DNA of 64,000 nucleotides from Verrucomicrobiales bacterium (GTDB lineage Bacteria > Verrucomicrobiota > Verrucomicrobiia > Verrucomicrobiales > V1-33): the NCBI GenBank assembly GCA_046155625.1, contig JBJXFS010000024.1:14898-78897 (forward strand). The letters run 5' to 3'. Positions 1 to 64,000 of this stretch are shown here, one piece after another. A program made the position numbers and the translations under genes. The number at the start of each line of letters is the position of its first letter. Within the stretch, counting starts at the first letter, position 1. The notes under the pieces were generated by a model, which saw only the letters and a program-made list of their open reading frames with translations, ran no database searches and was not told where the DNA came from.

Positions 1-3000
1 CGGCAGCGGGCATGTTAGCGAGGCCGAAGGGGTAGGCGGTGTTGCCGCTGTCCGCGACATGCGCGAGCAGCTTTTCGCCATCGACGACATTGCGCGCCTC
101 GATAGTGGCGATAGTTTCTCCGGGGGGAAGGTCCTGATAGGTCTTGGTGTTCCGATTGGCCAGCAGCGGGAAATGCCGCCTCAGCGCAAAGATAAAGACA
201 TCGGTTTCGGCTTCGGCGAAATTCTCGTGCAGCTCGCGTTCCAGCCTGTAGCCGAGCAATTCGCTCAGACTCTGGTCGTTGCGCATTCCTTCGAGCACGC
301 TCATCGCCTGCCGCACCCGCCACGAGGACAGATTGACCCCGGTGGTCTTGGCGTGGGTGGGATCGGCATTGTTGACATAGGTGCTGCGCAGCACGGCGGC
401 GGTTTGCGCCTGATCGAGCGAGGGGGCGTGAATATAGCCGAGATTGTCCGGGTCCTCCGCCATCGGCCGGCCGACAGCATCGAAGGCATCCCGCACATCG
501 GCGGGAACCTGCGCCGGGGTGAGCGCACTGGCGCGCGGGCGGACATCCTCCAGCCAGCCATAGGCCCCCAGATAGAGGCCTTTGCCCGGTGTCGCGGTCG
601 CATCGGCCGCCCCGGCATTGGTGGCCGGTCCAGCCTGCGCTGTCAGCCGATGGCGCATGAATTCGAGCTGGAGCTGGAAGATCCCCTGCTGCCACGCATC
701 GAGGCGATAGGTGCACAGGTCGAGATGCTCGATCAGCAGTCGTTCCAGCCGCGCGGTCGGCGTATCCACTAGTGCCCGCAGTGCGCCGAGCACGCGGCGG
801 TACTCGACGGCCTCGGAGGCGAAACCCCAGACATTGGCGATGTGATCCTGCAGGAACAGGCTGGCATCGCCGGTGATCGCCTGTGCGGGCTGGTAAAGTT
901 CGAAATAGCGGCTGCCGCTGCTCGCTTGCGCCTTCGCGATATGCAGGAAGGTCGGTTCCTTGCGCGTTATCAGCGGTGCTGTGGGCTGCGCCAGCCGCAT
1001 CCGCATCCCCACGTCCCAATAGCTCAATTGCAGTGCGTGACGCGCGAGGTGGTAGAGCAGTGCGGTGGGCACTTCATCCCCGCTGAAGCCTTTCTGCTGG
1101 CGCAGCGCCTCCAGCGAAGTCTCCCCCGCCGTCACCAGCCATTGCAGGTAATTCTCCCCGCTAGCGGTATAGGCGCGCACCGGCGTGCCCTCCGACAGAT
1201 CGACATCGTCCACGAGGATTTTGCGCAGCAGTTCCTGCCCGTCGTGGAAGATGAATTTCAGCACTTCTGGCGTTTCGTCGCCATTCCAGCCAAGGCTCTG
1301 GAGCAATTGCAGCCCCGCCTGCGTGGTGAGATGTACACGGATAATCTCGAACAGTCCACCTAGCCCCTGCGCGCGCAGCAGATTGAAGTATTGCTCGTGG
1401 CTATCGGCATTGCGGCGATAGAATTCGAGCGAATTGGGCGCGAGGCCGAGGATATCGAGCAGCGTCTGATGCAGATCGCCCGCCCGCCCGACATGTGCGG
1501 TGCCCGGAACAAGCGCGCCCCATTGCTGCCCCGCCTGCTGCATGATGCGATAGAGGCCGGGCAAGAACTGCCCCTTGCCGAACTTCTCGCTCAGGAAGCG
1601 CGAGATGGTTGGCCCGGTCTCGTCATTGCCGTCGCGGCGTGGCAGGTGCCAGCGCAGCTTCGACCACGCCCCGGCGGGGAGGATACCGTAGGGCTGGCTG
1701 CCGATGCGGATCTGCGGCAGGCAATCGCGCGCCAGCACGTAATCCTCGAAATAGCGGCGCGTGTCCTCGACCGTGTCCTTGCCGAGAATGTCGTCCATCA
1801 GCGTATCGAGCGAATAGCCGATGGTGGCGGGCCAGAGCAGGCGGTTGATCGCCCGCGCCTCGGCCTGATCCCGGCCCTCTGAGAAGGGCAGACCGGCAAT
1901 CTTGCTCGGATCGATGCCCAGCCATTCGGCGAGCCACTGCCCGTCGAGCTTGTCGAGCGCGCTGGTCTGCGCCAGATCGGGCGTTGTGCCGCCGAACATC
2001 CGGTTGAAGGCATCCTCGACATCGTCGCGCGTGCTGTATCCGCTCGGCTTCTCGCTGTTGTTGGTCGGCGTGCCCTGCGGCAGCAGGCCAATATCGTTGG
2101 CGCTGAAATGATGGTGCTCGATCAGGGTTTCGAGCGCCGCGCGGCTTTCCACCTCATCGTCTCGCAGGGAGACGCCACACACCAGAATCCGGTCGAACCC
2201 GCGTGACCGTTCGACATCGGACAGGGCAATCCGGAAGCCCAGCCCAATCGTCACCGCCTTGTCGAAATCGAAAATCCACGCCAGCGCATCGGGCAGCTTG
2301 AGTTCGCCGTCGATCTGCTCGATTTCGTCCGCATTAGGGGCGCTGGGATCGAAGCCCAGGGTGACGGTGGAGGGGATGACATTACCGATCTCGCTGCGGC
2401 TATTGGCGCCGGATATCAGCGTGGCGACCAGTCGTTCGGGCAGCACATCGGTGCGCGCTGCCTCGCTCCAGCTAGCGGCTTTCACATCCGTGTCGGCCAG
2501 ATTAGGCCATTCGATCCATGCCAGCGTGAGCGTGGTTGCATCGCGGTCCACTCCTGGCAACGCCTCGTCGAATCGGCGCGGAACAATCGCTGCGGCGGGC
2601 TCCGCCGCAGCGTCACCAAGCGCGGTCTTGAGATCGGCCAGCGCGTCTGTCGCCGCCTCCGCGTCCCCGGGTTTGCGCCACAGCGCCTGCCAATAGGCGG
2701 TTATCGCATCAGCTTCGACGTGCGGCGGCTTCATCCCCTCCACCACCAGCAGCACTTCGCCTGCTGCAGGAGCAGCGGGCGCCTCGGTCTCATTGGCGGG
2801 CCGGTAGGAGGTGGCGATCCAGCGGGCGCGGCCGGTGCCGTGGTTTGCCACCAGATTGCGCCACGCGGCCAGTTGCCGTGCGCGATCGCTCGCAGCGGAC
2901 CAGTAATCGGCCCAGAACACCCGCCCGTTGGCGACTTCCTTCTCGCTCAGCTTCGCCTCGAACCCATCCACCGCCCAGGCATCGGGATAGACACGGATCC

Positions 3001-3379
3001 ACAATTCGTCCGCCCCCGGCGCGAAACGGGTCTCGATCCGCAAGGGCATCAGCAGGACGGGATAGGCATCATCCATCTGCCCCGCGTGGTCGCGCGGATC
3101 GAGCCTGGGGGCGAGATTGGCGAGTACGGCCAATTGTGCGTTATGCAGCTGCGCGAATTGGCCCCAGGCCCTACCTGCCTGCTGGCGTGCGTCGGTGATC
3201 GCCGTCTCGATCTGCCTCGCGTCGCCTTCATCCGCAGTGCGGCCTGCGCGGCTTTTTTGGCGGGCGAGCTTCTGCTGTTCCTGCGATGCCGCATAGGCAC
3301 GCTGCCGCGCGGTATCGGCCTCGACACGAGCCTGTTTGAGCGGGGCGAGTTGGGCGATGAATTCTGGTGTCCGGCTCAT
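1..3379 (-). CDS. Giant hypothetical protein (>1126 aa, 3' end outside window); fourth gene of the DUF6603-like operon
   Basis: ATG at 3379 overlaps the stop of the upstream gene (ATGA). Manual translation gives MSRTPEFIAQLAPLKQ...PVLLMPLRIETRF...LWIRVYPDAWAVDGFEAKLSEKE...WIFDFDKAVTIGLGFRI...LLPQGTPTNN...IRIGSQPYGILP. The frame is open where spot-checked down to base 2. It is probably missing from the ORF track because there is no stop in the window. Confidence 0.85.
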   Translation of the reverse strand, partial: MSRTPEFIAQLAPLKQARVEADTARQRAYAASQEQQKLARQKSRAGRTADEGDARQIETAITDARQQAGRAWGQFAQLHNAQLAVLANLAPRLDPRDHAGQMDDAYPVLLMPLRIETRFAPGADELWIRVYPDAWAVDGFEAKLSEKEVANGRVFWADYWSAASDRARQLAAWRNLVANHGTGRARWIATSYRPANETEAPAAPAAGEVLLVVEGMKPPHVEADAITAYWQALWRKPGDAEAATDALADLKTALGDAAAEPAAAIVPRRFDEALPGVDRDATTLTLAWIEWPNLADTDVKAASWSEAARTDVLPERLVATLISGANSRSEIGNVIPSTVTLGFDPSAPNADEIEQIDGELKLPDALAWIFDFDKAVTIGLGFRIALSDVERSRGFDRILVCGVSLRDDEVESRAALETLIEHHHFSANDIGLLPQGTPTNNSEKPSGYSTRDDVEDAFNRMFGGTTPDLAQTSALDKLDGQWLAEWLGIDPSKIAGLPFSEGRDQAEARAINRLLWPATIGYSLDTLMDDILGKDTVEDTRRYFEDYVLARDCLPQIRIGSQPYGILPAGAWSKLRWHLPRRDGNDETGPTISRFLSEKFGKGQFLPGLYRIMQQAGQQWGALVPGTAHVGRAGDLHQTLLDILGLAPNSLEFYRRNADSHEQYFNLLRAQGLGGLFEIIRVHLTTQAGLQLLQSLGWNGDETPEVLKFIFHDGQELLRKILVDDVDLSEGTPVRAYTASGENYLQWLVTAGETSLEALRQQKGFSGDEVPTALLYHLARHALQLSYWDVGMRMRLAQPTAPLITRKEPTFLHIAKAQASSGSRYFELYQPAQAITGDASLFLQDHIANVWGFASEAVEYRRVLGALRALVDTPTARLERLLIEHLDLCTYRLDAWQQGIFQLQLEFMRHRLTAQAGPATNAGAADATATPGKGLYLGAYGWLEDVRPRASALTPAQVPADVRDAFDAVGRPMAEDPDNLGYIHAPSLDQAQTAAVLRSTYVNNADPTHAKTTGVNLSSWRVRQAMSVLEGMRNDQSLSELLGYRLERELHENFAEAETDVFIFALRRHFPLLANRNTKTYQDLPPGETIATIEARNVVDGEKLLAHVADSGNTAYPFGLANMPAA

Positions 3380-6300
3380 GTGGAACTCCTCGGCAGCATG
3401 TCGGCGGCATGAACGGCAACCATCACCGGCAATTGGTACAGAATATAGGCAAGGTCGCCCGCGTGGATGCCATTGGTCCAGGCCACATGCTGGTCATCCA
3501 CCCATTGTTCGTGGCGCTCGTCGCTGGCGGCGGGTTCCCCCAGCGCATGCGCTTGCTGCGCCCTCAGGTATGCGGTGTTCGCATCCAGCGTGACATCTGA
3601 CCAGGCAAGATCGCTCCAAGTCGCCAGACTTGCCCCCGCCTCGCGTTCGATATCGAGGCCGAAGCGTGGTTCCCCAGGGCGCTCCTTGATGATGAAGAAC
3701 CAGCCCGGATCGTCACCTGCAATATCGCCGCTCTCGCCCTGCGCTTCCAGCGCTGTGAGATCGAAGCCGAAGAAGTAGATGTCCGGCCGCGCTTTGGCTT
3801 CATAGATCGGGGTCTTAATCAGGCTTTCGGGCGGATTGGCTTCCTGCGCCGGGGTCAGGCGCACGGGCATACGCTCCACCTTGTTGTTGATGCTTCCGTC
3901 GGCATTGGTCTGCCACGCGGCGCGCTGAGCATAGATCACAGCATTGGGATAGCGTTTGAGCAAATCGCCGCGGATTACCAACACCAGCTCGTTCTCCGCC
4001 GCGCCGCCCTGGTCTTGTTGATCGTGATCGCCCAGCTTCGAGGCGCGCGGCCAGGTGTGGATTGGCGGAATGTCGCGCAATTCCTCCTTCAGTGTCGCAT
4101 CGTCCTTGCCCTGCCGGTCGAGATAGGAGCTGACATCCCAGAACTGGCGGAAGCTGGTGGCGCGGTTGTCGGTGGGGTAGTTGCGCCAGTGCATTTCGCG
4201 GCAGAATTCGTGGTTCAGCCCCAGCATATAGGCTTCGATAAACGGCTGGTTGGTTTCCAGCAGGCTGATCGAATTCTGCGCCACGAATTGCAGATTGGGC
4301 ACAAAATGTTCGTCCGAGATTTCGAGCAGGAACTGGTAGGTCGGGGTGTCGAATTCTGGATAGGCCATCACCGGGGCGAAGGTTTCGCGCTGGATGTCGG
4401 CAATGCGCTGAGGGATCTGGATCAGCGGCTGGAACTTGGCGGGCAACACGCGCTTGGGATCGGTTGCGGTGAACAGCTCGCCTGCGAATTGCCCCATATC
4501 GATAGCCTTGTTGGGCCGCACCGGGGCCGTACCGAAGGCCACCTTGTCATCGGCAAAGGTTCCCCGCAGCGCGTCCTTGTAGCGCGTCAGCTCGACGCTG
4601 TCGGTGCCGAAGCCTTGCAGGCGGATAATCGGCGCGGCGGGGATCGCCACCGCATAGGGATCGGCGAGAGTGAAATCGGGGCTGACCGGCATCGCATCGA
4701 CGACCGAGGGATCGGGCGGTAGCGGCGTCACCTGCTCGCCCGTCTTCGGATCGGTGGTGGTTCCCGTTCCCAGTCCTGTCGGTTTCGAGTTGGTCGTGAA
4801 CAGTCGGTAGCCAAAGAAAGCCATGGCGAGCAGCAGGATCAGCGCCAGTGGCCAGTAGCCGAACAGCAGCAACAACAGCGCCAGCAGCAGCATCCCCAGC
4901 AGCGTCAGCCGCATGTTGCGCACGACAGGCAGCGTCTGCTCCGCATCGTTGGGCGGGATGGCTGACGGCGTAGGCACACCATCGGGCGCGGTCTTGGGCG
5001 GGGCGGTGGTGACCTCGCCCTCGGCCACGCGGGTGACGATGTCCTTCTCCGGCTCCGCCCGGCCGGCGGAGACGCGTTTGACGAAGGGGGAGCGGGGCCG
5101 AATCGCGCGGCGCAACGCGCTGCCCAGCATCACTGGCGGCACCACGCTGTCGCGGATGCGCGCCACAGCGTTGATTCCGCCGGTCATGATCCGCCGCGCC
5201 ATCGGAAACATCGTTTGCACGAACAGCCCCGGTGCCCGGTCACGAATGCCCGCCAGATGAACGCCATGCCAGACCAGGCTGGTGGCCAGCCCCAGCCGGA
5301 TAAACCGCAGGCGACGGTTGGCGGCGAGCACGTCGCCGACCTGCGACCAGGCCCCCTCCATGAAGCCTTCCTGATGCCGCTGCACCACCATCGTGCCGAA
5401 GTTCGCCGTCGACCGGTGGGTGGGGTCGAGATTGGCCTCGTGCAACCAATTGTCGTTGTTCGGCAGCGGATTGCCTCCCGGGTCGTTCAGCACGCGGGGG
5501 CTCCGGGCGTGCCACTGGCCGTAGATCGGCGGGACGATCAGCGGATCGTCGATATCGGCGGGATCGATGGCGATGCCCGAGGCGGCATTGGCCGCCCCGG
5601 CGGTGGCGCGCGAGTAATCGTCGCCCAGATTGAGAAATGCCGCCAGCTCGCTCTGGAAGCCCACGGGGTAGGGGTTGTCCCAATCCTTGTAGGCGTTGGC
5701 GATGTCCTTCTCGGCCTGTGTCAGCGTGTCGAAGGGCACTTGCAGCGCGCCGCCCAGTCGCAGCACGCCATCAAGCCCCGGCTTGTCGATCCCGCTGATA
5801 TTGCTGCCCGGCGCTGTGACATCGATATTGCGGCGGCCGATCCGCGAATCGGCCGAGCGCGGTTGCAGCAGGCGGACGAGATATTCGAAATCGCCGCGCT
5901 CCGACGTTTCGAATTGCCAGTGGTGATAGACCGGAATGCTTTGCGGTTCCGCCGCCGTCCCGCCGCCGGGATAGGGCTGCCGCCACGCCCCATGCTGCGC
6001 GCTGGGGGCAGTGGTGATGTCGAGCCCGAGCCCCGCCAGCCGCCCGGTCTCGAATGTGGGCACCAAATAGGCGTGATACTGGGTCTTGGGATCGAGCCTC
6101 CGCCCGCAGACGATGCGGGCATAGGCGAGATCAGGATCGCGGGCGATCAGGCTGGCGAGCGCCGATGTTGTCGCGGCTTCGGTGGCCGATTGCACCGCCT
6201 CGCCGGTGAGCGATTCATTGGTGTGGACATGCGACCAGGCCCAGCTTTCGGCCAGATCGGGCAGGCTGGCATCCGGGTCCTCGACATGGATGAACGGCAG

Positions 6301-6705
6301 CCGGCGGCCCGGCTGGCTGCGCAATTCGTGCTCATCGGTCCGCAGCACTACCAGCGCCAGCCACGGCCGCAATCGTTCGCCCACCGGCGCTTCGGGCGAA
6401 TAGGCCCAGGGCAGGCCTTCGTCATACAGCTCGATAAAGGGCAGGTAATTGGGCTCGAAATCGGTCACCCAGTGGCGCGGTTCGGTGCGGATGATCTGCC
6501 CTGCATCCAGCCCGACGATATCGCCCGGACCATACAGCTCCACCGTCTTGTCCACAGTGCCCGCCACCGGGTTCGCCCCGCCCGCACCGCTGATGGCAAG
6601 GCGCACATCGGCGGTCGCCCGCAGCGCGCCTGGCACGGGATTGCTCAGCGCGTTGGACAGGCCCTGCCGCACCCAGGGAATGAAGGAATTGCGCCCCAGA
6701 GTCAT
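3376..6705 (-). CDS. Large hypothetical protein (1109 aa) with central transmembrane hairpin
   Basis: Long ORF with ATGA overlaps at both ends. Hydrophobic stretch LTLLGMLLLALLLLLFGYWPLALILLLAMAFFGYRLF. Confidence 0.9.
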   Translation of the reverse strand: MTLGRNSFIPWVRQGLSNALSNPVPGALRATADVRLAISGAGGANPVAGTVDKTVELYGPGDIVGLDAGQIIRTEPRHWVTDFEPNYLPFIELYDEGLPWAYSPEAPVGERLRPWLALVVLRTDEHELRSQPGRRLPFIHVEDPDASLPDLAESWAWSHVHTNESLTGEAVQSATEAATTSALASLIARDPDLAYARIVCGRRLDPKTQYHAYLVPTFETGRLAGLGLDITTAPSAQHGAWRQPYPGGGTAAEPQSIPVYHHWQFETSERGDFEYLVRLLQPRSADSRIGRRNIDVTAPGSNISGIDKPGLDGVLRLGGALQVPFDTLTQAEKDIANAYKDWDNPYPVGFQSELAAFLNLGDDYSRATAGAANAASGIAIDPADIDDPLIVPPIYGQWHARSPRVLNDPGGNPLPNNDNWLHEANLDPTHRSTANFGTMVVQRHQEGFMEGAWSQVGDVLAANRRLRFIRLGLATSLVWHGVHLAGIRDRAPGLFVQTMFPMARRIMTGGINAVARIRDSVVPPVMLGSALRRAIRPRSPFVKRVSAGRAEPEKDIVTRVAEGEVTTAPPKTAPDGVPTPSAIPPNDAEQTLPVVRNMRLTLLGMLLLALLLLLFGYWPLALILLLAMAFFGYRLFTTNSKPTGLGTGTTTDPKTGEQVTPLPPDPSVVDAMPVSPDFTLADPYAVAIPAAPIIRLQGFGTDSVELTRYKDALRGTFADDKVAFGTAPVRPNKAIDMGQFAGELFTATDPKRVLPAKFQPLIQIPQRIADIQRETFAPVMAYPEFDTPTYQFLLEISDEHFVPNLQFVAQNSISLLETNQPFIEAYMLGLNHEFCREMHWRNYPTDNRATSFRQFWDVSSYLDRQGKDDATLKEELRDIPPIHTWPRASKLGDHDQQDQGGAAENELVLVIRGDLLKRYPNAVIYAQRAAWQTNADGSINNKVERMPVRLTPAQEANPPESLIKTPIYEAKARPDIYFFGFDLTALEAQGESGDIAGDDPGWFFIIKERPGEPRFGLDIEREAGASLATWSDLAWSDVTLDANTAYLRAQQAHALGEPAASDERHEQWVDDQHVAWTNGIHAGDLAYILYQLPVMVAVHAADMLPRSST

Positions 6706-9700
6706 GCCGTGATCCTCGCTTCGAAAGTCTCGACCACGTGCAATTCATTGGCCTTGGCCGCGCCGGAGGCGATCTGGTCGCTGAGGAAGGCCTCCGCTTC
6801 GGCCTGGCTGGAAAATCCGATGTGCGCGGCGCTGCCCGCCAGATTGGTATCGACCTGCACAACCGCATAGGCCCCCGGCGCGATGGCCACGCCATCGTCA
6901 TGCGGGTTGATCTTCTTTTTCGCCGCCTTGGACATCGCCAGCTGCGTTACCGCCGCACCTTTGAGGAAATGCGCGAACAGGCTGCTGGCCAGCCCCCAGT
7001 AGCGCCGCAGCTTGCTGCGGTAGGCATTGTCGATCACCGAGAGTTCGTAGCGCGAGGTACGGGTGGCGGCGCGCAGGGCCTTGAGGTCGCCCCCCGCTGC
7101 CCCCAGCATCAACCCGCTGGGCTGCGATTCATAGCCCTTGCTCGATAGCTTCTGGCTGTCGCTCAGATCCTTGTACTGGCCGGTGGCGAAGCTGTCGCGC
7201 GCCTCGTCCAGCCGGGCGAATAGCGCGCTGTCGCTGGTGACCGAGAAGCGTTTGGCATCGCTCACCGCCTGATTGCCGACCTTGTCGATATCGATATCCA
7301 GCGGGATCGCCCGCTGGGCGATCTTGAGCTTGCCGAGCGGATGCAGGACCAGCGACTCGGTCGGTTCCAGTTCGCGCAATGTGGTGGACAGCGATTGCGA
7401 CGCGGGCAGCAGCGCCGTCCAGTTCTCCAGCTTTGCGAATTCGATTTCGAGGATAGGCAGCGCCGGGATGCTCGGCAGGCTGGTGTCCTCGCTGTCGCCC
7501 CAGGTCTCGTCGAAATCGGCGCTGATTTCGAAGAACAGCAGGCTGACCGAACCCTGGCCGCGCGCCCGCCATGGGGTCGGCCCTTCCAGCGTGAAGCTCA
7601 GGCTGACCGTCAGCAGATCGAGCCCGAACACCCTGAGCGACAGCCGCCCGGATATCTGCACGATCATGTAGAAGGGCGAGAACTGGAACAGCGCGTCGAG
7701 CGAGAGATAGCCGCTGATCGAAAATTCGCTGAAGCCGAAGAAGATATCCAGCTTCGCCCCGAACTGCACCGTGTTGGACGTGACCGCGAAATAGCCTTCC
7801 ACGCGGATGCGGCCCCAGCTTTCGTTGAGGATGCTCACCGCGATCCGGCGCGGGGTGGGGAAGGGCAGCGGCGGTGGCTGGAACACCGGATGGAAGCCGC
7901 CCACCGAGATGACGAAATTGGGATCGTCCCCCCAGGCGATCAGCAGCCCCATCTCGCCTTCCAGCGTCATGAACAGCACGCGCGAACCGAACAGCGAGGC
8001 GAAGAACCAGGCGCGGCTCTTGTCGAATTCGATCGCGCCGATGAAACTGACCTGAAGGACGAGCAGCGCGGCATCCTCGTCCGGCAGCACCACTTTCAGC
8101 ACGCCCAGAATGGCGATATTTCCCGGCGGAATCTCGATCACCACGCCGAGCGAGAGCGAAATCAGCGTCGGCGTGCCCCAGCCGATCTTTGCCAGCGGGC
8201 CGATGACAAACGTGTCCACCTCGATCGGGAAGAACCGCTTGAGATCGGCGATGATCTGTTGCGCATTGGCGATCACGTCGGTGGGGAACATGACGTTGTC
8301 GATGGAGCCTTCGCGCACGCCATCGGCCAGCGCGTCCAGCGCCATGCCGCGATGGAGCCCGAGAATACCGCCGACACCGAGCAGGGTGAAGCCGAATCCC
8401 AATTGCAGGCCGGAGCCGAATTCTGCGGTGATGACGATCAGCAGCGAGAAGCCGTCGCTGCCGTCGGGCATCTTGGTGGCGATCAGCCCGATCGCCTTGA
8501 CCGCGACGATGTTGGCGAGGTTCAGTTCCAGCGCGCCGGCATATTCGCCGTTCTCGTAATCGAAATACAAATAGCCGCCGCCGCTGACTACGCCCGCATC
8601 CAGCGCCAGCCCCGCGCCCACCGGCGGCTTGAACTTGCCGCCGATGTTGAGCGGACCGGCGTTACCGCCCTGGCCGGGGAAGCTCAGTTCGATTGTCGCG
8701 CCGATTTGCTCCACGCTAGCGCTGAGCGGGCCGAGATTGGCGGCGATGTTGCAGGCGAGCGTGATCGGGAATTTGCCGCCGTCTATCCCCACCGTCAAAG
8801 TCAGCGCTTCGAGCGCGATCGGGCCGAGATCGACATGCGCGGGCAGCTGGATCGTCAGCGAATGGCTGCCGGTGAAGCGGATGCCGGCGCCTGCCGTCCA
8901 GCTCACCCCGACATCGAAATCCGCTTCCAGATTGACGCCCGAGAGCAGGTCGGCGAGGAAGCCGTCGGCCCCGTCGGCGCTGATCCGGAGCTTGCCGCCT
9001 TCAAGCTGTGCCTCGAAGCCGACATCGCCCTCGGCCTGCCCGCCCGACCAGGCAAATCCGGCGAGCACCCCGGCCCTGATCTTCTCGACGAACAGGCCGG
9101 TGCCGCCAGTGATGCCAAGCAGGGTCAGGCTTGTGGCCGGGGCGACAGGCACGAAGGCGAAGCCGATGCCGACCTGTCCGTTGGCATCGCCCGAGGGCGG
9201 GATCACCACGATATCGGCAGGCGGGCGGATCGAGATGCCAGTGGAGGCAGAAAGCGCCCCGCGCGCGCTGATATCGGCGAGCAGCCCGTCGGCAACGGGG
9301 ATTTCCAGGGCGAGGCCGTCTGTCAGTCCCAGTGTGATCTCGGCATCGAGACCCGGCGGGTTGATGCCCAGGGTTTCGGTAAGCGAAAAGAAGGAGATTT
9401 CCAGCCGCTCGCGATCGTCGATTTTGACCCGGGAAGCCGGCAGGCCGAGAACTTGCAGGACCGCCGCCAGCCGCCCGATCAGCGCCGCGCCGTCAAGCGC
9501 GGGCGTGCCCCAGCCGTAAAGGTCCTGCACCAGCGCGCCGGGATCGGTGAATAGCGTCTCAATCCGGTCGAAACGCAGCCGCTTGCGTTCGTATTCCACC
9601 AGCTGCATGTCGGGCACGCCGACATTCGCCCGCTCGACCTCCACCACGCCGAAGAAGTGCAGGATGGTGTAGAGGACCGGCACATGATGCTGGAGGTGTT

Positions 9701-10112
9701 CGACCAGCACCAGCTCGCTCGCCCGCTGCGCCACATCGCCCATGAAGGCGCCAAGCTCGACGGCGGTCAGGCCGGGCACGCCGATATTCTCGATCTCGCT
9801 GACGATGGTCTCCACCGCCACCACGATCGCCCGGACCTGTTCGACGATCTCCACCGCCTTGGCGATGATCTCGCCGGTGTTTTCGGCTTCCACCGCCGCG
9901 ATCAGTTCGGGCAGCACTTCCTGCAACACGCCTGCCGCCGAAGCGGTGGAGGCGAAGGCGTTTTCCAGCGCCGGGGTGAACACGGTCAGCGGGACATCGA
10001 CGCCGAGCATGTTGAAGAAACGGCGGGCGTGCCCGCCTTCGAGCCTGCTGGTCAGCGGTTCGGTGGCCATCGCGAGGGCGCGGCCGATCTGGGCAAGCGT
10101 GCTCTCACTCAT
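6702..10112 (-). CDS. DUF6603-like domain protein (1136 aa)
   Basis: Start reassigned to ATG 10112 (MSESTLAQ; GGGAG RBS; 8-bp overlap with upstream stop). Gly/hydrophobic alternating beta-rich region with GGGYLYFD...EYAGALEL, LGFGFTLLGVGG, ISVGGFHP, YFAVTSNTVQFGA, LEGPTPWRARG, recalled as typical of DUF6603 proteins. Confidence 0.8.
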   Translation of the reverse strand: MSESTLAQIGRALAMATEPLTSRLEGGHARRFFNMLGVDVPLTVFTPALENAFASTASAAGVLQEVLPELIAAVEAENTGEIIAKAVEIVEQVRAIVVAVETIVSEIENIGVPGLTAVELGAFMGDVAQRASELVLVEHLQHHVPVLYTILHFFGVVEVERANVGVPDMQLVEYERKRLRFDRIETLFTDPGALVQDLYGWGTPALDGAALIGRLAAVLQVLGLPASRVKIDDRERLEISFFSLTETLGINPPGLDAEITLGLTDGLALEIPVADGLLADISARGALSASTGISIRPPADIVVIPPSGDANGQVGIGFAFVPVAPATSLTLLGITGGTGLFVEKIRAGVLAGFAWSGGQAEGDVGFEAQLEGGKLRISADGADGFLADLLSGVNLEADFDVGVSWTAGAGIRFTGSHSLTIQLPAHVDLGPIALEALTLTVGIDGGKFPITLACNIAANLGPLSASVEQIGATIELSFPGQGGNAGPLNIGGKFKPPVGAGLALDAGVVSGGGYLYFDYENGEYAGALELNLANIVAVKAIGLIATKMPDGSDGFSLLIVITAEFGSGLQLGFGFTLLGVGGILGLHRGMALDALADGVREGSIDNVMFPTDVIANAQQIIADLKRFFPIEVDTFVIGPLAKIGWGTPTLISLSLGVVIEIPPGNIAILGVLKVVLPDEDAALLVLQVSFIGAIEFDKSRAWFFASLFGSRVLFMTLEGEMGLLIAWGDDPNFVISVGGFHPVFQPPPLPFPTPRRIAVSILNESWGRIRVEGYFAVTSNTVQFGAKLDIFFGFSEFSISGYLSLDALFQFSPFYMIVQISGRLSLRVFGLDLLTVSLSFTLEGPTPWRARGQGSVSLLFFEISADFDETWGDSEDTSLPSIPALPILEIEFAKLENWTALLPASQSLSTTLRELEPTESLVLHPLGKLKIAQRAIPLDIDIDKVGNQAVSDAKRFSVTSDSALFARLDEARDSFATGQYKDLSDSQKLSSKGYESQPSGLMLGAAGGDLKALRAATRTSRYELSVIDNAYRSKLRRYWGLASSLFAHFLKGAAVTQLAMSKAAKKKINPHDDGVAIAPGAYAVVQVDTNLAGSAAHIGFSSQAEAEAFLSDQIASGAAKANELHVVETFEARITA

Positions 10113-19979: not shown

Positions 19980-20717
19980 TCAGCGAGTTCCTGATGGCTG
20001 AGCTGCCGCCGGGGCGAGTTCCCCGAGCACGGCGGCGATGTCGTGCTCGAGTTTTTGCATGACGAGCCGATTGATGCCGGGATCCGGGGCGGTGACGTCG
20101 TAATATTCGCGGACATGGCCCTGGGCATCGATGAGGGCGACGCGGGTATCGTGCTCATACAAATCTTCCGCGCTGAGGCGTTCGGCGGTGGGAATGTCCC
20201 GGACGGCGTGGAATTTGACTTGTTTGGCCATGTAATACCTCAGGGCCTCCGCATCGCCGGTGAGGAAGAGCCAATTGGGAGCGGCCAGTCCATGGGCTTC
20301 GCGAAAGCGTGTCAATTGTTCCGGGGTGTCGTGGTCAGGGTTCAGGCTGACTGAGACGAGATGAAAGCGCGGGTCGGCGCCGAATTTGTCGTTCATCGCC
20401 TTCATTTTGGCGACGACCTCGGCGCACCCGCGCGGGCAGGTGGTGTAGACCCAAGCGATGAGGAACACCTTTCCGTCGAGCTGGCTGAGCCGCACGTTCC
20501 GGCCGGACGAATCCACGGCCTCCAGATCTTTTTCGAGCCGCGTGAGATACGGCAGGCGTTTCGCCTGATTGGCGACTTCCGGCACGATGCGTTTGAAGAG
20601 GAGTTGCGTGCCGACGACGCCGCCAAAGGCGATGACGGCAATCAACGCCCAGATGGTCCAGGGCCGGACGCGGGGCGGGTCATCGGGCGAAGACGCATGA
20701 GGTTGGGGATCGGGCAT
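19980..20717 (-). CDS. SCO family copper chaperone
   Basis: YTTCPRGC (CxxxC), PDHDTPE, WLFLTG, distal His (YEHD). Confidence 0.93.
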   Translation of the reverse strand: MPDPQPHASSPDDPPRVRPWTIWALIAVIAFGGVVGTQLLFKRIVPEVANQAKRLPYLTRLEKDLEAVDSSGRNVRLSQLDGKVFLIAWVYTTCPRGCAEVVAKMKAMNDKFGADPRFHLVSVSLNPDHDTPEQLTRFREAHGLAAPNWLFLTGDAEALRYYMAKQVKFHAVRDIPTAERLSAEDLYEHDTRVALIDAQGHVREYYDVTAPDPGINRLVMQKLEHDIAAVLGELAPAAAQPSGTR

Positions 20718-20747
20718 GGTGTGGGACAAAATGGGATTCTTTCCAAG

Positions 20748-21707
20748 TCAGGCTGGCCGTGAGCCGGCGAGCACGAGGATGAGGGCGAGCGGCAGGTAAG
20801 CCAGGGTGGCAAAAAACAACCGGCGGGCCGAGGCGCGGGTGCGGTCGCGCCGGAACTTTACCGAAAGCCAGACCAGCCACAGCGTGAGCGCGATCAAGCC
20901 GGCGGCCACGCTCCAGTGGGCGAACCCGGCGGCGGCTGGCCAGAGGGCGATCGGAATCAGGGAGGCGCTGAAGGCGAGCGCGAGAGCCGAAGTGAGGGCG
21001 CCCGACTCGTCGTCATTCGACCACATGACGAATCCGGCGCGGCGGTAATCATCGCGATACATCCAATTGATGGCGAGGAAATGCGGCAATTGCCAGAGGA
21101 AGAGCAGGGCGAAAAGCCACCACGCTTCCGCGCGATGGAGCCACGACCAACGGAAGGCGACGGCCGTGGGATCCGGACCGGCGGCGGCCGCCCAGCCGAT
21201 GACGGGAGGCAGGGCGCCGGAGACCGCACCGACCAGGGTATTCGAGGCACTGCGTTGTTTGAGAGGCGTATAGATGAAGAGATAGATGACCAGGGTGGCG
21301 GCGGCGAACGCGGCGGCCTCGGCGTTGACCTTGTTGACCAAATGGACCACGCCCCATCCACTGAGGATCAGACCGATTAAAAAGGCGCCGGCGGCCGGAA
21401 TCCGTCGTCCGGGGAGCGGGCGGTCCGCCGTCCGGGTCATGCGCGCATCCGCGTCGATCTCGATCAGTTGATTAAAGACGGCTGATCCGAACGCACAGAG
21501 CGCGGTGCCAAATACCGTGTGGCCCAAGCGCCATCCATCCGCCAGCCCACCGCGTTCCACCCCCAACCAGTAGCCGGCCAATGTCGTCACGACCACCAAG
21601 CCCGACAGGCGCGCTTTGGTCAGCGCCATGAAGTCGTCTTTGGCACTGGCCATGGCCGGTACCGCGGCGTCCCCTTGGGCGGGCATGTTGGAAGCGGCTT
21701 TGTTCAC
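20748..21707 (-). CDS. ctaB: Protoheme IX farnesyltransferase (heme O synthase)
   Basis: NQLIEIDADARMTRTADRPLP, YTPLK, GALPP, WQLPHF. GTG start overlaps the ctaA stop (alternative ATG at 21686). Confidence 0.93.
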   Translation of the reverse strand: MNKAASNMPAQGDAAVPAMASAKDDFMALTKARLSGLVVVTTLAGYWLGVERGGLADGWRLGHTVFGTALCAFGSAVFNQLIEIDADARMTRTADRPLPGRRIPAAGAFLIGLILSGWGVVHLVNKVNAEAAAFAAATLVIYLFIYTPLKQRSASNTLVGAVSGALPPVIGWAAAAGPDPTAVAFRWSWLHRAEAWWLFALLFLWQLPHFLAINWMYRDDYRRAGFVMWSNDDESGALTSALALAFSASLIPIALWPAAAGFAHWSVAAGLIALTLWLVWLSVKFRRDRTRASARRLFFATLAYLPLALILVLAGSRPA

Positions 21708-22936
21708 ACGGACAGTGCCGGGTCGGCGCCGGCTCGCCCAGCCACCATACCCCTGTGAGGCACGGAGGCGACCAATTTGACCAGCAACGTGAACGCACAG
21801 GCCAGGATGCTCAGCCCCACGAGCACATGAAGGTTCGTGACCCAGAACACCGGGGATAGCTTGAGTTCGACGAGCGTGGTGGCCGGCGGCAGTTTGAACC
21901 GGTCCATGCTCACCAGCACGGAAATGCCCAGCAGGATTTGCCCGGCGATCAGAGCGGGAATGGCAAACGCCAATCGCCGCAAGCCACGATGCGCTTCCAG
22001 TCCGCGCCAGGCTGATCCGGCCAGCAGTGTCCCGAATCCGAAAACGACGAAAGCCCACGCCTTGTGGGCAAAAATCAGCCACAGGTCGCCGCGCCCCGCG
22101 GGCGGAAAAAGCGTGCCGCCCGTGGTGACCACATCGAGCGCCGCCGGGATTATGCGCTGGGTATGGCGGATGCTGGCACCCAGGGTCAATTGCACCGCCA
22201 CCGCCGCCAGGAAAACTCCGGTCAGCACGAGAAACCGACGCCGCGTCGCCTCGTGGACCAACCCCGGTGACGGCCAGTGCGGCGAACTGACCAACGCGAC
22301 CGTCAGCAGCAGGCAAAACAACACCTGACCCAGACTGCCATGAAATATCCCGAGAGCATCGGACAACGCGGTCACGCGCGTGCCACCCAGGATCGCTTGC
22401 GCCCCGATCACCACCCAGATGACCGCCAGCAAACGGACCAACAGCGGCCACCGCCGCATCGCCAATGACAGAACAAGCCACCCAAGACACAACACTCCCA
22501 ATCCCACCGCCACCCAGCCCCAGACCGATTGCGCTTCTGGAGCAATTCTTGGCGATTGGTTAAACGCCACGGCGGCGACCAGAGCGATCGAGAGAATGAC
22601 GACCCCTCCCAATTCCCCCGGTCCCAGCGGCCACCCGGTCGCGCGCCGCCCGTCGCGAGCGCGCCCCGCCGCCACCACCACCCAGAAAAACATCACGATG
22701 ACCAATCCGGTGAGGATTGTCGCCAGCCAACGATGCCCATGCTCCAACAGCAGAGGCAGCAATCCCCACCACCCGTCGGGATTGACGCGGTTAAACGCCA
22801 GTGGCCAGTCAGGCACGGCCAATCCGACATTCTCGGTCGTGACAGCCGCCCCCCACCAGATCAACAGCGCCGCCCACGCGATAATGAACACCGCATATCG
22901 ATGCAACCAGGACTTGGATGGCGGAGTTTCAGTCAC
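21704..22936 (-). CDS. ctaA: Heme A synthase (COX15/CtaA family)
   Basis: GLAVPDWP, EHGHR, FHG, AHK, NLHV histidines; multi-TM. Confidence 0.88.
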   Translation of the reverse strand: MTETPPSKSWLHRYAVFIIAWAALLIWWGAAVTTENVGLAVPDWPLAFNRVNPDGWWGLLPLLLEHGHRWLATILTGLVIVMFFWVVVAAGRARDGRRATGWPLGPGELGGVVILSIALVAAVAFNQSPRIAPEAQSVWGWVAVGLGVLCLGWLVLSLAMRRWPLLVRLLAVIWVVIGAQAILGGTRVTALSDALGIFHGSLGQVLFCLLLTVALVSSPHWPSPGLVHEATRRRFLVLTGVFLAAVAVQLTLGASIRHTQRIIPAALDVVTTGGTLFPPAGRGDLWLIFAHKAWAFVVFGFGTLLAGSAWRGLEAHRGLRRLAFAIPALIAGQILLGISVLVSMDRFKLPPATTLVELKLSPVFWVTNLHVLVGLSILACAFTLLVKLVASVPHRGMVAGRAGADPALSV

Positions 22937-23131
22937 GGGAATCGCGAAGAGCAGGAATCAAACGGGCAAGGATGCCGACCATGCGGCATTCCGAATTTCC
23001 TCCAATCCACCGGCTGGCGGCCCGGAGAAATTCCGAGATTTTGTCGCCACCCACGGATTGCAAGAAATACGCCCCAAGACGAACGCCGGTTGACTGAATT
23101 CCAGGCACCGCGCGCACCCACCGCCTGGAGA

Positions 23132-23956
23132 CTATCGATCCGAAGCGGCCAGCGCGGGGTCGGCCGACGGCGGTGTGGCCTGCGCCTGCTGCGCCGCCGG
23201 AGCCGCGGCGGGGACCGGTGTCTTCTCTTTGTAAAACGCGGCGAAATCCGCTGGCGAGACGATCTGCAACGTCGAGCGCATGATGCCGTGGCCCGGGCCG
23301 CACAACTGACCGCAGACGATATCCCATTCGCCGATCTTTTGTGGAGTGAACCAGACGTGGGCCTCGCTGCCCGGAGTCGCATCCTGGCAGAGACGCATCG
23401 GGACAAGCGCAAGATTGTGAATCACATCCTTGGACGTGATGCCGACAATCGCCGGTTCGCCCAGCGGGAGCGTCAGTGTGTTCAGCTCGACGAAATCATC
23501 CTTGGCATTTGGATCGCTCAGATCGAGCCCCACCGGATTAGTCGAGGAAATCAGCCGCGCATTGTCCGTTCTTCCGAATTTTCCGTCCGGACCACAATAA
23601 TGAAACCACCAGCGGAACTGTTCGCCCACCGCGCGCACACGCGCCACGTTGGATCCCGCCGGAAAGTCGTCGACCCGCCGGCTCCACAGGGGGTACGCAA
23701 ACCCAAGCAAGAGGACCGCCTCGGTGACGATCACGCCGATTTCGATGTGGGTCGTCGCGTGGCCGCGCAGGCCAACGTAATTGCCACGGGGGTTCTTCGA
23801 CTTGCGAAACAGGTAAATCGCCACTGCGATGTAAATCGACCATCCGGCGCCGAGGATCAGCATGAACCAGTGGACGAACTCCAGCAGCTGGTCCACCACC
23901 ACGCCGTGCTCCGACGCCAGTTCACCGATTCCCATCCATTGATTCAAAATGCCCAT
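23132..23956 (-). CDS. coxB: Cytochrome c oxidase subunit II (CuA), no fused cytochrome c
   Basis: Two TM helices, GEQFRW, DVIHN, CGQLCGPGHGIM. Confidence 0.95.
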   Translation of the reverse strand: MGILNQWMGIGELASEHGVVVDQLLEFVHWFMLILGAGWSIYIAVAIYLFRKSKNPRGNYVGLRGHATTHIEIGVIVTEAVLLLGFAYPLWSRRVDDFPAGSNVARVRAVGEQFRWWFHYCGPDGKFGRTDNARLISSTNPVGLDLSDPNAKDDFVELNTLTLPLGEPAIVGITSKDVIHNLALVPMRLCQDATPGSEAHVWFTPQKIGEWDIVCGQLCGPGHGIMRSTLQIVSPADFAAFYKEKTPVPAAAPAAQQAQATPPSADPALAASDR

Positions 23957-23980
23957 GTCAGTGTAAGTGAGTGATTAGAT

Positions 23981-24214
23981 CTAGATAGACTGGGTGGTGC
24001 CGGTGGGCGGTGGTTGCGCCAAACCTGCGATCTGGTCGGCACCGATAGCCCGCTGGCGGCGCACAAACCCGATCACCATGGCCAAAAACCCGCCGAAGAC
24101 GACGGCCATCACACCCAGCATGACAAAGATGGCGCCATTGGTCGCCTGATTGATCGTCGATCCAGGATCGACGCGGCACGACGGACAGGCCAGGAATTGA
24201 ATGAGATGAGTCAT
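23981..24214 (-). CDS. Small membrane protein with CxxC
   Basis: ACPSC followed by one TM helix; co-oriented within the cox operon. Confidence 0.7.
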   Translation of the reverse strand: MTHLIQFLACPSCRVDPGSTINQATNGAIFVMLGVMAVVFGGFLAMVIGFVRRQRAIGADQIAGLAQPPPTGTTQSI

Positions 24215-24226
24215 GGCAACCGGGGG

Positions 24227-24433
24227 TCACACGATGAGTCGGCGGGCTTTGCGGACGACGAACCAGATGCCGTAAATGGTCAGGATGACGCCGGCCAAGG
24301 CACTGAGCACGCCCATGGCACCCAAACTCGTCCCGAGCTCCGCCCCGCCCAGGGTAAACGCCCACACAGCAAACCCCAGCGAGCTGAGCACGGTCAGCAC
24401 GATGAAGAAAATGTGGAACGCTTTCAGGGACAT
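24227..24433 (-). CDS. Small two-TM membrane protein
   Basis: MSLKAFHIFFI..., two hydrophobic helices, within the operon. Confidence 0.75.
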   Translation of the reverse strand: MSLKAFHIFFIVLTVLSSLGFAVWAFTLGGAELGTSLGAMGVLSALAGVILTIYGIWFVVRKARRLIV

Positions 24434-24460
24434 GGGGTGATCGGATCGGCTGTCGCCGGC

Positions 24461-24826
24461 TCAGTAGTCAAACTTGTGATGGATCGGGTCGAAATGGTGG
24501 AGCACGATCAGGAACATCATCGCGGCAAAAAAGATCACCGTGAAGAGCAGGAATTTGTAGATCGTGCTCCGCTCGTGATTCAAGTGCATGAAAATGAGCG
24601 CGACACAGGCCGCCTTGAACGTGGCGATGAGCAGGCCCACGGCCAGATTCCAGGCGTGGCCGCCGAAGTCGACGTAAGACACGGCCACCGTCGCGACCGT
24701 GCCGGCAGCCAGCACGAGGAGGACGAGGAGGTACTTTTTGAAGCTGGCGCGCATTTCCTGCACAACGGCGGGATCCGGTGTGTGCAGGTCGGCGGCGGGT
24801 TTCGCGGTGTCGTGTGAATGATCCAT
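24461..24826 (-). CDS. Cytochrome c oxidase subunit IV family protein
   Basis: Three TM helices, IATFKA..V.LIFMHL. Confidence 0.9.
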   Translation of the reverse strand: MDHSHDTAKPAADLHTPDPAVVQEMRASFKKYLLVLLVLAAGTVATVAVSYVDFGGHAWNLAVGLLIATFKAACVALIFMHLNHERSTIYKFLLFTVIFFAAMMFLIVLHHFDPIHHKFDY

Positions 24827-24855
24827 GAGCGGAAAAATTGAACTCGGGAACGAGG

Positions 24856-26127
24856 TTACAGGAGATAGAAGACTGGGAAGAGGAAGATCCAGACCAGGTC
24901 GACGAAGTGCCAGAAAAGCCCTCCCACTTCGACGCGGTTGGCGAGGTGTTCGGGGTTTTTTTCGTAGAGCCGGCGTCCGAAGAAGAAGAAGTGGCCGAGC
25001 ACGAGGGCGCCGCCGATGACGTGCAGCCCGTGCAGACCGGTCATGAGGAAGTAGATCGCGTAGTACGTGTTGAGGTGCGGGCTGTAGTTCGAGAAGAAAT
25101 GGACTTCTTTCGACGGGACGGTGACCTCGACATGGGCGTGGGCTTTCGGGTCGGAGCCGAGATGTTCCCCCTTGAACGCCTTGCGCATCACCTCGCCATA
25201 ATTTTGCGGTAGTCGGCGATTGGGATCGTCCTTGGCTCTGTCGCGATTTTTATCGGCCTCGAAGCTCTCGAGCACTTCGGTCTTCTGTTGCAGAAAGGCT
25301 TGGCGGTTTTCTTCGCCGAGATAGTTCCAGACGAGGGCGTTGTCGCCGGCGTTTAGATTCTGGCTGATCCCCTTGACCTGACGCAAGTCGAAGCCGGAGA
25401 CCTCCAGGTGCACGTCGTCGTTGACCAGCCGGCCCTCGACGCGGGTGCCATCGCGGAAGGTCAATTCATTGCCGAGGTAGCTCGTCACGTGACGGCGGTC
25501 GGCCATGAGTTTCAGCGGCGGTCCTTCGACGGTGATGCGAACGACGCCACTGTCGGCGGTTTCGCGCAGGGACTTGAGGGCGACCCGGTAGGTTTCCGCC
25601 ACGGCCCCATTGGGCAGCTTGAAATTGCCATTCACGTCGGCGCCTGCGTTCGCCAGGAACCCAGGCTCGGATTTGCGCAGATCGACGTTGATCGCCGTGA
25701 CGTCGTGGAATTCGATCTGGTGTTTCGGGTGGTGACCGTCCAGCACGCTGCCGTCCGGGAGGCGAAGCGCCCAGTGAGTGAATTTGCCCGTGTACTCGTA
25801 CGACTTGATGACAAGGAACATCAAGGCGCAGACCAAGGTGGCCGCCATGCACCACTTGTACTTGTTGTACTGGCGCATTTTTAGAAATGCCCAGGCGAAG
25901 ACTACGGTGACCGACGAGAGGATGAGCACTCCGGTATTGATGAAGCCCGGCCAGACGCCGAGTTCGTGCACCGGCCACGGATAATCCGCGCCAATGCGCA
26001 GAAACACGTAGCTGGAAAACAGCCCGCCGAAGAGCATGACTTCCGAGGCCAGAAAGAGCCAGATGCCAACCTTGGCATTCCAGAGGCCGGTGTCAGGACG
26101 GGCGGTGACGGTGTAGGGAATTTCCAT
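24856..26127 (-). CDS. coxC: Cytochrome c oxidase subunit III with large soluble insertion
   Basis: WLFLASEVMLFGGLF, NT..LILSS, MTGLHGLHV, LFWHFVDLVWIFLFP. Confidence 0.93.
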   Translation of the reverse strand: MEIPYTVTARPDTGLWNAKVGIWLFLASEVMLFGGLFSSYVFLRIGADYPWPVHELGVWPGFINTGVLILSSVTVVFAWAFLKMRQYNKYKWCMAATLVCALMFLVIKSYEYTGKFTHWALRLPDGSVLDGHHPKHQIEFHDVTAINVDLRKSEPGFLANAGADVNGNFKLPNGAVAETYRVALKSLRETADSGVVRITVEGPPLKLMADRRHVTSYLGNELTFRDGTRVEGRLVNDDVHLEVSGFDLRQVKGISQNLNAGDNALVWNYLGEENRQAFLQQKTEVLESFEADKNRDRAKDDPNRRLPQNYGEVMRKAFKGEHLGSDPKAHAHVEVTVPSKEVHFFSNYSPHLNTYYAIYFLMTGLHGLHVIGGALVLGHFFFFGRRLYEKNPEHLANRVEVGGLFWHFVDLVWIFLFPVFYLL

Positions 26128-26172
26128 GGGCGGAAAACGTGGCGGCTGCGGTCGGGCTCCTGGGTTGGGGAA

Positions 26173-28080
26173 TTAATGATGCGCCGTGGCCACCGGGGCG
26201 ATCACCGGTTCGGGCTGGCCCGGGGATTTTTCCCATTGCGGCGTGAAGTCCTTGTCCGCCCCTGGCAGGCTGTATTCGTACGGGCCGCGGTAGGCGACCG
26301 GCTCGGTGGTGAAATTGCCGTGGGGTGGCGGCGTCGGCGTGTTCCATTCCATGGTGGTCGCCTGCCATGGGTTGTCCGAGGTGATCTTGCGGCCGGCCAT
26401 CATACTCCAGAAGAAATTGATGATGAATGGAATCTGCGCAATAGCCATGATGAACGCGCCCCAAGTCATGACATCGTTCAGGTGGAGGTAGCTGTTTTTC
26501 CCGAAGATCCACCAGAGTTGTTCGGGGAGCATATCATTGGCGATTTCCGGGTACGACTGGCCACCGTCGTAGGCGCGGCGATGGAATCCGCGCATCCCTT
26601 GGACCATCATGGGGGCGAAGACGACGTTCATGCAGATCAGGGTGGGCCAGAAGTGCAGGTGGCCGAGGAAATTGTTCATCATGCGGCCGGTCATTTTCGG
26701 GAACCAGTGGTAGATGCCGGCGAAGAGGCCGAAGAGGACGCCCGGGGCGACCACGTAGTGGAAGTGGCCGATGACGTAATAGGTGTCGTGCAGATGGAGG
26801 TCGACGAGGGCGAAGGCGAGTGGCAGACCGGTCAATCCCCCGATGCCGAACATCGGCAAGAACGCGGTGGCGAAGAGCATCGGAATGGTGAAGCGGATCG
26901 ATCCGCCCCACAGCGAGATCATCAGGCAGGTGAGCAGGATGACCGACGGGATGGAGATGAGAACCGTGGTCGTCTGGAAGAACGTCGTGATCACGCTGCC
27001 CATGCCGGTCATGTACATGTGGTGCGCCCACACGATGAACGAGAGGAAGCCGAGAACGAGCACCGCGTAGACCATGCTCTTGTACCCCCAAAGCGGATTG
27101 CGCGTGTTCGCCGGGATGACTTCAGCGACGACCGCGATGGCCGGCAGCAGGATGACGTAGACCTCGGGATGCCCGAGGAACCAAAAGAGATGCTGATAGA
27201 GCAGCGGACTGCCGCCGCCCGACACGTTCCAGAGCTGGCCGTTGACCACCATGCCGGTCGGCATGAAGAAGCTCGACCCAAAGAGACGATCGCTGAGCTG
27301 CATGAGGGCGGCGACTTCCAACGGCGGAAAGGCGAGGAGAAGGAGGAAGCCAGTGACCAACATGGCCCACACGAAAAATGGCATCCGCATCCAGGTCAGG
27401 CCGCGGGCGCGCAGGTTGATGATGGTCGCGAGGAAATTGACCGCGCCCAGAAGCGACGACGTGATCAGCATGGCCATGCCGACGAGCCACTGCGACTGGC
27501 CGTTCCAATAGATCCAGGGCTCGGAGGCATGGGTGACGCCGGCCAGTGGGGAATAATTTGTCCAGCCTGACTGGGCGGCGCCTGAAGGCAGGAAGAAGCT
27601 GACCAGCATGAGCACGCCGCCGACGAAAAAGCACCAGTAACTGGCCATATTGAGCCGGGGGAACGCCATATCGACGGCGCCGATTTGCAGCGGGGTGACG
27701 TAGTTTCCAAAGGCGGCGAACCCGAGCGGCACGACACCAAGAAAGACCATGATCGTGCCGTGCATGGCGCCGAACATGTTGTACAGCTCGCCGGTCACGG
27801 CGCCTTGGTTCAACCAGCGATCAGCCCCCCCGCCGCCCAGGAGATCGATGAATGGAAGCATCCAATCAGGGATTGGCTCGTTCGGATTCGCGATGCTCCA
27901 GCGCATGTAGAGCATGAGCATGAATCCGAAGAGGAGAAACAAGAGGGCCGACATCCCGTACTGGATGCCGATCCACTTGTGATCGGTGGAGAAGACGTAT
28001 TTCGACCAGAACGACTGTTCATGGTGGTCATGCCCATGACCGTGGTCATGGGAGTCGTGGGCGTGAGCGGCGGCAGACAT
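26173..28080 (-). CDS. coxA: Cytochrome c oxidase subunit I, A family (GHPEVY)
   Basis: TDHK, MHGT, GHPEVY, WAHHM, GHFHY, HRRAY; all six His ligands present. Confidence 0.97.
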   Translation of the reverse strand: MSAAAHAHDSHDHGHGHDHHEQSFWSKYVFSTDHKWIGIQYGMSALLFLLFGFMLMLYMRWSIANPNEPIPDWMLPFIDLLGGGGADRWLNQGAVTGELYNMFGAMHGTIMVFLGVVPLGFAAFGNYVTPLQIGAVDMAFPRLNMASYWCFFVGGVLMLVSFFLPSGAAQSGWTNYSPLAGVTHASEPWIYWNGQSQWLVGMAMLITSSLLGAVNFLATIINLRARGLTWMRMPFFVWAMLVTGFLLLLAFPPLEVAALMQLSDRLFGSSFFMPTGMVVNGQLWNVSGGGSPLLYQHLFWFLGHPEVYVILLPAIAVVAEVIPANTRNPLWGYKSMVYAVLVLGFLSFIVWAHHMYMTGMGSVITTFFQTTTVLISIPSVILLTCLMISLWGGSIRFTIPMLFATAFLPMFGIGGLTGLPLAFALVDLHLHDTYYVIGHFHYVVAPGVLFGLFAGIYHWFPKMTGRMMNNFLGHLHFWPTLICMNVVFAPMMVQGMRGFHRRAYDGGQSYPEIANDMLPEQLWWIFGKNSYLHLNDVMTWGAFIMAIAQIPFIINFFWSMMAGRKITSDNPWQATTMEWNTPTPPPHGNFTTEPVAYRGPYEYSLPGADKDFTPQWEKSPGQPEPVIAPVATAHH

Positions 28081-28127
28081 GGGGAAAAGGCGGTTCGGGT
28101 GAAATTACTCTCGGATGACAGACGCGT

Positions 28128-28919
28128 CTACTGCGGCGCGGCGGCGGTGGGGGCGGTGGGGGCGGGGGCGGGCGGAGTGGTCGCGGCGGCGGCCGCCGGG
28201 GCGGGAGCGGCCGAGGGAGCACCACCCTCGAGCATTTTGTCCTCGGGGATGGTTTTGAGTTCGCCCTCCGTGTACATGGTCGTTCGTCCCTTGGTGCGGC
28301 TGAGGAAGGTGGCAGCCTGTTCGATGGAGACTTCCGTGCCGGTATTCCCCCACCCTTGCCGGATGAAGCTGAGCACCCCGGCGAATTCCTTGGGTGTCAA
28401 AATGGGTGGCGCATGCGCGGGCATGATCGCCGCTCCATACTGTTGGCCCTTGACGGTGAGCGGGCCCATCAGGCCGTAGGCGACCAGCGACGCCAGACGT
28501 TCGGTGCTGCCGAGCACCCATTCGGAGCCGACGAGCGGCGGGTAAAGGCCGGGCTGGCCTTGGCCGTCGGCCTGGTGGCACGCCACGCAGCCCTTGCCCT
28601 TGTACACCTTTTCTCCGATGGCGTACAGGCTCTGATCCGTCCCCCCGGATTCGGGCACGAGCGGATCCGGAACTCGCGGTTGGTATGACGCGCCGAATTT
28701 ATTGTAGTTCATCCCGTCGTCCAGTCCGCTGCCGCGGTGGGCGCCGAAGAACGTGAATCCGAGCGCGGTCACAGCGATGGCGCCGAGGGCGACCCACAGC
28801 GAAACCGGCCGGCTTTCGGCGACGCGGTCCGGATGTTCACGGGCCAAGGCGTTATGGACGCGGGCCACGTTGAGCGTGGACCGATAATCGATGTTCTGGG
28901 ACTGTGATTCGGAGCTCAT
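28128..28919 (-). CDS. Membrane-anchored monoheme cytochrome c
   Basis: CVACHQADGQG, YPPLVGSEWV, IMPA, IRQGWGN; resembles the caa3 cytochrome c domain. Confidence 0.92.
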   Translation of the reverse strand: MSSESQSQNIDYRSTLNVARVHNALAREHPDRVAESRPVSLWVALGAIAVTALGFTFFGAHRGSGLDDGMNYNKFGASYQPRVPDPLVPESGGTDQSLYAIGEKVYKGKGCVACHQADGQGQPGLYPPLVGSEWVLGSTERLASLVAYGLMGPLTVKGQQYGAAIMPAHAPPILTPKEFAGVLSFIRQGWGNTGTEVSIEQAATFLSRTKGRTTMYTEGELKTIPEDKMLEGGAPSAAPAPAAAAATTPPAPAPTAPTAAAPQ

Positions 28920-29701
28920 TTCGCGGTCGAAGCAGGGGCAGGGGCAGGAGCTGGAGCTGGGGCGGCAGCACCGGCAGCGGGAGCCGGGGCGGGGGCCGCG
29001 GCAGCGGGAGCCGGCGCAGCTGGCGGTGGTTTGGTTCCGCCGAGCGAGACTGGGAGCGGGCTGTTGCGGCGGAGGGCGAGGAGGTAATCGGCGAGATCGA
29101 CGGCCTCCGTGGAAGGTACGATTTCAAACCCCTCCGCGGGTGCCAGTTTTCCCTCGGTAAAGACCGCCCATTTCGACCGCTGGCCGAGGATGGGGCGGGT
29201 GTCAAAGAGGTGGCGCTGGGGCGGGCAGGACGTCCAGTCGTAACGGGCCTGGGGCGAGTAGAGGTGCTCCAAAACTTGAAGCCTCGACTGAAACCGGTAA
29301 CTGGCGTTGGCCAGATCGGGCCCGATGCGGCGCTCGCCGATGGCGGCGAATGACTCACCCAGGTAGTCGTAGGGCGATGTCTGACGCGTGCGCTTGGGAG
29401 CCAGGGCGTTCTGCGCCTCGCCCCAATTGCGTTTGAATTCGTCCCCGTCGCCACCCACGTACTGGGCACGTATGACCTGGGTATGGCACTGGGCACAGCC
29501 CTGGTTGAAGAATACTTGCTGCCCACGCGCCTGGTGGGCGGCACGGGAAGGCGGGAAGAAGCCGGTCATTTCGTCGCCGGCCTCGGCGTCGTAGGCGACG
29601 GGAGCCAGGTTGGCGAGGTGGCCATACGGGCGCGCGATCAGGAACAGCCAGGGGGCGCCGAACGTGACGATCAATCCAAGGATGAGTGAATTCAGGGACA
29701 T
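28916..29701 (-). CDS. cbb3-type subunit II (CcoO/FixO)-like cytochrome c
   Basis: GCAQCHTQVIR, GERRIGPDLAN, HLYSP. Confidence 0.85.
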   Translation of the reverse strand: MSLNSLILGLIVTFGAPWLFLIARPYGHLANLAPVAYDAEAGDEMTGFFPPSRAAHQARGQQVFFNQGCAQCHTQVIRAQYVGGDGDEFKRNWGEAQNALAPKRTRQTSPYDYLGESFAAIGERRIGPDLANASYRFQSRLQVLEHLYSPQARYDWTSCPPQRHLFDTRPILGQRSKWAVFTEGKLAPAEGFEIVPSTEAVDLADYLLALRRNSPLPVSLGGTKPPPAAPAPAAAAPAPAPAAGAAAPAPAPAPAPASTAK

Positions 29702-29707
29702 GGTCAA

Positions 29708-31201
29708 TTAGGCCTCCGCTCCTTCGGTGGTGATGACGACCTGGGCGTGGTCGTAATGGGCCGGACCGCTCAGCAGGGTGGCGCGCTCGCTGCGGCGGCC
29801 CAACCGCAGGGCGATGAGCACGAAGTGGAAGAAGAACACGGTATTGGCGAAGAGGATAAATGCCCAACCGAGCGTGGCCGCCATGTAGGCGCCGCTGAGC
29901 ATGTCGGACAGGGCGCCAAACCCATTGCTCCAGACATTGAGGGCGTTGGCCTGGAAGAAACCGCCGATGATGAGGAAGACGCCGATGGGCGAACCGCCGT
30001 AGACATTGGCCCAGAAATGGATCCGGATCATCTGGGGCGAGAGCCATTCGCAGCCGGTCAGGCGCGGAAGGATGAAGTAAATCGCCCCGAACATGGTCAT
30101 CGAAAAATAACTGTAGACGAGCATGAAGCGCAACCCGTCCCAAGCTGCGGTATACTGGCTGAGGCTGGGAGCGAGCGCAAAAAAGGCTGCCACCACATGA
30201 CTGGCCACGTAGAACACGGCGCCCGCAAAGACGAACCGCAGCGTCGGGCTGACTTGCACGAGCCCGTGCTGGCCGCGGGTCGTCAAAAAGTGATTGGCCG
30301 CCACGCAGATCACCGGAATCAGAAGCATGACTTGCGCCGCGCTGCTCACGGCCGGCATCCAGGTCGGCAGCGGGCCACCGATCAGCTTTTGCAGCCCGGT
30401 CCACCCGCCGAAAAGCGCCAGCGACCAGAACCCGGCGACCGCGAGGTGGTAGCTGTGCAACGGCCGGCCGACGATTTTGGGAATCAGGTAATAGGCCGTG
30501 CCCACCGCCATCGGGACGAGGAACAGGAAGAGCACGCCATTGCCATACCAGGACGCGGTCAGAGCGGCGTGCAGTCCGGACGGCGTCTGGGGAGACGCGA
30601 ACAGGTTGACCGTCAGGAAAAGCCAGGCGAACCAAAACGTCGCCCCCAGCACGTACCACTGGGTCACGTAATCCGCCCCCTTCGGCCGGGTGGCAAACAT
30701 CATGACCGGCCACACCACGATCAGCACGAAGGCCGCGAAGAGCATCAGCCATGCGGACCGGCCAAATTCAAGCAATTCGCCCGGCGATTGGGCGCCCAGC
30801 AAGATGTTTCCCACGCCGATCAGGACGCCGAGATTCCAGAAATGCCCGGCCACCACCACCGTCACCGGATTGCGCAGCGGCTGACGGCACAGGCGCGCCA
30901 TCAGCCAGAGTCCGACGGCCATCGCCGCCTGAAAACACCAGCCGTACACCAGTGAGTTGTAGGCGGCCGGTTGCAGGCGCCCCCAGTTCAGCCAGTTCAG
31001 ACAGTTGAAATCCAGAAACCCCGGGGTGTGAAGTTTGAACGAGGCGAACAACCCGAGCAGGCACGACACCAGGAGCCAGACCAACCCGCTGGTCAGCAGA
31101 AAGAGAACCGGCATCTTCGTCGAACGATCGAGCTCGGCGCGTTCGCGCACGTCCTCGGGCGTCGGCCGCTCGATCGGGGCGGTGGATGAATCTTGGGACA
31201 T
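29708..31201 (-). CDS. cbb3-type subunit I (CcoN)-like membrane protein lacking metal-ligand histidines
   Basis: Scaffold motifs WGRL, YYLIPK..GRPLHSY.L...GFWSL, GP.P.W, FGAIYFILPRL, IHFW; His motifs substituted. Confidence 0.85.
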   Translation of the reverse strand: MSQDSSTAPIERPTPEDVRERAELDRSTKMPVLFLLTSGLVWLLVSCLLGLFASFKLHTPGFLDFNCLNWLNWGRLQPAAYNSLVYGWCFQAAMAVGLWLMARLCRQPLRNPVTVVVAGHFWNLGVLIGVGNILLGAQSPGELLEFGRSAWLMLFAAFVLIVVWPVMMFATRPKGADYVTQWYVLGATFWFAWLFLTVNLFASPQTPSGLHAALTASWYGNGVLFLFLVPMAVGTAYYLIPKIVGRPLHSYHLAVAGFWSLALFGGWTGLQKLIGGPLPTWMPAVSSAAQVMLLIPVICVAANHFLTTRGQHGLVQVSPTLRFVFAGAVFYVASHVVAAFFALAPSLSQYTAAWDGLRFMLVYSYFSMTMFGAIYFILPRLTGCEWLSPQMIRIHFWANVYGGSPIGVFLIIGGFFQANALNVWSNGFGALSDMLSGAYMAATLGWAFILFANTVFFFHFVLIALRLGRRSERATLLSGPAHYDHAQVVITTEGAEA

Positions 31202-31237
31202 GGATGGTGTCGGAAGTCGGTGAGCGCCGGGCGGTGA

Positions 31238-31639
31238 TTACGGGGCAAGGAAAGCGGACTCGGTGGGGTCATGGGTCCCGGACTGCTTTTCCATGAACGT
31301 CTTGCTGCCCGGGATGAGTAATTCGGTCTTGTGAGCGGGATTCGTTTTGAGTGCGGCCAGCGCCTTCTCGATCAAGGCATCGGGAACCGTGACCCGCGTC
31401 AGGTGCCCGCCCTGCGGCCCGTGATACGTCAACCCAAAGCCGGTGACCGCCTTTTCCTCGGCCTTGCGCAGTTCGTTCAGCGTGGCCAGACGCACGGCCG
31501 CCGCGCCATCATCGAGCTCGGCGTCGGGCGCCTTGCTGGCGCGGAAGTAAAAGCCGGCGACGGCCACGAGGAGCATGACGCCGGTCGCCAGCCAAAAGGC
31601 CTTGAACCGGATCAGAGGATTTTCCAGGGATTCGTCCAT
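31238..31639 (-). CDS. Small single-TM protein downstream of actF (positionally ActG-like)
   Basis: One TM helix; overlaps the actF-proximal spacer; VTVP..LIEKA tail. Confidence 0.7.
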   Translation of the reverse strand: MDESLENPLIRFKAFWLATGVMLLVAVAGFYFRASKAPDAELDDGAAAVRLATLNELRKAEEKAVTGFGLTYHGPQGGHLTRVTVPDALIEKALAALKTNPAHKTELLIPGSKTFMEKQSGTHDPTESAFLAP

Positions 31640-31666
31640 GAAAGTGGGGTCAGGATGAGGAGTGGC

Positions 31667-33028
31667 CTAGTTGACGACGTTGATGGATTCCTGCAGGCGT
31701 GGGTCGCCGCAGGGATACAGACTGTACCGGGCGAGCGATTTGAGGAAACAGAGCGCCACCACACAACCGATGGTGATGAAGGCGGCCGCGTCGAGCAGCA
31801 CCGCCCAGACGATGGCCGGTTGGTCAGCGAGTTTCGGTCCGCGTTCGGGGATGATGAACCAATAGGCCTCGCAAATGTGGACAAAGATGATCCACAGGGC
31901 GATGGCACGAATACGTTTGAAGTTTTTCTTGGCGGCCCGCGGCAGGAGGAGGACGAACGGGATGAAGAAGTGACCGATGGTGATGAGGAACGTGCTGTAG
32001 AAGTTCCATCCATCGGTATTGCGGATGGCGTAGAACTGGGTTTCCTCGGTGATGTTGGCGTACCAGATGAGGAAATATTGGCTGAAGGCGATGTAGGCCC
32101 AGAAGATGGTGAACGCGTGCATGAGCTTGCCCATGAGATGGGTGTGCTCCGGGGTGAGGAGGCGTTTGAGATAGCCGTTTTCGTGCAAGGTGACGGCGAT
32201 CACGATGAGCAGGGCCATGGTGGCCAAGGCGGATCCGGCGAACACATTGACGCCAAACATCGTCGAGAACCACGCGTAGTTGAGCCCCTTGATCCAGTCG
32301 AAGCCGGCGAAGGTCAGGCTGACGGCGAAGAGGGGAAGAAATCCGCACGACCACTTGCGGGCCAGCAGCGTCAAGCGCACATCGCCCGTGCTGTCCTGGG
32401 AGAGGGACCAACCGCGGAGGATGAAAGCGAAGAGGCCCAGCAGGATGAAGTAGATGCCGAACCGCGGGATGAAGCCGGGCATCCAGTTGTGCCACCAGAC
32501 GCTGAGGTAGGCGAGTTTGTGGTACAGCAGGTGATTGCTGTGGTGGAGCGCCTCGGGGAGGGTGGCGGCTTTGCCTCCCTCGAGCGCGACGTGGTGATCA
32601 TGCATCCACGTCCAAAGGGTTTCGCGGATGGGCGCGAAGAGGAGCGGGAGGCCGAGCAGGAAGACGGGCAGCAATTGGACGGCCAGGGTTTCGGGCAACC
32701 GGCGAATCACCACGCCCCAGCTCGAGTTGGAGGCATTGTGGAGCAGCACCCAGAACAACCCGCCCAGCGCAAACGTGAAGAACACGTAGAACGCAAAAAG
32801 CCAGGAGTAGCTGAAGACGTCGCGCAGCGAATAGCTGATCGGCTCGCCGGTGACAAAGTCCGTGCTGCCAATCTTGATGGCACCGCCGGCCAGGAAGATC
32901 ACGGCGGATGCGAGCAACCCGATCACCGCCCCCAGTCGAAGCAGCGATATAAACTTCCCGAACTTGGAAAGATCGAGCTTTTCGCCGCCAGCGGGCAGGG
33001 TGGAAATTGAAACAAAATGATGGCTCAT
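31667..33028 (-). CDS. actF: Alternative complex III subunit F
   Basis: WGVVIRRLPE, DWIKGL...WFSTMFG, FWAYIAFSQYFLIWYANITEET. Confidence 0.93.
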   Translation of the reverse strand: MSHHFVSISTLPAGGEKLDLSKFGKFISLLRLGAVIGLLASAVIFLAGGAIKIGSTDFVTGEPISYSLRDVFSYSWLFAFYVFFTFALGGLFWVLLHNASNSSWGVVIRRLPETLAVQLLPVFLLGLPLLFAPIRETLWTWMHDHHVALEGGKAATLPEALHHSNHLLYHKLAYLSVWWHNWMPGFIPRFGIYFILLGLFAFILRGWSLSQDSTGDVRLTLLARKWSCGFLPLFAVSLTFAGFDWIKGLNYAWFSTMFGVNVFAGSALATMALLIVIAVTLHENGYLKRLLTPEHTHLMGKLMHAFTIFWAYIAFSQYFLIWYANITEETQFYAIRNTDGWNFYSTFLITIGHFFIPFVLLLPRAAKKNFKRIRAIALWIIFVHICEAYWFIIPERGPKLADQPAIVWAVLLDAAAFITIGCVVALCFLKSLARYSLYPCGDPRLQESINVVN

Positions 33029-33037
33029 GTCGGCGGG

Positions 33038-33805
33038 TTACTTCTTGTCCTCGGCGGCGGGGGCAGGCGGGGTGGTGGCCGCGGGTCCGGCGGCGGGCGC
33101 TGGTGCAACGGCGGGGGGGGTGGGAGGCGTCGCAGCGGCGGTGGCGCTGGCGGTCGCGGCTTTGGCGACGTGCAGAGTGCGGATGTACGCGATGATGGCC
33201 CAGCGATCAGCGACCGGGATCATGGCGCCGTAGGGTCCCATCTGCCCTTTGCCGTAAGTGATGGTGGCAAAGATGTTGCCGTCGCTGCGGTAGGTGGGGT
33301 CCTTTTTGTCGGTAAATGGCGGCAGGTGGAAATTCCCGGTGGCCATGGGAACACCGTACTTCGACGTGATGCCGTCCCCGGCGCCAGTGTGTCCATGACA
33401 CACGGCGCAATAAATCCCGTAGCGTTCGGCCCCGCGGCGAATAAGCGCCGGATCCAGAGTCACTTCAGCGGGCATGCCGTCGCCCCAATAGTCGCCGAAG
33501 CGGCCGGTGTGGAAGTAATCGGTACCGACGGAAAAGCTGAGGCCGCCGGCGCCAGGCGCTGCCGTCGACGATTGAGTGGCGACGGCCAAGCCCATGGGCA
33601 CGGTGCCGGCCACCGGCTTTTGCGCGCCTTTTCCGTTGGCGAAGAACGTGCTTTCGGCTTGGAACTTGACCTTGGCCTGATCGTCCATGTCGGGGAAGAC
33701 GTAGAGCGGCGGCTTGGTCGTGGTATCGCCACGGAAGCCGGCCCACCCGACCACCAGCAGGACGAGCAGCAGGACACTGAGAAAGAAGGATCGAAGAACG
33801 GGCAT
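33038..33805 (-). CDS. actE: Alternative complex III monoheme cytochrome c subunit E
   Basis: FPDMDDQAK, YCAVCHG, G.G.MGPY, DRWAIIAYIRTL. Confidence 0.92.
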   Translation of the reverse strand: MPVLRSFFLSVLLLVLLVVGWAGFRGDTTTKPPLYVFPDMDDQAKVKFQAESTFFANGKGAQKPVAGTVPMGLAVATQSSTAAPGAGGLSFSVGTDYFHTGRFGDYWGDGMPAEVTLDPALIRRGAERYGIYCAVCHGHTGAGDGITSKYGVPMATGNFHLPPFTDKKDPTYRSDGNIFATITYGKGQMGPYGAMIPVADRWAIIAYIRTLHVAKAATASATAAATPPTPPAVAPAPAAGPAATTPPAPAAEDKK

Positions 33806-33853
33806 GGGCTTCGGTGGCGTCGGTTCCGTAGGAGAAAGTGGCGGTAGTGGGGA

Positions 33854-34414
33854 TCAGGCGAGTTCGTCCTCGATCAACTCGATGTTGCGGCCGCCGATTT
33901 CCTCGAGGAAGGCGCGGGTCTTTTCGGGGTGAAACTGGGGGTCCTTCTGCTCGATGCAGATGAAAAAGCCATCGTCGGTGGCGCGCTTGAAATTTTCCGA
34001 ATTGAAGAGCGGATGGTGAAGGCGCGGGAGTTTGTTCAGCGCGATGCACCCACAGATCGAGGTCAGCGCCGAGAGAAGAACGGTGAGCTCGAAGGTGACC
34101 GGGAAATACGCCGGAATCGTGAAGAGGTTCGTCGGTTTCCCCTGGACGACGGTCGGATAGAGGCCGACTTGAGTGCCGAATTGGAGAAGGACGGCGGTCA
34201 AGGCGCCGGTGCAACCGCCAATGAGGACAAAGAGCGAGAGGATTGACTTTTTGACGCCCATGGCGTCGTCCATCCCGTGAATGGGAAAGGGTGAATGGGT
34301 GTCCCAGAACCGGAAGCCGGCGTCCCGGCACTTTTCGGCGGCATGGAATAAATCGGCCACGCTGCCGAATTCGGCGAGGTAACCGTGGGTGCGTTTGAGC
34401 GGAGCGTCGGCCAT
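33854..34414 (-). CDS. actD: Alternative complex III subunit D (DUF3341)
   Basis: LAEF, HSPFPIHGMDDAMG, GKP, PVTFELTVL; start at MADAPLKR. Confidence 0.92.
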   Translation of the reverse strand: MADAPLKRTHGYLAEFGSVADLFHAAEKCRDAGFRFWDTHSPFPIHGMDDAMGVKKSILSLFVLIGGCTGALTAVLLQFGTQVGLYPTVVQGKPTNLFTIPAYFPVTFELTVLLSALTSICGCIALNKLPRLHHPLFNSENFKRATDDGFFICIEQKDPQFHPEKTRAFLEEIGGRNIELIEDELA

Positions 34415-34421
34415 GGCGGGA

Positions 34422-35939
34422 TCAGGCGGCAATCGGATGGGTCGGGGAGGAGGCGGGCGCGGGTTCGTGGCCGGCGGGCCGCGGCTCGCCCCGCACTTCC
34501 TGTTCGGTGATGGCGCGCGGGTCGCGGCCCCGGCCATGCGGATCGGATTGGGGCAGGACGCCCTTGACTTCGGCGATCGCGATGACCGGCAGGAAGCGGA
34601 CAAAGAGGAGGAAGTTCATCAGGAAGAACCCGAAGCTCCCGGCGAAGGTCCAGATGTCGACCCAGGTCGGATGGAACATGTCCCAAGCGCCCGGCACGAA
34701 GTCGCGGGCGAGCGTGGTGACGATGATGACGAATCGTTCGAACCACATGCCGGCGTTGACGAAGTTGCAGACCAGAAAAACCACGAACCAGTTCTGGCGC
34801 ATGCTCTTGAACCAGAAGATCTGCGGTGACACCACGTTGCAGAACATCATGGCCACATAGGCCCAGACGTAAGGACCGTCCTTGATCCGGAGCATGAACG
34901 CGTCGAGCTCAAATTTGTTGCCGCCGTACCACGCGATGAAGAGTTCACTCAGGTAGGCGTAGCCGACGATCGTTCCGGTGAGCAGGATGATCTTCGCCAT
35001 GTTGTCAATGTGCTTCCACGTGAGCAGGTCCTGGAGTCCGTAGATCTCGCGGACCGGAAGCATGAGCGTGAGCACCATCGCGAATCCGCCGAAGATGGCG
35101 CCGGCGACAAAGTAGGGCGGACAGATGGTGGCGTGCCAGCCGGGGACGATCGAAGTGGCGAAGTCGAATGACACGATGGTGTGAACCGAAAGCACGAGCG
35201 GGGTCGAGAGGGCGGCCAGAATGAGGTAGGCCATCTCGTAGTGGTTCCACTGGCGGTTGCCGCCGCGCCACCCGAGGGCGAAGAGGCCGTAGAAGGCTTT
35301 TTTAATTCCCGGTTTGCAGCGATCGCGCAGGGTGGCGAGGTCGGGGATGAGTCCGAGGTACCAGAAGAGCACGGAGACCGTGAAGTAGGTAGAGACGGCA
35401 AAGACGTCCCAGAGCAGGGGCGACTTGAAGTTTTGCCAGATGGCATTGCTGTTCGGGACGGGCGCGAGAAACCACGCCATCCACACGCGGCCGACGTGGA
35501 GTGCCGGATAGAGACCGGCGCACATGACGGCGAAGATGGTCATGGCTTCGGCAGCGCGGGCCACCGAGGTGCGCCATCGCTGGCGAGTGAGGAAAAGAAT
35601 GGCTGAGATGAGGGTGCCCGCGTGACCGATACCGATCCAGAAGACGAAGTTCGTGATGTCCCAGCCCCAGGCGACCGGGTGATTCTGTCCCCAGACGCCG
35701 ACGCCGGTGGCGATGAGGTACCCGAAGAGGTAGACCATCGTGAGGAACAGGAGGACGGCCGGGATAAAAATCGCCCACCAGATTTTCGGCTGCGGTTTCT
35801 CGACGATGCCGCAGATGCGATCGGTGATCCAGGAGTACGACCGGTTGTGCAGGACCAGCGGTTCCCGCAGCAGAACCTGAGCCGGCGAACCGGATCCGTA
35901 GAGCGGCGGGTGGGATTCCTCGTGGTGAGTGGCGGCCAT
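34422..35939 (-). CDS. actC: Alternative complex III quinol-binding subunit C (NrfD family)
   Basis: [46 protein letters not shown]. Confidence 0.96.
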
Positions 35940-35981
35940 GATGCGTGGAAAGTCGGAAAGATGGAAAAAGTCGGGCGGAAC

Positions 35982-38900
35982 TTACATGTGCGCGGACGCC
36001 TGGCCGACTTTGCGTTTTTCGATTGGGCTGGCCGCGAGCAGCGCGGGATTGGGATTTTTGATGCGGGCGAGGTAGCTGGTGCGCGGCCTGGCACCGATGT
36101 AGCGGAGCGTGGAGTAGGCGCGCGGGTGGGCGGGGACGCCGTGCTCTTCGCCGACGATGTCCGTGTTTCCACGGAGTTTGGAAACCGAGCTGGCGTTGTC
36201 GCGCAGGTTGCCGAAGACGATGGCATCGGCCGGGCAAGCCGCCTGGCACGCGGTTATCACCTTGTCGGTCGGAGTGCGCAGTTCCTCGTCGGTCAGCGTC
36301 AGGTTTTCATCGGCGATGCCGGTGGCCGTGGCCTTGCGGCGGGCCATGGTCTTTTGGTCGATCTTGGCGGCCTGAATACGCTGGATGCAGTATGTGCATT
36401 TCTCAATGACGCCGCGCATGCGGACAGTGACGTTGGGATTGCGCTGGAGGCGCAGACTCGCGTCGTCCTTCAACTCACCGAAGGGCCCGAGGTAATAGTT
36501 GTTCGAGTGAAGGCCGAGGATCGAATCTTCGCGTTTGATGTCGGCGCGTTTGTTGTAGTCGAAATAATTGAATCGGCGGGCTTTCCACGGGCAGTTGTTG
36601 GCGCAGTACCGGGTGCCGATGCACCGGTTGTAGACCATGAGGTTGAGGCCGTCCTCACTATGGATGGTGGCATTCACCGGGCAGACGGTTTCGCAGGGAG
36701 CGGCCTCGCAATGCTGACAGGCGACCGGTTGGACGAGCATCTCGGGGTCATCGAGCTCGCGAACCGGAGGGGCATGGCCATGACCGGCATTCTCATCGGC
36801 GCCGCCCGCCACCGGGCCGGCGGTGGTGGTACTTTCCCATTCTTTGCGCGGGGGCAATTTGCCACCCTCGACATCGACGGCGAAGTACCGGTCCATGCGG
36901 ATCCAGTTCATGTCGCGGCCGATGATGACCTGACGTTTGCCGACGGTCGGGATGTTGTTTTCCGACTGGCAGGCGAGCGAGCAGCTGTTGCACCCGATGC
37001 AGGCGTTGAGGTCGATGACCATGCCCCACTGGTGCTGGGTATCCCAGAGGTGAGGGGTGGTGGCGAAGAGGCCGCCGGTATTGCCGAACTGGCCTTGGCG
37101 ACCCTGATTTTTGTAGAAGGTGAAATCCGGAGGGATATGGCTGTCCATCCCCTCGGTGGTGGCAAAGCTGGGATCGTCCTTGAACCGATCGGCGGTGCCT
37201 TCACGAATGAGCTCGCGCCCGTACATCGTGTGGTGTTCCTGGGTGGTCGCCAGTGGGACCGTGTCGCCGGTCACGGTGACTTTGGCGCCCGCCAGCCAAT
37301 AGGTGGAGGAGCTGTCGCGCAGTGGATAGGCGTTGACGCCAGTCCCCTCGCCCACGCGCCCGGGACCGGCGGCTCCCTTGCCCTCCTGGCCGTAGCCGAG
37401 GGCCAAGGTGATCGCGTTGTCAGCGTGGCCCGGCGCCATGACGACCGGCACGACAAGGGAACGGCCGGCGACCTCGATGGTGATCGTTTGGGCCTTGTCG
37501 CGGAGGTATTTGTCCAGGCCGAGGGCCGAGGCGGTGCGCACGCTGACGAGGGCGGCGTTATCCCAGGTGACCTTGGAAATGCTGTCGGGCATTTCCTGCA
37601 GCCAGGCATTATTAATGTATCGGCCGTCCCAGAGTTTTCCGTCAGGAACCAGGGTGAGTTCAAAGGCCTCCTGGCTCGGGGGCGCGATGTCTTTGTAGCC
37701 GGCAAGCAGCGCGGTCACGGCGGAGCCCTGCGGCGCCCCGGTGAAGGCGGGCCATGAGGTGCCGGCGAGCAATCCATCGCGCAAGGCGGTGCTCCAGGCC
37801 GTTTCCATGTCGCCCTGGGCCAGACCGGCGAATGTTTCCCGGACGGCAAGGTAACCGGGATCTTTTGATTCCTCGGGTGGCAAGCCGTTGATGGGCGCGG
37901 CGGGCGGGGGCGGCTCGACCTTGACCGCGACGGGCGTGTCGCTCGCGAGCAGAGTCAGGAATTCAAGATCCGAAACCCCGCCGAAAAGCGGCAGGATCAT
38001 CGGCTGAACGATCGAATAAACCCCGCTCAGTGCGCGGACGTCACCCCACTGCTCCAAATAATGCGTGCCGGGCACCGACCATGTGGCGGCCCGGGCCGTG
38101 GCAGTCCGGTCGCGAAATCCGACGTGGATGACGGTGGGAATGGACTTTTGCAGCGCGGCCCAATTCAGCGAGGCGGGCGCGTCGTAGCACGGGTCCGCGG
38201 TGGAAACGATGGCCAAGGTGGTCACGACCTTGGAGGCGACGGCTTCGGCCAATTCTCCCAGCGTGCCGGCGGGGAGCGACTGGGTCTGCTTGAGCTCGAT
38301 CGGTGGGACCGGCTTTCCGGGAGCTGGGGCGAAAGCGCCGAGGGCCGTGTTGATGGCGGCGACGAGGGCGTGCACTTCGGCCGGTTGCTGCGGACCGGCC
38401 AGGACCATGGCGCGTCCACCCTTGCTGGCCGCGAGATCTTTCGCGGTCTCGGTGATAAAAGTATCGGCGTCCTCGCGCGGCTGAAAATCACCCACCAGCG
38501 ACACACGGGCCGCCGCAGCCTCCAGCGCGGTGTCTCCGGTCGCCTTGGCCAGCGCCTTGGCCAGCGCAACCGCCGTTTTCATGATCTGGCTGGCGTGGAC
38601 ACGCAGGCGATGGTCCGCCATGCCGCCGGTCAGCGTGTACTGGCTTTCAAAAACGTACAGGCGGTTCATCGGGTCGCCCGGCTTCATCGCCCGACGTCCG
38701 CTCATGAAACGCGACACACTGCTCGCCTTCGGCCGGTGCAGGTCGAGGAAATCACAGTCGAGCGACACTATTTTGTCGCACACGCTGAAATGCGGAACCT
38801 GGACAACGCCGGGACCAAACACCTTGGCCGTCGCGGTGCGCGCGCCGTCAAAGTCCAGCGCCTCATACCGATAGACCTTCGCCTGCGGAAACATCGCCGT

Positions 38901-39530
38901 GACCTTGGCCAACAGTCGATCGCGCGTCGGCGAGACCACCGCGTCGACCAGCAGGGCCAGCCCCTTCCCGCCTTCCGCGGTCAGCGACGCCTTGTGGGCA
39001 TCAAGGAATCCGAGAAATTCATCCCGCGTCGACCGCTTGCCCTGGTGCTTGAAATCGCGCGCCCGGTCCGGGTCGTACAAATCGAGCACCGAGGCTTGGG
39101 CAAATCCATCCACGGAGCCATTGCTCTCAGGATGCAGGCTGTTGCCCTGAATGTGCGTCGGCCGCCCTTCATACGTCGTCACCACCACCGGCGTGCACCC
39201 GCCAGCCCGCGGCATCGCCGAGGCGTAAAACAACGCTTTGCCCGGAATCACCCACTCGACGTTCTTCGAGTACGGCAAGATCCGCGCCTCCGGCCGCCGA
39301 CACGCCGCCAGCCCAAAGCCGGCCATCGTCGTCGCCGCCCCCATCAGCTTCATGAAATCGCGCCGCGACTGACCCGCGTCCGCCTCGTCGGCCATCATCG
39401 CCGCACCTTGCGGAAACTCCCGCGCTATCCAGTCCCGAAACTCGGGCGTGTCGTCCAACTCCCCCAGGCTCCGGAAGTACTTCCGGTTGCTGGGTTTCTC
39501 GGCGGGGTGGTCCCAAACGCGTTTGCTCAT
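35982..39530 (-). CDS. actB: Alternative complex III subunit B (molybdopterin-oxidoreductase-like + Fe-S domain)
   Basis: Tat motif SRRDFMKLMG; NNAWLQEMPD; Fe-S motifs CIGCNSCSLAC, CQHCEAAPCETVC, CIGTRYCANNCP, CTYC...CQAACP. Confidence 0.96.
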   Translation of the reverse strand: MSKRVWDHPAEKPSNRKYFRSLGELDDTPEFRDWIAREFPQGAAMMADEADAGQSRRDFMKLMGAATTMAGFGLAACRRPEARILPYSKNVEWVIPGKALFYASAMPRAGGCTPVVVTTYEGRPTHIQGNSLHPESNGSVDGFAQASVLDLYDPDRARDFKHQGKRSTRDEFLGFLDAHKASLTAEGGKGLALLVDAVVSPTRDRLLAKVTAMFPQAKVYRYEALDFDGARTATAKVFGPGVVQVPHFSVCDKIVSLDCDFLDLHRPKASSVSRFMSGRRAMKPGDPMNRLYVFESQYTLTGGMADHRLRVHASQIMKTAVALAKALAKATGDTALEAAAARVSLVGDFQPREDADTFITETAKDLAASKGGRAMVLAGPQQPAEVHALVAAINTALGAFAPAPGKPVPPIELKQTQSLPAGTLGELAEAVASKVVTTLAIVSTADPCYDAPASLNWAALQKSIPTVIHVGFRDRTATARAATWSVPGTHYLEQWGDVRALSGVYSIVQPMILPLFGGVSDLEFLTLLASDTPVAVKVEPPPPAAPINGLPPEESKDPGYLAVRETFAGLAQGDMETAWSTALRDGLLAGTSWPAFTGAPQGSAVTALLAGYKDIAPPSQEAFELTLVPDGKLWDGRYINNAWLQEMPDSISKVTWDNAALVSVRTASALGLDKYLRDKAQTITIEVAGRSLVVPVVMAPGHADNAITLALGYGQEGKGAAGPGRVGEGTGVNAYPLRDSSSTYWLAGAKVTVTGDTVPLATTQEHHTMYGRELIREGTADRFKDDPSFATTEGMDSHIPPDFTFYKNQGRQGQFGNTGGLFATTPHLWDTQHQWGMVIDLNACIGCNSCSLACQSENNIPTVGKRQVIIGRDMNWIRMDRYFAVDVEGGKLPPRKEWESTTTAGPVAGGADENAGHGHAPPVRELDDPEMLVQPVACQHCEAAPCETVCPVNATIHSEDGLNLMVYNRCIGTRYCANNCPWKARRFNYFDYNKRADIKREDSILGLHSNNYYLGPFGELKDDASLRLQRNPNVTVRMRGVIEKCTYCIQRIQAAKIDQKTMARRKATATGIADENLTLTDEELRTPTDKVITACQAACPADAIVFGNLRDNASSVSKLRGNTDIVGEEHGVPAHPRAYSTLRYIGARPRTSYLARIKNPNPALLAASPIEKRKVGQASAHM

Positions 39531-39593
39531 CTAATGAGGGAAAAAATAAAGTGAATATGTACGTCAGCAGATCAAGCGGCCCACTCCGGGCCA

Positions 39594-40244
39594 TCAACGG
39601 TGGCAGGCGCCACACGACTCGGGCGGATGAATGTTCCAAGCCTTCTTCAGCTTCTGGCCCAGCGCCAGGCGATCGACTCCCTCCGGCTTCCACCCGAGGT
39701 TCGTCACCTGGTCCAGCGGCCGCAACTTCTCCCCAGGCGACCGATGACAGTCCAGACACCAGCTCATCGACAGCGGTTGGTCGTGCCGCACCACCGTCAT
39801 CTCGTCCACCCGTCCGTGACACTCGACACACGACACCCCGCGGTTCACGTGCACCGAATGATTGAAATACGCATAGTCCGGCACCTTGTGCACCTTCACC
39901 CACGGAATCGCCTCCCCCGTCTCCATGCTCTCCACCACCTTCGCCAAATTCGGACTGTCCTTCTTCACATGCTGGTGACAGTTCCAGCACGTTTGCGTCG
40001 CCGGTATGTTCGCATGCCCCGATTCCTCCACAAAACTGTGACAATACCGACAGTCCATCCCCAATTGCCCCGCATGAATCTTATGACTGAACGGCACCGG
40101 CTGGCTCGGCGTATACCCCACCCGCGTGTACTTCGGCGTCAGATAATACGTCACCCCAATCGTCACCAACCCGCCGATCGTGAGCACCCCCACAATCACC
40201 CACAGCGGCAACAAGTTGCTCCATCGAGGAAAAAAATTAGCCAT
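39594..40244 (-). CDS. actA: Alternative complex III pentaheme cytochrome c subunit A
   Basis: Five CxxCH motifs (CRYCH, CWNCH, CVECH, CLDCH, CGACH), QPVPFSHKIHAG, N-terminal TM. Confidence 0.96.
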   Translation of the reverse strand: MANFFPRWSNLLPLWVIVGVLTIGGLVTIGVTYYLTPKYTRVGYTPSQPVPFSHKIHAGQLGMDCRYCHSFVEESGHANIPATQTCWNCHQHVKKDSPNLAKVVESMETGEAIPWVKVHKVPDYAYFNHSVHVNRGVSCVECHGRVDEMTVVRHDQPLSMSWCLDCHRSPGEKLRPLDQVTNLGWKPEGVDRLALGQKLKKAWNIHPPESCGACHR

Positions 40245-40296
40245 ATCAGAAAAAATCCCCACCAACCGTCAGCACTCCCGCGGTCGATGGGCGAGT

Positions 40297-40314
40297 TTGT
40301 GAAATTTTTCACAA
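40297..40314. promoter_or_regulatory. Putative Rex operator
   Basis: TTGTGAA-ATTT-TTCACAA matches the Rex consensus TTGTGAAnnnnTTCACAA; about 50 bp upstream of actA. Confidence 0.75.
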
Positions 40315-40666
40315 GCCCACAAGTGAAATTTTTGTTTTGAGGAAATTCGATACCGACGGCGCTTGGATAAGGTGGGCTACTTGAAATCACCCATCGAGTC
40401 CGTCGATTCCCTTCCTGCGTGAGGCGCAGAGTTGCAAATTTCCCTGAGGCGGGCAAGGAAAAATCGGGTAGCTCCTGCGGAATACACGGAGAAGCGACAC
40501 GGAAGTCACTTAGGGGCTGGAAGTTGGCAGCAAAGAAGGAAATTTCGGGAGACTGAACTATTGGCGACTGGCCAGGGGGGGAGGTGGAGCGATGTGGGCG
40601 CGGCCGATTCGCCGTTCGGGGGGGATGCAAAGCCGATCGGCCCGGTACGGCATGCGGAGGAATAGG

Positions 40667-40709
40667 GTGACAGGCAAATTGACTTAAGCCTATAGTGACA
40701 GGCAAATTG
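40667..40709. repeat. 15-bp direct repeat GTGACAGGCAAATTG x2
   Basis: Copies at 40667-40681 and 40695-40709, upstream of ldhA. Confidence 0.8.
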
Positions 40710-40744
40710 GGATTGGGTCTATTTGATCAATTGTATTTTTGACC

Positions 40745-41746
40745 ATGTTTCAGACGACTGTTTTCGACACGAAGCCCTACGACCGCGAACAGTTGCTCCG
40801 GGCCTCGGAGGGGAGTGGCATCGAATGGCGGTTTCTGGAATTCCGGCTGGGTGCGGAGTCAGCGGCGGCGGCTCACGGGAGCCGGGCGGTGTGTGTTTTC
40901 GTGAACGACCGGGTGGACCGGGGCTGTTTGGAGGTGCTGAAGAACCTGGGCGTCGAGCATGTGGCGCTACGGTGTGCAGGGTTCAACGGGGTGGACGTTG
41001 GAGCGGCGAAGGAGCTTGGGCTGTCGGTGACGCGGGTACCGGCGTATTCGCCGTATGCGGTGGCGGAGCATGCGGTGGCGTTGCTGCTGGCGTTGAACCG
41101 CAAGATTCCGCGGGCGAACAACCGCGTGCGGGATCTGAATTTTTCGCTGAACGGGTTGGTTGGGTTTGATCTGCATGGAAAGACGGCGGGGATTTTCGGG
41201 ACCGGAAAAATCGGCCGAGTGGCGGCCCAGATCCTTCGCGGGTTTGGCATGCGGGTGCTGGCGTTCGACCCGTTCCCGGCGGTCGAGTGGGCGCGGGAGC
41301 ACGGGGTTGAATACACCGATGCGCGCACGCTGGCGCGGGAGAGCGAGGTGATTTCGCTGCACACGCCGCTGACGCCCGAGACCCGCCATATCATTCGGCG
41401 GGAGACCCTGGCGCTGATGAAGCCGGGCTCCATCCTGATCAACGTGAGTCGCGGCGCTTTGATCGACACGACCGCCCTCATTGAGGCGCTGAAGTCCGGG
41501 CATCTCGGCGGGGTGGCGCTCGATGTGTACGAGGAGGAGGAGGGCGTGTTTTTCGAGGATTTGTCCGGCCAGATCCTGCATGACGACGAGCTCGCGCGCC
41601 TGCTCACGTTTCCCAACGTGCTGATCACGGCGCACCAGGCGTTCCTCACCCAGGAGGCGCTGGCCGAGATCGCCCGGGTCACCGTGGCCAATCTCGTGGC
41701 ACTCGTGAACGGCCGACCATTTCTTCAGGACACCGCGCTTTCATGA
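40745..41746 (+). CDS. ldhA: NAD-dependent D-lactate dehydrogenase (D-2-hydroxyacid dehydrogenase)
   Basis: LRCAGFN, RVPAYSPYAVAEH, GTGKIG, INVSRG, LDVYEEE, TAHQAFLT. Confidence 0.92.
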   Translation: MFQTTVFDTKPYDREQLLRASEGSGIEWRFLEFRLGAESAAAAHGSRAVCVFVNDRVDRGCLEVLKNLGVEHVALRCAGFNGVDVGAAKELGLSVTRVPAYSPYAVAEHAVALLLALNRKIPRANNRVRDLNFSLNGLVGFDLHGKTAGIFGTGKIGRVAAQILRGFGMRVLAFDPFPAVEWAREHGVEYTDARTLARESEVISLHTPLTPETRHIIRRETLALMKPGSILINVSRGALIDTTALIEALKSGHLGGVALDVYEEEEGVFFEDLSGQILHDDELARLLTFPNVLITAHQAFLTQEALAEIARVTVANLVALVNGRPFLQDTALS

Positions 41747-44700
41747 AACTCCCGATCGGCCACCCTCCCGCGCGTTCACCCGCACGTCCACCGACCGGGG
41801 GCGGGTCGCTGAGGCAGTTGTTCGTGGCGGTGGCGGCGGGCGTTTGGGTCACGGCTCAGCCGGCAGCCGGAGAAATCCCAAAGCCGGAAGACGCCCCGCT
41901 CCCGCGACCGCCTGAACAAAGTGCCGCGGCCTTCCGCCTGCCCGACGGGTTTGCGATGGATCTCGTTGCCAGCGAACCGCTGATCGCCTCGCCCTCCGGG
42001 CTTTGCTGGATGGCGGACGGCTCGCTCTTCGTCAGCGAACTCCATGGATACAACCTGGCCGGACAACTCGATATCGAAGAACTGAACAAATCCGGCCGAC
42101 TGGACACCGAGGTCCGACGCGTTCAGGCCGACGAACGATTCAAACAAGCCGCCGCGGCGCGAACCTTCGGGTCCGTGAAACGCCTGCGCGACACGAATGG
42201 TGACGGACGCCTCGATCACGCCGAAACCTGGGCCAACGATCTGCCACCTGTTTACGGACTCGCGCCGGCCCGCGACGGCGTCATCGCCGCATGCGCCCCG
42301 CACATCGTGTTCCTCGCCGACCGCAATAAGGACGGCCACGCCGAGGTGCGCGAGACCTTGTTCACCGGGTTCGGAACCGGCGAGTTGGAGCGCGGCATCA
42401 ACGCACCGCAGTGGGACGTCGACGGATGGATTTATTTCGGCCGCGGCTGGGACGGCGGCCTGATCACCGGCCCGCGGCTGCCCGCACCCGTCAGGCTGCC
42501 CGGCTCGAATTTTCGCATTCGGGCCGACGGCACCGCCATCGAACCAGTCACCGGGCACTCGCATACGTTCGGATTGGCCATCACGGAAAGCGGTGAACAC
42601 GTGACCGTCTCGACCACGACGGGTTTCAGCGTCGCCCCGATCCCGTGGCGATCCCTGATGCGCAATCCGGATGCCGCGGTGGCCGGCCTGCAAACGGCCA
42701 TCGGTGACCGCCGCGCCTACGGCATTTCGCGCCCTCACCCATGGCGGCTGAAGCGCGCCGAGGATCCGCTGTACTTCGAATTTTACAAAAGCCGCTATGG
42801 CGCGGCAGAGAGCGAGGCCACCGGCTGGTTCACGGCCGCCTGCGGACCGCTGGTGTACCGCGACCACGCGCTGCCGGGGCTCCACGGGCAGTATTTCGTG
42901 TGCGAACCGGCCGGCAATTTCATTCATCGCAGCCGGCTCCTTCGCGCGGGGGCCGGCCTCGCGCTGCAGAGGGTCCCGGGCGAAGAGCGATCCGAATTTG
43001 CCGCGAGTGACGACTCGTGGAGCCACCCGATGCACCTGCTGCACGGGCCGGACGGGGCGATCTGGGTCGTCGATTACTACCGGGAAATTATCGAGGATTA
43101 TTCCGCCATACCGCGCCACCTCCAGCAGCAGTACGGCGTCTATGCCGGCCACGACCGGGGGCGCGTGTACCGCTTGATCCATCGCGACATGCCGGCCGCG
43201 CCCAATCCCGATATGTCCCGGCTGGATGCGGCCGCCTTGGCCCACGAGTGCGCCAGCCCGTATCTCTGGCGCCGGCTGACCGCCCAGCGGCTGCTGGTAG
43301 AGAGGCAGGAACTGACCTCCGTGCCGACGTTGCGATCCATCCTCGCCGACCCTGATTCAACTTCAGCCGCCCTCATTACCGCGCTGCGCACGCTGGACCC
43401 GTTGGAGGTGATCAAACCGGAGGATGTCCGACCGCTGGTAACCCATCCGTCCGCCTCGGTCCGCGGGCACGCGCTGCCACTGGCCGAACGGTGGTTGTCC
43501 GGCGAAATCGATGCGGGGGTGGTCGACTCCGTGCTTGCGGCCGCCGCCACCGAGACGGATCCGCGCGTGTTAATTCAATGCGCGCTCACGTTGGGCGAAT
43601 CCCGCGATTCCCGAGCCTTCGCACTCCTCGTCCGCTATGCGCGCGAACGGCTCGACCTGCGCTGGATGGAAACCGCCTTGCTCTCGTCGCTGGCCGGGCG
43701 CGGCCACGAGATGCTCGCCGAGTTGATCCGCGAACCGGGAAAGGGCTTGGGCTTTCTGTCCCCACTCGCCCAGTCCATTGCGGCCCGAGGCGATGAGCCC
43801 GGGCTCGCCGCCGCGGTGATGTTGTTGCCCGACGCCGGGGAAGCGGTGCAATCGACTCTTCTCGACGCCTTGACCAAAGGTCGACGCCACGCGGCTCGTC
43901 ACCCGCTAAACACCCCGGCCGCTCGAAATGCCCTGGCAGGCCTCGCCGCAAGCGCGTCGGCCCCCGTGCGCGAGCGGGTCCGCGCCTTCGAAGAAACCCT
44001 CGTCGCCTCGGCGATTCACCAGCCAACCGACACTCCGGAGGCCGTGCCCCCACCAGCGCCGGACATCAGCGAAGAATCATTTCGTGCCACCCTGACCGCG
44101 GCCCAATCCAGCCCGCGAAACCTTGACCACGGCCACGAGGTCTTTCGCCAAGCGTGTGCCACCTGCCACCGCCTCGACGGGGAGGGCCATGAGGTTGGTC
44201 CCGATTTCATGGGCGAACTGAGCCAACCCGAAGAAACTCTCGCGCGTCACCTCCTCATGCCGAATGAACGCATTCGGCCCGGCTACGAGACTTATTTGTT
44301 CGAACTGCGTTCCGGCCCGGCCTTGGTCGGGCTGCTCAAGGACGACGGCGCGACCAGCGTGACGGTCGCCCTGCCCGGAGGCGCCGATCAGGTGGTCCTT
44401 CGCAAGGACTTGGCCGGCGTGCGGCGGCTGCCGGTCTCGCTCATGCCATCGTTCGCCGCCGCCTCGCCCTCCGAATTGGCCAGTTTGATCGGCTGGTTGC
44501 GCAGTCGCGTCACCGAAGGTCCAACGGATAGGGTCCTCCTCTTCGACGAGGAACCCGACTTCGCCGACCTGCTGACCCGGGAATCGGGCACGGCCCGGGT
44601 CGTCCGCGACCATCCTCACTCCGGTCGCTTCTGTCTCCACATCACGCCACCCCAGCGCGCCGCGGCCACCATCCCAGGATGGCAGTTTGACATCGTCGAA

Positions 44701-45024
44701 AACCCCGCGTCCCCAAAAGAATTTCGTTTCCTCCGTCTGTCATGGCGCGCCGGTGCCGATGGCGCCATGATCGAACTCGCCCGCGGCGGCCAGTGGCCGA
44801 AACCCGATGAACCGGCCGGTCGCTACTTCGCCGGGCGCAATACCTCTCCCTGGCAGGCCCACCAAGCCAGCCTCGATCCGCCACGCTCGTGGCAGACCGT
44901 GACCTTCGACCTGTGGAAAGACCTCGGCGCCACTACCCTCACGGGCATCGCCCCCACCGCCATGGGCGGCGACGCGTGGTTCGATCGTATCGAATTGCTC
45001 AAGCGAATCCCGTTGGGGCAATGA
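41743..45024 (+). CDS. PVC-type membrane-bound dehydrogenase-like / heme-binding CxxCH protein
   Basis: LVASEPLI propeller start, GPDGAIWVVDYY, GRVYRL, HEAT-like helices, CATCH...VGPD...SLMP. Confidence 0.88.
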   Translation: MKLPIGHPPARSPARPPTGGGSLRQLFVAVAAGVWVTAQPAAGEIPKPEDAPLPRPPEQSAAAFRLPDGFAMDLVASEPLIASPSGLCWMADGSLFVSELHGYNLAGQLDIEELNKSGRLDTEVRRVQADERFKQAAAARTFGSVKRLRDTNGDGRLDHAETWANDLPPVYGLAPARDGVIAACAPHIVFLADRNKDGHAEVRETLFTGFGTGELERGINAPQWDVDGWIYFGRGWDGGLITGPRLPAPVRLPGSNFRIRADGTAIEPVTGHSHTFGLAITESGEHVTVSTTTGFSVAPIPWRSLMRNPDAAVAGLQTAIGDRRAYGISRPHPWRLKRAEDPLYFEFYKSRYGAAESEATGWFTAACGPLVYRDHALPGLHGQYFVCEPAGNFIHRSRLLRAGAGLALQRVPGEERSEFAASDDSWSHPMHLLHGPDGAIWVVDYYREIIEDYSAIPRHLQQQYGVYAGHDRGRVYRLIHRDMPAAPNPDMSRLDAAALAHECASPYLWRRLTAQRLLVERQELTSVPTLRSILADPDSTSAALITALRTLDPLEVIKPEDVRPLVTHPSASVRGHALPLAERWLSGEIDAGVVDSVLAAAATETDPRVLIQCALTLGESRDSRAFALLVRYARERLDLRWMETALLSSLAGRGHEMLAELIREPGKGLGFLSPLAQSIAARGDEPGLAAAVMLLPDAGEAVQSTLLDALTKGRRHAARHPLNTPAARNALAGLAASASAPVRERVRAFEETLVASAIHQPTDTPEAVPPPAPDISEESFRATLTAAQSSPRNLDHGHEVFRQACATCHRLDGEGHEVGPDFMGELSQPEETLARHLLMPNERIRPGYETYLFELRSGPALVGLLKDDGATSVTVALPGGADQVVLRKDLAGVRRLPVSLMPSFAAASPSELASLIGWLRSRVTEGPTDRVLLFDEEPDFADLLTRESGTARVVRDHPHSGRFCLHITPPQRAAATIPGWQFDIVENPASPKEFRFLRLSWRAGADGAMIELARGGQWPKPDEPAGRYFAGRNTSPWQAHQASLDPPRSWQTVTFDLWKDLGATTLTGIAPTAMGGDAWFDRIELLKRIPLGQ

Positions 45025-45063
45025 GGCTCTTTCCAAGGGCCGGAGACCCGCCATCATTGCCCT

Positions 45064-46170
45064 ATGCCAAGTTCTACCATCCTCGTGCCCATCTTCGGAG
45101 TAGCCCTGGCAGCCATCGCGACGGCGCAGGCTGCCGAGCCGGTTGAGCGGCGACTTTACGTCGCCGTTCCGGGCGTGCGCAATTACCTCGAGCACGGCGG
45201 ACATGGGGTGCTCGTTTTCGACATCGACCACGGGCATCGGTTCCTCAAACGCATCCCCTGCGCCGGCTTGAACGCCGAAGGCCAGCCGGACAACGTCAAG
45301 GGCATCTGCGCAAGCTCCGAATCCGGACTGCTTCACATCGCCACTCTGCGCACGCTGCAATGTCTCGACTTGCGCACCGAAAAACTCCTTTGGGAAAAAC
45401 CGTTTCCTGGAGGCTGTGACCGCATGGCGCTCTCGCCCGCTGGCACCACGATCTACCTGCCTACCCTGGAAAAAGACGAGTGGCACATGGTCGAGGCACG
45501 CACGGGCAACATCCGCGGGTCAATTTCACCCAACTCAGGCGCGCATAACACAGTGTGGGGCCCAAAGGGGCTTGGGGTGTATTGTGCGGGTCTGCGCTCT
45601 CCCCGGCTCACCGTGGCCGATCCGAAAGAGCCGCGGATCGTTCGCGAAGTCGGTCCGTTCTCCGCGCCCATCCGTCCCTTCACCGTCAATGGCGCCGAAT
45701 CGCTCGTCTTTGCTTGCGTCAATGACCTGCTTGGATTTGAAGTGGGCGACCTTCGTGCGGGAAAACGACTTCATCGCGTTGAAATCGCGGGGGTCCCCAT
45801 GCCGGTCAAGCGCCATGGATGCCCGAGCCACGGCATTGCCCTCACGCCTGACGAAAGTGAAGTCTGGGTGGCCGCCGCACACGACCGCAAGCTCCACGTT
45901 TTTGACGCCACCGTGATGCCGCCTCGGTGGAAACAGGCCATCGACGTCCGCGATGAACCAGGTTGGATCACTCTGTCCATCGATGGCACCTTGGCGTGGC
46001 CGTCGACCGGTGAAGTCATCGACACGGCCTCCAAACGCCTCTTGGCCACGCTCACTGATGAAACCGGTCGGCCCGTGCAAAGCGAAAAACTCCTCGAGAT
46101 CAACTTCTCCAATGGTCGTCCCATTGCCGCTGGCAACCAATTCGCGGTCGGCCGCGTCACGGCCCCATGA
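45064..46170 (+). CDS. Secreted YncE/YVTN-like beta-propeller protein
   Basis: Signal peptide; repeated blades (MALSPAG, HGIALTPDESEVWV, PGWITLSIDG). Confidence 0.82.
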   Translation: MPSSTILVPIFGVALAAIATAQAAEPVERRLYVAVPGVRNYLEHGGHGVLVFDIDHGHRFLKRIPCAGLNAEGQPDNVKGICASSESGLLHIATLRTLQCLDLRTEKLLWEKPFPGGCDRMALSPAGTTIYLPTLEKDEWHMVEARTGNIRGSISPNSGAHNTVWGPKGLGVYCAGLRSPRLTVADPKEPRIVREVGPFSAPIRPFTVNGAESLVFACVNDLLGFEVGDLRAGKRLHRVEIAGVPMPVKRHGCPSHGIALTPDESEVWVAAAHDRKLHVFDATVMPPRWKQAIDVRDEPGWITLSIDGTLAWPSTGEVIDTASKRLLATLTDETGRPVQSEKLLEINFSNGRPIAAGNQFAVGRVTAP

Positions 46171-46227
46171 GTGTCGACGAGACCACGTCGAACTCTTCGC
46201 ATTCTACCGGTATTCACTCTCTGCCCT

Positions 46228-47268
46228 TTACAACAAGCCAAGCGTTTCCGGAAACCCGTGGCGCAGATTGAAACTCTGCACCGCCTGGCCGGCCGCGCCT
46301 TTGATCAGATTGTCTTCAGCGCTCAGGAGAACGGCGCGACCGGTCCGGTGGTCGACCGCCCATCCAATGTCAATGAAATTGGAACCGACCACGTGTTTGG
46401 TGTCCGGGCAGGCGTTCTCCCCGAGAAGGCGCACAAACGGAGCGTCTGCATAAGCCCCGGCATAAGACTGCGCAATCTCGGCGGCTCCGACGCCCGGGCG
46501 CAAGGCGGCGTACGTCGTGGTGCAGATCCCCGCGGTGACCGGGACGAGGTGGGTGGTCAATGACAACCGCACCGGCTTTCCTGCGGCCCGGGACAATTCC
46601 TGCTCGATCTCACTTAAGTGCCGGTGTTTCGGGACGCTGTAGGCGCGCACGCTTTCATTGCATTCGGCGAAGAGCAGCGGCACCGAGGCCTTGCGTCCGG
46701 CTCCGCTCACGCCGCTCATGGCGCACGTTGTGATCGTGTTCGGATCGATCAGCCCATCGCGCAGGAGCGGCACCAGCGGCAGGATGACACTCGTCGGATA
46801 ACACCCGGGCGAAGCAATGAGTCGCGCGGTGCGGATCTTTTCGCCGTGGATTTCGGGCAAACCGTAGACGGCCTCGCCCAACAGCGCGGGCGCCGGATGC
46901 TCGTGGTCGTAAAACTCCCGATACACCGCCGGATCCTCGATCCGGAAATCCGCGCTCAAATCGATCACCGTCAGTCCCGCCTCGAGCAGCGGCACCGCCA
47001 CCTCCGCGGCCACGCCATGCGGCAGCGCCAGAAACGCCGCCGTCGCCCCGCTCTCCACAATCGTTTCCGGCGCCGGCGCAACAAACCGTAACCCGTCAGC
47101 ACCCGGCCATCCGCGGAACTGCGGCATCACCTCGGCCAACGACCGCCCATCCTCCTGACGCGACGTCAGCGCGACCAGTTCGACGGCCGGATGCCGGAGA
47201 AGCAGCCGCACCAACTGCTCCCCGGAATACCCGCTCGCTCCCACCACCGCCGTTCTCACTCTTTGCAT
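46228..47268 (-). CDS. argC: N-acetyl-gamma-glutamyl-phosphate reductase
   Basis: GASGYSG, LALPHG, DLSADFR, PGCYPT, SGVSGAG, DNLIKGAAGQAVQ. Confidence 0.97.
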   Translation of the reverse strand: MQRVRTAVVGASGYSGEQLVRLLLRHPAVELVALTSRQEDGRSLAEVMPQFRGWPGADGLRFVAPAPETIVESGATAAFLALPHGVAAEVAVPLLEAGLTVIDLSADFRIEDPAVYREFYDHEHPAPALLGEAVYGLPEIHGEKIRTARLIASPGCYPTSVILPLVPLLRDGLIDPNTITTCAMSGVSGAGRKASVPLLFAECNESVRAYSVPKHRHLSEIEQELSRAAGKPVRLSLTTHLVPVTAGICTTTYAALRPGVGAAEIAQSYAGAYADAPFVRLLGENACPDTKHVVGSNFIDIGWAVDHRTGRAVLLSAEDNLIKGAAGQAVQSFNLRHGFPETLGLL

Positions 47269-47362
47269 TTGCCATCATGGCCGAGTCCACCCGCCCCGCC
47301 AGACGAAAAACACCCTCTATTCTGCCCCTTCTTTCCAGCCATCCCATTCCTCCTATCCCCCC

Positions 47363-48529
47363 TCACACTCCCGCACTCACGCCATTCATGGCCGACGGCG
47401 GCGGCAGCGTGATGGTAAACTGGGTGCGCTGCCCCGGGGTGCTGTCCACGCCGATCTGACCGCCATGCGCTTCAACCGCGCGTCGGACGATACTCAGTCC
47501 AAGCCCGGTGCCTTTAACTTCCTGACCATGGTGTTTCGCGACGCGATAAAACCGCTTGAAGACAAACGGCAGGTCGGCCCGCGGAATGCCCACGCCATTG
47601 TCCCGCACCCACAACTCCGCGCCGCCGCCCGGCAGATGCTTCATACCCACCCCGATGACCAAGCCCGGTTGCTGGTTTTCTTTCAGCGCATTCTCGATCA
47701 AATTGAAGAACACTTGGTCCCAGTAAAACCGGTCGCCGGCGAGTCTACTCCCGACCTCGCGGGGCGGAAACTCAGCCTCCACCCGCGCCTGCTTTTCATC
47801 GATCAACGGGTGCAGCCGGTCGAGCACGTCCTTGACGCACTCTTCAACAGCGAAGGTCGACCGCTTCAAGTCCGCCGCCTCGTGCTCGCCCACCGACTCG
47901 AACCGCGAAATGGTCAGCATGTCCTCGACGATACGGGCCAGCCTCAGACTGTGCTTTTGCATCGTGAGCAGCGACCGCTGCACCATGACCGGATCTTCGA
48001 TCGCGCCCTCGACGAGGTTTTCCAAATAGCCGTTGATGATCGAGAGCGGCGTCCGCAATTCGTGGCTGGCATTCGCCACAAAATCCTTGCGAATCTGCTC
48101 GGTCTCGCGGTGCTGGGTTTCGTCACGCACGATAATGCGGAGCCCGCGCGCCGCCGGCGCCCCCGGCAACTGAATTGGAGCCGCCGAAATCACCAGAAAC
48201 TTCTTCTGCTCGTTGCCGCCTTGGTTGACCACGATCTGCAACGGCTGCTCGACCGACTGTCGAGTGCGCTGACTGCGCTCCGCCACTTCCGTGAGCCGAT
48301 GGTCGACAAACACCTCAAACAGCCGCCGCCCCACCGGTTGCAAGGGCGATCGAAACAACTCGCGCGCTTCCGCATTGGCAAACAGCACCTCCAGTCGATC
48401 GTCGGTCACGAGGCAGGCATCCCCCAATCCTTCGAGCAACGAACCCAACACGCCGCTACCGGGAGGCCCGGATCGCGCACCGGCTACAGCCGGTCCGGGT
48501 GGGGCGCCCTCACGGGAAGCGGGTGTCAT
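47363..48529 (-). CDS. PhoR-like PAS sensor histidine kinase (no TM helix)
   Basis: DFVANASHELRTPL, NLIENALK, DNGVGI, FKRFYRV, GTGLGLSIV. Confidence 0.9.
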   Translation of the reverse strand: MTPASREGAPPGPAVAGARSGPPGSGVLGSLLEGLGDACLVTDDRLEVLFANAEARELFRSPLQPVGRRLFEVFVDHRLTEVAERSQRTRQSVEQPLQIVVNQGGNEQKKFLVISAAPIQLPGAPAARGLRIIVRDETQHRETEQIRKDFVANASHELRTPLSIINGYLENLVEGAIEDPVMVQRSLLTMQKHSLRLARIVEDMLTISRFESVGEHEAADLKRSTFAVEECVKDVLDRLHPLIDEKQARVEAEFPPREVGSRLAGDRFYWDQVFFNLIENALKENQQPGLVIGVGMKHLPGGGAELWVRDNGVGIPRADLPFVFKRFYRVAKHHGQEVKGTGLGLSIVRRAVEAHGGQIGVDSTPGQRTQFTITLPPPSAMNGVSAGV

Positions 48530-48600
48530 GGCGGCTCAGCGAGATAGGGATCAGGGTGGGTGGGCTCTGCACGGCGTTATGCGGGCGCGAACACGGACGA

Positions 48601-49299
48601 TCACTCGACGCGGTCCGCCGTATCGGCAACAAATCGGTAACCGATTCCCCGGATGGTTTCGATGCAATCGGCGAAGTTCCCCAATTTTTCGCGGAGCCGT
48701 TTGACATGGGTGTCAAGCGTTCGCGTGAGCACTGTGTCGGTCTGATACCCCCAAACTTCGCGCAGCAGTTCATCGCGCGTCTGCGGCTGGCCGTCCGCCT
48801 CGATCAGCAACCGGAGCAGCTTGAACTCGGTCGCAGTCAGGTCGACCGGCTGCCCGGTGAGATACAGTTTCAGCGTGTTGCGTTCAAGCCGGAAACTGCC
48901 GCGCCGCAGCACTGAGTCCGCCACCACTTTTTTCGAACGCTTGAGCAGCGCCTGCACCCGCAAGACCAACTCTTTTGGGGAAAATGGTTTGGTCACGTAG
49001 TCGTCGGCGCCCAATTCCAGCCCGGATATTTTGTCATCCAGTTCTCCCCGTGCCGTCAGCATGATGACGGGGATTTGGCTCGTGCGGGTGTCGCCTCTGA
49101 GATCCTTGTAAACGCCAAACCCATCCCTCCCCGGCAACATCAAATCGAGGACGATCAAGTCCGGCTGTTTGTCCCTGGCCAAATGGACGGCCGCCAATCC
49201 GTCGCGAGCCATGAGCACCTTCAATCCCTGCCGCTGCAAGTTGAAAGCGATCAGGTCCACGATGTCGGCTTCGTCATCTACAACGAGAACGGTATGCAT
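48601..49299 (-). CDS. PhoB/OmpR-family response regulator
   Basis: VVDDE, LDLMLP, GADDYVTKPFSP, RTLDTHVKRLREKL, RGIGY. Confidence 0.94.
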   Translation of the reverse strand: MHTVLVVDDEADIVDLIAFNLQRQGLKVLMARDGLAAVHLARDKQPDLIVLDLMLPGRDGFGVYKDLRGDTRTSQIPVIMLTARGELDDKISGLELGADDYVTKPFSPKELVLRVQALLKRSKKVVADSVLRRGSFRLERNTLKLYLTGQPVDLTATEFKLLRLLIEADGQPQTRDELLREVWGYQTDTVLTRTLDTHVKRLREKLGNFADCIETIRGIGYRFVADTADRVE

Positions 49300-49375
49300 G
49301 CAGTTAATCGACGCTGTGACATAGAAACACGTTCCGCCATCGATGAAAGCCTTTAACGTGACGAAAACGACACTC

Positions 49376-49882
49376 TCACAGTTGGTCCTTCAATGAGACC
49401 AGGTCCGGATCGTGGCGGGCATTTTCCCGATAGTCGGCATCCAATTCAAACGCCCGTCGCAACGCCGCCATGGCATCCCTCAACTTACCCAACCGAGCCA
49501 GATAACAGCCGGTGTTGTAGTGAAAGAGCGCCACGTCGCGGAGCGCTCGGGGCCCGGAGACGAGGCGGTCAAGCGCTTCGCGAGTGCGCCCGAGTTCGTG
49601 CAGGCAGAATGACGCTTGGAGCCACCCAGCCGGCTGGGACGGGTGGAGCCGCTGGAGACGCAGCGCCAAGGTCAGCGCCTCGATCCAACGGCGTTCCATC
49701 ATGAGGATCATGAGTTCCGTCTCCATGAGCTCCGACAGGTGCCCAAAAGTTTTTTTTAATGGTTCAATCTCCTCCCACGCCAGGGCGGGCAGTCCAAATT
49801 CGCAATAGCCACGGGCCGCTTCGAGCCGCCGACGAACGACGGGATCCTCGGGATGCGGTGGAGCTTCTGGCGGATCGGGCAT
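49376..49882 (-). CDS. TPR-repeat protein
   Basis: ARGYCEFG, YNTGCYLARLG...AFELD...DPDL. Confidence 0.82.
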   Translation of the reverse strand: MPDPPEAPPHPEDPVVRRRLEAARGYCEFGLPALAWEEIEPLKKTFGHLSELMETELMILMMERRWIEALTLALRLQRLHPSQPAGWLQASFCLHELGRTREALDRLVSGPRALRDVALFHYNTGCYLARLGKLRDAMAALRRAFELDADYRENARHDPDLVSLKDQL

Positions 49883-50004
49883 GGCGGGTCGATAACGGCG
49901 TTGCGCAGATTCGGGAAGTGCGCAAGCGACAAAAATCCATGGCGGGCCAGCGAAAAATTCCCACTGGGCATCGTCCGATCCACCTGCCACCCTGCCCTCT
50001 CACC

Positions 50005-50925
50005 ATGTCAGGGAACTCGCTCCCCACGCACGCCTTCGTTCTGGGCGCCGGCCTCGGCACCCGTCTGCGTCCGCTCACCGAGCGGCGCCCGAAACCGCTC
50101 ATCCCAGTGTGGCATCGCCCGCTCATCACGTACGCCTTCGATCACCTTCTCGGCTTTGGCATCCAGCACCTGATTGTGAATACTCACTGGTGCCCAGAGG
50201 CGTATGACCGGGCATTTCCCGGGCGCTCGTGGCGCGGCCACCCGCTCACGTTCCGCCATGAGCCGGTCCTCCTCGAAACGGCCGGCGGCATCGCCAATGT
50301 GGCTGACCTGTTGCCTGGGGACCGGTCGTTCTGGGTCTACAACGGCGATATCCTCGCCACGGGCCAGCTCCAGCCAGCCCTCCAATATCACCTCCAGTCG
50401 AACGACATCGCCACCCTCGTCCTTCGATCGCATGGAAGCGAATGCGTCGTCGCCTTCGACCCGGCCGCCCGCCGCGTCCACGACCTGCGCCACCTCCTCC
50501 GCTCCGGACGCCCGGCCACTCACCAATTCACCGGCATTTACCTCTGTCGCCCGGAATTCCTCGACTTCCTCACGCCCGGGAAAATCGAGTCGAGCCGGAC
50601 GATATTCCTCGACATCATCCGCCGGACCGGCCGACTCGGCGGCATCGTGTGCGACGACGGCGAGTGGCTCGACCTTGGAGACCGTGCCTCATACCTCGAC
50701 GCGCATCGACGGATCGCTCCCCATCCACCGCCCACCGCTCCGCCCCGCGTGACGCTGCGAGGAACGTGCGCCATTGCGCCTGATGCCTCCGTCGAACCAG
50801 GGGCCATCCTTGAAGACTGCGTGGTCTGGTCAGGCGCCCGGGTCCGCGCTGGGGCCTGCCTGACCCGGTGCATCGTGCGCGACGGAGTCACCGCCGAGGG
50901 AGTCGCCCGTGATCGCGATTTCTGA
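50005..50925 (+). CDS. Sugar-phosphate nucleotidyltransferase (NTP_transferase family)
   Basis: LGAGLGTRLRPLT..PKPL, LETAGG, YNGD, WLDLG, hexapeptide-repeat tail. Confidence 0.9.
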   Translation: MSGNSLPTHAFVLGAGLGTRLRPLTERRPKPLIPVWHRPLITYAFDHLLGFGIQHLIVNTHWCPEAYDRAFPGRSWRGHPLTFRHEPVLLETAGGIANVADLLPGDRSFWVYNGDILATGQLQPALQYHLQSNDIATLVLRSHGSECVVAFDPAARRVHDLRHLLRSGRPATHQFTGIYLCRPEFLDFLTPGKIESSRTIFLDIIRRTGRLGGIVCDDGEWLDLGDRASYLDAHRRIAPHPPPTAPPRVTLRGTCAIAPDASVEPGAILEDCVVWSGARVRAGACLTRCIVRDGVTAEGVARDRDF

Positions 50926-51023
50926 GCCACGCTCGAGGCGCGAACGAAGCGTTGGAGAAGGATCGGCCCCCGTGCCACGGGACCAGTGTCTATCCGGTTG
51001 ATCGTAGGGCATCCATGCCATTC

Positions 51024-53126
51024 CTAAGGTGCGCTATCGAGGATCCGGCGCGGGACGCCGGTGAGTTGAAGGAGCGATCGGAACGGAAGGCGCTCGTCGT
51101 AATCGAGGAGGCCATCCCTGTTTTTATCCTGGCGTTTAAGCAGTTCGGCGGCGGCGGGCAAGGCGCGCCGGGCATTGGGATCGATCTGGCGATTCTGGGT
51201 GGCCGCGACGACGAGTTTATCGGCGATGTGGGCGGCGAGAGCGCCGTTGAGGGTTTCGAGGGCGGTGTCGTCGGGGAGCATGACGGCGAGGAGCAGGCTG
51301 CCCATTTCTTCGTGGGATTGCTCGCCCCAGCGGACGGTGACGGGCGGGCGATGCGGGTTTTGGGGATTGTCGGCGGAATTATCCCAGACGACTTCGGCAT
51401 CCAGGCGGGTGCCGGCGGGGAGCCGGAGGCGCTGGCGATAGGCGTACTGGTCCTGCCAGGCAAAGTTCCACTGGGGAACGTCGAGCAGCGTGATTTTCTT
51501 CCCATCGGGCAGGGCGGCGGTGAGCGACATTCGGCGTCCCAAAAAGTGGGAGTGGGCGCCGACGCGGAATGCCTCGACGTCAACGGGCAGTGTGAAGCTG
51601 TCGCGGACGATATGCTCCTTGGCGCCGGCGGGGATTTCGAGGCCTTCGAGCATGGAGAAAATGGGCGGTACCTGAATGATGCGGTGGCGGTGCTTGGGCG
51701 GGCCGTGGGCCCGGTAAATGGCGACGCGCGTGGATTCCGATTCGGGTTTCCCGGACGGATGGAAATGCGTCTGGAGAACGAGGTTCGAGCCCTTGGGGAA
51801 ACTCCAGGCCAGATCCGAAGGCAGGCTGAGCGGTCCGCCGCCGGGCGCCCAAGCGGCGACAAATTTCAGGTCGCGCGAATCGGCACCGGGGTAACCGGGT
51901 TCCGGAGTGCGCGCGTCCTTGGCGGCGGCGCGGCCCGTGGGGTCGATGAAGACGAGGATATGGTGGACGACGGCGGTGGCGGATGGCCCAAGTTCGACTG
52001 CGCGCACCCAGGCATCCTCCTGCCACCCAAGCGGGAGAACAAACGTGCGGTAGATGTCGCGACCTTCCGCGGGCACCGAAAACGGCTCCGGCATGACCAG
52101 TTCGAGATCGGGCGGGCCGAGCCGCCAACCGTCGGGAAAGGTGGGTGGGGTGGGCGATTTCGCTGGATCGCCCTCGGGAGCTCCGGCGCGATACCATCGG
52201 TCGAGCAGGGCGATTTCGCGTGGCGTCAGCCGGCGGTCCCACAGCACGGGCGGCGTGGCATCCCCGGCGTGCCACGGCGGCATCTCCCGGTCCACAGTGA
52301 CTTCGGCGATCTGGCGGGCGCGCTTGTGGGCGTCGGCGAACGTGAGGAGAGAAAATGGACCGATTTCTCCAGGCCGATGGCAGGCGGCGCACCGGCGGTG
52401 CAGCACTGGCGCGATGTGTTCATTAAACGTGACTGTCTCGGGAATCGGGAGCCCCTCATCGGCGGGGACGGGCGGCGGCAGCAGCGATTCAAATCCATTC
52501 CACGGCGGCGGATCGGGAATATGGCACCCTTGCGCCTTGGTCAGCGGCACCGCAACCGGCCGCCCGGCCGCCACCGCCTCGATGGCGTCACGCACATAGT
52601 GCTCGTTGGCTTCGACCCGCATCACGCCATCGGGAGCGATTCGGTCGTTCAGCGCCCCGCGATAAACCACGCTACCGTCCGCGGCGACCAAGGCCGCCTC
52701 AGGCGTGGCCGTGGCACCAACCGTTTTGGAAAGAACCAAGGCCGTGTCCAGCAACACCGGCATCTGAAATCCGTAGTCGCGCGCATGCGCGTAGGCCGCC
52801 ATCGGCTCCAACGTGGGCTCGGCGTACACGACAAAAGTCGAAACCCCGCGCTCAGCGCCCAAGGCCGCCAATCGTGACATCTCCGGAGCCAGGGTGTTTG
52901 CCTTCGGACAGTCACTCAGAATAAAGAAAAACAGGACTCCCTTGACGTCACCCTCGATCTGGAATGGCCGGTGCAAGCGCCCAGCGGGATCGGGGAGGCG
53001 CATGGAAGCCGATTCGCGCACGCGCCCGGTGGCCGCGCTCAAATCATCCAATGGCACCGCATCCGCGGCCACCACCGCCGCCGTGGCCAGCCAGCCGCCC
53101 ATGAACCTGGAAAATCGATTTCTCAT
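51024..53126 (-). CDS. Redoxin-domain / CxxCH / copper type II ascorbate-dependent monooxygenase-like multidomain protein
   Basis: Signal peptide, DCP...ATATPEA..YRG..D, CAACH, VVHHIL, HFH, HSH, EEM, EF-hand-like DKNRDGLLDYDE. Confidence 0.85.
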   Translation of the reverse strand: MRNRFSRFMGGWLATAAVVAADAVPLDDLSAATGRVRESASMRLPDPAGRLHRPFQIEGDVKGVLFFFILSDCPKANTLAPEMSRLAALGAERGVSTFVVYAEPTLEPMAAYAHARDYGFQMPVLLDTALVLSKTVGATATPEAALVAADGSVVYRGALNDRIAPDGVMRVEANEHYVRDAIEAVAAGRPVAVPLTKAQGCHIPDPPPWNGFESLLPPPVPADEGLPIPETVTFNEHIAPVLHRRCAACHRPGEIGPFSLLTFADAHKRARQIAEVTVDREMPPWHAGDATPPVLWDRRLTPREIALLDRWYRAGAPEGDPAKSPTPPTFPDGWRLGPPDLELVMPEPFSVPAEGRDIYRTFVLPLGWQEDAWVRAVELGPSATAVVHHILVFIDPTGRAAAKDARTPEPGYPGADSRDLKFVAAWAPGGGPLSLPSDLAWSFPKGSNLVLQTHFHPSGKPESESTRVAIYRAHGPPKHRHRIIQVPPIFSMLEGLEIPAGAKEHIVRDSFTLPVDVEAFRVGAHSHFLGRRMSLTAALPDGKKITLLDVPQWNFAWQDQYAYRQRLRLPAGTRLDAEVVWDNSADNPQNPHRPPVTVRWGEQSHEEMGSLLLAVMLPDDTALETLNGALAAHIADKLVVAATQNRQIDPNARRALPAAAELLKRQDKNRDGLLDYDERLPFRSLLQLTGVPRRILDSAP

Positions 53127-53185
53127 CAAACTATCACCATACGAACGAACCGCGGCATCGGCAACCGCGAGTCGTGAGGCTTTGG

Positions 53186-53237
53186 GTTCTTCGTTCTTCG
53201 TTCTTCGTTCTTCGTTCGGCGTTCGGCGTTCGGCGTT
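53186..53237. repeat. Heptamer tandem array (GTTCTTC)x4 (GTTCGGC)x3
   Basis: Directly visible. Confidence 0.9.
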
Positions 53238-53541
53238 TTTTGAGGGTGGGGCGACGGTATTGGGCTTGGGCAATTTGAAGGCAGGATCGAGCGGGAACTT
53301 GAGGCTGGAGGTGGGACGAGACCTCCCGGGCTCGTAGGCGGTGGGGGCGTGGTGATAGGGGCTCCGTTTCGTCTTCTCAAGCGGTGCGCGAAGCCAAGAA
53401 AAGCGATGAGGAATGACGCCGTTACTGGAAATTCTCTGGGTCTGAATCACGCGACCCTCACTCGAGGAGTAAAGTCCGTTTTAAAGTGGTTGCCGAAAAC
53501 GCATTTCCTCAGTTACGGAGGTGCTTGAGCGAAGGAATGGT

Positions 53542-53679
53542 TCTCGGGTAGGGCAGCGTGTCCCGTCTCATGCACGGGAAACACGGTGCGAAAACCTCGA
53601 ACCGCACACGGAGCGAGACGCTCGATGGACGCGGCGGGACGCCGCGTCCGGCGGGCGGGACGCGCCGCCCTACCCGAGA
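53542..53679. repeat. REP-doublet (REPIN)-like element with 24-bp inverted ends
   Basis: TCTCGGGTAGGGCAGCGTGTCCCG at 53542-53565 versus its inverse at 53656-53679 (2 mismatches); contains the GTAG tetranucleotide typical of REPs. Confidence 0.72.
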
Positions 53680-53796
53680 CCGACGTTCCAGATTCAGGAG
53701 GCTTCGAATCGCCCTCGTCCTCGAAAAATCCGCTCCGCTCACCGACCTGCCCCCATCGCCAGTTACTCGCCTGTCCATCGGACCACGCCCGTTTCC

Positions 53797-53903
53797 CACT
53801 GAACACTAAACACTGAACACTGAACACTAAACACTGAACACTGAACACTGAATACTTCTGAATACTGAACACTGAATACTGAACACTTCTGAATACTGAA
53901 TAC
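53797..53903. repeat. Heptamer tandem array, 14 units of (C/T)ACTGAA
   Basis: Directly visible; includes two CACTAAA variants and two 10-bp variants. Confidence 0.93.
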
Positions 53904-53993
53904 CGCTCTCCGCGTCGCGATTCCCGACCGCCGACCGCCGACCTCCGCCGCGTTTTTTTCCACGCTACAGCCATTTCCGGCTATCGGTACGGC

Positions 53994-54905
53994 GTGTCCC
54001 CCATCTCTCAGTCTGATGACGACCTGTTTGATCCGGAATTTCTCGACCGGTTGCGCGCCTTGGTGTTGCGGCTGAGGAAGCGGCGGCTATTGAAGAAAAA
54101 GGGATTGCAATCCACCCCGGCGACGGGCTTCACGCGCGAGTTCAAGGATTTCCGGCATTACACGCCGCATGACGATTACCGTGCCATCGACTGGCGGATC
54201 TACGCGCGACTGGAACGGCTGTTCATCCGGCTGTACGAGGAGGTCCAGGAGTTTCATGTTCATGTGCTGCTCGACACCAGTGAGTCGATGGAGTCGCCGC
54301 ATGCCGAGAAGCGGCGGACTGGATTGAAGCTGGCGGTGGCGCTGGCGGCGATCGGATTGCTCGGCCAGCACCGGGTTACGCTGTACACGATGAAGGACCG
54401 GGTGGTCAGCGAGTTGCCGCCGCTCAAAGGGCAGGTCAACTTGCGTCGGCTCATTGACCATGTACGCAGCCTGACGTTCGGCGGGGTCACCGACCTGGAG
54501 CGCTGCTTCAACGACTTCCGCCCGTCGAGGCAGCGCCAGGGGATCATTTTTGTCGTGAGCGACCTGTTTGGCCGCGATCTTGAGGAGGCGCCGCGGGCGA
54601 TCGAGCGCACGTCGGCCTGGCCGGGCGAAACCCATGTGATCCATGTTTTTCATCCACTGGAAAAATCACCGGCTTTGAGCGGTGAGGTTGAATTGGTCGA
54701 TGTGGAAACCGGCGAGGCACGGCGGATGTGGTTGAGCCGGCGGGATGTCGAGCGGCATGAGGCTGCTTTCACGCAATGGTCGGCCGCGGTTGAGCGCGCC
54801 TGTCTGTCTCGGCGGGGCGATTTCCTCGCCTGGCCGACGGACACGGATTTTGACGAGGCGTTTTTGGCGCTGCTGTCGCGCGGGAGCGCGCTGGCGGGCG
54901 CCTGA
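53994..54905 (+). CDS. DUF58 domain protein (MoxR/VWA-associated)
   Basis: EFKDFRHYTPHDDYRAIDW, LLDTSESM, VVSDL, LVDVETG. Confidence 0.92.
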   Translation: MSPISQSDDDLFDPEFLDRLRALVLRLRKRRLLKKKGLQSTPATGFTREFKDFRHYTPHDDYRAIDWRIYARLERLFIRLYEEVQEFHVHVLLDTSESMESPHAEKRRTGLKLAVALAAIGLLGQHRVTLYTMKDRVVSELPPLKGQVNLRRLIDHVRSLTFGGVTDLERCFNDFRPSRQRQGIIFVVSDLFGRDLEEAPRAIERTSAWPGETHVIHVFHPLEKSPALSGEVELVDVETGEARRMWLSRRDVERHEAAFTQWSAAVERACLSRRGDFLAWPTDTDFDEAFLALLSRGSALAGA

Positions 54906-54939
54906 ACCGGCGCCATGCGGGAGAAGCGATGGGGCTGCC

Positions 54940-55098
54940 GGGCGGTTGGGCCCAAAAAGGGACTGTTAAACCACGAAAGTCACGAAACACACGAAAATTC
55001 ATTGAGTTAGGACAAGCGACCTCCTCATCCATCAGGTGGGCGGTGATCATTGGGCAACGCCTTGGTTTTTCGTGTGTTTCGCGTTTTTCGTGGTTCCC
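54940..55098. repeat. Hairpin MITE-like dispersed repeat, copy 2 (inverted relative to copy 1)
   Basis: Reverse complement aligns with 13366-13521. Confidence 0.85.
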
Positions 55099-55158
55099 CC
55101 GGCCTTAGGTTCATTGGCAAGTCAGTGCGTTGCGCACGCAATGTGCTATGGGAACCGC

Positions 55159-57060
<1,902 letters not shown>

Positions 57061-57280
57061 TGGCCACGGACATTGCGGGCAAGGCAGTCGATGGCGATTC
57101 AGTGCGTAAGCATTTAGCACAGCAGAGCCTTGATGGTCATGCGGTTCACATGCCTCCCTGTACTCGTTCCGAAGCTCATCTAGGGAAAGATTTTCGCCGA
57201 AGTCATTGGTTTTTTTGCTGGTGTCTGCAGGCCATCGCTCCTGCAGGAATCGGCGATGACCGAAACAAACACACCTGCGC

Positions 57281-58093
57281 TCACGGCACCCGTGGAAACT
57301 TCTTGAAATCGGGGGCGCGTTTTTCGAGGAATGCTTGTTTTCCTTCCTTGGCCTCCTCGCTCATGTAGTAAAGCAGGGTGGCGTTGCCGGCGAGGTCGAG
57401 CAGGCCGACTTGGCCGTCGCAATCCGCGTTGAGCGCGGCCTTCAGGCACCGCAGGGCGAGTGGACTGTGTTGGAGGATTTCGCGGCACCATCGCACCGTT
57501 TCGGCTTCCAACTCGGGCAGCGGCACGACCCCGTTCACCAGCCCCATTTCCAACGCCTGCGCGGCGTCGTACTGGCGGCAGAGGAACCAGATTTCACGGG
57601 CTTTTTTTTGTCCCACGATGCGGGCGAGATAGCTCGACCCGAGCCCGCCGTCGAACGACCCGACCTTGGGACCGGTCTGCCCGAAGCGGGCGTTGTCTGC
57701 GGCGATGGTCAGGTCGCAGACGACGTGGAGGACGTGGCCGCCGCCGATGGCATAACCCGCGACCATGGCAACGACGGGTTTCGGAAGGGAGCGGATTTTT
57801 TTTTGGAGGTCGAGCACATTGAGGCGCGGCACGCCATCGGATCCGAGGTAGCCGGCGTGGCCACGGACTTTTTGATCGCCGCCCGAGCAGAACGCCTTGT
57901 CTCCGGCTCCGGTGAGGATGATCACGCCGACGGAGGGATCCTCGTGAGCGAGGTCAAAGGCGACGAGGAGTTCCTGCACGGTGAGCGGCCGGAAGGCGTT
58001 GCGCACTTCGGGGCGGTTGATCGTGATCTTGGCGATCCCGTCGTCGGATTTCTGGTAGAGGATGTCGGTGAAGGGCTGGACGTCGTGCCACAT
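57281..58093 (-). CDS. menB: 1,4-dihydroxy-2-naphthoyl-CoA synthase
   Basis: [43 protein letters not shown]. Confidence 0.97.
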
Positions 58094-58099
58094 GGTGGG

Positions 58100-58801
58100 T
58101 CAGGTAAGCAGGTTTTCCGCGAAAAGGAAGCCACTCACGGCGTCGATGAAGCCGTCGGGGTTTTCCCATGGCACGCGGTGGCCCGCGGACGGGATGACGG
58201 CATGCCGGGCGTTGGGCAGGGCGGCCACGGCGCCGCGGGCGACTTCCGTGTACCCTTTGTCGAAGTCGCCCGAGATCCAGAGGACGGGCAGATTGAGATG
58301 ACCGAGTTTCGGGAGCAAGTCTTCCTGGCGGCTCAGTCCCCAGCAATCAAAAGACCGGATGATCCCCTGGCGCCACTTGAACGCCGTGAGTCGGCCGCCG
58401 GGCATGTCGACCCCGGCAAAGACGGCCTGGTCGTTCCAAATGCGCAAGAATGTTTCCCACGGAAGTGAGCGAAGTTTCTTCGCCCACTCGTCGTCCTGGC
58501 GCCACCGGCGCTGGCGGATTTCGCGGTCGGCCAGCCCGGTGTGCGCGGAAACGATGATGGCGGCGCGAAAGAGGTCGGGAGCGGCGAGCAACGCGTGGAG
58601 CGCCAGGCGCCCACCCATCGAATACCCAAGCAACACCGGCCGCGGATCTTTCGCCCGAACTTTTTTGGCGAACTGGAAGGCCCACGGCGTGTAGCGGTCG
58701 ACCTCGGCCCAGAGCAGCGGCGTCTGCAATCCGGGCAATGTTGGCCGGAGGAAATCCCAGTCCGCGGGGTCACCCACCATTCCATGGAGTGCCCAAATCA
58801 T
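58100..58801 (-). CDS. menH: SHCHC synthase (alpha/beta hydrolase)
   Basis: LHG, GYSMGGRLAL, AGH; lies between menD and menB. Confidence 0.88.
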   Translation of the reverse strand: MIWALHGMVGDPADWDFLRPTLPGLQTPLLWAEVDRYTPWAFQFAKKVRAKDPRPVLLGYSMGGRLALHALLAAPDLFRAAIIVSAHTGLADREIRQRRWRQDDEWAKKLRSLPWETFLRIWNDQAVFAGVDMPGGRLTAFKWRQGIIRSFDCWGLSRQEDLLPKLGHLNLPVLWISGDFDKGYTEVARGAVAALPNARHAVIPSAGHRVPWENPDGFIDAVSGFLFAENLLT

Positions 58802-58876
58802 GCGGCGCGAGGGAGTCGGGGGCTCGTGATGAATGGTGGCATGGAGCGGAGCGCGAGGCGGGATGGGAGACGCAAC

Positions 58877-60550
58877 CTAAACCTTGATCTTAGCCAGGCA
58901 GGCCCAGGCGGCTTCGGTTTCGGCCGGGTCCGGCACAATTTCAAGGATGAGGTTTGGATCACGCCGCTCAGCGGCTTCCCCGATCTCGTCCGGCGTGGTA
59001 GCTTTGGCGTATCCCCACCCAAACAAATCGGCCCAGGCATGAAAGGCCAGCCCATGCGGGTTTTCCATGAATCGGCGAGACGTCGCTGGCAATTCGCGGA
59101 GGGCCGCGACTCGTGAGAAGATGCGGCCGCCGCCGTTGTTGATGATCGCGATGCGGCGGCGGGCGGATGCAAGGTTTCGGCGGGCGGCGGGCAGGGCCGG
59201 CGTGATCCAGAGAGCGGCCAGGTCGTAGAGCGCGGTCAGGTCGCCGATGACCGCCCAACTCGTTTCTTCCTCGGTGCCGAGGCCGAGAAAGGTCGAGACG
59301 CATCCGTCGATGCCATTGGCCCCGCGGTTGGCGTGGCAGCGGAGAAATCGGTTTCCGGTGGTGGCAAACACATTCCACTCGCGAATGGGCAGGCTGTTGC
59401 CAAGGAACACGAGCGACCCCCACGGGATGCGTCGGGACAGGGCATGCACCAGCGCCGGTTCGCCGCGCGGATGCCCATCGATCGCTTCGGCCAGAGTGGT
59501 CGCGAGGAGGCGCGCGGCCTCCGGATCCCACGGCTGCGCGACCCGCCAGTCAGTCGGGATCACCACTTGGTCCCAGTCGGGAAACCCACTGACCGCCGAC
59601 GGTCGCGCCAGTCCGGGAAACCCGGATGCCGTGAGGGAAAGCACGCGCACGGACGGTCGGCATTCCAAGTCACGCCACCACCGCGACGACGGCACGCCGC
59701 CAATCCGCAAGACCCGGCCCACCGGCAGCCGGGCGAGGGTGGCTTCGCCGGCAAACACATGTTGCCCGGCCAACTCATGCCACTCGCGCAGGCCGCTCGT
59801 GGCTTCCGCGATCACCGGACAACCGAGCCGCTGCAGAAATCGAGCGACCGTCACCTGTTCCTGAGTCGGCAGCGCGGCGACCACGGCGACCAGCGGGCCG
59901 GCGGCCGAGTCGCCAAGGAATTTCTCCACCGTCTCGGCATCGGCGCGCGGCACCTTGGGAGCGGGCCGCGATTCGGCCGTGACGGGCCTGGCTCGCGCGA
60001 GCGCGTCGGCCGATGGTTCTTCGAGGCAGATGTTCCAGTGCATCGGCCGACCTCCGTCCCAGCCCAGGATCGCTTCCTCGAACGACGCCCACTCGGCCAC
60101 CGTCGCCACGTCACCGGCAGCCGCCACGTAACCCGAAAACAATCCGGCCTGCTCGATGGCTTGGGGCGCTCCAGTGCCCCGAAATCCCCGCGGCCGGTCG
60201 GCCGTGACCATGATCATGGGAACGCCCTGATAGTGCGCCTCGATCACCGCCGGCAGCAACTCCGCAACCGCCGTGCCCGAAGTGGTCACCACGGCGACGG
60301 GCGCCTCGCGGGCGAGCGCACGGCCGAGTGCAAAAAACCCAGCACTGCGTTCCTCGGGAAAACTCCAGAGCCGGAGCGAGGGCGTCGCGGCCAGAACCGC
60401 GACCAACGCCGCATTGCGCGCACCGGCGCAAACAACGACTTCGGTCGCGCCGCATCGCTGCAGCGCAGCGACGACCGCTTCCGCAAGCGCAAGGTCACCC
60501 TCGGAATCCGGCCCGCTCCCGGTCGCATTGCCTCCGATCGCCGCATTCAT
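58877..60550 (-). CDS. menD: SEPHCHC synthase
   Basis: GARNA, EERSAGFFALG, TTSGTAVAELLPAVIEA, TADRP, GNSLPIR, NRGANGIDG, GDL, NNGGGRIF. Confidence 0.95.
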   Translation of the reverse strand: MNAAIGGNATGSGPDSEGDLALAEAVVAALQRCGATEVVVCAGARNAALVAVLAATPSLRLWSFPEERSAGFFALGRALAREAPVAVVTTSGTAVAELLPAVIEAHYQGVPMIMVTADRPRGFRGTGAPQAIEQAGLFSGYVAAAGDVATVAEWASFEEAILGWDGGRPMHWNICLEEPSADALARARPVTAESRPAPKVPRADAETVEKFLGDSAAGPLVAVVAALPTQEQVTVARFLQRLGCPVIAEATSGLREWHELAGQHVFAGEATLARLPVGRVLRIGGVPSSRWWRDLECRPSVRVLSLTASGFPGLARPSAVSGFPDWDQVVIPTDWRVAQPWDPEAARLLATTLAEAIDGHPRGEPALVHALSRRIPWGSLVFLGNSLPIREWNVFATTGNRFLRCHANRGANGIDGCVSTFLGLGTEEETSWAVIGDLTALYDLAALWITPALPAARRNLASARRRIAIINNGGGRIFSRVAALRELPATSRRFMENPHGLAFHAWADLFGWGYAKATTPDEIGEAAERRDPNLILEIVPDPAETEAAWACLAKIKV

Positions 60551-61626
60551 GAATCGAGCCCAAAAGCTTGCTTTACCCACCGGCGCTTGAGACCGAGCTC
60601 GCGCCATTCGCGGTCGAACGCGCTGCCCTCGACGATCCCACACCCCGCGGGCAGGACAATACGATCGGGCGTCCACCACAGGCCGCGGATCGTCACGACC
60701 ATTTGCATGCCGCCGCTCCACTGCACACCAAACGGAGCGCCAAAAGTATCCGGCACGCCGAGTTGACGACGCCAGCCACGCAGGGCGGTTAGGTTTTCGG
60801 CGGAACGCGGCAGGATTCCCATGGCCGGCGTCGGGTGCAAGGCACGCACCAGTTCCGCGCTATCGGGCACCTTCGCTAACTCGACTTCAAATCGCGTGAT
60901 AAAATGAATCAGGCCACCGATGTTGAGCACTTCGCGCGGGCCGCTGCGCACGGCGCCCCAAGCCGCCAGTCGCAGACGCAACGAGTCGGCGACGATTTCG
61001 TGCTCGCGGATCTGTTTGGCGTCGTGTTCGAAATCGTCCTGCTCCGCGGTGCGCGCGGTGCCGGCCAGGGCCATCGTCTGCAGACTGCGACCGCGCAGCG
61101 TGAACAACGTTTCCGGTGTCATGCCGGCGCAGCCATTTCCCTCGCCGTCGCGAAATACATACGGCCAGCACACACTGGCTTCCCGATGATTCAGCGCGCG
61201 CCGGGCCAGCGTCGCCGGCGTTCCCGCGGCCAGCCGTCCGACCTCCGGCACCGCCAGCACCGCCTTCCGCCACCGCCCATCCCTCAATCCCGCCAGCACC
61301 GTCTCCAACCCGGCGGCAAATCCCTCACGCACCACCGGTTCCCACTCAATCGACACCTCATTGGAATCCGGTGGCGGCGGGAGGGACGCCTCCCAGGACG
61401 CCGCGGGCAAATACCAAGGCTCAGCGGAAGACAGCGCAAAGTCATTGCGATAGAAGGCGACCTCCCCCGGTGGCGCCGTAGCCGCTCGCCGAAACGGCCC
61501 GCAGGCCAGCAACCAGCGGCTTGGCCCGACGCGCAGACACGCTCCACCTTCCGCGCCCGTGAACGCGGCCATGGCCGGATCGGCCGTCGAGGATGTCGGA
61601 AACGAGGGCAAAAAGGCGAAGCTCAT
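60547..61626 (-). CDS. menF: Isochorismate synthase (chorismate-binding protein)
   Basis: KAVL, TPETLF, MALAGT, KQIREH, LHPTPA, IRG, AGCGIV; stop overlaps the menD start. Confidence 0.85.
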   Translation of the reverse strand: MSFAFLPSFPTSSTADPAMAAFTGAEGGACLRVGPSRWLLACGPFRRAATAPPGEVAFYRNDFALSSAEPWYLPAASWEASLPPPPDSNEVSIEWEPVVREGFAAGLETVLAGLRDGRWRKAVLAVPEVGRLAAGTPATLARRALNHREASVCWPYVFRDGEGNGCAGMTPETLFTLRGRSLQTMALAGTARTAEQDDFEHDAKQIREHEIVADSLRLRLAAWGAVRSGPREVLNIGGLIHFITRFEVELAKVPDSAELVRALHPTPAMGILPRSAENLTALRGWRRQLGVPDTFGAPFGVQWSGGMQMVVTIRGLWWTPDRIVLPAGCGIVEGSAFDREWRELGLKRRWVKQAFGLDS

Positions 61627-61697
61627 TGTGGTTCTGGCCGCCCGTCGCGCAACCTCCGTCCTTGACCGGGGTTTTCGTTTCGACCTCATGTTCGCGA

Positions 61698-62330
61698 ATG
61701 TCCGTTGACCCGGTCCCCCATGCCTCAACGCCCGATGAGGCCGAGGCTCTGCACGACCGGAGCTTGCGGCTGATGGCGCGTATCGGCCAGGGCGACCACC
61801 ACGCTTTCCGCGAATTGGTTGAATTGCATCAGTCGGCTGTCGTCGGCACCTGCGCCCGCATGCTCGGTGATCTCGATGAAGCGGAGGACGTCGCCCAACA
61901 AGTCTTTCTCAGGGTCTGGAAAGCGGCTCCGCGGTACGAACCGACCGCCCGCTTCACCACGTGGCTTTTCACCATCACGAAGAATCTCGTGTTCAATGAA
62001 ACACGTCGCCGGTCCCGGCGCCCCACCGTGTCACTCGACGCTCCGAGGCTTGGCGATCCCGCCGGTGATCGCACTTCGCGCGACCTGCCCGACGCCGCGG
62101 CCCGTCCCGCGGACGTTGCCGCCCTGCAGGCCGAATTGGAAGAGGCCATCAACCGAGCCATCGCGGCACTGCCCGATCATCAGCGACTCGCCGTCACGCT
62201 CCGGAGATACGAAGACCTGCCCTACGAGGACATCGCCGAAGTTCTTGGGACCACCGTGTCGGCCGTCAAAAGCCTCCTGTTCCGCGCTCGCACCCAATTG
62301 CGCGATCACTTGAACCAGTATTTAGAATGA
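61698..62330 (+). CDS. ECF RNA polymerase sigma-70 factor
   Basis: AEDVAQQVFLRVW, FTTWLFTI, LPYEDIAEVLG, VKSLLFRAR. Confidence 0.94.
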   Translation: MSVDPVPHASTPDEAEALHDRSLRLMARIGQGDHHAFRELVELHQSAVVGTCARMLGDLDEAEDVAQQVFLRVWKAAPRYEPTARFTTWLFTITKNLVFNETRRRSRRPTVSLDAPRLGDPAGDRTSRDLPDAAARPADVAALQAELEEAINRAIAALPDHQRLAVTLRRYEDLPYEDIAEVLGTTVSAVKSLLFRARTQLRDHLNQYLE

Positions 62331-62422
62331 TCCTCGCATGACCGGCCCGGTGTCTGCTTGCTTGGACCCGGCGGCCCGCTACGCTGCATGCTTGGCGCCG
62401 ATTTTCGCCGCCATTGCCACCC

Positions 62423-64000
62423 ATGATCTCGACCCTACGTCCCTTCGCCACGACCTCCGGCAAAACCGGACGTCTTCACTCGCTGCCCGCCCTGAAGGAG
62501 GCCGGCCTCGCCCCCCACCTCGAGCGCCAGCCGACCAGCATCCGGATTGTCCTCGAATCGCTGGTGCGCCATTGCGACGGGAAACGAGTCACCGAGCAGG
62601 ACGTGCGAAACCTGGCCGGTTACAATGCGGCCAAGCCAGGCGATTACGAGATCCCTTTTGTAGTCGCTCGCATCGTGCTTCAGGACTTCACCGGAGTGCC
62701 GCTCCTTGTCGATCTCGCCGCCATGCGGTCAAAAGTCCATGCCCTCGGCAAAGATCCAAAGATGATCGAACCACTGGTGCCGGTCGACTTGGTGGTGGAT
62801 CATTCGGTGCAGGTCGATTACGCCGGGACCGCCGACGCGCTGAATCTCAATCTGGACCTGGAGTTTCACCGCAATCGCGAACGCTATCAGTTTCTCAAGT
62901 GGGGCGAACAGGCGTTCGACACGTTCAAAGTGGTGCCGCCCGGCATCGGCATCGTCCACCAAGTGAACCTCGAATACCTCGCCAAAGGAGTGCTCGAAAA
63001 AGACGGCATCTACTATCCCGACACGCTCGTCGGCACCGATTCCCATACCACCATGATCAATGGCCTCGGCGTCGTCGGATGGGGAGTCGGCGGTATCGAG
63101 GCGGAGGCCGGCATGCTCGGCCAACCCGTGACGTTCCTGGTTCCCGAAGTCGTCGGTGTACACCTGACGGGCTCGCTCCAGCCCGGCGTCACCGCGACTG
63201 ATCTGGTCCTCCGTGTCACCGAATTGCTCCGGAAAACGAAAGTGGTGGGGAAATTCGTCGAGTTCTTCGGCCCTGGCGCGCGCGCGCTGAGTGTGCCCGA
63301 CCGCGCCACTATCGCCAACATGGCGCCGGAGTACGGCGCGACCATGGGGTTTTTCGGGATCGACGAGGCCACCATCGACTACCTCCGCGGCACCGGCCGC
63401 ACGCCCGAGCAATGCGAACTGGTCGAGGCCTACTACCGCGCCCAGGGGCTCTGGGGCATCCCGCAATCGGGCGACATCGACTACACCCAGGTTGTCGAGC
63501 TCGACATCGGCAGCGTGAAGCCAAGCGTGGCCGGCCCCAAACGCCCGCAGGATCGCATCGACGTCGGCAACTTGAAGTCAAAATTCGGTGAACTGCTCAC
63601 CGCTCCCGGACCCGATGGTTACGGAAAGTCGCCCTTCGAAGTGCGCCCACCGGCGACGCTCGACAGCGAACCGGACGCCACACCGGGCGTGGAAGCCTTG
63701 GGTGCCCAGGCGGGTGTGGTGCTCGAAAACCTTCCTGCGACTGAGTGGGAAGTGAGCGTTGACAGCAAGGGAGGTGTTCCAGACATCATCACCCAAGGCA
63801 GCGTGCTCATCGCCGCCATCACCAGTTGTACCAATACCAGCAATCCCAGTGTCATGCTCGCCGCGGGATTGCTCGCCCAGAAAGCCAACGCCCGTGGCCT
63901 TAAAATCAATCCGAGCGTCAAAACCAGCCTGGGGCCGGGCAGCCGGGTCGTCACCGATTACCTGACCAAAACCGGCCTGCAGGCGGAACTGGACGCTCTC
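62423..64000 (+). CDS. acnA: Aconitate hydratase A (partial, runs off window)
   Basis: Manual translation: MISTLRPF...LQDFTGVP...DHSVQ...GIVHQVNLE...GTDSHT...[11 protein letters not shown]...[13 protein letters not shown]...KTSLGPGS. Confidence 0.96.

Follow-up and report, generated by a model that had tools for sequence, protein, structure and literature searches.

The gene at the centre of this study, here called psN, encodes a homolog of the cbb3 oxidase subunit CcoN in which all six metal-binding histidines have been replaced, and which has nonetheless been kept under purifying selection inside an operon for alternative complex III (ACIII). Very probably, psN is a selected non-oxidase; we further lean, if only slightly, towards considering it a non-catalytic remnant that is retained because it holds c-type cytochromes, as a scaffold, at ACIII. 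The gene was studied in the window, i.e. the whole stretch of 64,000 nucleotides of Verrucomicrobiales DNA that was analysed, together with its CcoO-like neighbour, psO, and the other genes listed in Table 1.

Table 1. Genes of the ACIII operon and its neighbourhood, with their positions in the window
Feature	Position	Strand	Basis
SCO1/SenC copper chaperone	19980..20729	-	Pfam SCO1-SenC 65.6 bits
Heme O synthase-like protein (UbiA family), 580 aa	20748..22490	-	Pfam UbiA 151.6 bits
CoxB, subunit II, CuA motif, without heme c domain	23132..23956	-	Pfam COX2 37.5 bits
caa3-type subunit IV	24461..24826	-	NCBIfam TIGR02229 42 bits vs 37
CtaE-like subunit III, 423 aa	24856..26127	-	Pfam COX3 54 bits, two stretches
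CtaD, A-family oxidase subunit I	26173..28080	-	Pfam COX1 431 bits
TM-anchored monoheme cytochrome c (CVACH), weakly CcoP-like, 263 aa	28128..28919	-	Pfam, NCBIfam
psO, CcoO-like monoheme cytochrome c, N-terminal TM helix, CAQCH	28916..29701	-	Pfam, profile, complex model
psN, ligand-less CcoN homolog, 497 aa	29708..31201	-	Pfam COX1, NCBIfam ccoN, 3mk7_A alignment, AF2, Foldseek, dN/dS
orf133, single-TM, no known family, between actF and psN	31238..31639	-	
ActF-like ACIII membrane subunit, 453 aa	31667..33028	-	place after ActE, tblastn synteny 19/20 loci
ActE-like monoheme cytochrome c	33038..33805	-	Pfam Cytochrome_CBB3 46.5 bits; synteny
ActD	33854..34603	-	Pfam ActD 198.5 bits
ActC, NrfD-type quinol-binding membrane subunit	34422..35939	-	Pfam NrfD 77 bits
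ActB, 1182 aa, molybdopterin-like and Fe-S domains, TAT signal	35982..39530	-	
ActA multiheme cytochrome c	39594..40265	-	Pfam Cytochrome_C7 49 bits, Cytochrom_c3_2 34.6 bits

The psN protein and its lost ligands

The frame of psN is free of stops over its whole length, and its translation contains the four altered motifs GRLQPAAYN (residue 74), WYGNG (218), WTGLQKL (267) and AWDGLRF (353), as an earlier note on this DNA had described. Residues 39-486 were aligned by phmmer with residues 21-470 of Pseudomonas stutzeri CcoN (3mk7_A, E 6.8e-25), and the four motifs pair there, in the same order, with GRLRPLHTN, WYGHN, WAGPHHL and WTIGHVH. The low-spin heme b ligands His60 and His347 correspond to Ala80 and Phe359 of psN, the heme b3 ligand His345 to Leu357, and the CuB ligands His207, His257 and His258 to Asn221, Gln271 and Lys272; furthermore, Tyr251 of the His-Tyr cross-link, absent from the list of losses in the earlier note, is replaced by Gly265. 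The loss is not peculiar to the protein of the window, because the same columns are nearly devoid of His and Tyr in 120 psN homologs (44-100% identity): neither His207, His347 nor Tyr251 is retained in any of them, and His is found at the position of His345 in one homolog, of His257 in two, of His258 in six and of His60 in 12.

Judged by this alignment, canonical binding of heme b, heme b3 or CuB is not possible in psN, as had been proposed from the motifs, and, though called an oxidase in databases, it is probably not one. It scores 104 bits with Pfam COX1 (cut-off 34.8) and only 115.9 bits with the NCBIfam ccoN equivalog TIGR00780, the cut-off of which is 583.15; public sources, where they name psN-type proteins, use cbb3 subunit I, the very annotation that had been expected to be wrong.

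The body of the protein seems to have survived. The AlphaFold model of psN has a pLDDT of 92.1 and a pTM of 0.92, and CcoN chains are its top Foldseek matches (TM 0.83-0.90, rmsd 2.5 Å); we are therefore confident that the modelled protein retains the 12-TM fold of heme-copper oxidase subunit I, in agreement with the intact structural motifs of the earlier note. CcoN of P. stutzeri (3MK7, 5DJQ) and P. aeruginosa (8SMR) thus shares with psN end-to-end homology and the 12-helix fold, and differs from it in possessing the six His ligands and the cross-link Tyr, while psN stays below the ccoN equivalog cut-off and, unlike canonical CcoN, is encoded inside an ACIII operon.

The ACIII locus and the cytochrome partners

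The order ActA, B, C, E, F, psN, psO and cytochrome c was found by tblastn in 19 of 20 sampled loci, the exception being interrupted by a contig end; act genes, psN, psO and cytochrome c follow one another, on the same strand, also in L058, L061, L062 and the window itself. The junctions are tight: only 6 nt separate the TAA stop of psN from the ATG of psO (the listed psO frame opens at a TTG, 29707), so the CcoO-like partner does adjoin psN as noted before, and the start of the cytochrome c gene overlaps the psO stop by 4 nt (ATGA). One CxxCH each is encoded by psO and the cytochrome c gene in all 20 loci, regardless of the status of CcoN. The cytochrome c scored 41.7 bits with Pfam Cytochrom_C and 25.6 with Cytochrome_CBB3, and 24 against 180 with NCBIfam ccoP; it should be added that CcoP has two hemes as compared with one in this third subunit.

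As for the remaining genes, ActB matched NCBIfam TIGR04519 (53 bits vs 20.6) and 4Fe-4S domains, and ActC is 57-72% identical across loci. The listed ORF of actD overlaps actC, and its true start is probably further downstream. The 31667..33028 product had no Pfam match, and the name ActF would follow from its place. Between it and psN, orf133 gave no Pfam or NCBIfam match and, in the Atlas, only unnamed clusters at 0.84-0.86, below 0.9; it is 72-77% identical in L055-L057, with dN/dS of 0.09-0.13. On the other side of the trio, CtaD has intact ligand motifs (HG..., GHPEVY, WAHHMY and HFHYV, alignment to 6pw0_A), and the CoxB translation contains CGQLCGPGHGIM. Only 6 of the 20 loci, however, have a ctaD gene after the trio; of the two neighbours named in the earlier note, ACIII is the conserved partner (19/20) and the A-family oxidase is not. 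A true CcoNO fusion is encoded in the genome (1133 bits vs a cut-off of 1080; 619.8 on TIGR00780).

PsO itself is recognised by Pfam FixO at 31 bits vs 29.6 and by NCBIfam ccoO at 31 vs 200, and its profile found solved CcoO chains at E 1e-23. In the alignment its Cys159 takes the position of the axial Met, the S-x-M-P motif reading TSCPPQ; the aligned residue is Met137 in CcoO of P. aeruginosa, and presumably the equivalent heme ligand in P. stutzeri is Met136. All 19 psO homologs with 55% identity or more have Cys here instead, as do L056 and all three genomes of the sister family f2. The Met is kept in all 18 loci with intact CcoN, as well as in other ligand-less lineages (f3 4/4, f10 2/2 and a methanotroph-like copy). 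In the lineage of the window the psO heme is probably His/Cys-ligated, as far as the alignment indicates, and a CcoO-like partner with CxxCH and an invariant Cys in place of the axial Met would be new here.

The complex of psN and psO was predicted with an ipSAE of 0.85, the best control reaching 0.00; of 80 solved complexes 58 attain that mark, and of 110 mismatched pairs 2 do. The prediction runs had at least 91% of contacts in common, and the partner had a pLDDT of at least 75. The predicted interface resembles the solved N-O one, and the cbb3 enzymes have the same N-O-cytochrome c gene trio; since solved cbb3 complexes exist, the pass may reflect mere likeness to those. Residues of psN in contact with psO had been expected to be its conserved part, which the entropy test ruled out: across 47 ligand-less genes they differed little from the rest (1.76 vs 1.98, p 0.053), and in the clade of the window they were less conserved (1.55 vs 1.26, p 0.009). 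In that clade it is the cytoplasmic half, the side away from the cytochromes, that is more conserved (1.06 vs 1.57, p 1e-9); as a general rule for ligand-less CcoN this was rejected, the bias being absent elsewhere.

Selection and repeated loss of the ligands

Full-length comparison of psN with close orthologs gave dN/dS of 0.076 and 0.077, and a comparison of 221 codons gave 0.093, with ActF at 0.09-0.14 and psO at 0.10-0.13 in the same loci. These values bear out the purifying selection that had been anticipated despite the loss of the histidines, and the close orthologs lack these too, contrary to the possibility, raised in the earlier note, of a relaxed copy among orthologs that keep them. 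Over 18 pairs of ligand-less CcoN the ratio ranged from 0.058 to 0.405, and its median of 0.16 is approximately three times that of intact relatives (0.054), therefore part of the ligand-less protein is relaxed; all measured pairs had a ratio far below 1. Furthermore, identity is 95% or higher in 95 columns of the 120 psN homologs, and 43 of the 128 positions near-invariant in intact relatives, ligand-flanking residues included, are degenerate in the ligand-less genes.

The class was represented by 94 further genomes with 95 ACIII-linked ccoN genes, of which 49 have all ligands and 46 do not; methanotroph-like genomes also carry ligand-less CcoN. The intact orthologs from sister Verrucomicrobiota are 38-42% identical to psN and have the same actABCDEF-N-O-cytochrome c order, and are distinguished from it by the ligand pattern HHYHHHH, by C-x-Y-C-H and the axial Met and by lower dN/dS. 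On a genome-only IQ-TREE phylogeny at least three to four events of ligand loss are needed, and a single loss was rejected (p-AU 0.011); an earlier FastTree of 188 mixed sequences had suggested six to eight changes, and the genome-only tree was preferred because of long branches. As read from these genes, psN belongs to an ACIII-linked cbb3 oxidase that has degenerated repeatedly, and not to a separate family of old standing, since such distant orthologs keep all ligands (49/95).

In an informal look at match counts, ligand loss showed no clear relation to whether the genome has a second, true cbb3. A tie to an adjacent A-type oxidase was considered and dismissed: intact L039 and L040 have one, as do ligand-less copies, and many other ligand-less copies are without it.

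What psN may do, and what follows from it

In our best explanation, psN would derive from an ACIII-linked cbb3 oxidase and be catalytically dead, with the 12-helix body of CcoN and without heme b, heme b3 and CuB, and would therefore not reduce O2. Together with psO and the membrane-anchored cytochrome c it may form a non-catalytic module co-expressed with ACIII, in which the most likely job of psN would be that of a membrane scaffold holding c-type cytochromes at ACIII; in this genome the cytochromes would sit between ACIII and the next-encoded aa3-type oxidase, whose subunit II has CuA and no heme c. For this, psN would still have to bind psO, and the trio would have to be attached to ACIII, as gene order would suggest, and to relay electrons. 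The relay is the weakest step, because the psO heme in this lineage is probably His/Cys-ligated, and the potential expected of a His/Cys heme c lies several hundred mV below what quinol-to-oxidase transfer would need (PMC9562282). Also weighed against a scaffold or relay were the conservation of the psO contacts, the cytoplasmic-half bias, the rarity of CtaD after the trio and the raised dN/dS, and we hold the chances that this is the job of psN to be about even. The scaffold role proposed by the earlier note thus survives as the best reading, an inferred one. For psN as a non-oxidase we also counted redundancy, the genome having both the CcoNO fusion and an intact A-type CtaD.

Several other readings were weighed. 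The axial Cys could instead signal a new activity, with psN and psO forming, around a His/Cys heme, a periplasmic site that is connected to ACIII and senses redox state or handles sulfur compounds. The distribution of the Cys and the selection on psO described above speak for it, and Cys/His c-hemes serve as active sites in sulfur-oxidising cytochromes (PMC9562282, PMC4423706). We nevertheless consider it unlikely, as the Cys ligation is read from an alignment, no sulfur-metabolism gene lies beside the operon among the ORFs scanned, and the f3, f10 and methanotroph-like copies keep the Met, therefore the general retention of psN would be left unexplained. TsdA, SoxA and DsrJ, which are c-type cytochromes with His/Cys ligation, are comparable to psO in that the alignment puts a Cys of psO at the distal axial site of its CxxCH heme; they differ in their unrelated fold, psO being of the CcoO type, and in that no sulfur-enzyme context was found near psO. 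A module rebuilt in this lineage, in which such a low-potential heme would rest on an ACIII-attached 12-helix body devoid of cofactors and make a new site on a quinol oxidase, appears rather doubtful.

That psN is still redox-active, with heme or metal bound through alternative ligands, has little to recommend it. Candidates do exist among the residues conserved in the clade, namely the non-canonical His120 (96% of 120), His304 (97%) and His459 (97%), His395, which is present in canonical CcoN too, and Met101, Met370 and Met463; judged by the AF2 helices and the predicted psO contacts, however, these histidines lie at cytoplasmic helix ends and the seven canonical positions in the periplasmic half, His304 is ancestral (100% in intact relatives), no substitute residue is common to independent ligand-less clades, and the surroundings of the old sites are degenerate. 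Barely more credible is psN as a conduit for protons or ions that is coupled to the turnover of ACIII; in its favour one may cite the 12-helix body, the many conserved intramembrane Trp, Tyr, Arg and Lys (e.g. Tyr237, Lys242 and Arg380) and the strongly conserved cytoplasmic half. Ser240, His243 and Glu323 of P. stutzeri CcoN, which we take to be the K-channel residues, align to Ala254, Gly257 and Val337 of psN, there is no redox centre in psN to drive pumping, and the cytoplasmic bias is clade-specific; the ion conduit of the earlier note accordingly found no support. As for a neutral relic, a slowly decaying pseudogene read through by chance, the dN/dS above that of intact relatives and an internal TGA in one ligand-less copy (G366:C168) would fit it, and it is yet extremely improbable in view of 120 open, full-length homologs, ratios far below 1 everywhere, the 95 conserved columns and the confident AF2 model.

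The retained scaffold has partial counterparts. The core proteins of the bc1 complex derive from processing peptidases, inactive homologs having been kept as structural subunits; like psN, they have lost catalytic residues and kept the fold, and they have kept their place in the complex as well, as psN would have done. We know of no heme-copper oxidase subunit I that serves as an inactive structural subunit. An ACIII-aa3 supercomplex has been reported from Flavobacterium johnsoniae (Sun et al. 2018, cited by PMC8498564). It is similar in having an A-type oxidase after the ACIII genes and in requiring no soluble carrier for electrons; unlike it, the window has a dead CcoN and two cytochromes c between the genes of ACIII and of the A-type oxidase. 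To our knowledge, no cbb3-derived module has been described for that supercomplex. No paper describing ligand-less CcoN was found in the literature searched, which covered few subscription papers, and the search, PMC3404531 included, yielded no expression data for the genes of the psN module; nor was any RNA sequencing run listed for positions 28100-33100 of the window. Papers on methanotroph-like genomes list a cbb3-type oxidase beside ACIII (PMC8498564, PMC6688271, PMC10205796 and PMC11102522).

Genome and metagenome surveys read high-affinity, microaerobic respiration from the presence of ccoN. Of the ACIII-linked ‘ccoN’ genes studied in the class, about half (46/95), methanotroph-like copies included, appear unable to bind the metals, and oxygen physiology inferred from those genes would therefore be wrong. 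The findings also point to an ACIII-cbb3 association open to purification and structure solution, and the Met-to-Cys switch in psO offers a concrete spectroscopic handle. If true, a cofactor-less subunit I would be a rare natural test of the protein body apart from catalysis, and its repeated origin provides several independent lineages for comparison. The repeated independent death of the CcoN core may suggest that its body has a structural role in an ACIII supercomplex, one that outlives catalysis.

A ligand-less CcoN inside the ACIII operon

Translation of the minus strand gave a 497-aa frame without internal stop for psN, the ligand-less CcoN homolog, which matched the Pfam family COX1 with 104 bits (threshold 34.8); its top NCBIfam model, ccoN, gave only 116 bits where the cut-off is 583. 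Among solved structures, phmmer matched psN exclusively to CcoN chains of cbb3 oxidases, the best of them being P. stutzeri 3mk7_A (E 6.8e-25, residues 39-486 aligned), whose motifs GRLRPLHTN, WYGHN, WAGPHHL and WTIGHVH are paired with GRLQPAAYN, WYGNG, WTGLQKL and AWDGLRF. The six metal-binding histidines therefore correspond to A80, N221, Q271, K272, L357 and F359, with G265 in place of Tyr251, the cross-link residue; the P. stutzeri ligand numbers agree with the 3mk7_A chain numbering in the alignment. The earlier note had described a pseudo-CcoN devoid of all six histidines; alignment and translation bore out the frame, the motif changes and the histidine loss, and the strand had to be corrected to minus. 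The AlphaFold2 model, built with 111 homologs, had twelve long helices (mean pLDDT 92.1, pTM 0.92), and its first seven Foldseek matches were CcoN chains (TM 0.83-0.90, rmsd 2.5-3.0 Å), followed at lower ranks by B-family and A-family oxidases and NO reductases. psN is very probably a pseudoenzyme form of the cbb3 oxidase.

All genes from ActA to SCO1 were encoded on the same strand as psN. Intergenic spacing is tight: the psN stop is separated from the ATG of psO, its CcoO-like monoheme partner, by 6 nt, and at the following junction stop and start codon share the sequence ATGA. The small frame upstream of psN is kept at 72-77% identity and with dN/dS of 0.09-0.13 in three closely related genomes and may encode an extra small subunit. 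CtaE has two separate COX3 stretches, and at several related loci tblastn matches to it were split in two pieces, so that duplication or fusion of a subunit III is possible.

Genes of the ACIII-psN-aa3 region in gene order, with one further gene of the window (last line)
Gene	Coordinates	Strand	Features
ActA		-	multiheme c
ActB		-	1182 aa
ActC		-	NrfD
ActD		-
ActE		-	cytochrome c
ActF-like protein		-	named by position alone
Single-TM ORF	31238-31639	-	133 aa; between actF and psN; no Pfam or NCBIfam family
psN	29708-31201	-	ligand-less CcoN homolog
psO		-	CcoO-like; TM helix; CAQCH
Cytochrome c		-	TM-anchored, monoheme; CVACH; weak CcoP likeness
CtaD		-	all ligand motifs kept
CtaE	24856-26127	-	subunit III homolog; 423 aa; two separate COX3 stretches
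Subunit IV		-
CoxB		-	CuA motif; no heme c
Heme O synthase		-	UbiA-type
SCO1		-	with heme O synthase at the end of the gene order
DUF7133 protein	41743-45024	+	1093 aa; cytochrome c motif; HEAT repeats; divergent from ACIII operon region

Elsewhere, the genome encodes a true CcoN-CcoO fusion, which clears both curated cut-offs (1133 vs 1080 and 620 vs 583), and a third COX1-family gene (L003 1399-3108, G000:C192; 569 aa, COX1 216 bits, CtaD only 67 bits), the product of which probably belongs to the B family or to some other divergent group of oxidases.

Selection and repeated ligand loss

A word-indexed search returned 543 proteins; the best 120 (44-100% identity, nearly all 480-525 aa) all had open frames, and the named ones were labelled cbb3 subunit I throughout. 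In these 120, no His or Tyr was present in the columns of His207, His347 and Tyr251, and His occurred once in the His345 column, twice in that of His257, six times in that of His258 and 12 times in that of His60; 95 columns were at least 95% identical. When compared with its three close genomic orthologs (identities of 91, 82 and 78%), psN had Nei-Gojobori dN/dS values of 0.076, 0.077 and 0.093, the same loci giving 0.09-0.14 for ActF, 0.10-0.13 for psO and 0.035-0.038 for CtaD. Across the family, pairwise dN/dS is a rough measure, dS exceeding 1 in many pairs, and ranged from 0.058 to 0.405 (median 0.16; 18 of 19 pairs with defined dS) among ligand-less genes versus 0.016-0.148 (median 0.054; 14 of 16 pairs) among intact ones, i.e. 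those keeping the six histidines and the cross-link Tyr. By this measure the ligand-less copies are still clearly constrained, about three times less than the intact ones. Of 128 positions that hardly vary among intact genes, 43 have degenerated in the ligand-less genes, the neighbours of every ligand among them, and 36 remain conserved there, mostly Gly, Pro, Trp and Tyr. The pattern looks like a genuine loss of the pockets for the cofactors, as opposed to an exchange of ligands.

In a phylum-wide search, 121 of 401 genomes had matches; the approximately 92 strong ones all belonged to the class of the window organism, and one genus of 28 small genomes within its order had none. Neighbourhoods of about 19 kb around 20 matches had the order ActA, B, C, E, F, psN, psO and cytochrome c in 19 loci, the 20th being interrupted by a contig end; ActD was found in 17 of the 19, and CtaD came next in six of the 20, with one more locus having a CoxB match alone, at its edge.

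The ligand columns of 95 ACIII-linked genes from 94 genomes divided almost evenly, 49 being intact (H-H-Y-H-H-H-H) and 46 not. Families f2, f3, f9, f10 and f16-18 of the class were entirely ligand-less, while f6 (22 intact, four not) and f7 (12 intact, 23 not) were mixed. An IQ-TREE phylogeny of this gene set, inferred without the trait columns, requires at least four state changes, of which well-supported branches force three, and places every ligand-less group as sister to intact genes. Constraining all 47 ligand-less rows to one clade cost 90.8 log-likelihood units and was rejected (p-AU 0.011), a test subject to long branches and to the tree having been seen before the group was named, though the trait itself defines the group. 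Because a regain of seven residues is implausible, we read these sequences as pointing to at least three to four independent losses; the family is an ACIII-linked cbb3 oxidase that has died repeatedly. Among 1.84 billion cluster representatives there were 1602 relatives at E <=1e-3, 304 of them at E <=1e-30, and 158 of 188 aligned sequences from all sources, a sample biased to the query, kept at most two of the six histidines. One genome, G366, holds two ACIII-type CcoN genes, C20:2189-3520 with all ligands and the ligand-less C168:10277-11716 with an internal TGA; the pair may have been caught in the course of duplication and decay, or may stem from a mixed assembly.

Four methanotroph-like genomes from a single genus (2.2-2.4 Mb, with 3-4 pmoA copies apiece) read S-E-S-S-H-F-V across the seven ligand positions, and a separate phmmer alignment to solved CcoN showed five of six histidines gone. 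In the two such neighbourhoods fetched, actABCDEF, psN, psO and the cytochrome c were followed by CtaD, CtaE and CoxB. In one methanotroph-like genome (L058 10500-11151, G279) the psO heme domain begins past an in-frame stop, apart from an upstream hydrophobic stretch; a split or truncation of the CcoO-like gene is possible there. Passages of PMC8498564, PMC6688271, PMC10205796 and PMC11102522 place a cbb3-type oxidase beside ACIII in verrucomicrobial methanotrophs, where it figures among three terminal oxidases, with no mention of the ligands. Ligand loss may well extend to the published "cbb3 oxidase"; since the genomes studied here cannot be equated with the published strains, the observation counts as a strong lead, short of a correction that has been demonstrated.

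Heme c partners and the retained CcoN body

At all 20 loci, whether CcoN was intact or not, psO and the cytochrome c had exactly one CxxCH each. The predicted psN-psO complex scored 0.85 (best control 0.00), a mark attained by 58 of 80 solved complexes and two of 110 mismatched pairs, with at least 91% of contacts common to the runs and partner pLDDT of at least 75. As cbb3 structures have already been solved, the score shows likeness to them and may stem from memorisation by the prediction model.

The S-x-M-P motif of CcoO holds the axial Met of heme c, by alignment Met137 in P. aeruginosa; the ligand in P. stutzeri is Met136. The window's psO has T-S-C-P there, and Cys occupies the axial position in 19/19 psO homologs of at least 55% identity, in L056 and in all three f2 genomes; Met is retained in f3 (4/4), f10 (2/2) and all 18 loci with intact CcoN, and two distant homologs have His. 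In the closest genomic ortholog, psO contains masked bases (an X run at about 4900-5050 of L055), which leaves it out of the comparison at the Cys site. Across loci L015-L034, the heme c motif of psO reads C-x-Y-C-H in 18/18 intact ACIII-linked operons, and its Tyr is gone from most ligand-less ones (e.g. CAQCH, CNQCH, CYHCH).

The sides of the helices were assigned from the AlphaFold2 model and from the loops that touch psO in the predicted complex; on this assignment, psN of the window's clade was more conserved in its cytoplasmic than in its periplasmic half (entropy 1.06 vs 1.57, p 1e-9); the halves were alike in intact genes (0.93 vs 0.97), and the bias was absent from other ligand-less clades. 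Each conserved histidine of the window's clade (120, 304, 312, 395, 459) sits at the cytoplasmic end of a helix, and the seven former ligand positions are all in the periplasmic half, which speaks against heme being ligated in another way within the former pockets. A new function built on a His/Cys heme is improbable. With its Cys, psO is a poor match for a relay and might serve some other purpose; a His/Cys c-heme would be expected to have a potential hundreds of mV under that of a relay heme (PMC9562282). The psO-contact residues of psN showed no special conservation, and together with the restriction of the cytoplasmic bias to the window's clade this weakens the view that psN exists solely to hold psO.

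Proposed role and significance

psN is unable to bind the canonical cofactors. It has retained its fold, is under selection and belongs to an ACIII operon with two heme c proteins. That it is a selected non-oxidase we regard as very probable; for its job being that of a scaffold or relay at ACIII, the chances are about even. No paper describing a ligand-less CcoN was found within the literature searched. The points added here are the almost even division of intact and ligand-less genes, the statistical test by which one single loss was rejected, the finding in methanotroph-like genomes, the replacement of Met by Cys in psO and the negative outcome on interface conservation. An ancestral ACIII-cbb3 unit would have lost O2 reduction several times, other oxidases being present, and the CcoN body would have been retained because the assembled complex depends on it, as membrane partner for psO and the cytochrome c and probably as a neighbour of ACIII. 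In the window genome, the aa3 oxidase whose genes follow would require a cytochrome c donor, its subunit II being CuA-only, and the anchored cytochrome c would be the obvious candidate.
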